Source: a virus. Taken from it: DNA of 64,000 bases. The position numbers and the translations under genes were made by a program. The DNA is taken from IMG/VR virus record IMGVR_UViG_3300025120_000001, positions 1-64,000 of that record; one strand, given 5' to 3'. The notes under the pieces are model-generated. The model was not told the DNA's origin. It did not search any database and saw nothing but the letters and a program-made list of their open reading frames with translations. Positions within the stretch are counted from its first letter, which is position 1. The number at the start of each line of letters is the position of its first letter. Positions 1 through 64,000 of this stretch are shown piece after piece.

Positions 1-60
1 ACATTAACCAGTGATGGGCGGAGTCTAACCAGCTTAGCAACAGAAATAGGTTTAATTTAA
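1..60 (+). CDS. 3' end of a gene truncated by the window (…TLTSDGRSLTSLATEIGLI*)
   Basis: Frame 1 is open from base 1 to TAA at 58-60. Confidence 0.45.
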   Translation, partial: TLTSDGRSLTSLATEIGLI

Positions 61-354
61 TTAAATGTGTGTTGCATTATTAATGTGACACCTCATTTGC
101 CATAATCATTGGGTTGGCATCCAATAAAATATTAGTTAGTCCATAGTATATATATGGCTAACACAAGACATGGGTACCTTGAGCAAAGAGTTAATTACTT
201 GAAGCAAGACAGGATGGTTAACTCTGTGTAGTTGCAAATACATTAGAGGGGTTAGGAGGTAATTGTCCTAGCCTTTCTACCCATACGCATTATCTATTGT
301 CTTCTCTCTCTCTATAGAGTTTATATAATAGTAACCCGGAATCAAGAATTTATA

Positions 355-529
355 CAACTGCATTAAGGAGCCTTAACACGGATAGTTCTCTTTAAAAATC
401 CTCTCTGTAACGCATACCTCTAAGCTCATAGTACTATTACACAATAATAGGAACTGAGAGTAACAGAGATTGCCAGGTAAGAAACTTATTATATCTATGG
501 GAAACCAATTTATAATCTACGTGCAGTTA
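355..529 (+). ncRNA. Putative multi-stem structured RNA (unassigned)
   Basis: Closing helix AACTGCA(356-362)/TGCAGTT(522-528) encloses hairpins TTAAGG-AG-CCTTAA, CTCTG..CAGAG, TAAG-AAA-CTTA and TGG-GAAA-CCA; no ORF. Confidence 0.35.
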
Positions 530-809
530 AAATATTACACGGGCACAGGATCCTTGAGGATTGATCACCTCATCCATTCTGTGCTTATCCAATTGGGGGA
601 TGTTCCCCTTTTATAAGAAACCCATAATCGTAATTGATCACTACGTATATGGTCACAGGGACAAGATGCAGCATAGTCTCCTCGTTAGTTGAAAGAAGAT
701 ACATTGAATTCAGTCTTTACTAACTACCTGTGTAACACTAAGGTGAGAATCCTTGGAACGCTTAACATTGCCGTGGCTTATGTCTACCCTTGAGGTAGCA
801 TTAGTGTCT

Positions 810-1566
810 AAAGAAATGTGGTCGCCATCAGACCGTTAAGATAAACCAGTAATGGTATAAAATGGGAAGGACTTGTAGTTAATCTTCCTGTGATGCATGT
901 AATATGCATTTCATAGAATGGCAATACAATATTTGTATTACGGCAGCGGTAAATCCCTCGGGTCCGTGAGTAGTACAAAGAGCATGACAGGCATTGCTCT
1001 TGAGACTGAAAGGTCAATAAGAACTGTATTGGGTAATGGTAGTATGGTGTTGTCGCACTTGAAGCTGTTATTAAATTGAATACACTATGCGCTAGGAGAA
1101 ATCCTGTGTATAAGTATGATGTTAGCAAGTAGCTTTGACAAGCAAAAGCAGGCGGGAGTTATAATCTAAAGTTCTCAAAAGGAACCATGGTTATAAAAAC
1201 TTCAAGCGTCTCTCGTTATTTACCTGTGCTATTTTAACTTAAACAAGAAAGAAAAAAAAGCAAAATTAGTTTGGAGACTATTGTGATGGCACTAACGCCA
1301 ACAATGTTCTTATCCTTCTGTAATATGGAGGCATGGATAGCTCGCAAGGCTTACCATGAAGGAATCCAGTAGTATCTGTAGTGAGGGGACATCCTCTTTA
1401 GCTCGTAAGGCATGCGGTATGAAAGTGAACTTATGACCACTTTAGTAATGATGGCGGACATCTTAATCCGTGAACATGTGCAGTACAGACCAGAAATGGA
1501 CTGTGTGAGATAATTGGGGAAACCTGTATTAATCTGTACGTAAAGAGTCAAGCTCTCAGCTCTTTT
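810..1566 (+). ncRNA. GOLLD-like giant structured ncRNA (~750 nt)
   Basis: No credible ORF; richer in GC than the flanks; dense hairpins with GNRA loops (ACCA-GTAA-TGGT, GACT-GAAA-GGTC, CTC-GCAA-GG, CTC-GTAA-GG, CCA-GAAA-TGG); an A/U linker at ~1230-1262 splits two domains; 5' GGTCG..GACCGTTAAGATAAACC and 3' GGGGAAACC..TAATC..CTCTCAGC resemble GOLLD ends as I recall them. Confidence 0.7.
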
Positions 1567-1659
1567 ATTTTATTCACTTAATCTAACCATTATGAACATT
1601 TTATTAATCATCGGATTGTCTTCATTATTAGTATGGAGTCAATCAAAAATCAACCAATT

Positions 1660-1809
1660 ATGAAATCTATTATTTATTATGTATGGTTTACCTTATTACT
1701 AGGGACCTTCACTGCATTGTGTGGTGGTGGAGAGTTAATGGCCTTTGTACTTTGTTATTGTTTTTGGGGTTGTATGTTAGCACCTATGTTACCTGGAGAA
1801 ACGGCATGA
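1660..1809 (+). CDS. Small membrane protein (49 aa, not in ORF track)
   Basis: MKSIIYYVWFTLLLG…; ATGA overlaps at both ends; two hydrophobic segments. Confidence 0.5.
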   Translation: MKSIIYYVWFTLLLGTFTALCGGGELMAFVLCYCFWGCMLAPMLPGETA

Positions 1810-1949
1810 CCCTTAAAAAGGTAACTGTAACTCAAGGTGAGATACAAGATGCTATGAAGCATAGAGTCTATAAAAACAAAAAAAAGTACACAAGAAAACA
1901 CAAGCACAAACAAGATCCTGGCAAAGAGTCAGGATCAATTACTCATTAA
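1806..1949 (+). CDS. Small basic hypothetical protein (likely true start of ORF 1683..1949)
   Basis: ATGA coupling at 1806; KNKKKYTRKHKH motif typical of small phage proteins. Confidence 0.55.
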   Translation: MTLKKVTVTQGEIQDAMKHRVYKNKKKYTRKHKHKQDPGKESGSITH

Positions 1950-1961
1950 AACCAATGTATT

Positions 1962-2228
1962 ATGAAAAATCAATATCCTTTACTTATTGCCATATTCTTT
2001 ATGATATGTCAATTTATGGCACCTCTTTATTATTCTCTTTTTACCGGATATACAATTTCGGGTGATTCTGAATTTATGTGGTGTGGTATAACATCAGGCA
2101 TTATGGCTTGTATATTATTACCAGTATATGCAAAACGTGAAAAAAAATTAGCACTTATTGAAGCAGCTAAATCAGATGCCAGATTCGCCAAGTCTGTTAA
2201 AGACCTAGGTATAAGAAATGTAAAATAA
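1962..2228 (+). CDS. Membrane protein, 2 TM
   Basis: ORF track; hydrophobic segments; A-rich leader. Confidence 0.6.
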   Translation: MKNQYPLLIAIFFMICQFMAPLYYSLFTGYTISGDSEFMWCGITSGIMACILLPVYAKREKKLALIEAAKSDARFAKSVKDLGIRNVK

Positions 2229-2233
2229 AAACC

Positions 2234-2464
2234 ATGATCAAAACAATAATATTTATGATAGGCACTGTATTAAATGGTGCCTATCAACAAGACGTTAAAC
2301 TGAATGAAGCTATTTCTGATGTAGAAGATATGATTGAATGGTCTGGTGAAGATCTATTTCAAGAAAGAATTACAGAAGAAGAACATGCTATAGCAGTTGA
2401 CAACTACAATCAATTAATATTAACCTTAAAATCAATCAAAAATGAAAAGTATTGCATTAAGTAA
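2234..2464 (+). CDS. Hypothetical protein
   Basis: ORF track, tight packing. Confidence 0.6.
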   Translation: MIKTIIFMIGTVLNGAYQQDVKLNEAISDVEDMIEWSGEDLFQERITEEEHAIAVDNYNQLILTLKSIKNEKYCIK

Positions 2465-2660
2465 AAAAGTAACTCCTAAAAGAACTAGGACAATTGAATT
2501 AGAAAGAGGACCATTCCTTGGTCTAGTCGTTGGCTATGAAAAACATAGCTATAAAAATTACAAAGAAAGAGATTTAACTATATTATTTCTATGTTTCTCT
2601 ATTAGATATCAAGTTAGAATTCATAAAGAAGTTAGTAATGAATATCAAAGACAATTATAA
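2442..2660 (+). CDS. Hypothetical protein with amphipathic beta-hairpin
   Basis: ORF track; overlaps previous gene. Confidence 0.55.
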   Translation: MKSIALSKKVTPKRTRTIELERGPFLGLVVGYEKHSYKNYKERDLTILFLCFSIRYQVRIHKEVSNEYQRQL

Positions 2661-2661
2661 T

Positions 2662-2799
2662 ATGAAGAAGGAGATGGAAGAGGATGATAGATTATATATC
2701 TATATAAGAAATGGTATAGCTCACTACACACCATCAAGTGCATATGCATTTACAAGAAAGGATGAGAACACAGATGTATTGGTAGCCGAAAAAGAGTAG
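2662..2799 (+). CDS. Small hypothetical protein (45 aa, not in track)
   Basis: MKKEMEEDDRLYIYIRNG…; fills the gap exactly. Confidence 0.45.
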   Translation: MKKEMEEDDRLYIYIRNGIAHYTPSSAYAFTRKDENTDVLVAEKE

Positions 2800-2827
2800 G
2801 CTACCATTTAAATTTAAATCAACAAAA

Positions 2828-3052
2828 ATGAAAAAATTATTATCAAACCCAGTATTTTACGCTTGCACATGGTTCACAGCTGTGTCAATATTTGCATTTT
2901 TAATGTCATCATGTAGTAGTTATGTACATTGTGATGCATATGGTCAAAATCGTTATGATAAAAAGCCAGACTTTGGAAAAACTATGATTACTTATAAAGT
3001 AATGACGCCTGAGAGAGCGGCATTTCTAGCAGAAAGAGATAGTGAGAAATAA
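2828..3052 (+). CDS. Putative lipoprotein
   Basis: Hydrophobic N-terminus ending in LMSSC lipobox-like sequence. Confidence 0.55.
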   Translation: MKKLLSNPVFYACTWFTAVSIFAFLMSSCSSYVHCDAYGQNRYDKKPDFGKTMITYKVMTPERAAFLAERDSEK

Positions 3053-3557
3053 TACCTATTGTAATCTATTAAAAGGTGACCCTGGAAAGTTATTCAAGGG
3101 TCATTCTTTTAATTTAACTCAAGAAACGTATGGTGAAAGTACAACATTAACATTAGTACAAAATTATTTTAACTCTCAAAATGTTATCAGTACATATTCT
3201 GTAAATGATAACACAACTAATGTAATATATACTTATTACCCGTTTGGAGGTGGTAGATTACCTCAATGGTTTCAAAATTATTGTAGGGAAATTGCAAAGT
3301 TAGATTTACCATCACAGCAAAAGTATCATACTGATAAGATTGAGTTAGTTATAATGAGTATGCACGCCCATGTATCAATAAATAAACTAATCAAAGGTCT
3401 TGCTTTTAAAACACATAGTGAAAACATAGACGCCTTTGCTGAAATTAGATATGAATGGGCTAAAATTAGACATTGGCTTAAAAACATTAATTTTAATGAA
3501 TTACTAAATGCTGATATAACCACAGCAAATCAATTAATACTACCTATTAACATTTAA
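3042..3557 (+). CDS. Hypothetical protein
   Basis: 171-aa ORF (GTG start uncertain). Confidence 0.55.
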   Translation: MRNNTYCNLLKGDPGKLFKGHSFNLTQETYGESTTLTLVQNYFNSQNVISTYSVNDNTTNVIYTYYPFGGGRLPQWFQNYCREIAKLDLPSQQKYHTDKIELVIMSMHAHVSINKLIKGLAFKTHSENIDAFAEIRYEWAKIRHWLKNINFNELLNADITTANQLILPINI

Positions 3558-3626
3558 GTTACGGTATACCGTACACTAACAACACCAGTATTTAGAGTCA
3601 TCATTTAGGTTAGGTTGATGAGTGGT

Positions 3627-3674
3627 AGATAATTGAACAGGGGCATTGGTTTGTCTCTGTTCTCTTATCTTTTT
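3627..3674 (+). terminator. Intrinsic terminator
   Basis: AGATAA..GAACAGGGG/TCTCTGTTC..TTATCT stem followed by a T-tract. Confidence 0.5.
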
Positions 3675-3782
3675 AAAATAAAACTATGAAGAATAATGTA
3701 GAAACAGCGGGTATGGAAGCCCTTGGTATTTTTATAATCACAGCAGTAGTAATAATACTATTCGCATATATAACTCATTAAT

Positions 3783-4241
3783 ATGAAAACTATTGATGCT
3801 AGAATAAATAGTCTAGTGCTTAACAAAATATTAAAAGAAGATGCAGATAAAAATGTAACGGAACTACTTGCAGGATCATTAAGTAGAGCGCAAATAGAAT
3901 ATTTAGCTAAAGCAATGACTGAAGATAATTTTGAATTCTTAACTGAAGGTTGTTATTTTAAAACTCCTTGGGATGAGAAAGAATTTGGTGGAGCAACTAA
4001 CTTAGATCAACTATATGACATGGGTTTATACCTTGATGGTTATGTTTATGGTCAAGTACAAACATCTGATGATTGGAATTCTGAATTTAATCCATATCAT
4101 AATAAAATGAAGTGTTGCTTATTTTTACATAATGATGATAAAAAACTTGTGCAAATGGACTGCACTGTATCATCTTATAAATTAACTAAGATAAATAAAA
4201 AGAACATAAAACATTTTAATTATGGCACAGATATCACCTAA
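3783..4241 (+). CDS. Hypothetical protein
   Basis: ORF track. Confidence 0.65.
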   Translation: MKTIDARINSLVLNKILKEDADKNVTELLAGSLSRAQIEYLAKAMTEDNFEFLTEGCYFKTPWDEKEFGGATNLDQLYDMGLYLDGYVYGQVQTSDDWNSEFNPYHNKMKCCLFLHNDDKKLVQMDCTVSSYKLTKINKKNIKHFNYGTDIT

Positions 4242-4431
4242 ACTATTTGAACAAGAATGGGAAACCTATAATGGCTTAAAAGGCTTTTTAAAAAATAAAG
4301 AAACTTCTTTTGGAGATGATATGAATCAAAAATATAAATTTAAGGATGATAAACTTCTTGAGTTGAATGATTATGATGCATATAGTTATATTAAAGAAAG
4401 ATATGTTATTGAAATAAAAGATATGAAGTGA
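4222..4431 (+). CDS. Hypothetical protein
   Basis: ORF track, coupled. Confidence 0.6.
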   Translation: MAQISPKLFEQEWETYNGLKGFLKNKETSFGDDMNQKYKFKDDKLLELNDYDAYSYIKERYVIEIKDMK

Positions 4432-4667
4432 GAAGATTTGGTATAGTAAATTATGATGTAATGTCAGACCCTGAGTTATCAATACAAGCAAAAGGTTTAT
4501 ATTCATTATTAACTTGCTATGCTAATAAAGATAGAGAGTGCTGGCCATCAATTAATACATTAGCAGATATATCTAATAAGAGTACAACACAAATATCTGT
4601 TTATATTAAAGAACTTAAGGATCAAAACTATCTAAAAAGAGTTGGTCGCAAGATAAGACTTAAGTGA
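4428..4667 (+). CDS. Winged helix-turn-helix protein (HTH_36-like)
   Basis: LSIQAKGLYSLL..CWPSINTLA..IKELKDQNYL pattern. Confidence 0.75.
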   Translation: MRRFGIVNYDVMSDPELSIQAKGLYSLLTCYANKDRECWPSINTLADISNKSTTQISVYIKELKDQNYLKRVGRKIRLK

Positions 4668-4724
4668 GTTAGCTATAATACTATAATTTATTTTTAGTAT
4701 AGTAGCTTAATTTTAGCTGTTCTA

Positions 4725-4756
4725 TTTATAAAATGAACGTTTAATTGTTATATTTG
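4725..4756 (+). promoter_or_regulatory. Bacteroidota primary-sigma-type promoter
   Basis: TTTA-N20-TATATTTG; matches the -33/-7 TAnnTTTG consensus. Confidence 0.55.
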
Positions 4757-4770
4757 GTCATACTTATGTC

Positions 4771-5040
4771 ATGATAATACAATTACCATCCGGAAAGACC
4801 ATTGAATGTTCTGTTGAGATATACTTACAGTTATCTGATCAGGAAATCAATGAGCTAAATGGTTTGGGCGCTCAGTATACAAAAGAAGAATCTATAAATC
4901 CTTTCTCCAATTCGTTTGCATCAGAACTCAAAAGTGCCAAGGCAGTATTTGAAGAAGATGAAGAATATGAACCAAATCTATATGAAATAGGTGAAGGTGA
5001 GAAAAGAGTTGATCCAGATTTTTTCGCAGATGATATTTAG
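4771..5040 (+). CDS. Acidic hypothetical protein
   Basis: MIIQLPSGKTIECSVEIYL…; follows the promoter. Confidence 0.7.
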   Translation: MIIQLPSGKTIECSVEIYLQLSDQEINELNGLGAQYTKEESINPFSNSFASELKSAKAVFEEDEEYEPNLYEIGEGEKRVDPDFFADDI

Positions 5041-5084
5041 AGTAATTCTATTCTAAAGTAAAAAAAACAATTTAATTTATTATT

Positions 5085-5666
5085 ATGTCAAAAAACAAAG
5101 TAACCGTGGTTGCTGATGATAACGGTAATGTTATACGTCAATCACAAAATCCAGAAATTGGATATGTAAGAGTAACTCAAGAAGCAGTAAACTATAGTGC
5201 AACAGGATGGGTACAAAGAAAAACAAGAAGTGCTTTAATCCTTGGTAATCTAGAAGACTTAGCGGAGTTAAAATTCAAAAACAAACAAAAGTTAGATGGT
5301 AAAATTGTAGTAAAAGAATCTACAGAGCCGTTTAATCAAACAGATCCGGATAGAGATCTTAAAATTGCAGGTAGTACTGGTATTATTTGCTGTACTGCAG
5401 ATGGTGAACCTATTTATAGAACAACTTTCTATGATATGACAGGTGAACAACCAGATGTATTTGTTGCACATGCTAACGGTGATGCTATTAGACAAGCTAA
5501 TAGTGAAGGTGTTGGAGCTGAAACAATAGCAAAAGATGAATTTAAAGCAGAAGATGTAGAGAATTCAACAGAAGAAGATTCATTTTCAATGGAAGAAGAG
5601 GTTCAAGAAGAGCCTGAAGAAACCACAAATGAAGTAGAAGTAGATGAAGAATCATTTGAACTATAA
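5085..5666 (+). CDS. Putative ssDNA-binding protein-like
   Basis: Beta-rich N-terminus and a long acidic tail ending ESFEL. Confidence 0.45.
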   Translation: MSKNKVTVVADDNGNVIRQSQNPEIGYVRVTQEAVNYSATGWVQRKTRSALILGNLEDLAELKFKNKQKLDGKIVVKESTEPFNQTDPDRDLKIAGSTGIICCTADGEPIYRTTFYDMTGEQPDVFVAHANGDAIRQANSEGVGAETIAKDEFKAEDVENSTEEDSFSMEEEVQEEPEETTNEVEVDEESFEL

Positions 5667-5751
5667 AAGCTAACCTCTCAGAAAAATATAAGTCCTTTGG
5701 GCATTTTACGCTGATGTTAGGCACTGTAAAGTCAGTGATGTTAAGCATACG

Positions 5752-5792
5752 GGGGTATCCTACAGTAAGAAGGCTGTAGGACCCCTTTTTTT
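5752..5792 (+). terminator. Intrinsic terminator
   Basis: GGGG..TCCTACAG/CTGTAGGA-CCCC followed by T7. Confidence 0.75.
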
Positions 5793-5813
5793 ATTAATTA
5801 AAACCAATATATT

Positions 5814-6329
5814 ATGTTATCACAGAACCAACAACAATTATTGCAAAATGAAAAAGCAATACTTGAATTAAATCAAAGAGAAAGCAGATTTATTTATTAT
5901 GGCATTTATGAGTCATACTGCGCAAACAAACCAAACATCCAACGTTTAAACTACACAAAACTTAATCCTAAACAACATTTTTTGTTTAAGCGTGTATTAC
6001 ATGGGTTAAACATGTATTCTAAAGAACAAGTTGCAGAAATGCATCCACAGAAAAAAAGAAGAATTAGTAAAGTATGGCGTAAAAGTCAGAATCTAATCAA
6101 TGAGTGGAAGCAGATGATATGCAATAAAAGAATAAATAAGTTTTTATTTATAACTTTTGGTGATAGAAGTCCTTTAGTAAGAGAACTTTTAGCTGTACCT
6201 GTTAATGAAACAGATTCTAATTATAAAAATACTCATTCTTTAAAAGATTTGGGTATAACATATGAGGATTTAATATTAAAATTCATGCAATCAGGTCTAT
6301 TACCTAAAAACTTTCTTGTAGTAAAATGA
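5814..6329 (+). CDS. Hypothetical protein
   Basis: ORF track. Confidence 0.7.
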   Translation: MLSQNQQQLLQNEKAILELNQRESRFIYYGIYESYCANKPNIQRLNYTKLNPKQHFLFKRVLHGLNMYSKEQVAEMHPQKKRRISKVWRKSQNLINEWKQMICNKRINKFLFITFGDRSPLVRELLAVPVNETDSNYKNTHSLKDLGITYEDLILKFMQSGLLPKNFLVVK

Positions 6330-6592
6330 GAAAGGTAAGTAAAAAACTTGCACAACAACAAAGGGAATATAGTAAGCTGCGTAAAACGTGGCTTACTGAT
6401 CGCCCTGTTTGTCAAGCAAAAATTCATAGATGTACATTAAAATCTACAGATGTACACCATAAAAAAGGAAGAGGAAAGTATCTATTGGATACAAGTACTT
6501 GGTTATCAGTATGTAGAAATTGTCACAATTGGATAGAAGTACACCCAGAAGAATCAAAAGAACTGGGGTTTAGTATATCAAAATCAAAATAA
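6326..6592 (+). CDS. HNH-family zinc-binding nuclease
   Basis: CQ..C..TDVHHKKGRG..WLSVCRNCHNWIE. Confidence 0.8.
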   Translation: MRKVSKKLAQQQREYSKLRKTWLTDRPVCQAKIHRCTLKSTDVHHKKGRGKYLLDTSTWLSVCRNCHNWIEVHPEESKELGFSISKSK

Positions 6593-6594
6593 TA

Positions 6595-7242
6595 ATGAAA
6601 GTTTTAATAAAAAGTATAGCAATAATAGCAACATGCATTGGATTGTCTTTCGGGGTATTAGCATTGTTGGCATTTGTAGCAGGACCATCTAAAAGTGAAA
6701 TAGAGTTTAATAGAAAAGCTGATAAATTAATATCTAAAGCTACTGAAGCAAGAATGTATTGTAACCAAAATTATTTTAATGAAGAATTTTGTATTCTTAT
6801 AGATATGAGTATTCATTCTGGTAAAAATAGATTTAGAGTTTATAATTTTAAGCAAAATAAAGTAACACATAGTTATTTAGTTAGCCACGGCTGTGGTGAT
6901 AACCAATGGACAAGTGATCAAAGCAAACGTTCTCCAGAATTTAGTAATGTAGAAGATAGTCATCTATCCTCTCTTGGTAAATATAAAATAGGAAAACGTG
7001 GTTGGAGTAACTGGGGCGTGCATGCAAAATATTCGCTGCATGGTTTAGAAGAATCTAATTCTAATGCATTTAAGCGTTGGGTTGTATTTCATTCATGGGA
7101 TATGATATCAGATGAGCCAACTTATCCTACAGGTACTCCAGAAGGTTGGGGATGTCCTGCTGTTTCTAATAAAAGTTTTAAGGAAATAGATAAATTAATT
7201 AAAAGTCAAACAAAACCCACATTAATGTGGATTTATAAATAA
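6595..7242 (+). CDS. Murein L,D-transpeptidase catalytic-domain protein (YkuD_2-like), membrane anchored
   Basis: N-terminal TM; LIDMSIHSGKNRF, VSHGCG, SSLG.Y, LHGLE..NSNA..R.VVFH, GWGCPAV (catalytic His/Cys). Confidence 0.85.
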   Translation: MKVLIKSIAIIATCIGLSFGVLALLAFVAGPSKSEIEFNRKADKLISKATEARMYCNQNYFNEEFCILIDMSIHSGKNRFRVYNFKQNKVTHSYLVSHGCGDNQWTSDQSKRSPEFSNVEDSHLSSLGKYKIGKRGWSNWGVHAKYSLHGLEESNSNAFKRWVVFHSWDMISDEPTYPTGTPEGWGCPAVSNKSFKEIDKLIKSQTKPTLMWIYK

Positions 7243-7248
7243 TCAATT

Positions 7249-7497
7249 ATGAAAAAGATAATAGTAATAGTATGTATTCTGACTGCATTTTTTACCGGAA
7301 TATGTCTGACTTCACTTTTGAAGAAAGAAAAAGTAATATTTGTCCACAAACAGTGTGATGAAGGAAAATGTATCTCTTTTAAAGATTTATATATGATTGA
7401 AGAAGGCCTAGATGATATTAGATATTATACTAGTATGACGGGCTGGGAAGATAAAATAGTAAACAGAACAAGAGAAATTAATCAAATTATAAAATAA
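7249..7497 (+). CDS. Small exported/membrane protein
   Basis: Signal-like N-terminus. Confidence 0.6.
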   Translation: MKKIIVIVCILTAFFTGICLTSLLKKEKVIFVHKQCDEGKCISFKDLYMIEEGLDDIRYYTSMTGWEDKIVNRTREINQIIK

Positions 7498-7502
7498 AAA
7501 TT

Positions 7503-8240
7503 ATGAAAAATTTAACAGGTATAATATTATTATCCATGCTACCACTATGTTTGGTGGCATGTGATTGGTATCCTTCAGAAGAACAATGGGGAGCATATGT
7601 TGATAAAGTTATTGAATCAGAAGTAGATTTATCAAAAGTTGATTCAACATATACATCTGGTGAAAAAGCAGCAGCACATGCATATAAACAAACAGTACAA
7701 AATACTGTATATGATGGTAGTTGGGTTAATATAGGATATCCCGGTGGAGATCCTGGTTATCAACAAGGTGTTTGTACAGATGTTGTAATTAGAGCGTTGC
7801 GTTTTATAGATATAGATTTACAAGAACTAATTTATAAAGACATGCAAGTTGCGCATGATGAATACAACAGAAGGTATCGTACTAAAAAGTTAGATAACAA
7901 TATTGATCATAGAAGAACTCAAAATATACAAACATTCTTAACAAGAATGGGCGCTAAGGTTAAAACATATAAGAATTTAAGAGATTCTTATCAGCCTGGT
8001 GATATAGTATTTTGGGATATAGCTGCGGGTCATACAGGTATTGTTAGTAATGACATGGCTCCAAATGGATATTATAAAGTTATTCATAATATAGGTGGAG
8101 GTGCTCAAAAAGAAGAGCTTTTATCTGATTGGATACCCATTGAAGTTTACAGACTTACTGAAGATAATGTAAAAAAGCTAAGTGAAGCTTGTACATTTAA
8201 GTATGATGAAACAAAAGATTTCAAGAGATATGTCCAATAG
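7503..8240 (+). CDS. DUF1287 (YijF-like, NlpC/P60-related) lipoprotein
   Basis: LVAC lipobox; YPGGD..GVCTDVVIRALR..IDLQ; NIDHRR; YQPGDIVFW..HTGIVS..IHNIGGG. Confidence 0.85.
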   Translation: MKNLTGIILLSMLPLCLVACDWYPSEEQWGAYVDKVIESEVDLSKVDSTYTSGEKAAAHAYKQTVQNTVYDGSWVNIGYPGGDPGYQQGVCTDVVIRALRFIDIDLQELIYKDMQVAHDEYNRRYRTKKLDNNIDHRRTQNIQTFLTRMGAKVKTYKNLRDSYQPGDIVFWDIAAGHTGIVSNDMAPNGYYKVIHNIGGGAQKEELLSDWIPIEVYRLTEDNVKKLSEACTFKYDETKDFKRYVQ

Positions 8241-9366
8241 AGAAAAGATTCAAAGAGAAGCTTTAGAAATAACCCTAGGTCACAGACGCTGTGGCTTAGG
8301 GATTTCTATGGGTGTTGGTAAAACTAGAATAGCATTACAACATCTTATAAAGAATTACCATCCTGTATGTAAATATTTAGTTGTAGTACCAAAAAATACT
8401 GTAATAGACTCATGGAATGATGAAATGGACAAGATGGTAGATCAGTTTAAAGATCTATCAGATGAGAATTATAAGATAGATTTAGAAGTTATTAAACAAC
8501 AAATACAATTTGTTAATTATAGATCTATAAACAAACTTGATCCAACTCACTACAATGTAGTTTATTTAGATGAATGTCATAACTTATTATTTTCGCATGA
8601 AGAGTTTCTTAAAAACTATAATGGGAAGGTTTTGGGTTTAACTGGTACACCACCTAGAAAAGGATCAGAAAAGTATACAATGGTTCAAAGGTATTGTCCT
8701 ATTGTATATGAGTTTAGTGTAGATGAGGCAACAGATAGTAATATACTTAATGATTATAAAATTATCATACATCTTTTAGAATTATCTAATGGACAAAATC
8801 TCCAAAAGAAAAACAAAAATGGAGGGGTATGGTATACATCTGAGGTAAAAGACTATGCTTATTTAAATAGGCGTTGGCAAGAAGCTATGACCGGTAAGCA
8901 GCAGCAAATGGCTGCAATTATGAGAATGCGTGGTTTAATGGAATATACTACTAAAGAAGATTATCTAAAAGATATTTTAAGAGATATTTCATCTAAATGT
9001 ATCATATTTGCTAATACGCATAAACAAGCTGATAGAGTATGCTCTCATAGTTACCATTCTGGTAACTCAAAATCTGAAGACAACTTAGAATTATTTAGTG
9101 ATGGAAGAATTGATAAATTATCTTGTGTCTTACAGCTTAGTGAAGGTATATCTATTCCTAATTTGGGTCAAGGTATTATTATGCATGCTTATGGTAATAA
9201 TAGAAAATCAGCGCAAAGAATAGGTAGGCTATTAAGATTGTCACCAGATCAAAAAGCAACGTGTCATATATTATGTTATAAAGGCACGCAAGATGAAAAA
9301 TGGGTTGAAAAAGCATTAGAAACATTTGACCAAAATAAAATAGAATATTTTAATCCTTTAATATGA
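8230..9366 (+). CDS. Superfamily 2 (DEAD/DEAH-like) helicase
   Basis: MGVGKT Walker A, LDECH, GLTGTP, QRIGRLLR; start moved to MSNREK. Confidence 0.9.
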   Translation: MSNREKIQREALEITLGHRRCGLGISMGVGKTRIALQHLIKNYHPVCKYLVVVPKNTVIDSWNDEMDKMVDQFKDLSDENYKIDLEVIKQQIQFVNYRSINKLDPTHYNVVYLDECHNLLFSHEEFLKNYNGKVLGLTGTPPRKGSEKYTMVQRYCPIVYEFSVDEATDSNILNDYKIIIHLLELSNGQNLQKKNKNGGVWYTSEVKDYAYLNRRWQEAMTGKQQQMAAIMRMRGLMEYTTKEDYLKDILRDISSKCIIFANTHKQADRVCSHSYHSGNSKSEDNLELFSDGRIDKLSCVLQLSEGISIPNLGQGIIMHAYGNNRKSAQRIGRLLRLSPDQKATCHILCYKGTQDEKWVEKALETFDQNKIEYFNPLI

Positions 9367-9638
9367 GTATAACAACAGAAGAATTAGAAGAATTATTAAA
9401 CGAAAGTGAGTTGGGTGAACAAGCAAAGCTCATATTATACAATGATGACGTGAACACATTTGATCACGTCATTAATTGTTTACAAATTTACTGTGATCAT
9501 TCTGAAATTCAAGCAGAACAGTGTGCTACAATAGTGCATCATAACGGTAAATGTTGTATAAAAAAAGGTTCTAAGTTTAAAATAAACATGGTAAATACAA
9601 TGTTAAACCTTAATAAGTTAAATTCAGAAGTAGAATAA
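9363..9638 (+). CDS. clpS: ClpS N-degron adaptor (Bacteroidota type)
   Basis: LILYNDDVNTFDHVINCL…QAEQCATIVHHNGKC. Confidence 0.85.
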   Translation: MSITTEELEELLNESELGEQAKLILYNDDVNTFDHVINCLQIYCDHSEIQAEQCATIVHHNGKCCIKKGSKFKINMVNTMLNLNKLNSEVE

Positions 9639-9868
9639 TGGGAAGAATGAAAGAACTATACATTCAAAGTTTAGAAGAAGAATATGGAGATGATTTATCT
9701 GGATATTTTAATGAACAAAGAGTGTATGAAGGATTTTCAGTATCAGATATAACATGTCCTAATTGCATGAAAGAAAAGTTAGCTCAAGACAGTGAAACTG
9801 ATCTAAAATGTTTTAAATGTGGGCATGAATTTATCAAGATAGGTGAGAAAACAATAAAATTTAAATAA
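9638..9868 (+). CDS. Zn-ribbon protein
   Basis: CPNC…CFKCG. Confidence 0.7.
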   Translation: MGRMKELYIQSLEEEYGDDLSGYFNEQRVYEGFSVSDITCPNCMKEKLAQDSETDLKCFKCGHEFIKIGEKTIKFK

Positions 9869-9885
9869 CCACTAAACCAAACATA

Positions 9886-10452
9886 ATGAAAGTATTTAAA
9901 AAATTAATGAAATTCATATTACTAGCAATATTAATGACCAGTCTTAGTATATACTTATCACATTATATAACGGTTGGTGAGCATAACAAAAACGGCAGTA
10001 AAGAGATATATTTACATGATAATGGTGTCCATGTGGATATAATTATTCCATGTAAAGATGGCAGTTTTGCAGCATATGGATGGGGATCTAAAGTATTTTT
10101 CATGGATGTACCATCTTGGGATGATTTAACCTATAAAGTTGGATTTCAAGCTTTATTTACAAAACCGGCATCTTGCATGCGTGTAACTAAATACACAATC
10201 TATAATCCTAAGTGGAAAACAATAAAGTTATCTGAGGATCAATTGTTTAAGGTAAAGGCTGAAATAGATATAAAATTTAAATATACTAGTATAGGAAATA
10301 GAATTCATATTAGAGATGGATTTTATGAGGCAGAAGGATGTTACAATGCTCTTAACACATGTAATACATGGGCTAATGGAGTATTAAAGTCAGTTGGATT
10401 AAAATCCAGGTGGTATATATTAACCAGTGAATCATTAAGTGAATTATATTGA
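9886..10452 (+). CDS. DUF2459-like exported protein (permuted Cys-His fold)
   Basis: N-terminal TM; NGVHVDII, YGWGSKVFF..P.W.DL, FYEA.G.YN..NTCNTW.N..LK. Confidence 0.75.
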   Translation: MKVFKKLMKFILLAILMTSLSIYLSHYITVGEHNKNGSKEIYLHDNGVHVDIIIPCKDGSFAAYGWGSKVFFMDVPSWDDLTYKVGFQALFTKPASCMRVTKYTIYNPKWKTIKLSEDQLFKVKAEIDIKFKYTSIGNRIHIRDGFYEAEGCYNALNTCNTWANGVLKSVGLKSRWYILTSESLSELY

Positions 10453-10640
10453 AAAGAAAAAAAAGAAACATATTGTCGTGGATAGGAGCATTGCTCTTGT
10501 CCATACCAATATTAGCATTAACAATGTGGGGTATTCAAGTACTTTCACCTTATACGGCATTTAGTTATGTAGTAATAGCATATTCTATTTTTACATGTTT
10601 ACAATTTTATATTAAAAAATCCACAAAAAATAAAAAATGA
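10449..10640 (+). CDS. Small 2-TM membrane protein
   Basis: ORF track. Confidence 0.55.
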   Translation: MKRKKRNILSWIGALLLSIPILALTMWGIQVLSPYTAFSYVVIAYSIFTCLQFYIKKSTKNKK

Positions 10641-10810
10641 CCTACAAATCAAGCAAAATAGTTAGAGCAAATCTAGAAAAACAAATAATTGATTTACAAG
10701 AAGAGTTGGAAAAATATAAAAAAGCATATGAGTCTTTGAAAAACCATTTAGAAACTATAGACTTAGAAAATTTTAAAAAACAACTTAAAAACCAAGTTAG
10801 AAATGAGTGA
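10637..10810 (+). CDS. Small coiled-coil protein (57 aa, not in track)
   Basis: MTYKSSKIVRANLEKQIIDLQEELEKYK…; ATGA coupling. Confidence 0.5.
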   Translation: MTYKSSKIVRANLEKQIIDLQEELEKYKKAYESLKNHLETIDLENFKKQLKNQVRNE

Positions 10811-11093
10811 AGAAGATAATTGGTGTCATTATTCAGGAATGCCATCACCAAATGCATATAATGAAAAAAAGATGAGTGAGGCAGATAACAAGAGTTTTTA
10901 CATTATAGAGGCTAGAGATTCAAAAACTAATCAACTAGAAAAGAAAAGAATATATACTACTTTAAAGCAGTATAAAAGTATAGGTTTGAAACAAGTTCAT
11001 AAGTTTAAAAAATATTATAATGTGAAAGTAACAAGGTATATATGTAACGAATCAATATGTATACTAGATAATAAACAAAATCAAGATGTGTGA
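10803..11093 (+). CDS. Hypothetical protein
   Basis: ORF track. Confidence 0.6.
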   Translation: MSEEDNWCHYSGMPSPNAYNEKKMSEADNKSFYIIEARDSKTNQLEKKRIYTTLKQYKSIGLKQVHKFKKYYNVKVTRYICNESICILDNKQNQDV

Positions 11094-11173
11094 TATAGAC
11101 AAATGGAAAGAGTATTGGGATCATTTTAATCAAGATCTTTATATTGAGTATTTAATTAAAAAACAACAGAGGG

Positions 11174-11452
11174 ATGACAGAAAATGAAATACAATTATTG
11201 GGTTTTAAGAAACAAATAATAACAGATGCTGAAAGTGGCAATGGTTATGACTTTCATTTTTATACATACAATATAGCAACGAATTTAACATTCGTATCTT
11301 GTGCTAGTGATGAAGCAGAATGTGATGATTTTGCAATAGAAAATTGGAATATTAAAATAGATGGGACAGTTCCACTAATTGAATTTCATAATTTTGGAGA
11401 AATGCAAAGTCTTATTAATTTATTAGAAAATAAAATAAAACAAAGAAGATGA
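11174..11452 (+). CDS. Hypothetical protein
   Basis: ORF track. Confidence 0.65.
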   Translation: MTENEIQLLGFKKQIITDAESGNGYDFHFYTYNIATNLTFVSCASDEAECDDFAIENWNIKIDGTVPLIEFHNFGEMQSLINLLENKIKQRR

Positions 11453-11590
11453 GTAAAGATGAAGTAGTAAAAATGCTAATGTACTTTGCAAAATGGGAAT
11501 CAGAAATGTTTTATAAATACATGGATGATGATGATGGCGGAGAAGGAGCATTTACAGAATTTGTAGAAGATTATTTAAAACTAAACAAAC

Positions 11591-11797
11591 ATGAATGAAG
11601 GAATGTTAACAACAATTTTTATGTGGGCACTTGCTACAAGTGTTTACTTTTTTGGAAGATTAATGACATGGATGGTGTATAAGATTGCACCTCAAAATTG
11701 TAAAAAAGAGTTTACAAGAGCAGATATATTAAGAACTAACTTAATGATGATTTTCAGCATCCTATTATGGGGTGTAGTATTTTATAATTTAATTTAA
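11591..11797 (+). CDS. 2-TM membrane protein
   Basis: ORF track. Confidence 0.6.
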   Translation: MNEGMLTTIFMWALATSVYFFGRLMTWMVYKIAPQNCKKEFTRADILRTNLMMIFSILLWGVVFYNLI

Positions 11798-11811
11798 ACA
11801 AAAAGAAGAAG

Positions 11812-12135
11812 ATGAGTAGATCAGATGAAAATATAAGAGAATTATTAAAAGCATGTAGAGATGAAAAATCAATGCATGATATAGTTAGTAGGAATAAAAC
11901 TTTAGTTGACTATACTGGAGAAGAATTAGATGACATGGAAGATATTCCAGATTGGAAGTATTTGATGTCAGCTGCTGAAAAGCAGTATGAAGAATATGTA
12001 GAAGAGTTTGAGGACGGTACATATGAATGGGATATATTTGATTATGGTCCTGATAGATTTATGGTATGGGCTAGAGTATCAGATCTTATTGAAGGACTTA
12101 AAGAACAAGAAAAAATAGACGCAAGTTATGAGTAA
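11812..12135 (+). CDS. Acidic hypothetical protein
   Basis: ORF track. Confidence 0.65.
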   Translation: MSRSDENIRELLKACRDEKSMHDIVSRNKTLVDYTGEELDDMEDIPDWKYLMSAAEKQYEEYVEEFEDGTYEWDIFDYGPDRFMVWARVSDLIEGLKEQEKIDASYE

Positions 12136-12269
12136 ATCAGAAGTAAAAGAAAAAGTAATTTCCATATCAAAAGATGGAAAAATGAAACAAGTGGTGAGAC
12201 ACACTAAAGCAGGTTATAAAAACCGCCATGGTCAAGAGGCCGTTAATTCTCAAACCTTACATTTAAGGA

Positions 12270-12653
12270 ATGAAAAATAATATTTTTTTAAAGCTCTCTG
12301 TCAAAGATGGAGAGCTTGATTTTCCAGCAAAAATCCAGAAAACAAGACTGGATGCATTTCTTAAAGATGTACCTGATGGTGCTAAAATGGAAGTGTTTAT
12401 AAGTGTTAGTACTAGAAAAGGTAGTAATGCACAGCTTGCAAGGTTGCATGCCATGATTAGAGAACTAGCAAATGATATAGGTTACACCTTTATGGAGATG
12501 AAGCTCATTGTAAAAAGACAAACCGGTCTTTGTTTTATGAAAGATAAGACAGAGTACTGTAAATCTTTTGCAGATTGTGATACAGATGAATTAAATCTGG
12601 GTATACAAGAATGTTTAAGAATAGGTGATGAACAAGGTATACAGTTAAGATAA
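12270..12653 (+). CDS. NinB/Orf-like recombination accessory protein
   Basis: SNAQLARLHAMIRELANDIG..E.K pattern. Confidence 0.55.
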   Translation: MKNNIFLKLSVKDGELDFPAKIQKTRLDAFLKDVPDGAKMEVFISVSTRKGSNAQLARLHAMIRELANDIGYTFMEMKLIVKRQTGLCFMKDKTEYCKSFADCDTDELNLGIQECLRIGDEQGIQLR

Positions 12654-13067
12654 CTGATCATTTACATGTTTATCCATCTTAACATTCATTTCTTTAATTT
12701 TATCAAAGTCATTATCAGCAACTGCTTTAAACAGCTCATCAACCAGAGATTGATCTATGGTAGCATCAACAGATATGTTTAGACCTTGTTTATAAGCATG
12801 TCCTTTAAGAAGTTGTTGCAGTGAAAATATGGTGTATAAATGAGCCTGTTCTTCAGTAAAAGGTTCTTTTTCTAGATCTAGTGTTCCGTCAATGTATCTT
12901 TCAAACTTTTTAAAGTAGGATGTAAGGACACTAGGATCTTTCATCTTATCAATAAAAAATACCATGAGGTCTTCAAGGCCTTTTATATACGTGGTGCTTA
13001 GAACTACGTTTTCAATATTTTTTGAAAAATCATACGTATCTTGCACCTTAACTTTATCTTCAGACAT
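12645..13067 (-). CDS. Hypothetical protein; the only minus-strand gene in the early/middle block
   Basis: Start moved to MSEDKVK (13067); no competing + ORF; TATATTTA box just upstream on the - strand. Confidence 0.7.
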   Translation of the reverse strand: MSEDKVKVQDTYDFSKNIENVVLSTTYIKGLEDLMVFFIDKMKDPSVLTSYFKKFERYIDGTLDLEKEPFTEEQAHLYTIFSLQQLLKGHAYKQGLNISVDATIDQSLVDELFKAVADNDFDKIKEMNVKMDKHVNDQLS

Positions 13068-13095
13068 AATTGTAAACTTTATAAATATAAATTTA

Positions 13096-13815
13096 ATGAA
13101 TAAAATCAATATAAACATAAATGACGTAAGAAAAAAATTTAAAGACTCTTTCCTTTCAACCGGGTGGAGTAAGATAATGAATCCTATTATTGATTCAGAA
13201 GAATTTGAGATTGCGGTATACAAGTTAAAGTCCTATGTAGAAAATGATCAAAGATTTACGCCTAAATTGTCTCAAATATTCAATGCATTTGTGTATTGTC
13301 CTTATGAAGATTTAAAAGTAATATTTATAGGACAAGATCCATATCCGCAATTAGGAGTTGCTGATGGTATTTCATTTAGTTGTAGTAATAATGATAAACC
13401 TCAACCTTCTCTGAGATATATATTTAAAGAATTAGAAAGACAGTATGCAGCATTTAGAACTAATGACTTACTGTATAATCCATTAGATTTAAAAAGATGG
13501 AGTAATCAAGGTGTGCTAATGTTAAATACAGCATTTACTGTAGAAATAGGTAAAATAGGATCTCATTATGATGTATGGAAACCAATTACTAAAATGATAT
13601 TAGATTCAATAAATGAAGATAAAAAAGATATTGCTGTTGCCTTATTAGGTAAAAAAGCAGAAGAGTGGCATTTGAGATTACATTCTCAAAAAATATTTAA
13701 AGCACCTCATCCGGCATCAGCTGCATATAAAGGTGGAGTATGGAATTCCGGTGATATTTTTCTTAAGATAAATGAGCATTTAAGAGCTCAAGGGATAGCC
13801 CCGATAATTTGGTAA
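13096..13815 (+). CDS. ung: Uracil-DNA glycosylase (family 1)
   Basis: GQDPY, PSL, QGVLMLN, HPAS motifs; start moved to 13096. Confidence 0.93.
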   Translation: MNKINININDVRKKFKDSFLSTGWSKIMNPIIDSEEFEIAVYKLKSYVENDQRFTPKLSQIFNAFVYCPYEDLKVIFIGQDPYPQLGVADGISFSCSNNDKPQPSLRYIFKELERQYAAFRTNDLLYNPLDLKRWSNQGVLMLNTAFTVEIGKIGSHYDVWKPITKMILDSINEDKKDIAVALLGKKAEEWHLRLHSQKIFKAPHPASAAYKGGVWNSGDIFLKINEHLRAQGIAPIIW

Positions 13816-13839
13816 AAACCTTAATATTTCGTAAATTTA
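13808..13839 (+). promoter_or_regulatory. Bacteroidota-type promoter variant
   Basis: TTTG-N20-TAAATTTA upstream of 13846. Confidence 0.5.
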
Positions 13840-13845
13840 TATCTT

Positions 13846-14301
13846 ATGTTAAAACCAACAATAGCTGAAGAAGTTCAGCAAAAATTCAATATACGTGTTA
13901 AAAAATTTAGAGAAGAAATAAAGTCAAAGTATGGTATTACACTGTACATAGCTAGTTCTAGCTTTGAAGATGTACATCCTTTAGAATTAAATAAAGTATG
14001 GGATTTATTATTTGAAATAGTTGAAGAATTCCATCCGCAATATATAGATTGTTATAAAGATCCTTTATTAACAAGAGAACGGGAATGGATGAATTATATG
14101 CATGCATACTGTTTGATTGTGCATAGACAACTACATTATGGACCTAGTGTTATTGGTAGATTTTTAAAAAAGAATCATGCATCAATAATTCATTCAGCAA
14201 AAAAAGGTGAAGATCTTTTAGATTGTGAAGATTTTGACTTTTCACACAAGTATCATTTATTATTAAATAAAGTAAAAAATAATGTGGAATTTATTTCTTA
14301 A
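13846..14301 (+). CDS. Protein with DnaA domain-IV-like HTH
   Basis: GPSVIGRFLKKNHASIIHS resembles the DnaA C-terminal IG..F.RDH.TV.H signature. Confidence 0.6.
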   Translation: MLKPTIAEEVQQKFNIRVKKFREEIKSKYGITLYIASSSFEDVHPLELNKVWDLLFEIVEEFHPQYIDCYKDPLLTREREWMNYMHAYCLIVHRQLHYGPSVIGRFLKKNHASIIHSAKKGEDLLDCEDFDFSHKYHLLLNKVKNNVEFIS

Positions 14302-14863
14302 AATAAAACGGTATGGAATAACTCCCAATCAATGCATGATATTATTTGCATTTGATGAAGGAGTTACACCTTCAAATTGTGAAGCAGTAGACTTACTTGC
14401 TCTCTTTGAAGAAGGATATATGAATAAAGATAAGTCTATAACGGCTGAAGGTAAAAAAGTTATTGTAACATTAAATAATTATTTTACTGTAAATAAAAAG
14501 AAAACTAATAAGCAGTTATTAGGAAAATCAGGTTCATTAAATATAGATCAGTATAGAGCTATATTTCCTAAAGGTAAATTACCATCGGGTGTACCAGGTA
14601 GAAACAATGTCAAAATACTAACTGAAAATTTTAGATGGTTCTTTGCAGAATATGATTATACTTGGGAAGAAATAATGAAAGCAACTAAAATGTATGTAAA
14701 TGAATTTCAAAAGAATAATTACATGTATATGCAGAATAGTCAGTATTTTATTTCAAAACAAGACAAACATAAAGTAAAAACTTCAAAGCTTGCAGATTAC
14801 TGTGATATGATCCGTGATGGTGTAAGTATTGAAGAAGATCATTTTAAAGAAAACGTAGTATGA
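14282..14863 (+). CDS. Putative replication protein / helicase loader
   Basis: Sits upstream of the DnaB-like helicase; wHTH-like N-terminus. Confidence 0.4.
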   Translation: MWNLFLKIKRYGITPNQCMILFAFDEGVTPSNCEAVDLLALFEEGYMNKDKSITAEGKKVIVTLNNYFTVNKKKTNKQLLGKSGSLNIDQYRAIFPKGKLPSGVPGRNNVKILTENFRWFFAEYDYTWEEIMKATKMYVNEFQKNNYMYMQNSQYFISKQDKHKVKTSKLADYCDMIRDGVSIEEDHFKENVV

Positions 14864-15063
14864 TACATTCAGAATATAATGAAGAGGAAACTGATCAAGA
14901 TTTAGTCAGAGAGTATGCAGAAACTCTAATCAAAGAAATAAAAGACAGTACAATGAATAGACAACAGGCTATACACGCAGCATCAATAACTGTACAAAGA
15001 TTAGCTAAAGAAACTGCAAAAAAGTTTTATTATCAAGTAATGCAATATTTAATGGACAAATGA
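14860..15063 (+). CDS. Hypothetical protein
   Basis: Coupled ORF. Confidence 0.6.
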   Translation: MIHSEYNEEETDQDLVREYAETLIKEIKDSTMNRQQAIHAASITVQRLAKETAKKFYYQVMQYLMDK

Positions 15064-16016
15064 GTAAAATGAAACCGGCCTGGGATGGTCAATTTAGTGC
15101 TTTTAATGAAGCATTGAAATATATGGTAAAAAGACAATCCGGTGAGGAGAAGTCAATATATACACCTTGGCCTAAGTTTAATGACGCTATGACAGATGGA
15201 TTAGAGTGGAATACTCTAACTGTAATTGGTGGAAGACCTGGTTCAGGTAAGACTCTTATTAAAGATCAGATTATTAGAGAATCATTTACCTTAAATCCAG
15301 ATGATGACTTTAGAGTTTTAGAGTTTCAATTTGAGATGGTTGGTAGAACATCAGCATTGCGTGAATTTAGTTCTTTAACTGGTAAAACATATAAAGAATT
15401 ATGCAGTGCAGGTAGTAAAATATCTACGGATACAATTAACGCCTGTCATGTATATGCAAAAGATAGAGTTAAAAATCCAGTTGATATAGTAAGTAGACCA
15501 ATGACCGTTAATCAAATGCGTGAGCAGTTAGATGCTTATATGGATTTGCATAAGGGTAAAAAAACAATGATAACATTAGATCATACTATACTTGTTAAGA
15601 GAGCTCCGTATCAGAATAACAGATTAGATATGTTATTTGAATTAGGTGAGTTTTTTACACAAGCTAAAAGGGACTATCCATGTTTGTTTATAGCGTTATC
15701 ACAACTTAATAGGAATATAGATAACCCGGAAAGAGCCATAGATGGTAAGTATGGAAATTATGTTTTAGAATCTGATATATTTGGTTCAGATGCCATGCTG
15801 CAACATGCTGATACATTAATTGGTATCAACAGACCAGCTAAGCAGAAGATTAGATATTATGGACCAGATAGATATATAATTAAAGATGATAGAACTTTAG
15901 TATTACATTTTCTTAAAGCAAGAAATGGTGATGCCAGAATGAGTTTTTTCAGAGGTGAGTTTGAAAAGATGCAAATAGCTGAAATGCAAACTCCAGAACA
16001 ACAAGACAGAAGATGA
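15060..16016 (+). CDS. DnaB-like replicative helicase
   Basis: GGRPGSGKT, FEM, LDH, LSQLNR, SD..GSDA..Q.AD, LKARNG. Confidence 0.9.
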   Translation: MSKMKPAWDGQFSAFNEALKYMVKRQSGEEKSIYTPWPKFNDAMTDGLEWNTLTVIGGRPGSGKTLIKDQIIRESFTLNPDDDFRVLEFQFEMVGRTSALREFSSLTGKTYKELCSAGSKISTDTINACHVYAKDRVKNPVDIVSRPMTVNQMREQLDAYMDLHKGKKTMITLDHTILVKRAPYQNNRLDMLFELGEFFTQAKRDYPCLFIALSQLNRNIDNPERAIDGKYGNYVLESDIFGSDAMLQHADTLIGINRPAKQKIRYYGPDRYIIKDDRTLVLHFLKARNGDARMSFFRGEFEKMQIAEMQTPEQQDRR

Positions 16017-16534
16017 TAAGTAGTAAAAATAAATTTATGACACCAACTGAACGTAAAGCAAAAGTTGCAAAACTCAAAGAAGAGCATGAAGATTATTTCC
16101 AAACAATAGGAAATATTAATGCATTATACATACCCAAAATGGCTTATAGGCCAAGTGGCAAAGATAACTTGCATATATCTTTTTTTCCTAGTGAATTAGA
16201 AAAAAAGCAAGATATATACACGGAATTTGTTAGTATATCCTATGATTCTGAAGATTCTAAAAGAACTTTATACAAGCATCTTTATAATCCTCACTGGAAA
16301 GAAGAATATGAACTTATAACAAGCAATTCAGGTTTTGAAAGACATCTGATACCTGTTGCTGAGCTTGAAGTTATAAGTGATATAACAACTAGAACAGTAG
16401 CTGATCTAAATTCACGTCATATTTTAAGTTTGGAAGATCTTCCAAATCCAGATGATGTTAATAAAAATGGTCAAGAGTGGTTAAAAAGAATAGCATTAGC
16501 ATTAGAATCAATAGCAAAATCAATAAATAAATAA
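16013..16534 (+). CDS. Hypothetical protein
   Basis: Coupled ORF. Confidence 0.7.
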   Translation: MISSKNKFMTPTERKAKVAKLKEEHEDYFQTIGNINALYIPKMAYRPSGKDNLHISFFPSELEKKQDIYTEFVSISYDSEDSKRTLYKHLYNPHWKEEYELITSNSGFERHLIPVAELEVISDITTRTVADLNSRHILSLEDLPNPDDVNKNGQEWLKRIALALESIAKSINK

Positions 16535-16537
16535 CAT

Positions 16538-17221
16538 ATGGCACAAAGCACATTAATAATCGCGGAGTCAGGCTCCGGTAAATCTACATCAGGTAGAAAT
16601 TTAGATCCTAAAGAAACATTTTGGATCAATATTGCAAATAAACCATTACCTTTTAAAGGTTGGAAGAAAAATTATACGTTAATTAGTAAAAGTAATCCCA
16701 AAGGTAATATGACAAATGCGTCATCAGCTGCTGGAATTATTAAAGCTTTGAAACATGTTAATGAAAATATGCCTCATATAACTAATGTAGTTATAGATGA
16801 TTGGCAATACATGTCTGCCTTTGAGTATTTTGATAAAGCTCAAGAAAAAGGTTATGATAAATTCACCTCAATCGCTACTAACCTAGCTCAGGTTGCAAAA
16901 TATCCAAAGGATTTGAGGGATGATTTATACTGTTTTTTTCTTACTCATTCAGAAGATTCAACAGATATGAATGGTCGTAGAAAAGTAAAAGCAAAAACTG
17001 TTGGTAAAATGATAGATAATGCTTTAACTTTAGAAGGACTATTTTCCATTGTATTATTTGGTAGAGTTATCAAAGAAGAAGATGGTACAATAAAGTATGG
17101 ATTTGAAACACAAACCGATGGGAATAACACTTGTAAGTCTCCCATGGATATGTTTGAAGAATCCTTTATAGAAAATGATTTACAATATGTAAAGGATTGT
17201 ATAATCAAATATGAACAATAA
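16538..17221 (+). CDS. AAA_24 / Sak4-like ATPase (recombination)
   Basis: AESGSGKST, VVIDDWQY, KTVGKMID, CKSPMDMF. Confidence 0.8.
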   Translation: MAQSTLIIAESGSGKSTSGRNLDPKETFWINIANKPLPFKGWKKNYTLISKSNPKGNMTNASSAAGIIKALKHVNENMPHITNVVIDDWQYMSAFEYFDKAQEKGYDKFTSIATNLAQVAKYPKDLRDDLYCFFLTHSEDSTDMNGRRKVKAKTVGKMIDNALTLEGLFSIVLFGRVIKEEDGTIKYGFETQTDGNNTCKSPMDMFEESFIENDLQYVKDCIIKYEQ

Positions 17222-17243
17222 TTAATTAAACAAAAAAAAGCGT

Positions 17244-17915
17244 ATGTTAAGTACTAAAGACATGTCTGCAGGTTCAGGCAAAGCAAGACCGGTAATTGGA
17301 GTTGGTAACCAGAAAATCAAAATTAATAGTATTACTTTTGATCAAACACCCTATGATAAAGAAGCATATAACGTTGTGTTACATGTAGAATCTGAACCAG
17401 TAGGTAGTGAATTTGAAGGATTTCTTATAGATCCTAATGATAAAACTGGGCCAAGATATAAAGGTCAAGTAGGAAGAGTAAGATTAAGCCCTTACCCATA
17501 TAAAGATACTACTTTACCAAGTGGTAGAGAAATCAGTAGAGATACTGAAGTATTGAAATCTATGATTTTCTTAAGTGAAGTTCTCAATAAGAGAGATGAT
17601 CTTGATAATATTGAAGCTGACACCGTTGAAGACTTTATGACTTCAGCTAATACAGTTTTATCAGGAGATACATATATCAATGCATGTGTTGGCGGAAGAG
17701 AATGGGAAAATAAAGAAGGTTATGTAAACTATGACCTATATTTACCAAGAAATTCTAAAGACGGAGTTGCATTGGAAACTTTGGAAATGGAAAACTCTAG
17801 ATTATATGAATTTTCTAAGAAAGATCATGTAAGAGAACTTCAAAATAAGAAGTCATCTCCAACAACAGACAACTTTGAACCTGCATCAACAGCAGGTGAA
17901 GATTTTGATCTGTAG
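17244..17915 (+). CDS. Putative ssDNA-binding protein
   Basis: Follows the Sak4-like ATPase; acidic tail ending EDFDL. Confidence 0.55.
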   Translation: MLSTKDMSAGSGKARPVIGVGNQKIKINSITFDQTPYDKEAYNVVLHVESEPVGSEFEGFLIDPNDKTGPRYKGQVGRVRLSPYPYKDTTLPSGREISRDTEVLKSMIFLSEVLNKRDDLDNIEADTVEDFMTSANTVLSGDTYINACVGGREWENKEGYVNYDLYLPRNSKDGVALETLEMENSRLYEFSKKDHVRELQNKKSSPTTDNFEPASTAGEDFDL

Positions 17916-17927
17916 AATGTAAAATAT

Positions 17928-17967
17928 AGCAAGCAGCTGTCATTAATAGACACTGCTTGCTTTTTTT
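17928..17967 (+). terminator. Intrinsic terminator
   Basis: AGCAAGCAG..CTGCTTGCT followed by a T-tract. Confidence 0.75.
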
Positions 17968-17982
17968 ATTAAATTTACAAAT

Positions 17983-18960
17983 ATGATAAATACTAAAAAC
18001 TTAGTTACTAATGAATCATCTGTTCCAAGTTACTGGGTCTTTCAGTATTATTTAAATCTCAGTGAACATCTAAATGGACAGGATATAAAGATAAAATCTC
18101 TTTGGAATCCGGCAGAACGTACTCCAAGTATGTGCTTATATGTAGATAAGCCAAAGCGTTGTTATATGTATAAAGATTTCTCTACAGGTAAAGGGGGTAA
18201 TAAAATTAATTTAGTTCAAGATGTATTTGATTTAAACTATTCAGGTGCTATTGAAAAGATGATTAATGATTACAACAAATTTGTAGCGCAAAATGGATGT
18301 GCTAAGATTGACTTTACACCTCAGCCTAAATGGGAGATAGAACTTATTAATAACCGTGAGTGGACACAAGATGATGCAAATTATTGGCTCCAGTATAGGA
18401 TTGGAAGTTCTGCATTATCTAAATATAATGTTAAACCTATTAATTACTATAATCTAGTAAAAGATGTATCCGGAGCTACAGAAAAGAAAACTATACGTGG
18501 CAAACATATTTATGGTTACTATAATAAGCATGGTCAGATATTTAAAATATATCAACCACTTAGAGATGGTTTTAAATTTTATAAAATTGAATCATATACA
18601 CAAGGATTAGATCAGTTAGAGTATAAACAGCCTTATTTGGTAATATGCTCATCTCTGAAAGATGCAATGTGTTTAAAGAGTTTCGGTTATAATGTTGAAG
18701 TAATTGCTCCAGATAGTGAGAACACAGTTATAAAACCTTATTTAATTGAAAATTTAAAATTAAAATACAAAAAAATAATTACACTTTTTGACAATGATAC
18801 TGCAGGTAAAGCTGCTATACAGAAGTATGAAAAACTTTACGGTATACCGGGTACTTTCCTGGAATTAAGTAAGGATATTTCAGACGCTGTAAAAGAACAT
18901 GGTTGGAAGAAAGTGCATGAAAGTTTAAAAGTTATACTTAAAAACACTATACACATATGA
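17983..18960 (+). CDS. DNA primase (DnaG-like, TOPRIM)
   Basis: ERTPSM..YKDFSTGKGG N-terminal domain; SSLKD; FDNDTAGK; KDISD. Confidence 0.85.
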   Translation: MINTKNLVTNESSVPSYWVFQYYLNLSEHLNGQDIKIKSLWNPAERTPSMCLYVDKPKRCYMYKDFSTGKGGNKINLVQDVFDLNYSGAIEKMINDYNKFVAQNGCAKIDFTPQPKWEIELINNREWTQDDANYWLQYRIGSSALSKYNVKPINYYNLVKDVSGATEKKTIRGKHIYGYYNKHGQIFKIYQPLRDGFKFYKIESYTQGLDQLEYKQPYLVICSSLKDAMCLKSFGYNVEVIAPDSENTVIKPYLIENLKLKYKKIITLFDNDTAGKAAIQKYEKLYGIPGTFLELSKDISDAVKEHGWKKVHESLKVILKNTIHI

Positions 18961-19367
18961 AATGGTTTATCCCAGGAAATGTACCATCAAGTAAAAATGG
19001 AAGACGTTGGACAGGCAAGTACTTCATAGCTAGCAAAACAGTTATGAAATATAGAAAAGATACTAAATCTCTCTATCAAAAATATGCTCCGCAGTTTCAA
19101 AAGGAACTAAAGAAGCATAAACTACCGGTCAAAATTGCTTTTACTTTTATTCGTGGTACTAAACATAAGTTTGATTACATAAATCCTGCACAAACAGTGC
19201 AAGATGATATGGTAACCTACGGTTGGATTGAAGATGACAACATGGTTAACATATTACCTGTGTTTCATCCTTATAAATATGACAAAGAAAAACCAGGAGT
19301 AATAATTGAAATACTAAAAAATGGCAAAAGAACCAATGAAAATGCTTCCAGTAATAGGAAGACTTAG
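18957..19367 (+). CDS. Holliday junction resolvase (RusA-like)
   Basis: IPGNVPSSKN, FDYIN..Q..QD.M…IEDDN. Confidence 0.7.
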   Translation: MKWFIPGNVPSSKNGRRWTGKYFIASKTVMKYRKDTKSLYQKYAPQFQKELKKHKLPVKIAFTFIRGTKHKFDYINPAQTVQDDMVTYGWIEDDNMVNILPVFHPYKYDKEKPGVIIEILKNGKRTNENASSNRKT

Positions 19368-19671
19368 AGATTACGGAGTTGCAACAGTTAGAGCAGACTT
19401 TGATGGTCAAGGTGATTCAGGAGAAATTCATGAAATAACATTTCTTGATGTAGATGATGATGAAATTGATGAGGATTTAAGATCAGCTGATCTTGAAGAT
19501 TATATATATGATCTCATAGAATCAGCAGTTAATGATGCTCACGGTGATTGGGTAAATAATGATGGTGGCTACGGTCATATCAACATGCGCCTAAATACTT
19601 GTGAAGTAGATTGCGCATTCTATCAAAGGACAGTTGAAGAGCATGATTGGTTTTGTAATTTATTTTACTAA
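19321..19671 (+). CDS. DUF6878-like acidic protein
   Basis: GV..V…FDG.GDSGEI and DW.NNDGGYG motifs. Confidence 0.7.
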   Translation: MAKEPMKMLPVIGRLRDYGVATVRADFDGQGDSGEIHEITFLDVDDDEIDEDLRSADLEDYIYDLIESAVNDAHGDWVNNDGGYGHINMRLNTCEVDCAFYQRTVEEHDWFCNLFY

Positions 19672-20015
19672 TGCATCCTCATATTCATGCAAAATCCTCA
19701 GTAAAAAAGTGGGGAGGTATTCCAGAAGATTACATTAAAATACATGATTGGTTTGATGAAACAAAAAAATGGATAGGTCATTCTATGCATAGATTGTATC
19801 GTCATCACAGTGAAGGTATATTTGAATGTGAAATAATATTTGGAAAGAAATTTCAAAACTCAGACGGCAAGACCGTATATACAAGATATGTTGGTGAACA
19901 ACATGTCAAAGAAGATTGCAATAATTATGTGCCTTCAGCTAAAGAATGGATTGTACATATGAATAAGAAAGAAAAACCGCAATGGATGATAAAAACCTTA
20001 AAAATTGAAGATTAA
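19671..20015 (+). CDS. DUF6915-like His-rich protein
   Basis: HP..HAKSS.KKWGG..EDY..IH.WFD…HR..RHHSEGIFECE…GEQHVKED. Confidence 0.75.
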   Translation: MHPHIHAKSSVKKWGGIPEDYIKIHDWFDETKKWIGHSMHRLYRHHSEGIFECEIIFGKKFQNSDGKTVYTRYVGEQHVKEDCNNYVPSAKEWIVHMNKKEKPQWMIKTLKIED

Positions 20016-20396
20016 ATGGCAGAAACAAAAGAAATAGTAATAATAGACATAGAAGTTTTTAAAAATTTAAGCCAAATGCTGCAGTCAAGCACTAACGAAG
20101 ATGTACAAATGGCATTAGAAACAATAAAAAATTTAAATCCTTGTGATGAGATAATTAGATTATTTCTAAAAAAAACCACATATCGTGGCAGAAGTGAATT
20201 ATTGAATATGATTGGTCAAAATCAGTGGAATTATAATGATTTAACTATGAAAGAGATTTATGAATGTATAAAAACGTCAAAAAACTCCAATATTGAAAAT
20301 ATAAAAAAAATATATGAAACTTTGGTTGTTGAACATTTTGAACATTTAACTGAAGACTATAATTTCATAGAAGGAAAATATAAAATAATATGGTAG
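20016..20396 (+). CDS. Small helical protein sharing a motif with the BRCT-like proteins
   Basis: FKNLSQMLQSSTNEDVQMALETIKNL. Confidence 0.65.
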   Translation: MAETKEIVIIDIEVFKNLSQMLQSSTNEDVQMALETIKNLNPCDEIIRLFLKKTTYRGRSELLNMIGQNQWNYNDLTMKEIYECIKTSKNSNIENIKKIYETLVVEHFEHLTEDYNFIEGKYKIIW

Positions 20397-21544
20397 CAAA
20401 CTTAGTATCAAAAGCAAGTAAAACTTTAATATTCACAGAGCCCTTTTACGGGCTCTTTTTAGTTGGCCTTAATAAGGTTTATAGAGAAGATATTCCAACA
20501 GCAGGTGTTAGTAAACACGGTATTGGAGCACAATTAGCAATCAATCCAAAATTTTTTAATGATTTATCAGATAAACATAGAATTGGATTATTGAAGCATG
20601 AATTATTGCATATATCATTTGGCCATCTGCTTACACGTGAGCGTTATGATGACAAGAAGCTATTTAATATAGCAGCTGATATAGAGATAAATCAATATAT
20701 AGATTCTGATTACCTTCCAGATGGTGGTTTAACCTTGGATACATTTCCTGAATTAGATCTTCCGGTAAGAGCAGGTACAGATGTATATTATGATTTGTTA
20801 AGTCAAGCAAAGCAAGATGGAACATGCCCATCATTAGATGACTTACTTGGTCAAATGGATGGTACAACACCTCAATGCCATGGTACATGGGATGAGTTTG
20901 AAGACTTACCAGAAGCTGAGAAAAAGTTAATTGAAAAACAAATTGAACATAGGATCAAAGAAAACGCAGAACAAACTGAAAAAAGACAAGGGAATATTCC
21001 AGGTGAATTGCAAGATCTTATTCAAAGACTGCGTCATGTAGAACCGGCCAAGTTTGATTGGAAAGCGTACCTAAGAAGATTTGTTGGTAATTCCTCAGTT
21101 GTATATACAAAAAAGTTAAGACGTAAATACAATAAGAGATATTTTGAAAACCCAGGTTTGAAGATTAAGTTCAAAAATCATATATGTGTAGGTGTTGATA
21201 CATCCGGATCAGTAAGTAATGATGAATTGCAAGAGTTTTTCTCTGAATTGAGTCATATGCATAAGACTGGACATAAGATAACTATAGTACAGTGTGATAC
21301 ACAAATTAGTTCTGTAAAAGAATTTAATCCAAAATGTGATTGGGAAATACATGGTAGAGGTGGTACATCATTTCAACCAGTAGTAGATCATTATAATGAA
21401 AAAAAGAGTTATACAGCTCTTATATATTTTACAGATGGAGAAGCTTGGGCTCCGGAAAACTGTCCCAATAATACACTTTGGGTTCACAGCAGTCATTGCA
21501 ATGTCAATGAAGAACTACCAGGACAAAAAATACAATTAAATTAA
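20390..21544 (+). CDS. Metallopeptidase-VWA protein (DUF2201-like)
   Basis: KHELLH (HExxH), NIAADIEIN; VWA MIDAS DTSGS, GGT, FTDG. Confidence 0.9.
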   Translation: MVANLVSKASKTLIFTEPFYGLFLVGLNKVYREDIPTAGVSKHGIGAQLAINPKFFNDLSDKHRIGLLKHELLHISFGHLLTRERYDDKKLFNIAADIEINQYIDSDYLPDGGLTLDTFPELDLPVRAGTDVYYDLLSQAKQDGTCPSLDDLLGQMDGTTPQCHGTWDEFEDLPEAEKKLIEKQIEHRIKENAEQTEKRQGNIPGELQDLIQRLRHVEPAKFDWKAYLRRFVGNSSVVYTKKLRRKYNKRYFENPGLKIKFKNHICVGVDTSGSVSNDELQEFFSELSHMHKTGHKITIVQCDTQISSVKEFNPKCDWEIHGRGGTSFQPVVDHYNEKKSYTALIYFTDGEAWAPENCPNNTLWVHSSHCNVNEELPGQKIQLN

Positions 21545-21559
21545 AAAGAAAGAAAGATT

Positions 21560-22834
21560 ATGGCACAAGTAAATTTAAATGTTGATGATTTAAACGGCTT
21601 CATGAAGCACATTATAAGTAATAATAGATTTCTACAGGAACAAGGTAAATTACCAGTTGCAGTAGAAGTTCTAGGTGAATCAGGTATTGGTAAAACATCT
21701 ACCGTAAAGCAGATTGCTGAGACTCACGGTATGGATTTTGTAAAATTAAATTTAGCTCAGATTGAAGAGCTTGGTGATCTTGTTGGTTTTCCAATAAGAG
21801 AGTTCCAAATGTATAAAGAAAAAGTTGTATCCGTAAATGGAAAAACTGACACTATAAACTATGGCGCTCAGTCTGCAGCATCAGAAGATGTAGCAAAATT
21901 GTCATCTAATAATACTGTTACAAAGAAGATTGGGCAGTGGGTAAGCGAGCTTGCAGTTAGTGATTACTTAAACAATGGTTACAAGATGACTGGTAAAAAC
22001 CGGATGTCATACTGTGCTCCGGAATGGATTGCAGGTAAAAAGAAAGGTGGTATCCTCCTTTTGGATGATTGGAACCGTGCAGATGTTAGATTTATTCAAG
22101 CCGTTATGGAGCTGATAGATCGTCAGACGTATATCTCTTGGTCACTTCCTGAAGATTGGCATATTGTATTAACCGCAAATCCGGACAACGGAGACTATAT
22201 GGTTAATTCTGTTGATGCAGCTCAAAAGACACGTTATATCACTGCTAATTTGCAGTTTGATGTAAACTGTTGGGCTCGTTGGGCAGAGGAAGCAGGTATT
22301 GATACAAGATGTATTAACTTTTTGTTATTACATCCAGAGCTTGTTACACAAGAAACAAATGCTCGTGCAATTACCACATTCTTTAATGCAATATCAAGTT
22401 TTGAAAACTTTGAAGATAGCTTACCTTATATTCAAATGATTGGAGAAGGTAGTGTTGGTGATGAGTTTGCGTCTATGTTTACCGTGTTTATTAATAACAA
22501 GTTAGACAAGTTGGTTACACCAAAAGATTTATTGACTCATGATAATGAGGCATATATTCTTGGTGAATTAACGGGATGTGTTGGTAAAGATGATGATTAT
22601 CGTGCTGATATTGCATCAACTATGGCAACAAGACTCGCTAACTTTGCTGTTGTATATTCAAAGGATAATACAATCAATCAAAAGATTACTGATAGATTGG
22701 AAAAACTATGTACAAAAGATTACTTTACAAATGATCTTAAGTATTTAGTTGTGAGAACTATATTTAACGGGAATAAGCAAAAGTTTAATAAACTTATGAT
22801 GAAACCTGAAATAATTAAAATGACTGTAAAGTAA
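21560..22834 (+). CDS. MoxR-like AAA+ ATPase
   Basis: GESGIGKT, ELGDLVGFP, LLDDWNRA, LTANP. Confidence 0.88.
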   Translation: MAQVNLNVDDLNGFMKHIISNNRFLQEQGKLPVAVEVLGESGIGKTSTVKQIAETHGMDFVKLNLAQIEELGDLVGFPIREFQMYKEKVVSVNGKTDTINYGAQSAASEDVAKLSSNNTVTKKIGQWVSELAVSDYLNNGYKMTGKNRMSYCAPEWIAGKKKGGILLLDDWNRADVRFIQAVMELIDRQTYISWSLPEDWHIVLTANPDNGDYMVNSVDAAQKTRYITANLQFDVNCWARWAEEAGIDTRCINFLLLHPELVTQETNARAITTFFNAISSFENFEDSLPYIQMIGEGSVGDEFASMFTVFINNKLDKLVTPKDLLTHDNEAYILGELTGCVGKDDDYRADIASTMATRLANFAVVYSKDNTINQKITDRLEKLCTKDYFTNDLKYLVVRTIFNGNKQKFNKLMMKPEIIKMTVK

Positions 22835-22835
22835 T

Positions 22836-23873
22836 ATGGCAGGAAAAAATGTTTATCAAAAGCATGATGATGATGCACTGAAACATTTTGGTTTGGATAA
22901 TGACCCCTTTTATGGGGTCATTACTTCTGACCAAGTTGATGATGTGCTTATAACACAGGATGAAACTACTTTTAAAAAAGTAAGAGATATACTATCTGAT
23001 GAAAGTATAGATGGTACTCAAATAAAGAACCATAAAAGGGCATTTGTATTGCCTGGATGTTCTGTTACACTAGATAGATTGAAGGCTGCTTGCAAAGAGC
23101 ATAAAGTCACTATAACAAATGACTATGAAAAAGCAGATTTTGTAATAACTCATGATTCTTTTTATGAGAAGTTTAGTAATGGTGATAAAATAAAAATTAC
23201 CAAGCTTATGTATAGATTATGGAATTTTGAAGCTTTTAATGGTGAAGATATACCCTCTAATAGGTCTTGCAGTATAATTGAAAATCATCCTCAGCCTACT
23301 ATATGGGATGATAAATGGAATGATAGAAGTATTACTAGCTATAATTGTTCTAACCCTATAAGTTTAATGGACGAATGGGGTATTACAGGATTAGCTTTAA
23401 ATATTGCTTATCTAATAGATACAGGTGAGATGAATGTCATAAGTGAAGAGAGTATTTTGCATGCTTCTGCAAATCAGATAGATTTAACTGAAGATTTAAT
23501 TAAAGAATTAGAAACTTGGGTTCAATCATATGATGATGAAAATACAGCTATTGCAGCTAAAATATTACCTACTGTTGATTATTCAAAAAAACCCCATTTA
23601 TTATGGGAGCTAGCTAAATCTTTATGTAGTTATACATATAAATTTAATAGAGATAAAGATGTGAAATATTGGTTGGAAAAATCAGAACTTAATGATTTAT
23701 ATCATACTTCCGCAGAAGATATGATTATAAAACTTGAGGAAGAAGAAAAACTAACTAATGAATCATTTAGATATCTAGAAAAAATAGTACGTACAGAAAT
23801 CTCCATACACAACAGAGAACTTTATGTATTTAAAGTAAGTGTTAAACCAGAATATAAAAAATACTTAAAATGA
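22836..23873 (+). CDS. BRCT-like domain protein 1
   Basis: AFVLPGCSVTLDRLKAACKEHKVTITNDYEKADFVIT fits BRCT beta1-alpha1-beta2-beta3. Confidence 0.55.
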   Translation: MAGKNVYQKHDDDALKHFGLDNDPFYGVITSDQVDDVLITQDETTFKKVRDILSDESIDGTQIKNHKRAFVLPGCSVTLDRLKAACKEHKVTITNDYEKADFVITHDSFYEKFSNGDKIKITKLMYRLWNFEAFNGEDIPSNRSCSIIENHPQPTIWDDKWNDRSITSYNCSNPISLMDEWGITGLALNIAYLIDTGEMNVISEESILHASANQIDLTEDLIKELETWVQSYDDENTAIAAKILPTVDYSKKPHLLWELAKSLCSYTYKFNRDKDVKYWLEKSELNDLYHTSAEDMIIKLEEEEKLTNESFRYLEKIVRTEISIHNRELYVFKVSVKPEYKKYLK

Positions 23874-25096
23874 AAGATTTAAGCAATGTGTATTTCCTAG
23901 ATATATTTCTAGGAGATGACACATATAAAAAAACAAACTCCGGGCTTCGTGCTTCAGGAGTGGCTACTGCAGAAGAACTTAATAATGCTTCATATAATAG
24001 CCCTATAAAAACATCAAAACAACTCTTTTCTCCTTGCGGAAACTTTGGCTATTTTAAAGCCATAGTTGAAACTAAAGATATACATAAAAGGAGGGGAATA
24101 TTTGCTAGTGTATTTCAAACAGGTTTTAAAGAATTAAATGCGGTTGATTTAAAGGATAAGTCCTTCTATAGGACTCCTAGTTTAGATCTACCACAAATGA
24201 AAGTTCAAAACTTAAAAGACAAACACAACATATCCATCACTAGAAAAAGAGATATAGCAGATTACATTATTACATCAGATAAATATATGGAAAACCTATT
24301 TAATTGGGCATACCAGGATGTATATACTATCAATCAGTATAAATCATATTTAAAACATATAGATAATAACATTAATGATGATGTTAGGTTGAAGTTAAAT
24401 AATTTAGCAGATCATATAGAAAATCATGATCAGGAAGCACACATTTACCTCAGCGTTAGATTTGAATCATGGAATTATTCTAGTCAGATTAAAAATGTAT
24501 TTCAAGTATCTTCAGGTCCTTTAAAAGACGGAGGTCAAACGCCTCATTATTGTAAAGATGAAGAGATGTTTTATTTATTACAAAATGCAAGTTTATCTGA
24601 TAAACTAGTCAAAGACACAGCTTTATTACATCTTTGTAATGAGGATTCGGTTGTTTTAACTGCCAAAGATTGTAAAACAATATCTGATATGATTAATTCA
24701 GATGATGATCAAAGTTCTAGTCTGGCATTAGAAATGATGGCTAACTGTAACGTTGAAGCATCTTATGATAAGATTGCATTAATATTTGCATTTTATGATC
24801 ATAAACTTAGATATTGCTCAAATTGGAATCATATTAATGTAAAATCATTGAGAAAAACAATGAATGGAGTTAATTCAATAGATGATAGGTCTGGTCACGG
24901 ATTTAATAGTTTGGTAAAACACTTGCATCAAAAAAATGTACTTACAGAATTTGCTGTTGGTGCCATTTCAAATAAAATGTGCAAGACAATACTAAAATAT
25001 GTTCATTTGACCAGTGAAGGTTCCGTGTTTGATGTAAAAGCATCAGATTTAAAGTTAAAATCTGAATTTACTGTTTCAGATGACTTACCATTTTAG
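23870..25096 (+). CDS. BRCT-like domain protein 2 (paralogue)
   Basis: FYRTPSLDLPQMKVQNLKDKHNISITRKRDIADYIIT; C-terminal LALEMMANCN. Confidence 0.55.
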   Translation: MKDLSNVYFLDIFLGDDTYKKTNSGLRASGVATAEELNNASYNSPIKTSKQLFSPCGNFGYFKAIVETKDIHKRRGIFASVFQTGFKELNAVDLKDKSFYRTPSLDLPQMKVQNLKDKHNISITRKRDIADYIITSDKYMENLFNWAYQDVYTINQYKSYLKHIDNNINDDVRLKLNNLADHIENHDQEAHIYLSVRFESWNYSSQIKNVFQVSSGPLKDGGQTPHYCKDEEMFYLLQNASLSDKLVKDTALLHLCNEDSVVLTAKDCKTISDMINSDDDQSSSLALEMMANCNVEASYDKIALIFAFYDHKLRYCSNWNHINVKSLRKTMNGVNSIDDRSGHGFNSLVKHLHQKNVLTEFAVGAISNKMCKTILKYVHLTSEGSVFDVKASDLKLKSEFTVSDDLPF

Positions 25097-25117
25097 GGGT
25101 AGCCATAATTGATTGTT

Positions 25118-25158
25118 ATGGGCAGGTGTTTCTGTGAACATCTGCCCACCCCTTTTTT
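25118..25158 (+). terminator. Intrinsic terminator closing the primase-MoxR operon
   Basis: TGGGCAGGTGTT/AACATCTGCCCA, then CCCC and T6. Confidence 0.65.
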
Positions 25159-25171
25159 AAAAATTAAAATT

Positions 25172-25537
25172 ATGAGAGATAAAATAATAAAAGTGATAGA
25201 AAGGCATGGCCTATGGTTTTTTTGCCTATGGTGTTTGTTTATAGTATTTGCGCTAACATCTTGCAATGATATAGAAAGAAACCAGGAGAGAAACAAACTT
25301 ATTGGTATTGCATGGGATAAAGCAGAAATGGTTGATGTTAAATACTATAAGAGTAAAAGTAGTGACCGATTTTTGCAAAGCTTTGAGATGGATGGATATA
25401 AGTTTGTGGTATTTAATAATGGATATGGCAGTGCCATGCAAGCAATACCTTTAAATAATAATGCAGAGTATATTCGTATGTTAGAAGAAGAGAATCAATT
25501 ACTAGGAGAAACATTAGCGGAGTATGAGTCAAGATAA
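25172..25537 (+). CDS. Putative lipoprotein
   Basis: Start moved to MRDKII; ALTSC lipobox. Confidence 0.6.
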   Translation: MRDKIIKVIERHGLWFFCLWCLFIVFALTSCNDIERNQERNKLIGIAWDKAEMVDVKYYKSKSSDRFLQSFEMDGYKFVVFNNGYGSAMQAIPLNNNAEYIRMLEEENQLLGETLAEYESR

Positions 25538-25691
25538 AAATAAATGCTGTATATGTAAAGAAGAAATAACGGGTTATGGAAATAATCCAGCACCAGTAGC
25601 TGAAGGTAGATGTTGTGATAGTTGCAATGCAACTGTTGTCATACCTGAAAGAATTAATAATCTATTAAAACATTATGAAGATGGGAAATAA
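25524..25691 (+). CDS. Small zinc-finger protein (55 aa, not in track)
   Basis: KCCICKEEITGYGNNPAPVAEGRCCDSCN. Confidence 0.7.
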   Translation: MSQDKNKCCICKEEITGYGNNPAPVAEGRCCDSCNATVVIPERINNLLKHYEDGK

Positions 25692-26085
25692 ACATCCAAA
25701 ACAAACCAGAGAGCATGGAAAAAAATATGCTCCTTATATAAAAGAGATAATTGCATCACATCTCAGTGGAATGACTGATTTAGAAATGTCTAACATTCTT
25801 GAAAGAACATGCACAAACATGTCAAGAAAAAGAACAGATGTAATGAGAGAGTATACTTTACAACAAGTACAAAATGTAAACTTTCTTTTATGGGAAGTTA
25901 CTAAACTTACATTAGAAAAAGAACTTCTAATGGAAAGACTTGATTCTGACTTTGGTGTAATTGGTATAGAAATTTCAGATAAAGACATAATAGAAAGATT
26001 AATGAAAAATTTTGAAATCTCTAAAGAAGAATTAAAAGAATTTAAAGATCAAAAATTTAAAGATTATTTAGAACAACATGATTGA
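25675..26085 (+). CDS. Hypothetical protein
   Basis: ORF track. Confidence 0.6.
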   Translation: MKMGNKHPKQTREHGKKYAPYIKEIIASHLSGMTDLEMSNILERTCTNMSRKRTDVMREYTLQQVQNVNFLLWEVTKLTLEKELLMERLDSDFGVIGIEISDKDIIERLMKNFEISKEELKEFKDQKFKDYLEQHD

Positions 26086-27064
26086 TAAACAAAAAGAAGA
26101 GGTGTTTTATGCTAAAGATTTTAACTTTAGTTATTCCTCTATAAACAAATTAATGTTTTCCCCATCCTTATTTTATAAGGAGTATATATTACAGGACCGT
26201 GAAGTGCGTACTGATAAACATTTAGTTGAAGGTAAGCTTGTACATTGTCTATTATTAGAGCCTGAAAATCTTGAAGAAAAATTTAAGATTGTACCAGGCA
26301 AGACTCCTACAGATAATGTAAGAAAAGTATTACATATTATATCTGAAAAATATACGTCTGAAAAATTAGCAGACATACCAGATTTTATGATAACAGATAC
26401 TTTAAAAGAAGTAAACCTATATCAGTCACTGAAGACTGATGAGGCAAGAATTAGTAAAATTAAAATTGATGATTATGATTTATATTGGAAGTTTATTCTT
26501 AATAAAAATGTGGACATTGTTGACCAAGATACCTTGGCTCGTTGCAATAGTTACGTTGACATATTAAAAAAAAATAAAGAAGTAAGTGATTTATTAAATA
26601 TAGAGAAGACTGATTTTGAACTTGATGATTCTGCAAAATTTGTAGAAAAATATTTAAAATGTGATCTTAAGAACCATAATTTTGGTTTACACGGTTATGT
26701 TGATTTTTACAAGATAGATCATGAAAATAAACAAGTTGTAATTGCTGATTTAAAAACAACAGGGAAGAGCATTGCTGATTTCCCAGAAAGCGTTGAATAT
26801 TGGAATTATTATATTCAGGCAGCTGTATATTTTAAGTTGGTTTATGAAAATTTAGATCCTAAATTTAAGGATGATTACAAAATTTTATTTAAGTTTGTTG
26901 TGATAGACAAGTATAATCAAGTTTATGTATTTGATGTACTTGACGAGAGCATGAGGGCATGGGCGTTTAGTTTAAGTGATATATTAAATAGAGCGGAATA
27001 CCATTATACAGAGAAAGATTATAGCCTTCCTTATGACTTTGCAACAAATAAAATAAGACTATAA
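26078..27064 (+). CDS. PD-(D/E)XK exonuclease (RecE/ExoVIII-like)
   Basis: SYSS, G..VHC..LEP, GYVDF..IADLKTT, Y.IQAAVY. Confidence 0.85.
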   Translation: MIDKQKEEVFYAKDFNFSYSSINKLMFSPSLFYKEYILQDREVRTDKHLVEGKLVHCLLLEPENLEEKFKIVPGKTPTDNVRKVLHIISEKYTSEKLADIPDFMITDTLKEVNLYQSLKTDEARISKIKIDDYDLYWKFILNKNVDIVDQDTLARCNSYVDILKKNKEVSDLLNIEKTDFELDDSAKFVEKYLKCDLKNHNFGLHGYVDFYKIDHENKQVVIADLKTTGKSIADFPESVEYWNYYIQAAVYFKLVYENLDPKFKDDYKILFKFVVIDKYNQVYVFDVLDESMRAWAFSLSDILNRAEYHYTEKDYSLPYDFATNKIRL

Positions 27065-27648
27065 TGACTGGAGCCTACATGCAGTATTTTCAAAAATCTA
27101 AAATTTTTTTATATCCTTTACTAGATATTAGAAAAGGAGAAGAATTCGTTCCGGTAGAGACATACATCTACTGGGACGGACTTTATGATGAATCAGATTA
27201 TAAATATATCTGCATTTATCATACAGAAAGATCTGAAAAATTTAAGACTTTTGATATAAGGCACTTATCATCTCACCCTTTATTTGAACACAATGAAAAG
27301 GGTGAGGATAAGCAAATATACGTGTTTGATTACTCACAATTTAAACATGACTATGAGATGTTTGTAAAAGGTTCCTATTCAAAATTTTCTATTGAGACAA
27401 AGAAAAAGATACTTACATACTTCGGTAGAGTAGGTAGAATAAGTGGTTATATAGAATCTTATTTAGATCCGGAATCACACCATAAAACATATGCAAAAGA
27501 ACTAGACGTAGACCTAAAATTAATTGAATCAACGTATGAACTTTGTTCACCACCAGACTTAATAAAAGAGACATTAATAGAAAAAATACCAAATGAGTTT
27601 GCGTTATTAAGGAATAATTCTATATCTTTAAACAAAAATAATCAATGA
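27064..27648 (+). CDS. Hypothetical protein
   Basis: Coupled ORF. Confidence 0.7.
   Translation: MTGAYMQYFQKSKIFLYPLLDIRKGEEFVPVETYIYWDGLYDESDYKYICIYHTERSEKFKTFDIRHLSSHPLFEHNEKGEDKQIYVFDYSQFKHDYEMFVKGSYSKFSIETKKKILTYFGRVGRISGYIESYLDPESHHKTYAKELDVDLKLIESTYELCSPPDLIKETLIEKIPNEFALLRNNSISLNKNNQ
27598..27630 (+). promoter_or_regulatory. Bacteroidota-type promoter variant
   Basis: TTTG-N21-TATCTTTA upstream of 27645. Confidence 0.45.
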
Positions 27649-28073
27649 GTACAAAAAAATCAATTGGTCAAAACATGATGTTAGTCTCTTCTTCGTTCAG
27701 AGGAGTTAAGTCATTTAATTTAATTTCAGTCACAGAAGACTGCCCATACGTAGAAGGAATGTTTGATCCGTCTACTGGAATACTTGTAATGATTTCTAAA
27801 ACAATGAAAGAAACATTTACAATGTTACCCAGGTTAGATGATAACGGCCAACCGCAAAGACTTAAGGTTCCTAGTAAGGAAACAGGTAAAGTTCATAAAG
27901 AGCAAAGAGTTTCAATTAATACATTTTCTGAATTTTATATTACAGAGAAAGAAGAAATTGAAAATTTCCTTGCAATCTTTTCAGTTAACTTTGCAGACTT
28001 TGATGTTGCTAAATACATGACTGAAGTTGATGCAAATGAAACCAAAACTTCATCTATCATTATGCCTGCATAA
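27645..28073 (+). CDS. Hypothetical protein
   Basis: ORF track. Confidence 0.7.
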   Translation: MSTKKSIGQNMMLVSSSFRGVKSFNLISVTEDCPYVEGMFDPSTGILVMISKTMKETFTMLPRLDDNGQPQRLKVPSKETGKVHKEQRVSINTFSEFYITEKEEIENFLAIFSVNFADFDVAKYMTEVDANETKTSSIIMPA

Positions 28074-28113
28074 TATTATATTAAAAAGGATATGCTTACA
28101 AGCATGCATCCAT

Positions 28114-28149
28114 AAAGGCTCCTGGTATACTAACTAGGAGCCTTTTTTT
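28114..28149 (+). terminator. Intrinsic terminator
   Basis: AAGGCTCCTGGT/ACTAGGAGCCTT followed by a T-tract. Confidence 0.75.
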
Positions 28150-28165
28150 ATGACTAAAAATTAAA

Positions 28166-28336
28166 ATGATGGAAACAATAGTTCAAATGAAAGAGAGACT
28201 AATGACTTTAGCTCTTAAAAAACATAAGACATTAAAAAAAGCAGCCGATGCTTTAGGAATTACTGATATAACATTACGCACATTTAAAAATAAACTTAAA
28301 AAAGAAAAAAATGAATCATTGGATAATGGATTATGA
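28166..28336 (+). CDS. Fis-like HTH protein (56 aa, not in track)
   Basis: LALKKHKTLKKAADALGITDITLRTF resembles the Fis/HTH_8 helix-turn-helix; overlaps the pol start. Confidence 0.6.
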   Translation: MMETIVQMKERLMTLALKKHKTLKKAADALGITDITLRTFKNKLKKEKNESLDNGL

Positions 28337-30311
28337 AACCTTATCTAATTGTTTTGTAGCAGTTTTTCGTCATTATAAAACTTCTGAACAGAAGATTTAT
28401 ATAGTACATGACTTGCAAAATGATTTTGATAAATTCATAGAGTTTTTACATCAAAATAGAGATGAGAAGCAATGGCATATATCTTATAATGGATTAGCCT
28501 TTGATGCTCAAGTCACTCAGTATATACTAAACAACCATGAGTTGTGGTCTAATATGTCCGGTTGTGCAATAGCAGAAGTCATTTATGCATTTGCTCAAGA
28601 AACAATAGCTAGACAGAATAGAAAAGAATGGGGTATCTTTGCGCCATGGCATTTACAGATAGGTCAAATAGACATATTTAAAATGCATCACTGGGATAAT
28701 CCAGCCAAGCGTTCTAGTCTTAAATGGATACAGTATAGCATGGATTGGGAAAACTTACAGGACATGCCTATTGAGCATACTGCAAAAATTGAGACACAAG
28801 AAGAACTTGATATTATAGTTGGATACTGCATTAATGATGTAGAATCTACTAAAGCTATATTTGATAGATCTAAGTCTCAAATTAAACTGCGCAAAGAACT
28901 TACGGGTAAGTATAACATTGATTTATTTAGTGCGTCTGAACCACGCATTGCTAAAGAATTGTTTGCATACTTTTTAAGTAGAAAGTTAAATGTAAGCGCT
29001 AGAGAGATAAAGAGTATGAAAACTTATAGGAATGTGATTAAGGTTAAAGATCTTATACTTCCTTACATAGAGTTTAAGTCTCCTATATTTCAACAGGCTT
29101 TAAATAAATTTAATACTTTAGAGTTGGATGCAATGCAGCTAAAGGGTCAGTTTAAATATGAGCTTGAGCACAAAGGTGTTCACACTACTTTTGCATTAGG
29201 CGGCATACATGGCGCTAGAAAGAGCGGTGTTTATAAATCAGATGATGATCATATTATAATGTCTTCAGATGTTACCAGTTTCTATCCTAATTTAGTTATA
29301 AGGAATAACTGGTCACCAGCTCATTTCCCCAAGGAAGAGTTTTGTGCGCTATATGAATGGATTTTTGATGAAAGGGTTAAAATCCCAAAGTCTAATCTTA
29401 TGAATTACGTGTATAAAATTATACTTAATTCAATATTTGGTTTAAGCAATGAGGAAAATAGTTTCTTTTATGATCCGGAATTATGTATGCGTATAACTCT
29501 TAATGGCCAATTAAGCCTTATGATGTTGTATGACATGATACTTGACGGAATACCTGAAGCATTTGGTTTATTGCAAAATACAGATGGAGTTGAGATTAGA
29601 ATCCCAAGAGATAAAAAAGATCTTTACCTTAAGATTTGCAAAGAATGGGAGGATATAACTGATCTAAACCTTGAGCATGATACATATCAAAAGATCGTTC
29701 TTGGTGATGTCAATAATTACATTGGTATTAATGATTTTAAATCTGTAGATATAACTACATGGAGAAAAACTAAAGAGGATAACCCTCATTATTTATTTAA
29801 AGTAAAAGGTTCTGATTTTATGTATGCCCCTGTTAAACTCAAGGGTAGATATAACTTTCATGAACTTGCACTACATAAAAATAAGTCTAAGTTGGTAGTT
29901 AAAAAAGCTATCTACAATTATTTTGTTAAAGATATCTTACCTGAAGATTATCTTGCAAAGAATAGAAATATACTTGATTACTGTATAGGTATGAAATCTA
30001 AAGGTAAATGGAAACAAGTAGCTAGATCTACTCCAAATGGTAAATACCATGAGGAGGATTTGCAAAAGACTAACAGATATTATATATCTAAACAAAGTAG
30101 TAAGAGCGTTAAAATAACTAAAGTCAATAAAGATGACGGTAGGCAAATACAATGTGAAGCCGGAAAATGGATGCAGACTATATTCAATGAAATAAAGCTG
30201 CAGCCTAAGTGGGAAGATTATGATATTGATTTAGGATATTATAGTAAAGCCATTGAATCTGAAATAGACTCCATATTAAATGTTAGTATTAACCAATTAG
30301 AACTATTTTAA
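28311..30311 (+). CDS. Family B DNA polymerase with 3'-5' exonuclease
   Basis: ExoI DYET, ExoII YNG..FD, ExoIII YC.ND; motif A DVTSFYPN, motif B KIILNSIFG, motif C NTDG. Confidence 0.93.
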   Translation: MNHWIMDYETLSNCFVAVFRHYKTSEQKIYIVHDLQNDFDKFIEFLHQNRDEKQWHISYNGLAFDAQVTQYILNNHELWSNMSGCAIAEVIYAFAQETIARQNRKEWGIFAPWHLQIGQIDIFKMHHWDNPAKRSSLKWIQYSMDWENLQDMPIEHTAKIETQEELDIIVGYCINDVESTKAIFDRSKSQIKLRKELTGKYNIDLFSASEPRIAKELFAYFLSRKLNVSAREIKSMKTYRNVIKVKDLILPYIEFKSPIFQQALNKFNTLELDAMQLKGQFKYELEHKGVHTTFALGGIHGARKSGVYKSDDDHIIMSSDVTSFYPNLVIRNNWSPAHFPKEEFCALYEWIFDERVKIPKSNLMNYVYKIILNSIFGLSNEENSFFYDPELCMRITLNGQLSLMMLYDMILDGIPEAFGLLQNTDGVEIRIPRDKKDLYLKICKEWEDITDLNLEHDTYQKIVLGDVNNYIGINDFKSVDITTWRKTKEDNPHYLFKVKGSDFMYAPVKLKGRYNFHELALHKNKSKLVVKKAIYNYFVKDILPEDYLAKNRNILDYCIGMKSKGKWKQVARSTPNGKYHEEDLQKTNRYYISKQSSKSVKITKVNKDDGRQIQCEAGKWMQTIFNEIKLQPKWEDYDIDLGYYSKAIESEIDSILNVSINQLELF

Positions 30312-30405
30312 TGAACGATGACATATTAAAATTAGTAAAAGACATAGGTTTTGTCATTTTATGTATATTAATTCTTTACCTGGTTATAATGTAACCGGGT
30401 AAGAA

Positions 30406-30437
30406 TTTGTTTTAAACAAAAATAATTTATATATTTA
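30406..30437 (+). promoter_or_regulatory. Bacteroidota-type promoter variant
   Basis: TTTG-N20-TATATTTA upstream of 30456. Confidence 0.55.
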
Positions 30438-30455
30438 CACTTATAAAGTTTACAT

Positions 30456-31373
30456 ATGAAAAGTAAAATAGAAGTAACAAGAGATTTTGTTATAAATGCA
30501 CCGTTGCCATCTCATGGAGATACATACACGGTTATATCACACAAATTTGTAATTGATAACACTAAGCAAATGCTTGCTAATAGTGGATTTCTAATTACAA
30601 ATGAAATTTATAGAGCTAACAATCGCGGAGAAGTAGCTCAAGGAATATATCATATAAAGCCAATATCAGGACAATCTGATAGTGAGCTGGGTATGATGTT
30701 TGCTTGGACAAATTCTTATGATAAATCAATAAGATTTCAGTGCGCTATTGGAGCACATGTATTTGCATGTTCTAATGGAATGGTTTGCGGTGAGTTAAAC
30801 TATGCTAGAAAGCATACAGGAACTGCAGATGAAGAGATTAAAATGCAGATATCAAGTCAGATTAAGAATGCTCAGAAAGCTTTTGACAGAATAACGAAAG
30901 ATAGAGATAGTCTAAGAACTGTAGTTCTAAATAAGCAGCAACAAGCAGAGTTATTAGGGCGTATGTATTTTAATGAAGATCTTATTAGTCCTAGACAAAT
31001 GACTTGCGTAAAAGATGAAATGGAAACCCCTTCTTTTGATTACCAATGTGATCAAGAAAATGCATGGGCTTTCTATAATCATATAACGCATTCATATAAG
31101 TCTGTGCACCCTAGATCTTGGTTAAGTGATACTAAAAACTTTCATGATTTTATGATGGCCAATGTATTAAAAGGTATGGGTATTACCCAACAAGATACCA
31201 TTAATACAGAGGAGGAAGTAGAAACTATGACTGAAGAAGAATTATCATCACAATTACATGGTGTAGATAATAACCCTGAAGTAGTTATGGTTGATTCTGA
31301 AGAGCCAATAGCAGATAGTATAGGTAACGTAGATTACCAAGAAGTTGATGAAGATTTTGACTTTGAAATTTGA
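30456..31373 (+). CDS. DUF932/DUF945-like protein
   Basis: NSYD.S..F..A.G..VFACSNGMV.G…RKHTG; acidic tail. Confidence 0.7.
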   Translation: MKSKIEVTRDFVINAPLPSHGDTYTVISHKFVIDNTKQMLANSGFLITNEIYRANNRGEVAQGIYHIKPISGQSDSELGMMFAWTNSYDKSIRFQCAIGAHVFACSNGMVCGELNYARKHTGTADEEIKMQISSQIKNAQKAFDRITKDRDSLRTVVLNKQQQAELLGRMYFNEDLISPRQMTCVKDEMETPSFDYQCDQENAWAFYNHITHSYKSVHPRSWLSDTKNFHDFMMANVLKGMGITQQDTINTEEEVETMTEEELSSQLHGVDNNPEVVMVDSEEPIADSIGNVDYQEVDEDFDFEI

Positions 31374-31612
31374 TAGTAGCAGGCCTGATATTTAAAGCTA
31401 TTATAGCTTTCCTTTTAATCTATTTAGTAGCTAGTAGAAAGGACCCGCAGGCTTAGCGGTTTTAAAAACGTCATCCATGATAAATAAATAGGGCAAACCA
31501 ACCTCGCTAGTTAAGACGTTCTAGTGGGTATGCCTTTTACTAATTCTTAAAAGCTTATCACTTGTTTTTGAAAGATGTCTTAAGATTCTTTTTTTAAGAT
31601 ATATCTTTTTCA

Positions 31613-33454
31613 TTAAGCTGGTGGATCAGATGGTTGATTAACCTTTCTCATTGCAGCTGTAATTTCATGAGCTGTAAATGTGATTGGTCCAGGAGAAGGT
31701 TGAGAAGTTGATGACATAGCTACACCCCATTGCTTTCCTACATAAACATCAGTGGTACTACTTGAAGATGAAGCTACTAAAAAGAAGAAACAAAACTCCC
31801 CATCTGCAGCAGGATTACCTGCCCAGTCTAATAAATCACTTACAAGTATATCAAATGTAAAATGATATATTGAAACATCTGATGCATCTCCATCTGCACC
31901 TACAGTTTCCCAACCATATGTTGGGAGTGTTGTACTTGATGAAGTATGATGTAAACCACAATGTATAAATTCTCCAGAAGATGTTCCGGTTCTTACAGAC
32001 ATTTCAACAAATATTCTTACATAATTTGCTGTATTTGATGGTCTGTCAATATGCATAACAACATTATGTGTTGGAGCAGCCAAAGAAGGAACAGCAGGAT
32101 TAAATGGAAGTAATTCAAATGTAGTACTATTTGCTAATGAAATAGTAGCATAATCAGTAACAGCTGATGTATTTACTTTACAAACAGAAGTTTGCAAAAA
32201 CTTAAAGTCATCAACAGTGTCAAACTCAATATCCATTTTATTTTCTAAAGTATCATCTGTTATAGTAACTCCAACAGTAGTTGTATCTTTAAAATTTAAT
32301 CTAGATGAATCCCCAACAATTACATTATTTTCTAATATATCAATTGTTGCTGTATTAGTTGTAGGTCCATAACCTGTTTGAAATTTAATATCATCTAAAG
32401 CAAATCCAGCCGGTGCAAGTGAGGGTCTATTTGGATATAGTGTAAACCATAAACCACCTATAGTTGTATTTTGCGTAAACATTGAAAAACCAGATAGAGG
32501 AAGATTTACAAGTTGCCATGTTCCAATTGCAGAAGCTGTCATATCTATAAGACCTTCAATCTTTCTATAACCAATTCTCGTATTACCATCAGTAAAAACC
32601 GTATCAGCCCAACCAAAAACATAAAATCTAGATACGCCTGCAGCAACTAAGTCTTCTGTTATCTGAATTCTAAAGCTTAAAATACTATACTGAGATCTAC
32701 TTATAGGCGAAGGTGCTACAAATCCAACACCTCTGTTCCATCCATATTGTCCTACACTGCCTAAAACACATTCTGTACCTTGAAAAGGTGTAGGTGTTGT
32801 TGATGAAAAATCAGCAGTATTATTAGTACCAAATGTTGCTCCTGTCCAATCTGGAGTAGATCCTTCTCTATAAACATACTCTGTAGTAATGTTTGGAGTT
32901 GAAGCATTTGTTCCTACTAATATAAATTGAACTAAAACTTGATCAATGCCAACTGTTGGTGTAATTGGTGTTGCAGAAGGAGTTCCTTGAACTACAGATA
33001 CAACTCCGCTTACGTCAGCAACAATTGCATCAAATCTTCCATTAGTAGGATCACCATTATTTAAAGTAACTGAAACTGCAGTACTACTATAGTTATTGCC
33101 ATCTATTATATAAGTTAAATTACTAACATCAAAAACTAAACCTGTTCCTGAATATGAGGCAAATCCTGATAATAGTTGGGTACCTGTTGATGATCCTCCA
33201 TTAATAGCAACTAATGGATTAATTGCTGTACCATCTCCTGTTATTGTAGAACCATCTGTAACAACATCTGTTAATGCTTGAGCATCGTATGCACCTATTA
33301 TTGTACCAGCTGCATCTTTATAATTTACAAGTTCTGTATTTAAATCATAAAAGTATGTATCATTTGGTACACTAGGCCAATCTACTGAACTGTCTGTAGT
33401 GTGTGTATAAAGCACACCGGCCCCCATCTTTGTTGTTACTACTACTACTGCCAT
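31613..33454 (-). CDS. Tail fibre / receptor-binding protein with carbohydrate-binding-like domain
   Basis: T/G/S-rich; GDGT…PL; WQLVNLPLS.F…ALDDIKF (CBM-like). Confidence 0.6.
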   Translation of the reverse strand: MAVVVVTTKMGAGVLYTHTTDSSVDWPSVPNDTYFYDLNTELVNYKDAAGTIIGAYDAQALTDVVTDGSTITGDGTAINPLVAINGGSSTGTQLLSGFASYSGTGLVFDVSNLTYIIDGNNYSSTAVSVTLNNGDPTNGRFDAIVADVSGVVSVVQGTPSATPITPTVGIDQVLVQFILVGTNASTPNITTEYVYREGSTPDWTGATFGTNNTADFSSTTPTPFQGTECVLGSVGQYGWNRGVGFVAPSPISRSQYSILSFRIQITEDLVAAGVSRFYVFGWADTVFTDGNTRIGYRKIEGLIDMTASAIGTWQLVNLPLSGFSMFTQNTTIGGLWFTLYPNRPSLAPAGFALDDIKFQTGYGPTTNTATIDILENNVIVGDSSRLNFKDTTTVGVTITDDTLENKMDIEFDTVDDFKFLQTSVCKVNTSAVTDYATISLANSTTFELLPFNPAVPSLAAPTHNVVMHIDRPSNTANYVRIFVEMSVRTGTSSGEFIHCGLHHTSSSTTLPTYGWETVGADGDASDVSIYHFTFDILVSDLLDWAGNPAADGEFCFFFLVASSSSSTTDVYVGKQWGVAMSSTSQPSPGPITFTAHEITAAMRKVNQPSDPPA

Positions 33455-33457
33455 GTT

Positions 33458-33676
33458 TTATTTCTTTTTTCTCAAAGTTCTTTTCTTAACTGGAGATTTT
33501 CTAGCACGGCTAGTTACAGCACCGCCAAGTTTCATTAAGTTATCTGCTTGACTTTTAGCTGCCTTTTTAACATCTCTCATTAAAGAAGTATTTTTTTTAA
33601 TTTCTTCTGCTCTTTGTAGAGTTGATATAGCAGATTCAACTTCCCATTTTTTCATTTCACTTTTGCTTGGTTTCAT
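33458..33676 (-). CDS. Small basic protein
   Basis: K/R-rich; MKLGG motif. Confidence 0.7.
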   Translation of the reverse strand: MKPSKSEMKKWEVESAISTLQRAEEIKKNTSLMRDVKKAAKSQADNLMKLGGAVTSRARKSPVKKRTLRKKK

Positions 33677-33686
33677 AATTTATATT

Positions 33687-35474
33687 TTAAACATACATGT
33701 TTCCTTGCGGATCCGGTGTATTAGTTGTTGTTTGTGTTATACTTACTAATGGTGTACCAAGGCTATTATCGCCTGTTCTAAATGAACAGTTAGCATAAGC
33801 CAAGTCTTGATTTGTATTAGTTCCTTCAATGCATATACCAGCATCTTGATCAGTACTAAAACTAGAGTTTAATATTGTAATTAAATTTTTATATGATAAG
33901 CCTGAGTTGACTGAATCAAGTTCACAAGCAAGACTTTCCCCTGCAGCTGAACAATTTTCAAGTGTAAGGATATTATCATTAGTACCTTTTATATTATTTG
34001 CTATAATGACTAGACCTGTGGTATTTAATACACTAGAAGATCCTGAACAATTTAAAATTTTTGTTTTTTGGTTAGAACCACCTTGTTTAACTATTACCAA
34101 ACCAGATGCATTCACATCTCCGTTGCTAAATCCATGACAATCCTGAGCTGAGAGTACATCAATTAATTTAACACCACCGTGTATATACGGTTGCGTACCT
34201 GCAGTAATTGTTGTAGTACGGCCCGTACAATTATTTACACTTTTTCCTTCTATAATGACGCCACTGCCTGTAAGTGAATATCCTTTTATACCTACAGTAT
34301 TACAATTTTTTAAATATGCACCTGCCTCGTTATCACTACCTTTGTGATAGCCAACGCAATTCACAACTTCAGCTTCTTCTAAGTTAAGACCAATAGATTG
34401 TGGGCTTTCGCCTGTGCAATTAATAACAAGTCCATCTCTACTACCAGCTGTTGTACTTATACCGGCAGATTCTGTACCATATCCATAGCAATCCCTTAAT
34501 CTATAATCATTTGCTAATGCAATTCCTCCTTTATCTCCAAAAGCTTCCGCACCATATATTTTTGAAGCTGATACATATATAGCCCAACCATCCAAATTTA
34601 TAAACTTAACGCCAAAACAAGCTATACTACTTTCATTTATTAATTCAAGAGCTAGAGTATTACTTTCTATTCCCGGGTTATTCTGACCTGTTCTTACAAC
34701 ATTTCCATTATACATACTTAACTGGACTGCTCCAGATACAGTATCAGTAAATGCACTTGATGTATCAGTATTTGAATAAGTAACCGTAAAGCCATTTAAA
34801 TTTATATTTACTTGATCTTTAAAATCAAAACCAGTTCCAGTTGATAAAGTATAGTTTGCATGTAATGTTATAGTATCACCGGCTACAGCTGCAGCAACAG
34901 CGGCAGAGTATTCAGAATAATAAGTAAGCTCACCTAGAGCGTCTACTGTGGACCATACACCAAAAGAAGAAGATCCTGCAGAAAGATCAATTGTATCTGC
35001 ATTGTCAGTTATCGTTACAGTTCCATCTACACTAGTAAGACTTTTAAATTCAAAGTCTTCTCCTGTTTTTTGTTTGAAGCATCCAGCACCAGTTCCAATA
35101 TTAGATGCGGTGTTTGCTTCAGCTAAGTTATCAAATTCAACAAAGTCTCCATTTTCAGTTATAGTAAGATTTAAGCTAAGAGATTTAAGTTTGCGGAAAT
35201 TATCAAAACAATCACCGGTTATTGGATCTGTAGTTGTGTCTTTAAATACCCCAGCGCTTGGATCACCTAATGGTATATTTACATTTTCACATTCAGCACT
35301 TGCTAAAAAATCTTTATACTTAACTAGTTTTACGTCTTTATAGGGAACCGGAGAAGCAATACCCTCTATATCTGGTTCTTCACTTATGCCTATAACTAAG
35401 ACATCGTCTGGTTTAACATGATTTCTAAATTTCTTTCTTTTGAAAAGACTTAATATGTCAGTTAGAATATTCAT
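33687..35474 (-). CDS. Tail spike with pectin-lyase-like beta-helix
   Basis: AAVAAAVAGDTITL helix cap and repeated NCxG beta-rungs; NTASNIGTGAGCFKQK..FKSL linker. Confidence 0.65.
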   Translation of the reverse strand: MNILTDILSLFKRKKFRNHVKPDDVLVIGISEEPDIEGIASPVPYKDVKLVKYKDFLASAECENVNIPLGDPSAGVFKDTTTDPITGDCFDNFRKLKSLSLNLTITENGDFVEFDNLAEANTASNIGTGAGCFKQKTGEDFEFKSLTSVDGTVTITDNADTIDLSAGSSSFGVWSTVDALGELTYYSEYSAAVAAAVAGDTITLHANYTLSTGTGFDFKDQVNINLNGFTVTYSNTDTSSAFTDTVSGAVQLSMYNGNVVRTGQNNPGIESNTLALELINESSIACFGVKFINLDGWAIYVSASKIYGAEAFGDKGGIALANDYRLRDCYGYGTESAGISTTAGSRDGLVINCTGESPQSIGLNLEEAEVVNCVGYHKGSDNEAGAYLKNCNTVGIKGYSLTGSGVIIEGKSVNNCTGRTTTITAGTQPYIHGGVKLIDVLSAQDCHGFSNGDVNASGLVIVKQGGSNQKTKILNCSGSSSVLNTTGLVIIANNIKGTNDNILTLENCSAAGESLACELDSVNSGLSYKNLITILNSSFSTDQDAGICIEGTNTNQDLAYANCSFRTGDNSLGTPLVSITQTTTNTPDPQGNMYV

Positions 35475-35665
35475 CTTCTTTTTCCGTGATATGTGTTAGC
35501 TGTTGGAACAGTGCCTCCCATATTCATTTTTTTACTACATCCGCAATCTTTACCTTTCATATATGCATTATTAGCAGATCCAGGCATTGTCATATCTAAT
35601 CTTCCAGACATTGATGTTAAAAGAGAAGGTTGACCTCCTTGTTTATATTTTATTTTCTTAGCCAT
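35471..35665 (-). CDS. Small basic protein with KYKQGG / KMNMGG motifs
   Basis: ORF track; coupled. Confidence 0.7.
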   Translation of the reverse strand: MAKKIKYKQGGQPSLLTSMSGRLDMTMPGSANNAYMKGKDCGCSKKMNMGGTVPTANTYHGKRR

Positions 35666-35667
35666 AA

Positions 35668-35811
35668 TTATATGTTTAATGTTAAAGTTACTATTACTAA
35701 ATATAACTTAAAAGTATTATAGTCATATTCCTCGTCAGCTCTTATAGATTCCCATCCTAATGCGCATCTATCATGCGGCCAATGAAATACTACTAGTAGT
35801 TCCCAGTCCAT
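35668..35811 (-). CDS. Small protein (47 aa, not in track)
   Basis: MDWELLVVFHWPHDRCALGWE…KLYLVIVTLTLNI; TAATG coupling. Confidence 0.65.
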   Translation of the reverse strand: MDWELLVVFHWPHDRCALGWESIRADEEYDYNTFKLYLVIVTLTLNI

Positions 35812-35993
35812 TATACTCTATATCTTACTTTTGCACCACATCCCTTTCTCTTGCATTTTTTTACCGCTCTTTTCCTTCTACGGTTAGTGCCTCGGTTACC
35901 ACCTCTTTTTTTACCAGGACCAGAACCTCCAAATTGACTTTCCATGACGTCTCCGCCATTCATGAATTTTTTAGTTAAAAGTTTATCATTCAT
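35811..35993 (-). CDS. Small basic protein with KFMNGG motif
   Basis: G/K/R-rich. Confidence 0.65.
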   Translation of the reverse strand: MNDKLLTKKFMNGGDVMESQFGGSGPGKKRGGNRGTNRRRKRAVKKCKRKGCGAKVRYRV

Positions 35994-35997
35994 TTTA

Positions 35998-36099
35998 TTA
36001 CAATTTACTTTTAGTTTTATGGCAAAGACCTATACGGCAATGTCCTAAACAAACCTTGCCTCTAGTTAACCATTGTAAAAATATGCATATATTTCTCAT
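35998..36099 (-). CDS. Cys-rich micro-protein (33 aa, not in track)
   Basis: MRNICIFLQWLTRGKVCLGHCRIGLCHK; ATGA coupling. Confidence 0.5.
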   Translation of the reverse strand: MRNICIFLQWLTRGKVCLGHCRIGLCHKTKSKL

Positions 36100-36230
36100 T
36101 TTCCTTGACCTTTATATTTTTTTAAATAGTACTTACTACTTTTTAATTTAGAAGTCTTGCTTTTAGAGTGTATGCCTGGTCTAGTCTTCCTTGTCTCTTT
36201 TTCTAAACCACCCTTTTCTTTTAGTCTCAT
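36096..36230 (-). CDS. Small basic protein
   Basis: RPGIHSKSKTSK..YLKKYKGQGK; start moved to MRLKE. Confidence 0.6.
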   Translation of the reverse strand: MRLKEKGGLEKETRKTRPGIHSKSKTSKLKSSKYYLKKYKGQGK

Positions 36231-36639
36231 TATGCATTTGTGCTTTTGCGTTTGTATCTTTAACCTTTTCAATGGACCTTCCTCCAAAGTAAGCTCCTAT
36301 TACAGTAAGCAATGTAATCTCTAAAAAGCTAATCCATTTATCTTCTACTTTAAAATCTAAAAAGCCCGCATCAATAAAAACTAAAATCATAGTACACACT
36401 ACTAAGAATATCAAAACCATTGGCCTAACATTCTTAGATAGCCAAGAGTCTGAATTCATATCAGCCTCCCATCTTTTTGTTACGTTCTCTTGAATAGTAT
36501 CTTCACTATCCAGTAACATTTTCTGCATAGCATTTTTGAGAGTCATCTTCTCTTCTTTAGAAGTAACTACCTCATCAATGATCTTATCAGCTTTTCCAAA
36601 AAGACCTCCTAATAAATTGCCTATCCAAGGTGCTGCCAT
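36181..36639 (-). CDS. Holin (3TM GTA-holin-like)
   Basis: RWEADMNSDSWLSKNVRP, two TMs, AYFGGRSIEK. Confidence 0.75.
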   Translation of the reverse strand: MAAPWIGNLLGGLFGKADKIIDEVVTSKEEKMTLKNAMQKMLLDSEDTIQENVTKRWEADMNSDSWLSKNVRPMVLIFLVVCTMILVFIDAGFLDFKVEDKWISFLEITLLTVIGAYFGGRSIEKVKDTNAKAQMHNETKRKGWFRKRDKED

Positions 36640-36642
36640 AAT

Positions 36643-37308
36643 CTATCCTTTTTTCTTCATTCTAGACTGCATCTTTCTACCTCTCTTTTGAGATACTTGC
36701 TTGTTAGAGCCTTTACTTTTTACAGTTCTCTTTTGAGACATTCCCATTGGGCCTTTAGGACCAGCTTTAGAAACAGTTTTACTTTTACTTACTGTTGATT
36801 TAAATGGACCTATTGGATTTCTAACTGATTTTGTTTTAGTAATTGTTTTATCACCTCTCCTTTTAGTAACAGTTTTTGTAGTTACCGGACTTCCACCTAC
36901 AGTTCCTGGTCTAGGATTTTTTGTAGTAACACTTACAGTTCTTCTTTTTGCTTTTGGCTTACTTACAGTACCACTCGGCTTACTTACAGTGCCACTTGGT
37001 TTTCTATCTTCTGGTTTACTTACAGTGCCGCCAATTTGCATCTTAGACATTTGCTCTTTTCCGTACATTGCCTTATCATTATAGTAACCCATTGGATTAC
37101 CTACATAACTAGATGCTTTAGGACCACCACCGTGACCATATTTCTTTGTAGCAAGTCCTTTACCAAGCTTACCTTCTTTGGCCATTTTCTTAATTTTACG
37201 TTTAGTAGGGGTTTTTGTACCCATTCTACCTTCCATCATACCCTTTACTTTTCTAATTGTACCGCCACCTTGGTACTTCATTCCTGCTTTTTTCATATTT
37301 GCTGGCAT
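36643..37308 (-). CDS. Very basic low-complexity protein (possible DNA-condensing core protein)
   Basis: K/R/G/T-rich, almost no acidic residues; three K-[YM]-x-x-GG motifs. Confidence 0.7.
   Translation of the reverse strand: MPANMKKAGMKYQGGGTIRKVKGMMEGRMGTKTPTKRKIKKMAKEGKLGKGLATKKYGHGGGPKASSYVGNPMGYYNDKAMYGKEQMSKMQIGGTVSKPEDRKPSGTVSKPSGTVSKPKAKRRTVSVTTKNPRPGTVGGSPVTTKTVTKRRGDKTITKTKSVRNPIGPFKSTVSKSKTVSKAGPKGPMGMSQKRTVKSKGSNKQVSQKRGRKMQSRMKKKG
36956..37032 (-). repeat. 21-bp tandem coding repeat (PSGTVSK) x2 plus a partial copy
   Basis: GGCTTACTTACAGTRCCACT repeated. Confidence 0.8.
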
Positions 37309-37331
37309 AGCTTTAAATTTTAATTGTTTAT

Positions 37332-37547
37332 TTATTTTTTGTTTAACTTCTTTAGAGTTAATGCAAATCTAGCACGCTGTGCAGTTTTACTATTTCCCCC
37401 TTTAGCTTTTTCACGCAACCAAGAAACTTTAATAGTACCGTCTCCTTTTATAGCTCCTGCTCTTTTTGCAGTTGCAGTTAAAGAACCAGGCTTCTTAATA
37501 GCTTTTTTAATATTAAGTTTACTACTTTTTCTTTTTTGGGCTGCCAT
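37332..37547 (-). CDS. Small basic protein
   Basis: IKKAIKKPGSL…RARFALTLKK; start moved to MAAQK. Confidence 0.7.
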   Translation of the reverse strand: MAAQKRKSSKLNIKKAIKKPGSLTATAKRAGAIKGDGTIKVSWLREKAKGGNSKTAQRARFALTLKKLNKK

Positions 37548-37764
37548 TTTTATTAAATTTCTTTCCTTTGATTGCATCAACTACATCATCCATTTCATTG
37601 ACTGCATTCTTAGTTCTGCGTCCAACCTCTTTAGCCGCAGCAACTGTTTTTTCATCTACTGTAGTTAAAGACCATAACCACTTCCAACCAGCTAAGGCCC
37701 AGAGACAAATGTTTTGCAGTGATATTGTCCATATCACTTTAAAAATAATTTTTACAATTTTCAT
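37522..37764 (-). CDS. Small membrane-associated protein
   Basis: Start moved to MKIVK; WKWLWSLTTVDEK. Confidence 0.55.
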   Translation of the reverse strand: MKIVKIIFKVIWTISLQNICLWALAGWKWLWSLTTVDEKTVAAAKEVGRRTKNAVNEMDDVVDAIKGKKFNKNGSPKKKK

Positions 37765-37804
37765 AATATTGATATTTTTATCAGCTAATATTATAGCTGT
37801 AGTA

Positions 37805-37824
37805 TAGTATAAGATAACAAAAAT
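37805..37824 (-). promoter_or_regulatory. Putative phage late promoter (TTTTT-n-TATCTTATACTA)
   Basis: One of three copies of TAnnTTATAnTA. Confidence 0.4.
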
Positions 37825-37851
37825 TAATAACATTACCAAAAGAGCCATAGT

Positions 37852-38157
37852 TTAGATATTTCTTAGTCTTTCATTTTCTCTTTCAAGAAATGCAACTTTA
37901 GTTCTTAACTCAGCAACCTCTTCAGTAAGTGATAATATTTGTGCACGCATCTCATCTTTTTCTTCTGAACTTTCTTTTAAAAGAGTTTCAAGAGTGCGGA
38001 CTCTAGATCTTAAATCATCTCTATATAGATTTTGATCATCCTTCTTATCTTTCATTTGCTCTGATCTTAATTGTATTCTTTTTTCATAAAACTTCCAGGC
38101 CCCTGCTGAGAAGAGTACAGTTACAATTGTTACTATTACGGTGGTTAAGTTATCCAT
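37852..38157 (-). CDS. TM + coiled-coil protein (lysis-associated?)
   Basis: N-terminal TM followed by a long coiled coil. Confidence 0.65.
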   Translation of the reverse strand: MDNLTTVIVTIVTVLFSAGAWKFYEKRIQLRSEQMKDKKDDQNLYRDDLRSRVRTLETLLKESSEEKDEMRAQILSLTEEVAELRTKVAFLERENERLRNI

Positions 38158-38518
38158 TCTCTGATCTATAATAATGATTACATATTCTTTTTAAGTTGAA
38201 GAAGGCGCTAAGTGATATTACAATCCAACCCCAATGAGTAGGACATACATAGTTTCCTTTAATATAATACATAACAACTACTACTAGAGAAAATAAAAAA
38301 ACACCCAGAGATAAAGTTTTTCTAGTCTTTAGCGGGTGGTAACAAACAGAATATATTGTGGTAAATCCTATGATCATTGATATAATTACCAACCATAGGT
38401 TTAAGCCGTGTTCTGCACTGTATACAACAGGGAAAAATATTAACCATATTATTCCTTGTGTTATTTCAGTAGGTTCAGAATCATAATAAGTTAAAATGTT
38501 TTTTATCTTTGAAAGCAT
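38150..38518 (-). CDS. Multi-pass membrane protein
   Basis: Four hydrophobic segments; start moved to MLSKIK. Confidence 0.65.
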   Translation of the reverse strand: MLSKIKNILTYYDSEPTEITQGIIWLIFFPVVYSAEHGLNLWLVIISMIIGFTTIYSVCYHPLKTRKTLSLGVFLFSLVVVVMYYIKGNYVCPTHWGWIVISLSAFFNLKRICNHYYRSENG

Positions 38519-38564
38519 TTTACAATAAATTAGAAACAAATGTGTACTAATACTTAGTACCCTA

Positions 38565-38582
38565 TATTATAATATACAAAAA
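38565..38582 (-). promoter_or_regulatory. Putative phage late promoter (TTTTTG-TATATTATAATA)
   Basis: At the head of the minus-strand late block. Confidence 0.45.
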
Positions 38583-38632
38583 TCTAATTAATTTTTGTAG
38601 TTTAAATCATATAACTTTAAAATTTTTTACGT

Positions 38633-38821
38633 ATGAGTAGAAACCAATTTCATTTAATCATGTTTCCAAAAGAACCTTTAGTTGGAATACAGATTTTTAA
38701 TACAGAATTTCATTTTGATGATGAAGATAATAATCTCCGTATACATAGGTATTACGGTATTGAAATAGGATTATTATTTTTTAGATTTTCTTTTATGAGA
38801 ATTGGAGACAGAATCTCTTGA
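38633..38821 (+). CDS. Small beta-rich protein
   Basis: ORF track. Confidence 0.55.
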   Translation: MSRNQFHLIMFPKEPLVGIQIFNTEFHFDDEDNNLRIHRYYGIEIGLLFFRFSFMRIGDRIS

Positions 38822-38909
38822 TTTTGATCCTTATTTTTCTTAAATTATAGTACACAGCCGTACCATTCAAATAGTATGGCTTTTTTTATCAATCCTTTAA
38901 AAATTAAAT

Positions 38910-39890
38910 ATGAACGGAGATATCTTTATGCCGAGAGTAAATATTTTGCCTTATGAATACCCACAATTATTAGATTACAAAGACGCTATCAGACATTCCT
39001 ATTGGATTGATACTGAATATAATTTTACAGAAGATATTTCTGATTTTAAAACAAAGATTACTGATCAAGAAAGAGAAGTAATTAAACGCACAATGTTAGC
39101 CATTGCTCAAATAGAAGTAAAGGTTAAAACATTCTGGGGTGATTGTTTTAAAAGAATGCCTATAGCCGAAATTGGTGATGTAGGTATGACATTCGCAGAG
39201 TCTGAAGTTAGACATAAAGATGCCTACGCCAGGCTGCTTAGAATCTTAGGTTTAGAAAAAGAGTTTGAGAATGTAATTAATGTTCCTGCTATAAAAGGAC
39301 GTATGGATTATCTGAACAAGTATCTTGATGGTACTAGAAGTAAAGATAATAAAATGTATACCAAATCTGTACTGTTGTTCTCATTGTTCATTGAACATGT
39401 AAGTCTATTCAGTCAGTTTCTTATTATGATGAGTTTTAATAAAGAGAAGAACCTTTTCAAAGGGATCTCAAACGTTGTTGAAGCTACCAGTAAAGAAGAA
39501 GATATACACGGAAACTTTGGTGTTGAGTTAATCAATATCATTAAGAAAGAAAATCCGGAATGGTTTGATGCTGAGTTTGAGGGATTGGTTTATTCTGCGT
39601 GTAAGAAAGCTTACGCTGCAGAAACTGAGATCTTAGATTGGATATTTGCAAAAGGTGAGTTAGACTTTCTACCTAAAGAAACAATAACTAATTTTATTGC
39701 AAATAGATTCAATAACTCATTAAGTAAGATTGGTATGGACAGTTTGTTCAATGTTGACCAAGAATTATTAAACAAAACTAAGTGGTTTGATGTAGAGTGC
39801 ACTGCCACTAAAGAAGGAGATTTCTTCTATAAAAAACAAATTGATTATAACAAAAAAAGCAAGAGTATAACACATGCAGATTTATTCTAA
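38910..39890 (+). CDS. nrdB: Ribonucleotide reductase class I beta subunit
   Basis: ESEVRHKDAY, IEHVSLFSQF, KEEDIH di-metal ligands; DFF…Y C-terminus. Confidence 0.95.
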   Translation: MNGDIFMPRVNILPYEYPQLLDYKDAIRHSYWIDTEYNFTEDISDFKTKITDQEREVIKRTMLAIAQIEVKVKTFWGDCFKRMPIAEIGDVGMTFAESEVRHKDAYARLLRILGLEKEFENVINVPAIKGRMDYLNKYLDGTRSKDNKMYTKSVLLFSLFIEHVSLFSQFLIMMSFNKEKNLFKGISNVVEATSKEEDIHGNFGVELINIIKKENPEWFDAEFEGLVYSACKKAYAAETEILDWIFAKGELDFLPKETITNFIANRFNNSLSKIGMDSLFNVDQELLNKTKWFDVECTATKEGDFFYKKQIDYNKKSKSITHADLF

Positions 39891-39891
39891 T

Positions 39892-41520
39892 ATGAAATAC
39901 CCTAAATATTATTGGCTCAATGATGAGTCCCGCCTCTTTCTTTCAAGAGGATATATCAGTGAAACACCTGAACAAAGAATAAAAGACATAGCAATTACAG
40001 CCCAGAAGTACTTAGGTATTGATGGGTTTGCTGAGAAGTTTGAAGACTATATGGCACGTGGCTTTTATAGTCTTTCAACTCCGGTCTGGATTAACTTTGG
40101 TAAACAAAAAGGTTTACCCATTAGCTGCTATGGATCTAACGTAGATGATTCATTAGACAGTATATTAAACGCAGGACGTGAGATTGGCATGATGTCAAAG
40201 TATGGCGGAGGGACAAGCGCTTACCTAGGTAACCTTAGATCTCGTGGTACAGAGATATCAACAGGAGGCCATGCAGATGGCCCCGTGCATTACGCAAAAA
40301 TTTATGACACAGTTGTAGATGTTTGTAAACAATCAGAAGCCAGGCGTGGAGCATGCGCTGTATACTTGCCTGTAGAACACGCAGATATAATGGACTTTTT
40401 AGATATTGGAACAGAAGGTAACCCCATCCAAAACTTACAGTACGGTATAACCGCAGGTGATGATTGGATGAAAGAGATGGAAGCCGGTGATGAGGACAAG
40501 CGTAAAGTTTGGGCCAAGATTCTCCAGAGACGTTCTGAGTTTGGATTTCCGTATATCATGTTCCGGGACAACAGTAATAATCATACCACTCCTTATAAAG
40601 AATTGGGCATGGAGATTACCGCATCTAATCTTTGTTCAGAGATTCAGCTGCCAACTGATAGCTACAATTCTTTTGTATGTTGTCTTGGCTCACTGAACCT
40701 GCTGCACTGGGATGAGATCGAAAGATGTGACGCAATAGAAACGTATGTCATGTTCTTGAATGCCGTGATGGATGAGTTTGTATCTAAAGCTCGTACTCTA
40801 CCCGGAATGAAAAGAGCGTATAACTTTGCTAAGGAACACAGGGCCATTGGTCTAGGTGTACTTGGTTATCATTCGTTATTGCAGTCTAAGCTACTTGAGT
40901 TTGATTCGTTACAGACTAAAGGTTTAAATGAACATATGTTTAAACTGATAAAGACTAAAGCGGAGGCGGCCTCTGAATGGCTCCATGATAACTTCGGTTA
41001 TAAGTCAATACGTAAAGGATATGCTAATACAACCTTAATGGCTGTGGCTCCAACTAAATCTAGCTCCTTTATTCACGGTGCCGTGAGTATGGGTATAGAA
41101 CCTATAAAGTCTAATTACTTTATAAAGGATTTGGCTAAGAGTAAAACTGTGTATCAGAATCCCTTCTTAAGAGAAGAGTTGCAAAAGTATGGTTTAGATA
41201 CCCCGGAAATTTGGGATAGTATCTTAAAGAAGGACGGATCAGTTCAACATCTAGACTTCCCTACTAAAGCTGTATTTAAGTCTTTTGTTGAGATTACTCC
41301 AAAAGAACTTGTACTTCAAGCAGCTCAAAGACAGAAGTATATTGATCAATCTCAAAGTCTTAACTTGATGATTGACCCAAGTGTATCAGCTAGAGATATA
41401 AATCAACTCTATCTATATGCCTGGAAAGAAGGTGTAAAAACTTTGTACTATCAATTTAGTCAAAGTTCAGCTCAAGCCTTTTCAAGGAACATTCTTGAAT
41501 GTGCATCTTGTGAAGGTTAA
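39892..41520 (+). CDS. nrdA: Ribonucleotide reductase class I alpha subunit (no ATP cone)
   Basis: PISC, SNLCSEI, VCCLGSLN, APTKSSS, KTLYY, C-terminal CASCEG; start moved to 39892. Confidence 0.95.
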   Translation: MKYPKYYWLNDESRLFLSRGYISETPEQRIKDIAITAQKYLGIDGFAEKFEDYMARGFYSLSTPVWINFGKQKGLPISCYGSNVDDSLDSILNAGREIGMMSKYGGGTSAYLGNLRSRGTEISTGGHADGPVHYAKIYDTVVDVCKQSEARRGACAVYLPVEHADIMDFLDIGTEGNPIQNLQYGITAGDDWMKEMEAGDEDKRKVWAKILQRRSEFGFPYIMFRDNSNNHTTPYKELGMEITASNLCSEIQLPTDSYNSFVCCLGSLNLLHWDEIERCDAIETYVMFLNAVMDEFVSKARTLPGMKRAYNFAKEHRAIGLGVLGYHSLLQSKLLEFDSLQTKGLNEHMFKLIKTKAEAASEWLHDNFGYKSIRKGYANTTLMAVAPTKSSSFIHGAVSMGIEPIKSNYFIKDLAKSKTVYQNPFLREELQKYGLDTPEIWDSILKKDGSVQHLDFPTKAVFKSFVEITPKELVLQAAQRQKYIDQSQSLNLMIDPSVSARDINQLYLYAWKEGVKTLYYQFSQSSAQAFSRNILECASCEG

Positions 41521-41590
41521 CCGGGTGTTACACCGGTAGGATGAGGAAGTGTAAAGCTATGTGGGTTAAAGCCCCAAGCCTCATCCATAT

Positions 41591-41664
41591 ACACCCATAG
41601 CTCAGATGGATAGAGCACCTGCCTTCTAAGCAGGCGGTCTTAGGTTCGAATCCTAATGGGTGTA
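41591..41664 (+). tRNA. tRNA-Arg (anticodon TCT), CCA not encoded
   Basis: ACACCCA/TGGGTGT acceptor stem, D-arm GCTC..GAGC, anticodon arm CCTGC-CTTCTAA-GCAGG, GGTTCGAATCC T-arm. Confidence 0.95.
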
Positions 41665-41685
41665 CAATACTAGCTACAGTATATT

Positions 41686-41717
41686 AAAATTGGGGAGTGA
41701 TATTACTCCCCTTTTTT
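41686..41717. terminator. Bidirectional terminator between convergent units
   Basis: GGGGAGT-GATATT-ACTCCCC with a T-tract downstream and an A-rich stretch upstream. Confidence 0.7.
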
Positions 41718-44700
41718 ATTTAATAAAGAAGTTCTTCATATCAAGATAATTCTGCCATTTTTTAATACTATATAAAATAGGAATAGTATCCTGCCATTGT
41801 TTGGCTAATTTAAGCATTCCTTTTCTTCTACCTCTTTGGTATACTACTGCAGAGTTTTCGTAAAATGAATTTCTATCTTGTGTAATAGCATAGAAAGGAG
41901 TTTCTATTAATGAAAACATAGCTTCCCCAAGCTCACCCATTGTTCTTGTAGATGCAATTGGAGATTTTATCATTTGCATTTGTTCTTTAGATCCTAAAAA
42001 AGGGACAAATAGTATAAGTTCTTTTAATGTTCTGTCTGCTTGATACATTAAAATGTTTTCCATTCTCTTCTCAAGATCTCCTTCATCTCCATCATCCGCC
42101 CACATACTTTGCATTACTTCTTTTATGAGAACTGTTAGCAGCATGATTCCTATTTCACCCATAGACCTATAAAAGCCTTGCAATCTATTAAGAGCTCTTT
42201 CGTTGTCTTGGTAATCTCCATTTTCTAAATAGCCATTATCTTCTAAGAATCCGGCTGCATATTCATTAAATTTAAAATTACCTTTAGCAAGCTGTCTTCT
42301 AGTATGACCCATGAAGCCCCACCAAGATTTATACCTACCTTCCATCCAACCTAGATTTTCATCATAGTATTCTTTATCAAATCTTGCTCTCATTGCTGGA
42401 GCAATCCATTTGTGAAACTGAGCTGCAAGTTTACCAACAGTACTGGATTGCATAACCATTCTATCTTCATAGGCATAGTTACCGTGAATTTGTTTGTTTA
42501 CTTCACGCATTTGATTTCTAAGTTGATATCTAAACTGATCATTGTACTCACCCATATCTCTAAGAACTTCAGGATTGCCTTCTTCATTTAAGTTTTTATT
42601 ATCAACTTTAACTACAGTCCAATTACCTTCTTTCATTTTTAGATCATGAGAATCAGCACTAAAATCATGAGCATCATACAAAGATAATATCTCACCTGTA
42701 TCTTCATTTCTAACCATTGTATCTATCACCATGGCCATACCTACTTTAGTTTGAACATTCCACTCAGCGGCATCTTGTAAAGTATAACCCCATTCCATAA
42801 ATCTTTTAAAGTAAGACTTCCCTACTCTATCAATATCAGATCCTGACTCTCGTATTTCAGCATCACTATCCATCATTCTATATAGTTCTACAAAAGCTTC
42901 ATATTTACTATTCGCTTGCTCAGGGTCATAGCCACCTTTAGGTCCACCTAGACCTTTTGCAGATGAGGCTAATCTTTTAATCATGTCTGGTATACCTCTC
43001 TTGTTATACTCTAAAGATGATCTTAAGTAAGCATCCTTAGAATAAAATCTACCACCTATTGCTTCTATGTTATCATTGATACGGCCCAGGACGTAATTAT
43101 TAAAGTTACCAAATGGGTTAAATGCAACATAAGATAAAGATGATAACTGTATAAGACCATCTGAAACTTTTTCAAAAAAGCCTTTAGTCATTTGATCGTT
43201 GTCATAGTAAACCATATTCATCCATTTCTTAGCTCTTCTAAGGATATTAGAGTCGGTTCCTTTTATTGTTGCCTTTTCTTCAAAGCCTAATTTACTTTTA
43301 ACAACTTGTTTGATTTTTCCATCAGGAGTTTTATATTGACGTCTTTCAATTTGCTTTAGCATTGCTTTCATTGTATCATCAACAGATCCCATTGTTTCAT
43401 AATGTTCTGCCATTGATGCAAACTTGAGCAATGCATTTCCCATATCTTTATTTAACTCTCCTTTGGCCGGTTTACTTTCTTCAGCCATTCTTAAACCTTT
43501 AAGCTCAGCTATTTGCTTCTTATACGGATCAAGTTTTATTTTACCATCTGATCTATTTTGATTAAGCTCTTCAATTTTTGCATCAATTCCTTTTAAGACT
43601 TCATCATTTCTAGTTGAACCTGTATAAAATATTGGCATACTATCTACAATTTGGCCCTTCTCATCTGCAAATACAGTTCTCTGCTGCATTGTAGTTGTAA
43701 AAAGATTTTTAATACCACGGGTTGTTTTAGCAAACAGTTTAGTTCCTAAATTTGGTTTTGCTTTTAGATCTTGAAAGATTTTACCTCTCATTACAGGAAC
43801 TTTACCAAGCATTTGACCTCGTTGACTTGCTGGTATTTTATTTAAAAGATCATCCTCAAATAATTTTTTAAACATTAAATAAAACTCTTTTTTAGCTTGG
43901 CCAAGTGCTGTATCATCATTCATGATTGCTTCATACTTCTCACTTCTCAAACTATTACTAATCACATTTCCGGCATCATCTCTAAGAGATTGTTCTACTC
44001 TTACTTCTCTAAATTCAGGTCTTGGGTATGGTGATACATTATATATGGTTTTAACTTCTCCTGTAAATTGACCATTCTTACCTCTTTTAGCAACCGTTTT
44101 GCCATCTTGTTCTAAGCTTGTTCTAAAGTATTTAGCCATAAATCTATCATACGCTCTATCACTTATATCACTTTTTCTTTTCCAATAACCGTGCTTACCT
44201 CCAGCAACAAAGTATTGATACTTGGATCTTTCAGCTTTGAACTCTTCTGTATATTTATGATAACTTCCATTTGCGGGTTGATCATTTAAGCCTATAGTTT
44301 CAGCTCTAAAAAAATCTGCAAACTTTTCCTTAGCTTCAGCTAACTTAATGTTATACTCTATATCTTCTAAACTTGCCGAAGCTCTATCTGATATATCTCT
44401 AAATTCTTTTGGTTGTCCAGTAGAATCATACAAAGCATCTCTTAATTCTTGCATTCTAGCATAATACTGAGGTCCTATTTCCTGAACATACATTCCTGTA
44501 AACTCACCATCTTTGTCAAACTCTAACATAAAATCATACAAATCTTGAGGATCTTTGATACCTGCAAGTTTTTGTAATTTAGAAGCTGAACTCTGTATTA
44601 TTCTTTCCCTATCTTGTATCTTATCAAGAAGTTCTTGTTTCTTAGATTTATAAATTTTATCCATCAATGCTAACAAAGTATCTTTGGATGTAGCAAGATC

Positions 44701-47496
44701 CCTTGTTTGTAATTCTATTACGTCTATGTCTTCCCCAAACTTCATTAAATCATCTAACATATCTTCAGTAAAGTTTCTAGATGAAGTATTTTTAACAATG
44801 GTTCTTACATAATTTTCAATAGCGTTATCTATAATACCGGGAGTATAGTTATCAAAACTGCCAACACCTACTAAATCATTTGCCTGTATTTGTAGATTTA
44901 AAACTAAACTCTTTTGAGTTGCGTTTAATTCTGCAGAATCTTGAAGTTTATATAAACCCTGGAATGTTTCCATGAATCCATCAAAATTTAACACATATGA
45001 TATATATTCTGGTTTAGCAAAGTTTTTTGGATCTTCTACGTATGTTTTAAATTCATTTATTTGTCTAAGAGCATCGCGCATTAAACTGCTAAATATTCTA
45101 GATCTAGCACTTGGTCCTGATCCTAATGCAATATTAATAGCACTAATTGAATTAAGAATTTGCTCTTCAAGTTGGGCTGTAGTTTGATGTCTTCCTAAAT
45201 AAACTTGTTTATTAAGTTGATTTAAAGCTTCTTGCTTTTTGATAAGCCCAATTTGATAAGTTCTTAATGCCTGAGTTATAATAGAAAACTCAGGTGCAAC
45301 TTCAATATTTTCAGGCTGACGCTCTTCACCATCTAGAAGTTCTTCTAAAGTAGCTTCTTGAATAGACTCTGGAGATTGATTCATTGTTTCATCAATTTCT
45401 TCTTTTAAAGTCTGATCAATATTAAGTGGAATAAGCGCATCTACATAAGGTTGATTTTGACCAGGAGGATGTGTCTGTTCTCCTTCATAAGTAAACTCAC
45501 CTGTAAAACTTTGATTTTCAGCTTTTCCTTTTATACCTACTTTTACATGTATAGTACTAACAGCATCTTTATCAATGGACATGGTGTATCCCATGTTCTG
45601 CAACATTCTTTTATACATGTTTACCTGAAGACTATGCTTTTGTCTTTTTGATAATTTGCCTTTTCCGTTTTTACCTTTCTTTAATAAACCTTTTTCAACA
45701 AGCTCACTATTTTCTTCTACATCCCACTGTTTATCATACATCAGTTTTTTGCCCGCAATACCTTGATAATCATTAACTCCATCTTTAGAAGTTTTAAGAT
45801 CTACTATTTTTAATGTACCATCTGGTTTCACAATTAATAAATCTATTGTACCTGCTGTACCTGTAGCTTCATCGTAAACTGTTACCTGCGGTATTGCAAC
45901 ACTACCATCTCTTAATAACCCGGAGTCTTTATTATACAAGGCATCGTCTATATCATCAAATGCTTGACCTGCTTGTTCTTCTGTAAGAATTACTTGCCCT
46001 CCAACTTCTTCTGCATCTTGCTTAACTCTTTCAAAAGCTTCTTGTTTAGTTAAGCCTGCTGCTAATGCTTCTGTAATGCTATCAAAATTATTACCAAGGG
46101 CCATATTAATTGCATACTTCTCATCCATCTCTGCTTGCTTATCCGGACTCTTCTTTCCGCCAAATCTTTCAGTAGTGCTTTTCCAAGATCTCTCTATATC
46201 ATTTATGTCTTTATATGTATGTGTCTTTTGGTCTAGGACCAGCATTGGACTTTTTCTATTATATGCAGAAGCAGCAAGTATGCCTATATCATTTGGCGAA
46301 TGTACAGCCCCATGAAACAGTTGTCTTACTATTTCTTTTTGTACAGCATTTCCTGAGTTTGTTGCAGAATCATATGCTATCTTTGCGCCACTTGTAAGGT
46401 TATATCTAACTTTTCTATCAGCAACCCTATCTATTTTAAATTCAATACCTGATGTATTCAATAGTCTTGCTATACCACTTAGCGTAGCATTCTGTGATAT
46501 TGATCTAGCAGAAAATGCTTTTCCTGTTAAGTATTCAGATAAATTTTTAATTATATCCATAAACCAATTCAGAAATTCTTTTACTGCAGTCTTGAATGGT
46601 CTAGTTTCATTTTCAGTAAACTCTTTATTAAAGTGTCTAGATAATGCCTGGGTTACTAATTCAAGTTGTCTATGCTTTTCTGAAAATCCTCTACGGTTAT
46701 TATATGCATCATTTATTTCTTGAGATAACTCAGGAAAACTTTTCCTTGCCTCTTTTAATAATTTACCAAATAGTTCGTTATTATCTATATAAACACTATC
46801 TATAAAAGGATGGAGTATTTCTTCTATTGCTACATCATCTGTAACACGTCCTTCTATTAAAACAGCTTTGCCGTCTACGTAAAAAGATCTTATATCTTTA
46901 AATGGGACCTTTGATTTTTGTTCCATTGGTAAATCATCATATGCTTTTTTAGCATCTGCTGGGGATAACATAACAACAGAAAGTTGAGGAAACATTCTCA
47001 TCAAATGCCTCACTACTTCCCTAGAATGTGGTGTATTAAAATTCCTTGCTGACGGTATTACATCGCTTGGTGTAAATACATTTCGTTCTATATCTATAAC
47101 TAGACCTTTACCTTTACTCCTTCTAGATATGGCTTCTTTAGGTATATGATTTACTCTTAGGTAATTGTATAACCTATCTAAATTATACTTTCTTATAGCA
47201 GGATCATACGTTCTATTACGTGATGACACAACATAATAGTCTCCCTTAAACTTACTTATTATACCCAATCTAGATAAGTTTGCATATAATGCTCCTGTAA
47301 ATTCTTGAGTCTTTAAGTTATTGTAAACTTTCTGATCTTTTTTATACTGCATTACTTCAGACACTGTAGGTAAAGCATCCGTACTGTTTGCTTTTTGCCA
47401 TTTATTCATTAAGTAATTTGCTTCAATTGGTGAACCCAATGCTTCCGCAACATTTTTAAATTCAGCAGTACTTCTATTTATACATGTTTGTGCCAT
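41716..47496 (-). CDS. Large virion-delivered protein (1926 aa) with PD-(D/E)XK nuclease and degenerate zincin domain
   Basis: AGTIDLL..DG..KIVDLKT…HSLQVNMY; EEILH; TAATG-coupled to the RNAP gene. Confidence 0.75.
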   Translation of the reverse strand: MAQTCINRSTAEFKNVAEALGSPIEANYLMNKWQKANSTDALPTVSEVMQYKKDQKVYNNLKTQEFTGALYANLSRLGIISKFKGDYYVVSSRNRTYDPAIRKYNLDRLYNYLRVNHIPKEAISRRSKGKGLVIDIERNVFTPSDVIPSARNFNTPHSREVVRHLMRMFPQLSVVMLSPADAKKAYDDLPMEQKSKVPFKDIRSFYVDGKAVLIEGRVTDDVAIEEILHPFIDSVYIDNNELFGKLLKEARKSFPELSQEINDAYNNRRGFSEKHRQLELVTQALSRHFNKEFTENETRPFKTAVKEFLNWFMDIIKNLSEYLTGKAFSARSISQNATLSGIARLLNTSGIEFKIDRVADRKVRYNLTSGAKIAYDSATNSGNAVQKEIVRQLFHGAVHSPNDIGILAASAYNRKSPMLVLDQKTHTYKDINDIERSWKSTTERFGGKKSPDKQAEMDEKYAINMALGNNFDSITEALAAGLTKQEAFERVKQDAEEVGGQVILTEEQAGQAFDDIDDALYNKDSGLLRDGSVAIPQVTVYDEATGTAGTIDLLIVKPDGTLKIVDLKTSKDGVNDYQGIAGKKLMYDKQWDVEENSELVEKGLLKKGKNGKGKLSKRQKHSLQVNMYKRMLQNMGYTMSIDKDAVSTIHVKVGIKGKAENQSFTGEFTYEGEQTHPPGQNQPYVDALIPLNIDQTLKEEIDETMNQSPESIQEATLEELLDGEERQPENIEVAPEFSIITQALRTYQIGLIKKQEALNQLNKQVYLGRHQTTAQLEEQILNSISAINIALGSGPSARSRIFSSLMRDALRQINEFKTYVEDPKNFAKPEYISYVLNFDGFMETFQGLYKLQDSAELNATQKSLVLNLQIQANDLVGVGSFDNYTPGIIDNAIENYVRTIVKNTSSRNFTEDMLDDLMKFGEDIDVIELQTRDLATSKDTLLALMDKIYKSKKQELLDKIQDRERIIQSSASKLQKLAGIKDPQDLYDFMLEFDKDGEFTGMYVQEIGPQYYARMQELRDALYDSTGQPKEFRDISDRASASLEDIEYNIKLAEAKEKFADFFRAETIGLNDQPANGSYHKYTEEFKAERSKYQYFVAGGKHGYWKRKSDISDRAYDRFMAKYFRTSLEQDGKTVAKRGKNGQFTGEVKTIYNVSPYPRPEFREVRVEQSLRDDAGNVISNSLRSEKYEAIMNDDTALGQAKKEFYLMFKKLFEDDLLNKIPASQRGQMLGKVPVMRGKIFQDLKAKPNLGTKLFAKTTRGIKNLFTTTMQQRTVFADEKGQIVDSMPIFYTGSTRNDEVLKGIDAKIEELNQNRSDGKIKLDPYKKQIAELKGLRMAEESKPAKGELNKDMGNALLKFASMAEHYETMGSVDDTMKAMLKQIERRQYKTPDGKIKQVVKSKLGFEEKATIKGTDSNILRRAKKWMNMVYYDNDQMTKGFFEKVSDGLIQLSSLSYVAFNPFGNFNNYVLGRINDNIEAIGGRFYSKDAYLRSSLEYNKRGIPDMIKRLASSAKGLGGPKGGYDPEQANSKYEAFVELYRMMDSDAEIRESGSDIDRVGKSYFKRFMEWGYTLQDAAEWNVQTKVGMAMVIDTMVRNEDTGEILSLYDAHDFSADSHDLKMKEGNWTVVKVDNKNLNEEGNPEVLRDMGEYNDQFRYQLRNQMREVNKQIHGNYAYEDRMVMQSSTVGKLAAQFHKWIAPAMRARFDKEYYDENLGWMEGRYKSWWGFMGHTRRQLAKGNFKFNEYAAGFLEDNGYLENGDYQDNERALNRLQGFYRSMGEIGIMLLTVLIKEVMQSMWADDGDEGDLEKRMENILMYQADRTLKELILFVPFLGSKEQMQMIKSPIASTRTMGELGEAMFSLIETPFYAITQDRNSFYENSAVVYQRGRRKGMLKLAKQWQDTIPILYSIKKWQNYLDMKNFFIK

Positions 47497-50400
47497 TAAA
47501 AACAAGATTTTAGTTGTTCAATAAATTCTTCCATTGTACTTGATGTTTTTTCAAACTCTTTCATTAGAGCATCTATACTACTATAGTCTCTGTTAAAAGC
47601 TTCACCAACTTTCTTCAAGCTCATCAAGTTGCCCATTGATAGTGTTGATACATATGCTTCAAGCTTTTCTTTATTATCAATTGTATCAAGGCCTTCATTT
47701 GCATTTTCTCCAGACTCTACAGGATTACCATCTGAATCAATGCTAAAGGTATCTAAATCTTCCGCATCATCCAAGGCATCTGCTAAATCATTCTCAGTAG
47801 TTACTTCATTGCCATCATTATCTATTGAAAATGAATCCGCTTCCTCTGACTCATTGACTTGATCAGCAATGCTTGTACCGCCAATCTTTATATCTTTTCC
47901 GTCTATTTCAATATCAGAAGATTCATTGGATATTTTTTCTTGATAATTTTGTATTATATCTTTAGCTACAGGTGTATTTAACCAACCAGCTTTATCAAGC
48001 TTATCTTTAAATATAAAATTATCATATGCTTTATCTAACATTGCATCTAAAGTTGAATCTGTTCCATATTCATATTCTACTGCATCATATACTACACTAG
48101 GATCTCTACTTGATCTTCCTGAACCATCATCTGAACTATCTTCTCCTGGGTTAGCCTCTTTAACTGTTTCTTTTACTGAGTTATTTGTAGGTCTTTCTCC
48201 AAATATAAAACCAACAGGAGTTTGCGCAACTGATCCCATGATATCAACTTCTATGTATTCAGCAAAAGTACCTGTGGCAATATCTTGAGATAATCCTTCT
48301 CCTATATTACCATACTCTGGACCAGCATGTCTAACTAATTGGAAATATCTTGTTTGACCATCTACCATGAATCCCATAACTTGCGGAAACTCAGCAATAG
48401 ATCTCTCTCCTTTTCCTTCATAAACAGTTCTTAGCTTAAATCCTTTCTTTACTTGCGTTACATTTGATCCATATTTCTTTCCTTTATCTTTAGCTATTTT
48501 AGCAAACTTTCTAGTTTCAAACTCATCATTCTTTTCAAACTTTGGTCTAGCTGAAATACCCTTATATAAATCTACTGTGATAGTAGCTCTGTCAAATTGA
48601 TCATTTAAATATAAAGCTTGATTCTTTGCTTTTCTATTTACTTCTTTTCCTTCTTTCTTTACTTGTTTATCTGTAAGTCCAACAGCTTGGTATCCAAAAT
48701 TGTCTTCCATTTTTTGAAGAAGGTCATCGTAAAGCTCTACACTAAATTCCTGGAGTCCCATTAATTCAGCATTATCTATTTCATTCTGAATCATTACACC
48801 TCCACTAAAGCTATCTATATTTTGCTTTATCTTTTCAATCTGTTGTTGTATCTCATTAGATGCTGTATTTATTTCAGCACCCGTGTAGTAGCTTTCTTTA
48901 TTATTAGATAAATCTTTTTTAATAACTATGCTGATAACATTATTAGCACCCCTAACAGCTTTACTATTTGAGGTACCTGTTCCGGATTCATTATCAAATA
49001 TAACAAATAGTTTATCCGGGTTGCTTTCTACATAGTCTAAAGTAAATGGTTTTCTAGCTTGATTAACTAATGACTTACCGTTAAATACAGCACTAGAAGA
49101 CATTGACTTTTTCTTTAAAAGTTTTGCCGTTTTAGGATGTAATCCATATTCTCTTATAAAGTTTAATTTTAGATCTCTAAATGACATTCCAAAGTTGGCC
49201 ATCATTTGAGCATCATCCATTGCAGCAAATGCTTGAGATGTACTTGGTAAAGTAGACATATAATCAGCAAACATTTCCGGGTTTATGGAAGCTATTATAC
49301 TTCTATACACAGGTTGCAATCCATCTTTCACTATCATATAGTTTAAGACTTTCATTGATAACGCTCTAGTTAATGGATCCGCATATAACTCTTGAAATCC
49401 ATTTTGCACATCCAGCTTTTGAGAGTCATTTAAAGGAGTAAGTGTATTTGCAGTAAGCATGCTAATACCAGTCTTGTTACCTTCAGACGTAGCAGATTCA
49501 GGTCTTATAAACCCATCTAAAAAGAAGTTGTACTTGTCTCCGTTCAATTCTTTTATTTCGTCATATGTATCTACAATATCTTTAGTTCCCTCTTCTGGAT
49601 ATAATAAAGTGTTTGTTGGGATTCCTAAAACAGACATTGGATTATTATTTAAATAATTTAAATAACCTTGCAATGTTATATAAGAAAGCATATCATTATT
49701 TATTACCGCTCTCTCATCTTTGGTAAATCTTTTATAGTTTGTGTCAAGTGATGAAAATATATTTTTAAAACCAGCGCTTTCATCTAAAAATACTTTTGGT
49801 AATATGCTGCCTACAAATTCATCATGTATATCTAACATTCCTCTTTGCCATCTATCTGCGGAAAATACAGGTCTTAAATCAAATATAGGCATCTCATTTG
49901 GTGGTAACATATCAAATTCAGCATCTGTTAAATCTATACCAAGGTCTTCTCTAGCTTTAGAAACTTTGTATACATCGTTTGTATCTTTACCAAATCCTTT
50001 TGCTAAATTAAGGAGATCCCCCATTGGTCTTAAGAAACCTGAAACATCAAATGCTTTTACAAATTGATCTAGAATGGCATAATCTCTAAGTACTTGTTCT
50101 CTAGTTATAGCTTCAACTCCATTGTCGGCAGCTCTATCAACTTTATCTTCAAGTTCTTCTTCTGATTTATATTTCAGCATAGGATCCTGAGATCCATCAA
50201 TTAAAGAAGCTTGACTAACACCAGTAGCTCCAAAATCTTCTTCTGTTGCTAAATCATAAGTTGCAGCCGCTGCTTTAAGACTATCCATCTTATCTTCAAT
50301 GAATTCCTTAACATCAAATTCAAAAGCCGGAGCTCTTTTTTCTAGTTGATACGCTTCTCTTATTGTTGGATGATTCATCATTGCTACAGATGTTCTAATA

Positions 50401-53400
50401 GGTACACCCATTGCACTCATTGTTGTAACAATAGCTAATGCATTTCTACTAAGACCAAGTTTAGCGGCAAGTCTTTCTTTAGCGTTATCCGTCATTGCCG
50501 TAATTAACGCAGATATAATATATTGTTTTCTTCTACCTAACGTACCATCTTCTTTTAACTCTTTAGATCTATCTACTGTTTTTCCATTTACCTTGTCTTC
50601 ATTAAATAGACCATTGTAAACTTGACCTCCAATATTTAGTTCATAGCCTCCACCTGGAATCATTTTAATGCCTTCTTCTTGAATAAGACTTAGATATAAG
50701 TTTGGTAGTACCGCAGCTCCAATTGATTTTGCACCCTCTTTATTGTTTGCAAAACCTTTCCATTTACCAAATAAATTATTAGCATCAATACCATCCTCAC
50801 TTAACATCTCAGCTAGCTGAGGAACTTCTCCACTTATCCAGCTCCAGGTATCTTTTAATATTTCCATATCAGCAGGCTCATAAGAAATAGCAGATTGATC
50901 ACCGTCTCTTGTAGTATTTCCAGCATGTCCCATCATAGAATATTTGAAATCTAATATCTCATTATTATATCCTGATGAAAATGGATATCTACCTGTTTTT
51001 TTATGATAGCTTTTAAAAGCTTTCTCATTCATTGGCAAGTTTAGCATTCTCAATGCTTTTATAGCATTAGGAGAAAACCCTAATTTTCTTGCTGCTTCTA
51101 GATCTTTATCTGATAGTGAATTTTTTGTTCTATCATTTGCTTTTGCCGCAGCTTCAGCAAAAGTACTTCCTGATTTTTGAACAGCTTTATTAACCCATTT
51201 AAGATAACTTTCAAAGTCATTAGTGTATTCCTTAATAACCTTTTGCATTTTAGGTTTTGTATAAGGCTTACCTTTAACTCTAAGTTTATCTTTTATTATT
51301 GAACGGCTTGGTTGTGTACCTCTTATATAGATTCTTTTATTATCACCTCTCTTGTGAGGAATTTCATAATAAGTAGCTCCATCTTTAGTTGTACCAAGAG
51401 CTTCTTGTATTTCTCCAAAGTTTTTACCTCTACCCCCGTCTTTAATTAAGTTTAATTGTTCTTGAGCTTGTGCTAGATTATCTACAACCCAAATATCAAC
51501 AGGATCTCCCGTAGCATCAACTTCTGTTTTATGCTCATACATATCAACAACAACATCATAAATTTTAGTTTTTTCTTTTGTTGCTTCTAATGTTGTATAG
51601 CCATCCTTCATTTGGATGTACAACTTATCAATATCAAAATCGGCCCCTGACACCTCAACCAGTTCTCTTGCTGAAACAATAGTTGAACCATAAAATACCG
51701 GTAGAAAATCTACAACTTTTATATTTACTGTTGAATGATTATCCTGAGATGGAATACGTATACCAAACATTTTAGATAAAACTTCAGGTATTGATTTACT
51801 AGGAACTTGATCATACATTGTATATGCATCCTTTGAATGAACCGGCATCATAGATTCTGTATACTTTATACCTGTATACTCGCCATCTTTATACTCTTTC
51901 ATATCAGGTCTAAGTCTATCTTTTACTATAATAAACTCACCCTCCTTCATATTTTTGAGTCTTTCATTAAGACTATCAAACTTATCTTGATTGTCATCAG
52001 ATAAATCTAAAACTTCATTTCCGTATTTCTGAACATCATCTATAGAATAATTATTCTGAAAATCATCAGTCCTTATAATCTCTTGTCTATCTATATAAGA
52101 TTTTCCGTCTACTTGTTCTGTGCTATATATCTTTCTATATTGCTTGAACCCATAATCAGAAAGCAATGCTGCTGCTGTACCTGGTAGCTTTTCAGACATT
52201 ACGCCTTTACTAAAATAGCTTAAGAATAGTTGTTTAAACTTTTGGGCTACTATAGGTGTATCCTGAGCAAAATCAAAATTTGGATTACCTTCTTCATCAA
52301 AGCTGAAGAACTCCAATAACTGAGCAGATGAAGCGCTTGCCTTTAATGCTGTTTGTGCATACTTAAGGAATGATATAAGATCCGGACTAAGTTTTTTAGC
52401 GTCTATAGATTTATGCAACTCATCCATTGCATAGTCAGATTCCATATCAAAATTAAGATTTCTTTTATCTAAATACTTCTGTTTAAGTCTTGAATCTACA
52501 GCTCTATTATAAGCTAGCTTAATAGCGCCAATAGTTGTAAGCTCACCATTAAGTATAACTTCTGTATTATCACTTTGCTCTCCTGTTATAAGAGTTTTGA
52601 TTTGAGTAGGATCAATGATCTCAGATTTATTTGATGGATTTAATACTTGAAGACCCATGTAATTAGCATCCAATTCCATAACTTGATCATCACCAAAACT
52701 TTCATCTGTTTCACTAGTTGATTCAAAGTCTAATCTTCTAGCCATGTAGCTACCTGTATTTGCAGGGCCCAATAACTTAGATTCTTTTTGAGTTATTGTA
52801 TTACCTGAACCAACAAGAGCATCAATTGGTGTTATGTTTTTCTTCATCATCTTTAGTGCAGATAATGGTGCAACCATTGCTACAGTATCTATACCTTTAT
52901 CTAACTGATCTTGCTCATATTGTTCCATCTTAACCCTCATATTATGAAGATCTTCTCTACCGGGCTTAGCTACCCAGTTACCGTTTTTATCTTTATAAGA
53001 AGTTAATGCTTTAGTAAGAGGTACAACTGAAAATTTATCAAAGACTTTACCATCACCATAAACAAGCTTTTTAGAGTTAAGCATTTCTTGTTTCTTAACG
53101 GCTCCTGCTGCACCAAATATTTCATCAACAGATATATCTGCGCCATCTTCTATTTTATTTAAAAGAGCTGATTGTGTTTCTGTTAATTTACCAAACCCAA
53201 ACCACATGTATCTAAATGCTTTAAGACTCATCCAGTTTTGGGCATCTGCTTGTTCTATATCTTCACCTGTATGTATTGATGTACCTATCGGATCTGTTGT
53301 AGCAAACATTGATATTTTTTGTAATGGATTTAGAATACCATGTTGAGGTGATGCAATTCTACTAGCCGCACTATAGTATGCGGCATTTTGCATCTTAGCT

Positions 53401-56400
53401 CTTTTAACTGCATCAACGGCATCTTTAAGAGTTAAAGCCTGATCTCCTAAAAGAACATCATTCATTGAAGAAGTATTAATCCAATCATTAATGAATATCT
53501 GTTTAGTATTGTAAGTCCTGTTTCCAGTTAAATTTAACTTTTCATTAGCTCTTTGAAACTCCGCTTCACTACCTGTAGAGTTTTCATTTCTTTGAACACC
53601 TTGACTTAAAAACTTTGGTAACTCTAATATTGGTTTACCATTTTCATCTATTCTGTAAAACTCACTATTAATATCTCTGTTAAATTGAACAAACTCTTGA
53701 TCAATTCTTGAACGCATATATGCTCTAAGTTGTTTTTTGTCTTTACCTATTTTACTGAGGGCGCTATCTAACGTTAACACTTCCCTTTGATCTGCAGGTA
53801 ATGCTGCATTTTCTCTTATTAATTTTTCTAATTCAGCCGCATAATTAAAGGTTCTAACATTTAATAAATCTCGTATAGCTGTAGCTATATCATAATCTTC
53901 TTGTTCAGCTGCTTGCTTCTCTCTTTCTACTAATTGTTCATTATCTAATTCTAAAATGTTTTCATCAACAAGTTCATATACATAAAATTCTTTATTACCT
54001 TCAATAAAGTCTTTCATCTTGTCTGATTCTACCCAGTATGTATTATTACCAACTGTTGCTTCTTTTATGTGAGTTGTTGTTTTATTATCAGATATAGCGT
54101 CTCCTAATTTATCATATATGTTTGTCATTGTCAGCTGACTAACTTTTCTAGATCCTACTAGTTTTACTCTGTTAAACGTTGCTTTATCTCCTTTCTTCTT
54201 TACAAACTTCTTTTTCTTTTTTATTTCCTTGACTTCACCTATTGACATTTCTAGGTTAGTTGATTCACCTTCAGCAAAGAACCCCATAGATGTTGCCCCT
54301 TGTTCATCTTTGATAAATATTTTTTGAGTTCCAGCTCTAAGTCTAGCAACGGTTGCTTCAGTATCTAGCAATCTTCCAGTTTCAAGCTGCGTAGAAGGGC
54401 TATCTTTTGGACTTAATACAAGCTTGTTGTTAGTAAATTTAAAAGCTCTATTGTATCCAATAATCTTACCGCTCTTGTCTCTTATTTCTACTTGTCTATT
54501 CTGACCATCTTTAGTAGCATTATACCCAGGATGAAGCTCTTCAGTTCTGGTAGCAGGATCTAACTCTCTTTGAATCCTTGCAAATTCCCCTTCAATATTT
54601 TTTTCATATGCATCTAATGCTGCATCAGTAACTTCAGCATCACCTTGAGCATTAGTCTTAACCGCTTGTATGATAGGTAATTCAACCATATCCCCTGTGT
54701 TAGATGCTTCTATTACTCTTAGTAATACAGGAGCCAATGCTATCATTTCATCTTGACCTTCTGGGATAACCCCTCTTTTAATTTTACCGGACTTAGGATT
54801 AACCCCTGCCGTATAAGCACTTAATAAAGCATGTAAAATTTGTTTAGGGTTAAAGTCACCGTAGTTTACACCTTCTTCATTTCTATCATATTTTTCAACA
54901 ACCCCACCATCTCCGTCTACTTCAATTCCTCTACTAGCCTTACTACCTGCTATTCTTGTTACTTTCAATAAACCTTCTCTAGACATTTGCCTAAATGCCG
55001 GGTCATTTAATAAATAATTACTAGCAAGGTATGGATCTTTGTCAATGAGATCTTGAAGAGCCTTAGCGTTATTATCTACATCATTTAATTGAGCTATTCT
55101 TTTTAAATGGAATGTGGGTAATTGATGAGCATAAACTAAATCTCCAGCTGGGTTTTTAAAGACCGAAGAACCAACTGTTTCATCAAACATTGAGTTACCT
55201 AAACCAAGTTTACGCAATCTATTGTAAACACCTTCTTCTCCAGTTTGAGACATTAGATTTTCATTTGCATCAAATTGTTCTTTCATGTAAACAATATCAT
55301 CCCACTCAATGCTTATTACATCTGTTCTAGAATTTAAAATTTGTTGTTGCCATTTTGTTGGGCCTAATCTTTTCTTTCCTTTAGCTGCTGTTTCTTTTTG
55401 CAACTTAGTAGGTTGTACTATATTACCTGCAATGCTATATTGTATGTAATCAGGGTGTAGCTTAATACCCATAGTTTTAGATAACACCTCTGAAACTTTT
55501 ACAGCAACTTCAGCTAATTTTTTATTTGATATATAACCAATTGGATCTTTTGGATTTAAGTAATCTAATAATACATCAAGCTGGTCTGATGCGTCATCTT
55601 TCAATGCCGGATCTGATAAATACAATCTTCTTCTATGTTTATATTCAGTTTCCCATTTTTCAACTTGAGTATGTGCATCATCTCTATTAGCAGCAGAGTA
55701 AGCTAAAGTTTGACCGTCTGCTGTATTAGTGTGTAAGAATAAATAATCAACTTTAAAGTTTTCAAAACCTTTAAGTAGCGCCTGAAATAATAAATTGTCA
55801 TTAGTTTCTCCTGGAATTATTCCATTTTCTAATTGATCTTCCCATACTAAACCTAAATCATTAAATAGTTTTTCTTGAACTGCTTTAGTTTGAGGATTAT
55901 TTTGAGAGAACATATAGATTTGCTGTAATATTCTTACGGGATCTGATGTACCACTAGCAGCTTTTAAGAATCCTGAATATGCAGAAGCAAAATCTACAGG
56001 AATAATAATTTTTATTCTATCATCCGGATCCGCCTCTGGGTTAATATATTCATTGCCAAATTCATCTTTTTCAGATAGTGTAGTTGTAGCTATATACTTT
56101 CTTAGGAATGATGATAATGATCTAGTACCTCCTACTTGAGACGCATCTTTTCCATACTGCTCAGTAGTTCTAAGACCATACTCCATTTCGTTCTCCATGT
56201 CAAGATCATCCATCATCTCTAACTTAATGTCATATAGCTCAAGTTCTTGAACAACTGAATCTACTATATCTTTTCTAAAGTTTTCAAATGCATTTGTAAT
56301 ATTTGACAAGTTTAACAATTGCTGCGTTGATACATTAGCATACTGAGCATTATCAATATTGTATAAAGCTTTAAATGCATCTATAGATTCCTCAACTGTA

Positions 56401-59400
56401 TCTACAATGTTAAAATTAGGATCTTCATTAAACATTTCTAAATCAACAACCCTTGCTGTTATAGCTGAAACTATTCCTCTACCTTGTTTATTAGGTATTG
56501 TTTTATATACTTCTTTACCTTTTGCTGGCGTTGATGAACTATATCTAAGCAGTTTACTTGCATCCAGCGTAATACCCATAGTAGCTGAATCTGTAAAAGG
56601 ATTAGATACTGCTTGACTATTCTTAAACTTTCCTGCACTGATATCTTTATATAAAGCTTGAAGTTGTGTAGCGTTATACTTTCCAAGAACGTTTCTGATC
56701 CACTCAAGTATTTTATTAAATAAAGACTTGATGAAAGAATCTGTTTTTGTTTTAGCTGGACTTTGTTTGAATATTTCAAACTGATCTGCCATATACTCTT
56801 CCAAGTACTCTTTCTCAAGACTTTCTTGACTCCAGTTTCTATATTTATTGATATCACCATTTCTTAATTTTTCTAGCTCTACTTTTAAGCTCTTACCTTC
56901 TGATCTTAGTTTAGATAATACTTCTGTTTTGGCCAGCTTGTAGTAAACATTTTGTTGATCTGAATTTAATAACATTCTAAATACAGCATGGAATGCTTCA
57001 TGGTATGCGTACTTAGATGTTGCACCTACGTATAACTTACCGTTTATTTTTTCATTACCTGCTATTCTACTCATAGCCATAACAAAAGCACCTACTCTTT
57101 CTCCTCCAGATTTCATATTGTCTCCTAGAGTTCTTATATCTTCTATAGAAATAAAGTCTGGGAGATTAGATGAAGCCCAAGATAAAAATTCATCTATATG
57201 TTTTAGATCTTCAAGATTTAAATTGTCTGATATTTTGTTTGCTGTATTACCTAAATCAGATTCTACTTTAGCTAATTGTTTTTGAAGTTTTATAATTTCT
57301 TTATCACTCAATAGCTTTTTCATGATCTCGCTATTCTTTAGTTTACCTACTGAGTCTTTTCTTATTTTTACTTGTCTTACTTCTATCTTAGCTAGTAAGT
57401 TATTTCTTTCTGCTATTAAAGCCGCTCTATCCTTTTGAACAGCGCCTGTATCTGAAGTAGCTGCATTAGATGTAGGATTATCTACATTGTACTTTGTTTT
57501 AGATAGCAATCTAATAGATGTTCCCATTGGAGAACCTAGTATCTCCAACTCTCTAATTGTTAAAGCCTTTTCTCCTTGTTCAGAAAGTTTTTGCGCTAAG
57601 TATTCTCTTTGATCTTTACTAAGACCCTGAAAGTCATTTGATTTTTGTTTATCATATTCTTCTTGACTTAGCTCTTCAATACTTGCAATCTCAGCAGCTG
57701 GGCCATCCGAAGCAGTTGGACCATCTTCAGTTTCAGCTTCTTCACTTGGACTAGTGTTACCATCAGCGCTTGTTGATCTACCTGTGGTAGTCATAGATAT
57801 TATAGCTGTATTTTTTATGTCTGAAACTTGTACCCCTTTAATGTTTGCTATTAATTTAGAAGCCCCTCTTACATTTGGAGATATTTGTGTAGTAACAGAC
57901 TGCTCAATTTCTTCTGTAGTAACATTCTTATCAAATGAAATTTTAAATGCATCCTTTTTAAGCTGACCATTTTTTTGAAGATTTTCAAAGAATACTTTTT
58001 TCTTTGCAAATGCTTTATCAGTAACATCTATATTACTTATGTAATCATTATAGTTAGTTATTAAAGCTTCTATAAATTTTTCTTTATTATCAAACTCAGC
58101 ATACTCTTGCACTTGTTCAGCTGACATTATAATATTATGAGACTGCTTTAATTTTCTATCATAAGCTCTAATAAATACTGAACCATTAGCTCCTACATTA
58201 ACTTCAAATGTATAGCCAGGTTTACTCGCCATATAAAATCCAGGTGAATCCTGTACTTCTCCAGCATTAACTTCTTGATTAAATATAGAATTAAACTTTA
58301 GATCTTTAGTTTGCTTTGTCTTCTTACCTTTCTTTACCTCTACCTCTTGTACATTTTCTTTTAATGTTTCCGCAGATCTTTTTATTAAAGTCTCCGCAAG
58401 TGCTGCCGTTCCTTCTGTACTCAAAGAGTCTGACTTGATTGGAAAATATGAATATACACCAGAAGAACTTTTTACAACCATCACATATCTAGAAGCATTA
58501 GATGCACCGGAATAAAGATTTGGATTTTGAGCATTCATTTCCGCTATAATCTTTTTCTTTACTTTAGATCCTTCTCCTCTTTCAGCATTAGTAATAAATC
58601 TAGTTGATACAGTACCGTCCTTACCTTTTTTGTTTTCTAAAACTACTGTTACACCATCAACACCTTGAACATTAAGATCTAATACCGGTTTATCTTTCTT
58701 GTCAAACACTAGTTCACCAGGTGTAGTAAAAAAGTTTACACCACCAATATCTTCTAAAGTTGTTACTAGAGATTCTGAGTCTCCCATTTTTTCTGCAATA
58801 GAGTTCATTATTTGAAACTGTATTGCAAAGTTTCTTTGTATATCGGAAGCTGCAGTTTCAGCAGGTCCTGAATAGTTAAACAAATCTTTTATTTGATCTT
58901 TAGTTATAGACAAAGGATTAATAGCCTGGCCATTTGCATCTGTTAATATCACATCCCCATTTGGTATATACCCAACCATTCCAGTTGCTTTTCCTTCCGC
59001 ATCCATAGCAATAGGTATCCCAGCTTCTTCAAGTTTTGCATTTATTCTTTTTGATGTTGAGCTTTTTAATTTTAATCCAATGTTATATGGTGACTTAGTT
59101 GTCCTAATAAATGGATTTTTTTCTTTATCCTCAAACTTAAGATAGCCCCCTTCTCTATCAAGTATTGCACCACCTTGTTCGTTTTTAGTAACTATAACTT
59201 CTAGCTCATTGAGTTCTTTCTCAGTTAGGTTTTTAAGTATAAAGTCATATCTTCTTCTACCTATCTCTAGAACTTCTTGGTAATTAGTTGTTGCATCGTT
59301 TCTATGTGGTATAGCAGCTGTTGCTTCATCCACTCTTAACTTACTTGCATTTGCTGGTAATTTTGCTTTACCTGCATTAAATACTTCAGGGGTAAACCTT

Positions 59401-62400
59401 TTTAAGAAGTCTCCTTCTTTTAGTCTTGTTGCTTTTTTAATACGTTGTTTAGGATCTAAAGTATAAGCCTTGCCTTCTTCTAGAACCAATAAGTTTCCAT
59501 ACTTTTCTACAGTTGGTTTAGTTGATACAACAACATACCATTTTTTAGTTTTTGAGTCTTGAATTCTATCTCCATAGTTTAATGTCTGACCATCAAACTC
59601 AAATGAATCCATTGTAGGTACATAGTTAGATAGTTTAGCTCTAGCACTTTCAGCTTTTCCTTTGCTTGTAAATCCTTCTGCTAATATTGGATCTAAACCA
59701 GCAGCCTCATACATAGCCTCATCTAGAATATTCCCGGCTTTATCAACTAATACATAAAATGAAGTAGCTTCTTCTGTTTCTGGATTGATAACTAATTTTT
59801 CTAAAATATCTATAGTAGCGTTAGATGAATCTTTACCTTTAGTTTTATCATCCTCTTCAGTTACACCTTGTTCATCCTTTAATTCTGGTAAAAATATCTT
59901 TAATGATATTCCAGTTCTACCGGATGATGCCTCTTTTAATACTTCACCAACAAGATCATTTGTTCTTTGAAGTGACAACCATTCCTTAAATCCTTTATCT
60001 GAATTAAAGACTTCCATTTTAGCATCTCCATCTAGACCTTGTAGAGTTTGAAACCAAACTTTCTTTAATCCATTGTAGCCTCTCATAATATCTTTTGATA
60101 AAGACTCCTCTAAGAATTGCTCCCATGTAGGAATTTTTTTAGCTCCTAGTTTCAGCAACATTCCTCTTTTTTCTTGATATACCCTTTTTAAAACTTCATC
60201 AAGATATGGCGATTCACCTGCTGTTTTACCTACCATTTTAGAATCTGGTCCTTCTATACCAGCATCATCCAATATAGAGCTTACACTTTGATCTCTTTTA
60301 ACCGGATCTTGAGCTGACTCTTTTGCTTCTTCAGCTCTTGTTTCAGCGTCTTTTTTTAATATGTCAGATGCAGTTTGTCTATATACAGAAATAGCAGCTT
60401 GAACTTTTTCATATAATACGGGATCATCTATTTGATTAACCGGGCCGTCTTGATTAAAGAAGTTTGTTAAATATTTAGGATCTCCTGTAGCTCCAAACAA
60501 AAGCATATCTTCTTGACCTAAATATACACCTACATTAGCAAATTGATTTAAAAGAACATTTATCTCTTCTTTGTTTATAAATCTTTCAATAGACTCTCTG
60601 AATAGGCTCATTTTATTTTTATAAGCAAATTGAAAGTATAACTCAGATCTTTTTAGCATGTCATTTAAGTACTCGGGATCAGTCATAACCCTAAGCGCTT
60701 TATCATACATAAATTGTCTTGCATTCAAATGATCTGAATCTATAATAAGATCAATGACATCTTTAATCATTTCATTATTAACAAATGCTTTTTTATCCTT
60801 ACCTATATATTCTAAATACTTTACAATAGCCGGTGTCAGTTTAGTCTGAAGACTTCTTCTATCAAAGCCTCCGTCTTTTTTCTGACGTTTAGGATCATAT
60901 AGTATTGCTGAAATATCTTCAAGAAGCTTTAGTTTTTTAGCTCTTCTATTTTTTTCTCTCTTTGCACCAGGTTGATCTAATACTTCTACCTCAGTTCTAA
61001 GAGCAGCCATCTCTTCCATCATGGCTTCTTTTGTAGTAAGTACAGTTAAATCATTTGCAGCTAGTTCTTTAATAATAGGGTGAGATGCTAACTGATCATA
61101 TATTTTTTCAGTTCTTTCAGCAGCTCTTTGGAAGCCATCTTTTGTAAATAGGTATAAATCTCTAGCATGTCTTTGAGCTAAAAACTTTAATGTTTCTTTT
61201 TCATGTTGTTTAGACCCCGGTTCATACAAACTTGGATCTGCAGTAATGGTAAGTTTATCTTTATTTTCATTAAAGTCTTTTTCCATTTGCTCCAATCTCC
61301 CCAAATTTTCTTGGATTTGAGATCTTAACTTTCCTTCTTTAGCTCTAGCTTTTTCAGAAGGGAATGCTTCTGCTAATTCTTGATCGGTTAACTCTAAATA
61401 ATCTTGAAGTTGCTCTTTAAAAAATTCTTGTTTACCTGTTTCAAATAAAGTTTTTAAATTTTGGAACTCTGCCATATCACGAGTATCCATAAAATTCATA
61501 ATGTCCCCTTCAGATTGAGCTTGCTCCATTGCTTCACTCGCTTGCTTTTGCACAATGAAATTCATTTGATCTGGATTCATCAATGGATTAGACGGATCCA
61601 TGGCCATAGAATCTCCATGCTTATTCATGTAAGAAACAAGATTATCTAAAGTTGTCTTTTTGTTTGCTTTATGTTTATCAAATGCGGCTTTATCTGTACC
61701 TATTGTATACAGTGTAGGTATACCTTGGAATATTGCCTTCTGAGGTAAATTAATTACACCACCCATAAAGAAACCTGACATAAATGTCTCTAAACCTTGA
61801 GAGCCCATTTGAGCACCTAAACCAGATGAAAGGGATGATGAGAATAAAGCTGAACCGCCAGCCATAGGATCAAATTGTATTGCAGTATAATAATCTTTAA
61901 CACCTGCAGATACAGCTTCTTGATAAACTTCTTGCAAACCTTCTGAAATATTTGCAGCCGAATATCTTAAAGCACCATAAGCAGCCATAGTAGCCCCACC
62001 TCTTAAACCATCTGATTTTAGTTTTTTAGCTATAAACTTCCAATTTAGAAAGCTGTCTTCAACACCCTCATAGATACCTTTTTGGACTTGTCTTTTACCT
62101 GCATTAGCTCCTTCTTTTACAACTTTTGTTGCAGCCTTACCTCTTACAATTCTACCAAAGCCTGAATCTATTGATTCTTTAGCTATTTGAGAAAAGCTTC
62201 TTTTAAATCCACCAAAAGCATTTCCAAGTAACAACTGATTAGACAAGTAAATTACAGGAGCATTCCACATTGTTGTTGTGAATGCGGCTGACTTAGCATC
62301 TTGTTCTACCTTTGCCATTTGCTCTGTACTAAGTTCTTCTCCTAATCCAGCTAGCTTATTCTTTTGTCTTTGTATTAAATAGTTCTTTTGCCATTGCTCT

Positions 62401-63596
62401 TTATATACAGAACCACCTTCCATTCTACCTTCTGATAAAGCAAAGTTTAGAGATCTTGCATCTCTATAAAATCCACCAGCAGTTTTAGAGAACCTAGCCA
62501 TATTAGTTACATTCTCACCTGCTTTTTTAGTTGTATTTAGTGCTTTAAAGGCACCCATTGTTTCAGGCAAGAGTATTTTACCTAGTATATTATCCCCTGA
62601 CTTTACACCTTGAAAAATATCTCTAACCTTTTCAATCTTTTTCATTCCTTGGACAAAGTCTTTTGTTGCTTTGAAAGCTTTACCAACTTTAAAACTTTGA
62701 CCAATTCTACCTAATGCTTTAGTAAGCTTAGCAACATTGTAACCAGTTCTTGCTACAGCTGCTGCACCAGTTGCGGCTGCTGCTGGAGCTCCAACACCAC
62801 TTGCAGCTAATAATGCAGTACCTCCCCACATTATAGCTTCTTCAATTGCAATTGAACCAATGATACCTAAAGTATATCCGGCATTTAAAACAAAATTGTT
62901 AAACCCAGCTCCAAACCCATCTCTACTTGAGCTACCTATTCTAACAGCATCTTCATATTCTATGGCGCTTTTAAGATCCATTACATCATCTTCAAACCAA
63001 CCTCTATAAGAGCTTAAATAACCTGTACCTACAAGTTTAGTAAGCTGACCAAACATTCTACCTGTATCTTCCCATCCACTAGAATTTTCATTATAATATG
63101 CTTCATTATCTCTATAAGCATGAAACCCCAATCTGCTAAAGGCTGGAGATGCATAGTATCTATCAAATTGAGTTGCCGCAACACCAGAGTAAACTGGATC
63201 TACTATGTTTGTATTAGCATCTCCAAATGTAGAATCCTGCTTTCCATATGTAGGTTTTAGTTTTTCTACATTTTCAAAAGCTCTAATCTTACCTTGCATT
63301 GTAGCTGTATTAGGCGGATTACTTTGAGAGTTTTGATTAAATCTACCCATTGACGGAGCAGGAAGAGGTGAGTTAATATTATGCGTAGGCGGAGGAAAAA
63401 ATCTATTAATACTTGCTGAAGCATTGCTAAGCATAGCTTCATACTCCGGATCTACAGATTGATCAAAAGCTTCCAAATCAGTTGGGATTTCTAAATCAGC
63501 TATTGTTTCAAAAACAAATTGATCTTCGGGTACACCAACTGGTGTATTAGCTATCTCATTGTTAAACATTATATTATCAAACTTATCTTCAACCAT
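47496..63596 (-). CDS. Giant virion RNA polymerase polyprotein (crAss-type two-barrel RNAP, 5366 aa)
   Basis: GADFDIDKL catalytic motif (51627-51641), RIPSQ, KLPG, DAQ, TDNAKE; zincin HEAFH (56988-57002). Confidence 0.88.
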   Translation of the reverse strand: MVEDKFDNIMFNNEIANTPVGVPEDQFVFETIADLEIPTDLEAFDQSVDPEYEAMLSNASASINRFFPPPTHNINSPLPAPSMGRFNQNSQSNPPNTATMQGKIRAFENVEKLKPTYGKQDSTFGDANTNIVDPVYSGVAATQFDRYYASPAFSRLGFHAYRDNEAYYNENSSGWEDTGRMFGQLTKLVGTGYLSSYRGWFEDDVMDLKSAIEYEDAVRIGSSSRDGFGAGFNNFVLNAGYTLGIIGSIAIEEAIMWGGTALLAASGVGAPAAAATGAAAVARTGYNVAKLTKALGRIGQSFKVGKAFKATKDFVQGMKKIEKVRDIFQGVKSGDNILGKILLPETMGAFKALNTTKKAGENVTNMARFSKTAGGFYRDARSLNFALSEGRMEGGSVYKEQWQKNYLIQRQKNKLAGLGEELSTEQMAKVEQDAKSAAFTTTMWNAPVIYLSNQLLLGNAFGGFKRSFSQIAKESIDSGFGRIVRGKAATKVVKEGANAGKRQVQKGIYEGVEDSFLNWKFIAKKLKSDGLRGGATMAAYGALRYSAANISEGLQEVYQEAVSAGVKDYYTAIQFDPMAGGSALFSSSLSSGLGAQMGSQGLETFMSGFFMGGVINLPQKAIFQGIPTLYTIGTDKAAFDKHKANKKTTLDNLVSYMNKHGDSMAMDPSNPLMNPDQMNFIVQKQASEAMEQAQSEGDIMNFMDTRDMAEFQNLKTLFETGKQEFFKEQLQDYLELTDQELAEAFPSEKARAKEGKLRSQIQENLGRLEQMEKDFNENKDKLTITADPSLYEPGSKQHEKETLKFLAQRHARDLYLFTKDGFQRAAERTEKIYDQLASHPIIKELAANDLTVLTTKEAMMEEMAALRTEVEVLDQPGAKREKNRRAKKLKLLEDISAILYDPKRQKKDGGFDRRSLQTKLTPAIVKYLEYIGKDKKAFVNNEMIKDVIDLIIDSDHLNARQFMYDKALRVMTDPEYLNDMLKRSELYFQFAYKNKMSLFRESIERFINKEEINVLLNQFANVGVYLGQEDMLLFGATGDPKYLTNFFNQDGPVNQIDDPVLYEKVQAAISVYRQTASDILKKDAETRAEEAKESAQDPVKRDQSVSSILDDAGIEGPDSKMVGKTAGESPYLDEVLKRVYQEKRGMLLKLGAKKIPTWEQFLEESLSKDIMRGYNGLKKVWFQTLQGLDGDAKMEVFNSDKGFKEWLSLQRTNDLVGEVLKEASSGRTGISLKIFLPELKDEQGVTEEDDKTKGKDSSNATIDILEKLVINPETEEATSFYVLVDKAGNILDEAMYEAAGLDPILAEGFTSKGKAESARAKLSNYVPTMDSFEFDGQTLNYGDRIQDSKTKKWYVVVSTKPTVEKYGNLLVLEEGKAYTLDPKQRIKKATRLKEGDFLKRFTPEVFNAGKAKLPANASKLRVDEATAAIPHRNDATTNYQEVLEIGRRRYDFILKNLTEKELNELEVIVTKNEQGGAILDREGGYLKFEDKEKNPFIRTTKSPYNIGLKLKSSTSKRINAKLEEAGIPIAMDAEGKATGMVGYIPNGDVILTDANGQAINPLSITKDQIKDLFNYSGPAETAASDIQRNFAIQFQIMNSIAEKMGDSESLVTTLEDIGGVNFFTTPGELVFDKKDKPVLDLNVQGVDGVTVVLENKKGKDGTVSTRFITNAERGEGSKVKKKIIAEMNAQNPNLYSGASNASRYVMVVKSSSGVYSYFPIKSDSLSTEGTAALAETLIKRSAETLKENVQEVEVKKGKKTKQTKDLKFNSIFNQEVNAGEVQDSPGFYMASKPGYTFEVNVGANGSVFIRAYDRKLKQSHNIIMSAEQVQEYAEFDNKEKFIEALITNYNDYISNIDVTDKAFAKKKVFFENLQKNGQLKKDAFKISFDKNVTTEEIEQSVTTQISPNVRGASKLIANIKGVQVSDIKNTAIISMTTTGRSTSADGNTSPSEEAETEDGPTASDGPAAEIASIEELSQEEYDKQKSNDFQGLSKDQREYLAQKLSEQGEKALTIRELEILGSPMGTSIRLLSKTKYNVDNPTSNAATSDTGAVQKDRAALIAERNNLLAKIEVRQVKIRKDSVGKLKNSEIMKKLLSDKEIIKLQKQLAKVESDLGNTANKISDNLNLEDLKHIDEFLSWASSNLPDFISIEDIRTLGDNMKSGGERVGAFVMAMSRIAGNEKINGKLYVGATSKYAYHEAFHAVFRMLLNSDQQNVYYKLAKTEVLSKLRSEGKSLKVELEKLRNGDINKYRNWSQESLEKEYLEEYMADQFEIFKQSPAKTKTDSFIKSLFNKILEWIRNVLGKYNATQLQALYKDISAGKFKNSQAVSNPFTDSATMGITLDASKLLRYSSSTPAKGKEVYKTIPNKQGRGIVSAITARVVDLEMFNEDPNFNIVDTVEESIDAFKALYNIDNAQYANVSTQQLLNLSNITNAFENFRKDIVDSVVQELELYDIKLEMMDDLDMENEMEYGLRTTEQYGKDASQVGGTRSLSSFLRKYIATTTLSEKDEFGNEYINPEADPDDRIKIIIPVDFASAYSGFLKAASGTSDPVRILQQIYMFSQNNPQTKAVQEKLFNDLGLVWEDQLENGIIPGETNDNLLFQALLKGFENFKVDYLFLHTNTADGQTLAYSAANRDDAHTQVEKWETEYKHRRRLYLSDPALKDDASDQLDVLLDYLNPKDPIGYISNKKLAEVAVKVSEVLSKTMGIKLHPDYIQYSIAGNIVQPTKLQKETAAKGKKRLGPTKWQQQILNSRTDVISIEWDDIVYMKEQFDANENLMSQTGEEGVYNRLRKLGLGNSMFDETVGSSVFKNPAGDLVYAHQLPTFHLKRIAQLNDVDNNAKALQDLIDKDPYLASNYLLNDPAFRQMSREGLLKVTRIAGSKASRGIEVDGDGGVVEKYDRNEEGVNYGDFNPKQILHALLSAYTAGVNPKSGKIKRGVIPEGQDEMIALAPVLLRVIEASNTGDMVELPIIQAVKTNAQGDAEVTDAALDAYEKNIEGEFARIQRELDPATRTEELHPGYNATKDGQNRQVEIRDKSGKIIGYNRAFKFTNNKLVLSPKDSPSTQLETGRLLDTEATVARLRAGTQKIFIKDEQGATSMGFFAEGESTNLEMSIGEVKEIKKKKKFVKKKGDKATFNRVKLVGSRKVSQLTMTNIYDKLGDAISDNKTTTHIKEATVGNNTYWVESDKMKDFIEGNKEFYVYELVDENILELDNEQLVEREKQAAEQEDYDIATAIRDLLNVRTFNYAAELEKLIRENAALPADQREVLTLDSALSKIGKDKKQLRAYMRSRIDQEFVQFNRDINSEFYRIDENGKPILELPKFLSQGVQRNENSTGSEAEFQRANEKLNLTGNRTYNTKQIFINDWINTSSMNDVLLGDQALTLKDAVDAVKRAKMQNAAYYSAASRIASPQHGILNPLQKISMFATTDPIGTSIHTGEDIEQADAQNWMSLKAFRYMWFGFGKLTETQSALLNKIEDGADISVDEIFGAAGAVKKQEMLNSKKLVYGDGKVFDKFSVVPLTKALTSYKDKNGNWVAKPGREDLHNMRVKMEQYEQDQLDKGIDTVAMVAPLSALKMMKKNITPIDALVGSGNTITQKESKLLGPANTGSYMARRLDFESTSETDESFGDDQVMELDANYMGLQVLNPSNKSEIIDPTQIKTLITGEQSDNTEVILNGELTTIGAIKLAYNRAVDSRLKQKYLDKRNLNFDMESDYAMDELHKSIDAKKLSPDLISFLKYAQTALKASASSAQLLEFFSFDEEGNPNFDFAQDTPIVAQKFKQLFLSYFSKGVMSEKLPGTAAALLSDYGFKQYRKIYSTEQVDGKSYIDRQEIIRTDDFQNNYSIDDVQKYGNEVLDLSDDNQDKFDSLNERLKNMKEGEFIIVKDRLRPDMKEYKDGEYTGIKYTESMMPVHSKDAYTMYDQVPSKSIPEVLSKMFGIRIPSQDNHSTVNIKVVDFLPVFYGSTIVSARELVEVSGADFDIDKLYIQMKDGYTTLEATKEKTKIYDVVVDMYEHKTEVDATGDPVDIWVVDNLAQAQEQLNLIKDGGRGKNFGEIQEALGTTKDGATYYEIPHKRGDNKRIYIRGTQPSRSIIKDKLRVKGKPYTKPKMQKVIKEYTNDFESYLKWVNKAVQKSGSTFAEAAAKANDRTKNSLSDKDLEAARKLGFSPNAIKALRMLNLPMNEKAFKSYHKKTGRYPFSSGYNNEILDFKYSMMGHAGNTTRDGDQSAISYEPADMEILKDTWSWISGEVPQLAEMLSEDGIDANNLFGKWKGFANNKEGAKSIGAAVLPNLYLSLIQEEGIKMIPGGGYELNIGGQVYNGLFNEDKVNGKTVDRSKELKEDGTLGRRKQYIISALITAMTDNAKERLAAKLGLSRNALAIVTTMSAMGVPIRTSVAMMNHPTIREAYQLEKRAPAFEFDVKEFIEDKMDSLKAAAATYDLATEEDFGATGVSQASLIDGSQDPMLKYKSEEELEDKVDRAADNGVEAITREQVLRDYAILDQFVKAFDVSGFLRPMGDLLNLAKGFGKDTNDVYKVSKAREDLGIDLTDAEFDMLPPNEMPIFDLRPVFSADRWQRGMLDIHDEFVGSILPKVFLDESAGFKNIFSSLDTNYKRFTKDERAVINNDMLSYITLQGYLNYLNNNPMSVLGIPTNTLLYPEEGTKDIVDTYDEIKELNGDKYNFFLDGFIRPESATSEGNKTGISMLTANTLTPLNDSQKLDVQNGFQELYADPLTRALSMKVLNYMIVKDGLQPVYRSIIASINPEMFADYMSTLPSTSQAFAAMDDAQMMANFGMSFRDLKLNFIREYGLHPKTAKLLKKKSMSSSAVFNGKSLVNQARKPFTLDYVESNPDKLFVIFDNESGTGTSNSKAVRGANNVISIVIKKDLSNNKESYYTGAEINTASNEIQQQIEKIKQNIDSFSGGVMIQNEIDNAELMGLQEFSVELYDDLLQKMEDNFGYQAVGLTDKQVKKEGKEVNRKAKNQALYLNDQFDRATITVDLYKGISARPKFEKNDEFETRKFAKIAKDKGKKYGSNVTQVKKGFKLRTVYEGKGERSIAEFPQVMGFMVDGQTRYFQLVRHAGPEYGNIGEGLSQDIATGTFAEYIEVDIMGSVAQTPVGFIFGERPTNNSVKETVKEANPGEDSSDDGSGRSSRDPSVVYDAVEYEYGTDSTLDAMLDKAYDNFIFKDKLDKAGWLNTPVAKDIIQNYQEKISNESSDIEIDGKDIKIGGTSIADQVNESEEADSFSIDNDGNEVTTENDLADALDDAEDLDTFSIDSDGNPVESGENANEGLDTIDNKEKLEAYVSTLSMGNLMSLKKVGEAFNRDYSSIDALMKEFEKTSSTMEEFIEQLKSCF

Positions 63597-63613
63597 ACTA
63601 TATTAAATTAAGA

Positions 63614-64000
63614 TTATGAGTTTTCTTCCACTTGCTCTGGCGTAAGTTTGCCGAACATGAAGTTAAAATTATCTCCTTCTTTTGGATCAGTTATTTTATC
63701 TGGATTAGTTTTTTTCCACTTATCCCTTTGACTTTTATTCTGAGATCCTATTTTTTGTAATTCATATAAATACTTTCTCATATAATAATCTAATTCCTGT
63801 CTTGATCCTTGACCGATTGCAATGCCTTCATCATTAACTAATTGCTTAGTAAACTGAGCAGCATCATATTCTCCAGTATCACCGTTGAATTGTAGTATTT
63901 GATAGTTCATATTATAACCACCTTCAGTACCTTCTGTTATAGAGAATGAGCCACCGGCAGGAACAGCTCTTTGAAAACTAGCATCTTCACTACTTGCTAT
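63614..64000 (-). CDS. 3' end of a large gene truncated by the window (probably another ejection protein)
   Basis: Frame stays open from 63910 to the window edge. Confidence 0.65.
   Translation of the reverse strand: MASSEDASFQRAVPAGGSFSITEGTEGGYNMNYQILQFNGDTGEYDAAQFTKQLVNDEGIAIGQGSRQELDYYMRKYLYELQKIGSQNKSQRDKWKKTNPDKITDPKEGDNFNFMFGKLTPEQVEENS

Follow-up and report, generated by a model that had tools for sequence, protein, structure and literature searches.

What does the long gene-free stretch at the start of this phage sequence specify? The window, that is, the whole stretch of DNA that was analysed, covers the initial 64 kb of an IMG/VR virus record of 112,134 bp, which represents a complete phage genome (~112 kb). 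The 127-bp 'terminal repeat' of the record is the overlap of a circular assembly and the position of base 1 is therefore arbitrary. The gene-free stretch spans the circular junction, from genome position 111780 to window position 1632 (~1.86 kb), and contains conserved islands as well as the RNA, which occupies its last 750 nt. A first-pass annotation, made from the sequence alone, had placed a GOLLD-like giant non-coding RNA at 810-1566. Based on the observations set out below, we are confident that window positions ~819-1565 on the plus strand encode a divergent RNA of the GOLLD family. GOLLD RNAs are among the largest non-coding RNAs of bacteria and phages, and they build RNA-only hollow cages bigger than the ribosome; to our knowledge, no function has been assigned to them. 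The boundaries first proposed are very close to those of the conserved block, because blastn against related contigs reveals homology at window positions 816-1573 (locus L060, 77% identity) and 739-1575 (L048, 74% identity), and structure particular to the window's subclade reaches ~738, perhaps ~622. The RNA region has a G+C content of 39.5% versus 30.7% in the downstream genes. A search of window positions 1-1700 with blastn in distant mode returned zero matches among 50,697 GenBank phages.

Might the region encode small proteins, such as the 106-aa frame at 808-1128 on the minus strand? Open frames do exist: those inside 810-1566 range from 33 to 106 aa, and the longest are 106 aa on the minus strand and 53 aa on the plus strand. 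However, the longest open stretches have medians of 69 aa in 52 homologues and 70 aa after shuffling, the strand and frame of that stretch vary from one homologue to another, and substitutions follow a compensatory base-pairing pattern. On the plus strand, no ORF of at least 60 aa lies between window positions 1 and 1632. The earlier view that the region harbours no credible ORF stands, and we regard the coding alternative as having a negligible probability.

Homologues were gathered by two motif scans of IMG/VR and one scan of metagenome contigs, followed by nhmmer. This yielded 97 full-length sequences on viral and metagenome contigs, which were reduced to 52 non-redundant ones by collapsing sequences with at least 97% identity; the nearest of the 52 is 83% identical to the window. 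RNAalifold predicts between 145 and 166 pairs on the 52-sequence alignment. In the 145-pair version, 128 pairs are retained via double changes, and covariation contributes -41.6 kcal/mol. The consensus structure consists of 166 pairs in 36 helices. Its cells are paired in 93.5% of cases, as opposed to 70.1% after shuffling and 35-46% when the partners are slid, and its covariation score is 0.677 versus 0.229 and 0.09-0.13, respectively. Changes on both sides are found at 142 of the 166 pairs, not one of these measures is equalled in 500 shuffles, and the window sequence itself makes 162 of the consensus pairs. The comparison across homologues that the first-pass annotation had suggested has therefore come out in favour of a conserved structure, and the many short helices with GNRA loops that it described correspond to covariation-supported helices and to several GNRA-type loops, including those at 849 (GUAA), 1008 (GAAA), 1344 (GCAA), 1405 (GUAA) and 1493 (GAAA). 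The consensus pairs comprise 1325 G:U cells against 113 A:C cells. This asymmetry indicates that the structure exists on the plus strand only and that selection acts at the level of RNA rather than DNA. Thermodynamic stability taken by itself is not significant (z of -1.7 on the plus strand and -0.8 on the minus strand). The elements of the RNA are as follows.

819-1153, plus strand: GOLLD 5' domain of ~12 helices, recognized by covariation and by the motif order of env-38
819-835, plus strand: P1 hairpin, supported by covariation
846-855, plus strand: GNRA hairpin CCA-GUAA-UGG flanked by AUAAA and UAUAAA, a 5' domain motif
987-991, plus strand: ACAGG hairpin loop of the 5' domain, complementary to CCUGU at 1223-1227 in the linker
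1004-1015, plus strand: GAAA hairpin of the 5' domain motif UUGAG, hairpin, CAAUAAGA
1087-1111, plus strand: hairpin with AGAAAU loop, a 5' domain element
1154-1203, plus strand: P14-type hairpin with loop UCAAAAG at 1175-1181, the first element of Rfam GOLLD, supported by Rfam and covariation
1200-1207, plus strand: 5' strand of the linker-closing helix, pairing with 1269-1276 and overlapping the outer P14 stem of Rfam at 1200-1203
1208-1268, plus strand: A/U-rich variable linker (74% A+U), equivalent to J13/15, of variable length among homologues
1256-1265, plus strand: GOLLD signature AAAAGCAAAA within the linker
1269-1276, plus strand: 3' strand of the linker-closing helix, GUUUGGAG, pairing with 1200-1207
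1277-1565, plus strand: core of the GOLLD 3' domain, supported by the Rfam alignment and covariation
1277-1285 with 1438-1446, plus strand: Rfam pseudoknot, 84.4% paired, with double changes at 9 of 9 pairs
1343-1347, plus strand: loop of the CUCGCAAGG hairpin, within the 3' domain core
1542-1565, plus strand: terminal hairpin with loop UCAAGCUCUCAG, supported by covariation (helix 36)
1566-1575, plus strand: U-rich tail after the terminal hairpin, a likely 3' end or weak intrinsic terminator

The two structured halves joined by an A/U linker that were originally perceived can be recognized in this layout as a 5' domain at ~819-1153 and a 3' domain at 1154-1565, with the linker at 1208-1268. 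In the 3' half, helices 21-36 are 89-100% paired and nearly all of them display double changes.

Is this structure a GOLLD? The Rfam GOLLD model RF02032 matches window positions 1154-1562 on the plus strand across model positions 1-416 of 416, with a score of 55.7 bits and an E-value of 2.3e-13 in a search of positions 1-1800. In the whole genome the E-value of the match is 3.4e-15 and none of 14 control genomes was matched. The ROOL model gives no match up to an E-value of 10 in the same 1,800 positions, and the covariance-model comparison proposed with the first-pass annotation has thus picked out GOLLD and not ROOL. ROOL RNAs form 8-mer or 6-mer cages. The likeness lies in a large ornate phage RNA, in cages, which for the window RNA are conjectural, and in an internal variable linker, but the sequence and secondary structure of ROOL are unrelated to those of the window RNA. 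At gathering thresholds Rfam reports nothing across the region: the gathering score of RF02032 is 150 bits, and standard annotation overlooks the RNA because 55.7 bits is far below that score, which is a cut-off set for annotation rather than a criterion of biology. The GOLLD collection of Kretsch et al. 2025 (PMC12286853) was assembled with a cut-off of E < 1e-5. In our hands, canonical GOLLD loci examined with the same Rfam set-up as a positive control score 256-283 bits, as against 56-64 bits for this subfamily in that comparison, and the relatives of the window RNA score 56-107 bits overall, many of them being dropped by Infernal's filters in larger searches. Aquatic GOLLD variants are under-detected by the Rfam model and its threshold.

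A score so far below the threshold could also be read as the mark of an independent family of large ornate RNAs that resembles GOLLD through convergence or short shared motifs. Consistent with this, nhmmer finds no sequence similarity to Lactobacillales-type GOLLD, and the RNA has features of its own, namely a linker-closing helix, a loop-linker pairing and the lack of a tRNA association. Nevertheless, the model aligns from end to end, and the RF02032 alignment holds the signature motifs in order (the UCAAAAG loop, AAAAGCAAAA, CUUAU, CUCGCAAGG, GUGUG and the terminal CUCAG hairpin), with AAAGCAAAA in its place after UCAAAAG and before CUCGCAAGG; the pseudoknot is retained as well. The reciprocal comparison points in the same direction. 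Our R1 covariance model covers 137 positions of the 3' core of this subfamily alone (window 1302-1436), and it finds five other loci with GOLLD motifs at 73-94 bits (E-values of 1e-10 to 1e-14). For four of these intermediate loci, on large phage contigs (L015, L044, L067 and L012), Rfam scores were determined and lie at 80-97 bits, their 3' core being recognized by both models. Their 5' halves are unalignable to this subfamily by nhmmer, and three of the loci adjoin large tRNA arrays, which contain up to ~20 tRNAs. When R1 was run on canonical GOLLDs with filters off, the best match fell inside the Rfam match at five of five loci, 146-150 nt from its start compared with 148 nt in the window, although each of these matches is marginal individually (~21 bits, E ~0.01). 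Since R1 matches the intermediates and the canonical loci in register, and Rfam matches the intermediates, the sequence models arrange these RNAs in a graded series that runs from canonical GOLLD via the intermediates to this subfamily. Canonical Lactobacillales-type GOLLD, the type of the RF02032 seed, and the subfamily also share an architecture equivalent to P14-P27 in the 3' half and an association with phages or prophages. Together with the 5' domain motifs discussed next, which match those of env-38, these observations render an independent family highly improbable. The GOLLD likeness initially noted has been substantiated by the full-length sub-threshold Rfam match, the conserved helices and pseudoknot, the reciprocal model and the motif order of the 5' domain.

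Rfam models no GOLLD 5' half, a domain of ~350-420 nt that corresponds to P1-P13 in the published numbering, and, for this reason, the 5' domain was compared by eye with that of env-38, a marine-metagenome GOLLD of 833 nt that was resolved by cryo-EM as a 14-mer cage (PDB 9MEE; Kretsch et al. 2025, PMC12286853), whose construct sequence is given in Supplementary Table 4 of the same paper. In this comparison, which rests on short motifs and is not a statistical alignment, the two 5' domains exhibit five motif blocks in identical order. Both RNAs begin with a P1 hairpin followed by AUAAA. The first GNRA-capped hairpin is UAC-GAAA-GUA in env-38 and CCA-GUAA-UGG in the window RNA, and the motif 3' of it is GAUAAAG in the former and UAUAAAA in the latter. 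Two hairpins, one of which has a GUAA loop, and a GACAG loop motif come next in both. The central block consists in each case of UUGAG, a GNRA hairpin and CAAUAAGAA, and a GAAA-loop hairpin is also common to the two RNAs. Beyond the 5' domain, env-38 and the window RNA are alike in their similar size and two-domain layout, and they share the L14 sequence UCAAAAG, the A/U linker, AAAGCAAAA, the CUCGCAAGG hairpin, the pseudoknot and the terminal CUCAG hairpin. The window's subclade differs from env-38 by extra 5' helices. No env-38-like locus turned up in IMG/VR when a 26-nt motif of the published construct served as the query (0 matches).

In the env-38 cage, the subunits are connected by bridges, of which B1 involves the final adenosines in the first GNRA loop, B3 the GNRA loop before CAAUAAGAA and B6 the adenosines of L14 (Kretsch et al., PMC12286853). 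The loops of our RNA that match B1, B3 and B6 vary little or not at all among the 52 homologues, and it is from this conservation that we infer, by analogy, that the window RNA multimerizes. A second solved GOLLD, from S. agalactiae, is 700 nt long and assembles as a 12-mer (PDB 9L0R). With these solved RNAs as a guide, we lean towards the view that the RNA of the window would also form a cage.

How is the linker region organized? The inner stem of P14 is 99.2% paired and covaries, the middle stem is supported too, and the UCAAAAG loop is invariant in the 52 homologues. The outermost P14 stem of Rfam (GGGAGUU with AACUUC) is 78.8% paired with little covariation, and it competes with the linker-closing helix. 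The latter, 8 bp long, is 93.9% paired and has double changes at 8 of 8 pairs. An additional contact emerges between the ACAGG loop of the 5' domain and the CCUGU segment of the linker: complementarity between cognate loops and linkers exceeds that between non-cognate ones, with a mean that is attained in 0 of 5000 permutations, and at least seven compensatory variants are found. Divergent members carry GGUAA/UUACC, CGAG/CUCG, GUCA/UGAC and AGAAC/GUUCU, as well as AGCCG/CGGCU, UGUUGG/UCAACA and CAGGU/ACCUG. Seven other loop-segment combinations, one of them a B4-like kissing pair between the H10 loop and the segment before P14, show no cognate excess (p = 0.23-0.99). The pattern suggests that a covarying pairing joins the 5' domain loop to the linker, either within one chain or between chains. 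In env-38 the linker is disordered, and neither the linker-closing helix nor the loop-linker pairing is among the listed contacts; conversely, env-38 has a kissing pair of the B4 type, for which the window RNA affords no support. Many relatives possess an extra small hairpin in the linker, which is absent from the window.

Where does the RNA begin and end? The sequence upstream of the 5' domain contains further elements.

595-616, plus strand: terminator-like hairpin GGGGGA-UGU-UCCCC followed by a U-run, which probably ends an upstream plus-strand unit
622-737, plus strand: structured block specific to the subclade, with a UGAUCAC-loop hairpin and an inner long hairpin, present at 17 loci
654-659 with 727-732, plus strand: long-range helix CACAGG/CCUGUG inside the 622-737 block
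738-818, plus strand: 5' extension with hairpins CUAAGG-UGAGAAU-CCUUGG and CUACC-CUUGA-GGUAG, present at 33 loci with compensatory changes
764-768 with 816-820, plus strand: helix inside the extension that abuts P1

Conservation with relatives resumes immediately 3' of the 595-616 hairpin. Within the 5' extension, 22 of 63 pairs have double changes, and the support that they provide is limited because most of them trace back to one split that separates two subclades. In the window's subclade the RNA probably starts further upstream than 819, at ~738 or ~622. Its length may reach ~950 nt; alternatively, 622-737 may constitute a small RNA of its own. A scan for sigma-70-type promoters gave sites no more frequent than in shuffled sequence, and searches for a phage promoter motif recurring 5' of the RNA and for a separate promoter of the first downstream ORF found none.

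The position of the RNA raises the question of whether it is a molecule in its own right. It heads the plus-strand module, inside a long non-coding stretch with conserved islands; the first ORF downstream starts at 1633; and the terminal hairpin, being A-U rich, is at best a weak terminator. These features, and the missing promoter of the first ORF, would also suit a structured 5' leader or cis element of the plus-strand operon, or a DNA-level signal for packaging or replication. However, the RNA is homologous to GOLLD, which is a discrete RNA, and the excess of G:U over A:C cells is a signature of selection on RNA. Moreover, the terminal hairpin and U-tract are conserved and covary, several relatives have a tRNA that directly adjoins the element, at a distance of 4-6 nt, and loci of the L060 type keep the RNA despite rearrangement of the small genes that flank it. 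We therefore deem a leader or DNA-level signal improbable and consider it likely that the RNA is made as a discrete transcript.

The genomic surroundings of the RNA are well preserved across this group of uncultured crAss-like phages. In dozens of loci, the upstream neighbours are ORFs of 312 and 116 aa on the minus strand and one of 98 aa on the plus strand, with terminase and portal genes 5-8 kb further away. Downstream, again in dozens of loci, a plus-strand module begins with small ORFs that are followed by a helicase and a DNA polymerase. The synteny holds even where the terminases are only 22-26% identical. The RNA had been described as standing at the head of the early region: it does stand at the start of the plus-strand module, and 'early' is the part of that description that goes beyond gene order. 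Early timing is a tentative proposal, towards which we feel rather more doubt than conviction. The same annotation had pictured the RNA as possibly being transcribed early by the virion RNA polymerase; two giant ORFs, 5366 and 1929 aa long, match no PHROG, and no RNA polymerase family was detected in them.

Canonical GOLLD is common in bacterial chromosomes and prophages, usually next to tRNA genes; such adjacency, or a tRNA inside the linker, is typical of the family without being obligatory. By contrast, this subfamily has been encountered on phage and metagenome contigs only: its signature 5' motif is present on 38 viral and 102 metagenome contigs and is not found in the genomes of 185,579 species. 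That no tRNA adjoins the RNA, as was remarked at the outset, is correct, the only tRNA of the window being located at 41591-41665, 40 kb from the RNA. In this respect the RNA differs from env-38, which sits downstream of a tRNA-Met. A tRNA is located within 1.5 kb of the RNA at 17 of the 97 loci, and at L111/L206, L123 and L153 the tRNA abuts it with a gap of 4-6 nt.

Which phage carries this RNA? The genome encodes a terminase, portal, capsid, family B DNA polymerase and ribonucleotide reductase. The best matches of the terminase, at ~27% identity, are FpV21/FPSV and phages of the crAss001 group, Cellulophaga, Azobacteroides and IAS, and a 2149-aa virion protein is ~25% identical to the 'muzzle protein' of csAssE-Sib and to virion proteins of phi4:1/phi17:2 and Lbo-JY46. 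At these levels of identity, the designation crAss-like applies in a broad sense only, and the relationship is too distant for the phage to be assigned here to an ICTV Crassvirales family. Neither the GOLLD model nor the 5' motif, with up to 3 mismatches allowed, was found in seven relatives that are in culture or deposited, namely FpV21, phi14:2, crAss001, Lbo-JY46, csAssE-Sib, phi4:1 and phi17:2, and a gene-free stretch of ~700 nt in phi14:2 (1279-1983) has no meaningful Rfam match. Our literature search found no paper linking GOLLD with crAss-like phages.

In light of these observations, we propose the following model. The RNA would comprise a variable 5' domain, the P14 hairpin with its A-rich loop, the A/U linker, a pseudoknotted 3' domain and an end made of a hairpin and a U-tract. 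Judging from its homologues, the env-38 14-mer and the S. agalactiae 12-mer, it would probably self-assemble into an RNA-only cage that encloses the linker, which would be shut by the 8-bp helix and tied to the 5' domain loop by a pairing of 4-6 bp. Located at the start of the plus-strand module, be it a replication or an early module, it would act as a discrete RNA in trans during infection. Thinking about GOLLD has mostly centred on its frequent association with tRNA genes. As neighbouring tRNAs are scarce in this subfamily, we argue against a role that is linked in cis to tRNA genes.

What are the implications of such an RNA? It represents a GOLLD subfamily, unannotated until now, whose phage lineage is new and whose architecture is novel in some respects. 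A bolder reading, which we put forward as speculation and regard as rather unlikely, is that it constitutes a distinct GOLLD lineage: a fixed syntenic gene of an aquatic crAss-like phage clade, uncoupled from tRNAs, with a remodelled linker and an extra 5' module of ~80-200 nt, perhaps with a cage stoichiometry or gating other than those of the 12- and 14-mers, and perhaps the first early or replication transcript. If the RNA were indeed that first transcript, its role might be sought in host takeover rather than in tRNA biology. A subfamily of ~100 sequences that is restricted to phages, syntenic and mostly free of tRNAs offers an independent context in which to test functional ideas. In addition, it supplies covariation data for both domains, including the new long-range pairing of the linker, a segment that is invisible in cryo-EM maps. 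A minor observation concerns the near-identical strain L143, which, like the near-identical contig L181, stems from Tara Oceans samples and was merged with the window sequence during de-duplication: its RNA is 96.6% identical to that of the window, and a swapped GOLLD cassette in this strain is thereby ruled out.

The order of genes around the GOLLD-like RNA is not constant among related phages. A small basic ORF (window 1806-1949, +; MTLKKVTVTQGEIQDAMKHRVYKNKKKY...) lies just downstream of the RNA, whereas its homologue is located upstream of the RNA in contigs of the L060 type (L060:~9600-9700). Thus, the genes around the RNA have been shuffled, while the RNA itself has been kept.

Directly adjoining tRNAs are observed in a few members of the subfamily, represented by the following related contigs:

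L111/L206: tRNA-His, 4 nt downstream of the GOLLD-like RNA
L123: unassigned tRNA, 6 nt downstream of the GOLLD-like RNA
L153: tRNA-Met, 5 nt upstream of the GOLLD-like RNA

These abutting tRNAs suggest that in the corresponding phages the ends of the RNA are made by tRNA-processing enzymes. In a further relative, L094, the A/U-rich linker of the RNA contains an insertion with a T-arm-like motif, AGGG-UUCGACU-CCCU (columns ~640-700 of A2, the alignment of 52 non-redundant homologues). Although ARAGORN called no tRNA here, the motif may represent a tRNA-like module, partial or permuted, such as those reported from GOLLD linkers. A small hairpin, GCCA-UUAGAU-UGGC, takes its place in many close relatives but is absent from the RNA in the window.

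Upstream of the RNA lies ~1 kb of non-coding DNA that contains short conserved islands (genome coordinates refer to the whole viral record):

genome 111780-112007: conserved island
window 17-163: conserved island
window 289-342: conserved island
window 529-594: conserved island

The islands share 85-97% identity with the related contigs L097, L101 and L143, a conservation higher than that of the neighbouring genes. Between them the DNA is rich in indels: window 351-527, for instance, is replaced in L143, which is 96.5% identical elsewhere. The islands may act as signals for packaging or replication or as promoters, or they may encode small RNAs. A recurrent motif, ATAATATACAAAAA, is present at four intergenic sites (genome 38569, 93454, 95051 and 110898) and was not found near the GOLLD-like RNA; this motif may serve the phage as a promoter or terminator.

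In the distant crAss-type relative Cellulophaga phage phi14:2 (NC_021806.1), both ORF annotations in a ~700-nt stretch (1279-1983) were withdrawn in 2020, and this stretch yielded neither a GOLLD match nor any other meaningful Rfam match. The related contig L047 carries its GOLLD-like RNA at 306-1047 and, ~390 nt downstream, a Pistol ribozyme match (1434-1498, +) that scores 42.1 bits against an Rfam gathering score of 34.5.

Two giant ORFs in the window have no PHROG match and may correspond to the crAss-type block of ejected proteins or virion RNA polymerase:

window 41716-47505 (-): giant ORF, 1929 aa
window 47496-63596 (-): giant ORF, 5366 aa

Follow-up and report, generated by a model that had tools for sequence, protein, structure and literature searches.

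Cellular remodelling machines such as midasin/Rea1-Rsa4/Ytm1, CbbQ-CbbO, NorQ-NorD, RavA-ViaA and BchI-BchD combine a MoxR/midasin-class AAA+ ring with a VWA protein that carries a MIDAS site. In these systems the VWA MIDAS takes hold of the client by an acidic residue, and the clients are ribosome precursors or metalloenzymes. A related pair is found in N4-like phages (Schitoviridae), where the adjacent genes gp24 (ATPase) and gp25 (vWFA/DUF2201) are core genes of unknown function that are expressed with DNA-metabolism genes on middle, not late, transcripts (PMC4193335). The pair is counted among only 14 core genes of these phages, and it recurs in jumbo phages. In the group 2.2 jumbo phages, a MoxR ATPase accompanies a VWA protein with an N-terminal zincin peptidase; the two are seen as chaperone and co-chaperone, and a role in virion assembly has been proposed for them (Iyer et al. 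2021, PMC7824862).

The locus described here belongs to the 112-kb genome of an uncultured marine phage that also encodes giant proteins of 5366 and 1929 aa, and it was analysed within a window of 64,000 nucleotides, the whole stretch of DNA under study. Seven plus-strand ORFs, g1 to g7, follow one another, overlapping by up to 7 nt or leaving gaps of up to 15 nt at their junctions. The cassette sits in a replication/recombination operon, with a primase (17983-18960) and RusA (18957-19367, which overlaps g1 by 47 nt) before it and a PD-(D/E)XK nuclease and a DNA polymerase after it. An intrinsic terminator on the plus strand (25119..25157) marks the operon end; it has a 13-pair stem with 6 GC pairs and a 4-nt loop, then CCCCTTTTTT, and its stem and T run span 25119-25148. 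The initial annotation had described seven tightly packed genes downstream of a primase and a resolvase, closed by one terminator, and this layout was recovered in full. Its further claim, that the seven genes form one module, did not survive comparison with related loci.

The first two genes are the reason. Both had been assigned by family resemblance, and both pass their Pfam cut-offs: g1 (19321..19671, + strand) encodes an acidic 116-aa DUF6878 protein (PF21798, E 1.4e-10; 41.7 bits against 24.3), and g2 (19671..20015, + strand) a His-rich 114-aa DUF6915 protein (PF21866, E 1.1e-39; 135.1 bits against 27; phrog_8143). Across 80 closely related loci the two genes are either both present or both absent and are missing from more than half, and they are missing from all loci of a second gene context, hereafter context B. 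Because g1 and g2 are facultative, the seven-gene unit is rejected; DUF6878 and DUF6915 make up a facultative pair of their own, inserted upstream and outside the core, and the real unit is a cassette of three to five genes. Another 127 phage records contain DUF6915, and none of the five such loci inspected has a MoxR or DUF2201 neighbour. A tblastn search of g1 against GenBank phages gave no match. We also considered whether DUF6915 is generally accompanied by g1, but in four phages (Tsamsa, phiN3, RsoM2USA, and Synechococcus phage B3) the genes 5' of DUF6915 have no match to Pfam DUF6878 or to the g1 HMM.

The enzymes of the cassette are encoded by g4 and g5. The 384-aa product of g4 (20390..21544, + strand) joins a zincin-like metallopeptidase domain (DUF2201_N, PF13203, E 1.3e-20; 74.6 bits against a gathering cut-off of 23.2) to a VWA/MIDAS domain (DUF2201, PF09967, E 3.5e-18; 66.4 bits against 26.4). 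Its zincin motif, HELLH, occupies residues 70-74 and its MIDAS motif, DTSGS, residues 270-274; H70, E71, H74 and H79 are unvarying in 131 aligned sequences, as are D270, S272, S274, T326 and D349 of the MIDAS in 129-131 sequences. N4 gp25 is a tblastn match of g4, and the two proteins are, judged from their sequences, distant homologues. A phmmer search of g4 against the PDB returned nothing useful. The protein also matches phrog_1314 (E 3.7e-69), for which the label ‘HNH endonuclease’ is misleading in this family.

Directly 3' of g4, here and in nearly all surveyed loci, lies the gene for its ATPase partner, g5 (21560..22834, + strand, 424 aa). The g5 protein scores under the Pfam cut-offs for AAA_3 (18.2 bits against 27), AAA_5 (18.1 against 22) and AAA (20.6 against 21.2). 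A profile of its clade (A5) matches midasin AAA domains in three stretches at E 7e-27 and, at E 9.6e-4, also the MoxR structure 2r44, and g5 itself matches phrog_1297 (E 3.9e-34). Its Walker A (GESGIGKT) and the L-D-D of its Walker B (LLLDD) are unvarying across 132 sequences of the clade. The clade's Walker B reads hhhLDD, with Asp replacing the catalytic Glu in 132/132 sequences, whereas N4 gp24 has DE. We predict that g5 is a MoxR/midasin-class AAA+ ring ATPase; it aligns with N4 gp24, its distant homologue, and g4 and g5 together are a MoxR-VWA-peptidase pair. An HExxH peptidase fused to VWA and a MoxR ATPase with a DD Walker B were what the initial annotation had read from these genes, and both identifications hold, as does its remark that the pair occurs in other phages (DUF2201 is present in 522 GenBank phage records, N4 included).

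What distinguishes this locus is the set of proteins that surround the pair. The proteins encoded by g6 (22836..23873, + strand, 345 aa) and g7 (23870..25096, + strand, 408 aa) had been called BRCT-like paralogues, and their AF2 models independently place a BRCT-like domain ahead of an ARM-like one. In g6, an N-terminal beta unit precedes a BRCT-like domain with an insertion (residues ~61-214), and ARM/HEAT-like helices run from residue ~215. The paralogy of g6 and g7 appears to be distant, with a BLAST match of E 0.003 over 28 residues and an hhalign probability of 72% over the C-terminal 140 residues. One helical domain is common to g6, g7 and the helical 126-aa g3 (20016..20396, + strand), whose stop overlaps the g4 start. 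Profiles of g3 and g7 (hhalign, A1 against A3) align residues 5-51 of the former with 258-307 of the latter at 91.7% probability (E 7.6e-7), and g3 is best read as a small, free-standing version of the ARM-like repeats with which the g7 helical domain begins.

Neither g6 nor g7 had a match in a Pfam search, and among their relatives the Pfam BRCT model was found in 1/26 of g6 (E 0.017) and 0/18 of g7. BRCT phosphate-pocket residues of the canonical type were not recognised in the two proteins. Foldseek searches of both models against the PDB gave nothing at E <1e-3, phmmer against the PDB gave nothing useful, NCBIfam and PADLOC gave no meaningful match, and the sole ESM Atlas match (0.77) was to an unnamed cluster. 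By tblastn, g6 and g7 have no relative in 50,697 GenBank phage records. The BRCT-like/ARM-repeat partner protein is previously undescribed. A reading of g6 as a low-molecular-weight phosphatase (C75-x5-R81) was set aside, as relatives carry G, A, S or H in place of the Cys; weak PTPase/EIIB Pfam matches occur in 6/26 of these.

In 74/77 related viral loci the gene immediately 3' of the ATPase gene is g6/g7-like, in two unrelated gene contexts and often after a gap of 1-2 nt. The family member that adjoins MoxR throughout the clade is g7, and duplication of the partner into g6 and g7 is confined to the phage's own family. A small g3-like ORF is found 5' of g4 in ~49/77 loci and is absent in about a third. 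The core triad is g4, g5 and a BRCT-like/ARM protein, with g3 frequent and not universal. In metagenomes, marine ones and others, members of this clade are very common: two IMG/VR scans gave 329 and 578 confirmed loci, and the protein library contains 3036 relatives at E <=1e-3. IMG/VR scans with three distant MoxR representatives (P0258, P0201, and P0269) found no locus, and a literature search found no paper naming both crAss-like phages and MoxR.

These associations could in principle reflect shared ancestry, with no system beyond the known pair and with g3, g6 and g7 as lineage-inherited syntenic neighbours that act independently, for instance as replication accessory proteins. Synteny within the close family is indeed weak evidence because the whole block from primase-RusA to nuclease-polymerase is collinear there, and the inconstancy of g3 also suits this explanation. 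It can further draw on N4 and Moorella phage MTATph1, in which the pair is present with no detectable g3, g6 or g7 relative, so that the pair can work without a BRCT/ARM partner or uses unrelated ones. However, g4, g5 and g7 stay joined while all their other neighbours differ between context A and context B, the triad persists down to ~38% MoxR identity, and start and stop codons of neighbouring genes abut or overlap. The lack of g6/g7 relatives among the GenBank phages also speaks against mere synteny, as does the occurrence of g7-like genes in the sampled loci only beside the g5 ATPase clade. We consider this explanation distinctly unlikely. The initial annotation had proposed that the extra genes are adaptors or sensors and that their co-occurrence should be surveyed; the survey shows co-occurrence with the pair for the g6/g7-like gene, in both contexts, but not for DUF6878 and DUF6915, which fall outside the system, and only in part for g3.

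The association of the g6/g7-like gene with the pair fits an adaptor role, and our preferred reading, in which we place about even confidence, is that the cassette forms a split midasin-like machine for remodelling and cleaving, with the client chosen by BRCT/ARM adaptors, in a crAss/N4-like clade of uncultured phages. In such a machine the BRCT/ARM proteins would select the client by binding either a target protein or a complex on DNA. The MIDAS of the VWA domain would grip an acidic residue, whether in the adaptor or in the client, by analogy with midasin-Rsa4, CbbQO-Rubisco and NorQD, the g5 ATPase ring would pull, and the zincin domain of g4 would cut.

The same enzymes might instead serve the virion, as a chaperone and maturation protease that would fold, assemble or trim structural proteins or ejected ones (the giant 5366-aa and 1929-aa products, for example), with the BRCT/ARM proteins as co-chaperones of assembly. 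This is the role proposed by Iyer et al. for the group 2.2 jumbo phages, in support of which they cite the requirement for MoxR-vWA in tail growth of the Acidianus two-tailed virus (PMC7824862). Both N4 and the phage studied here encode giant proteins comparable in scale to the N4 virion RNA polymerase, and the gp24/gp25 homologues of roseophage RPP1 adjoin virion-protein genes (PMC4193335). In context B, moreover, the triad lies outside the replication genes and upstream of the large terminase gene, at a distance of ~3 kb; this weakens the argument from replication for the replisome-remodelling role that the initial annotation had suggested. Against a virion role stand the location of the present cassette within a replication/recombination operon, the middle rather than late expression of N4 gp24/gp25, and a BRCT-like fold and SSB-type tail that point to DNA metabolism and not to capsid assembly. 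On balance we regard assembly as a fairly unlikely function.

The SSB-type tail is found at the C-terminus of g7, which reads ...TVSDDLPF and ends in the pentapeptide DDLPF (25079..25093, + strand), and no other ORF of the 112-kb genome shares this ending. Bacterial SSB recruits genome-maintenance proteins through its tail motif. The g7 ending resembles that tip (DDDLPF/DDDIPF; PMC5531588, PMC5872125), and its residues 405-408 have pLDDT <50, consistent with a flexible tail. Copying of the SSB C-terminal tip has been described for prophage DUF669 proteins (PMC13687109). Yet g7 is no OB-fold SSB: a reading of it as the phage's own SSB found no support, with no PF00436 match in the genome and no OB-fold among the fold-search results. 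The ending is kept as [DE][DN]LPF in much of the g7 family, and an acidic stretch with a terminal Phe closes 37/116 distinct g7-like proteins. Since it is absent in more than half of these proteins, and also in the more distant lineages L089-L095, the core mechanism cannot depend on the tail. Where present, it may mimic the SSB tail and dock onto host SSB partners, or it may itself be the MIDAS ligand.

Across the 80 related loci, g6 and g7 share 26-76% identity and g4 and g5 share 66-93%, showing that the partner proteins evolve much faster than the enzymes. A conserved engine with fast-evolving, duplicated adaptors is typical of conflict systems, and it is intriguing to consider the cassette as a degrader for counter-defence or host takeover, whose adaptors would capture defence proteins or SSB-interacting repair enzymes to be unfolded and cleaved. 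The duplication of the partner in one family only and the variable C-terminal tips of g7-like proteins, one of which equals a bacterial SSB tail, are in keeping with this. Yet neither PADLOC nor any other family match tied the cassette to defence or anti-defence, and the idea is largely a narrower version of the adaptor machine; we rate it as slightly more doubtful than shared synteny. The least probable of the readings we entertain is a still more specific form, in which g4, g5 and the fast-evolving adaptors make up an ATP-driven targeted degrader or extractor directed against the host genome-maintenance network. Here g7 would use DDLPF, as a copy of the host SSB tail, to catch proteins that interact with SSB (RecQ, RecJ, PriA, exonucleases or polymerase subunits, for example) and would deliver them to the MIDAS/AAA+/zincin machine for removal. 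If this were true, a scheme of this kind with different adaptors would account for the role of the N4 gp24/gp25 core genes.

Returning to the adaptor-guided machine, the clade ties a widespread pair to a specific partner with predicted protein- or DNA-binding folds and, in one family, to an SSB-like peptide. This gives a first handle on the target of the pair, as g6, g7 and the DDLPF peptide are concrete baits for finding the client. Among the closest systems described to date, N4 gp24/gp25 consists of the same two families in adjacent genes. The N4 proteins are only about 21-27% identical to g5 and g4, however, their order is reversed, and g5 has an extra ~90-residue insertion in addition to the different Walker B. 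The pair from jumbo phages of group 2.2 shares the zincin-VWA architecture, but no BRCT/ARM partner has been described for it (PMC7824862), and the present cassette belongs to the replication operon of a 112-kb phage. BRCT repair proteins (XRCC1, MCPH1, BRCA1, REV1, PARP1, and bacterial LigA) differ from g6 and g7, whose BRCT-like domain contains an ~80-residue insertion, has no above-threshold Pfam BRCT match, and is fused to ARM repeats. The cellular MoxR-VWA remodellers share the AAA+ ring and the VWA MIDAS and have neither a fused peptidase nor a BRCT/ARM adaptor; set beside them, the cassette offers a testable model, in which a split extractor of the midasin type would have its protease built in.

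The virus record is a complete genome of 112,134 bp with direct terminal repeats, and the window, its first 64 kb, has a GC content of ~31%. Proteins of 5366 and 1929 aa are encoded on the minus strand of the window, and the seven genes considered here (g1–g7, 19321-25096) sit within a plus-strand replication and recombination operon. Upstream lie genes for a UDG (12964-13815), a DnaB-like helicase (15060-16016), a Sak4-like AAA_24 protein (16538-17221), a primase (17983-18960), and RusA (18957-19367); a PD-(D/E)XK nuclease (26078-27064) and the DNA polymerase (28311-30311) follow g1–g7, all on the plus strand. The initial annotation had described seven tightly packed genes downstream of the primase and resolvase and closed by one terminator. 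We confirmed the ORFs, whose junctions range from a 7-nt overlap to a 15-nt gap, as well as a strong terminator (a 13-bp stem, then a T run) at 25119-25148. Just past it, the plus-strand ORF at 25109-25537 has a hydrophobic stretch followed by a lipobox-like LTSC (...FIVFALTSCND) and is likely a lipoprotein; its listed start, a TTG, overlaps the stem of the terminator, so translation probably begins at an internal Met near 25172. Directly after the DNA polymerase gene, a DUF932-family protein (30456-31373, plus strand, E 7e-13) has the strongly acidic C-terminus ...DEDFDFEI. No close cultured phage was found by tblastn among 50,697 GenBank records (best identities ~30% for g4 and ~23% for g5), and relatives are very common in metagenomes, with 329 and 578 confirmed loci in two scans of IMG/VR. 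The g6 protein has 652 relatives; several come from TARA sources, and one is labeled as belonging to an uncultured marine virus.

To establish which genes travel together, we compared 80 close loci, in which MoxR, the AAA+ ATPase encoded by g5, is 77-93% identical, and a wider set of 84 more diverse loci that includes lineages at ~38-42% MoxR identity. The order among close relatives is primase, RusA, g1 and g2 or nothing, a small ORF in the g3 position, g4, g5, g6, g7, and nuclease; g1 and g2 are jointly present in less than half of the 80 loci and jointly missing in the rest. In 74 of the 77 wider-survey loci whose sequence extends 1.1 kb or more past MoxR, a g6/g7-like gene lies immediately 3' of MoxR; of the other three, L089 shows a marginal g6/g7-like match there (E 8e-5 against a small database). 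This arrangement occurs in the replication block (context A, 46 loci) and in a second setting (context B, 28 loci, with contigs reaching 160 kb), whose neighbors, at least in the 20 loci laid out like L104, are unrelated to those of context A, namely a NUMOD homing endonuclease, DUF6884, AAA_28, and the large terminase ~3 kb downstream. The only part common to both contexts is the triad of g4, g5, and a g7-like gene. The initial interpretation of a seven-gene module is supported in part: this triad is kept across contexts, but g1 and g2 are facultative and g3 is not universal. A g3-like ORF precedes g4 in ~49 of the 77 loci, and none of the inspected context-B loci has one there. Only in the window's own family is the partner duplicated into g6 and g7, and in phage N4 and Moorella phage MTATph1 the g4/g5 pair occurs with no detectable relative of g3, g6, or g7. 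Since the IMG/VR loci were reached through the ATPase, g7-like genes lacking it were visible only to tblastn of GenBank phages, which found none. The gene directly after the triad in the context-B phages of 155-160 kb encodes a DUF6884 protein (E 7.6e-42; 8271-8747 in L104 and equivalent ORFs of 155-164 aa), is accompanied by a 79-aa ORF, and may specify a further lineage-specific partner. In a lineage at 38% MoxR identity, a 238-aa protein (4057-4773 of L090) overlaps the DUF2201 start in place of the g3-like protein; read by eye, it has a family-1 UDG-like motif, LFQDPYH.

The assignments of g1 as DUF6878-like and g2 as DUF6915-like were both supported by Pfam, and we regard the two families as passengers. 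DUF6878 had no tblastn match in GenBank phages. DUF6915 occurs in 127 GenBank phage records, with hosts including Streptomyces, Bacillus (Tsamsa-like), Gordonia, Sinorhizobium, Synechococcus, and Ralstonia, and the five loci that we inspected (Tsamsa, Evy, phiN3, RsoM2USA, and Synechococcus phage B3) had no MoxR or DUF2201 neighbor. Their neighbors are RNA ligases, a CCA-adding/poly(A) polymerase-type enzyme, a metallophosphoesterase, tRNA clusters, or DNA ligase, and these surroundings may represent a small RNA- or nucleic-acid-repair-linked cassette. The gene upstream of DUF6915 encodes ~120-140 aa in four of the five loci and 68 aa in Evy, the downstream gene encodes ~136-216 aa, and neither flank matched a significant Pfam family in these loci. 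RsoM2USA has two DUF6915 copies.

The enzymatic pair was borne out. The g4 protein matches Pfam DUF2201_N and DUF2201 and fuses an HExxH peptidase (HELLH, residues 70-74) to a VWA domain with a full MIDAS (D270, S272, S274, T326, and D349). The g5 protein has the Walker A motif GESGIGKT and the DD-type Walker B motif LLLDD; it falls below Pfam AAA cut-offs, and its clade profile matches midasin AAA domains (E 7e-27) and the MoxR structure 2r44 (E 1e-3). All of these motif residues are invariant across 129-132 aligned relatives, so both proteins appear to be under selection as active enzymes. That the pair occurs in other phages also proved correct, as DUF2201 is found in 522 GenBank phage records, mostly N4-like, and g4 and g5 are distant homologs of N4 gp25 and gp24. 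These are among the 14 N4-like core genes, as "vWFA domain" and "unknown", respectively, and are middle transcripts (PMC4193335, Chan et al. 2014). Many DUF2201 phage proteins carry the label "HNH endonuclease" through phrog_1314 (N4 gp25 is at 5932-7074 of locus L083), a wrong name, given their domain content of a zincin HExxH and a VWA MIDAS. An extra ORF of 70-128 aa lies between the DUF2201 and MoxR genes in some close relatives (L043 6398-6784, L044 6593-6979, and L062 6377-6589), and the DUF2201 or g6 genes are truncated or split in L047 and L064; these may be mobile insertions or decay.

The partner proteins g3, g6, and g7 belong to no family in Pfam, PHROG, NCBIfam, or PADLOC. AlphaFold2 models built from family alignments were confident (pLDDT 90.5 for g6 and 80.7 for g7), and Foldseek found no match to either in the PDB at E <1e-3. 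In BFVD, the g6 model had full-length matches (E 4e-7 to 8e-6) to uncharacterized proteins of a "CrAss-like virus", "Podoviridae sp. ctz6O13" (two paralogs), and an uncultured Caudovirales phage. Profile comparison aligned the C-terminal half of g6 with that of g7 (72% probability, E 3.3e-5) and g3 with the opening repeats of g7 (91.7% probability, E 7.6e-7). At the same loci g6 and g7 diverge much faster than the enzymes (26-76% versus 66-93% identity), as would be expected if g6 and g7 were adaptors that track variable targets.

The g7 protein ends in ...SDDLPF, the sole ORF of the genome to do so, and the tail is kept as [DE][DN]LPF in much of the family; the g7 model has low confidence at residues 405-408. 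This ending resembles DDDIPF/DDDLPF, the C-terminal tip that bacterial SSB uses to recruit partner proteins (PMC5872125, PMC5531588), and copies of that tip have been reported in prophage DUF669 proteins (PMC13687109). An acidic stretch with a terminal Phe (DDLPF, EDLPF, DIDWF, or DFEWF) was present in 37 of 116 distinct g7-like proteins and in none of 59 g6-type proteins, which makes the tail recurrent and lineage-specific but not part of the core. No SSB of family PF00436 was found in the genome. A 223-aa protein without a Pfam match (17244-17915, plus strand) lies directly after the AAA_24 gene and ends in ...AGEDFDL; its position and acidic tail suggest a role as the single-strand DNA-binding protein of the phage itself. 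Its counterparts in L089, L091, and L095 end in DDDLFDVE, ADNTEFAW, and ANAPEFDL, respectively.

These loci combine an intact MoxR/midasin-class ATPase, intact MIDAS and zincin sites on a single partner protein, and a third protein with predicted adaptor-type folds that is tied to the pair by gene order across contexts. In MoxR-VWA systems such as midasin-Rsa4/Ytm1, CbbQO, NorQD, and BchID, the MIDAS grips an acidic residue of the client and the ring applies force. We propose that g6 and g7 (and g3) would select and present a client, which the ATPase ring would remodel or extract and the zincin domain would cleave. Possible clients are host genome-maintenance proteins, components of the phage replisome, and virion proteins. 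A client in DNA metabolism is favored by the SSB-type tail and by the place of these genes inside a replication operon in the window; the terminase-proximal position in context B favors one in assembly, as does the virion assembly role proposed for the jumbo-phage pair (PMC7824862, Iyer et al. 2021). As far as we searched databases and the literature, the conserved BRCT-like/ARM-like partner (g6/g7), its small paralog g3, and the SSB-like tip are undescribed. The enzyme pair itself is already known, and the "MoxR AAA+ with vWA fused to an N-terminal metallopeptidase" of jumbo phages (PMC7824862) has the same architecture as g5 and g4.
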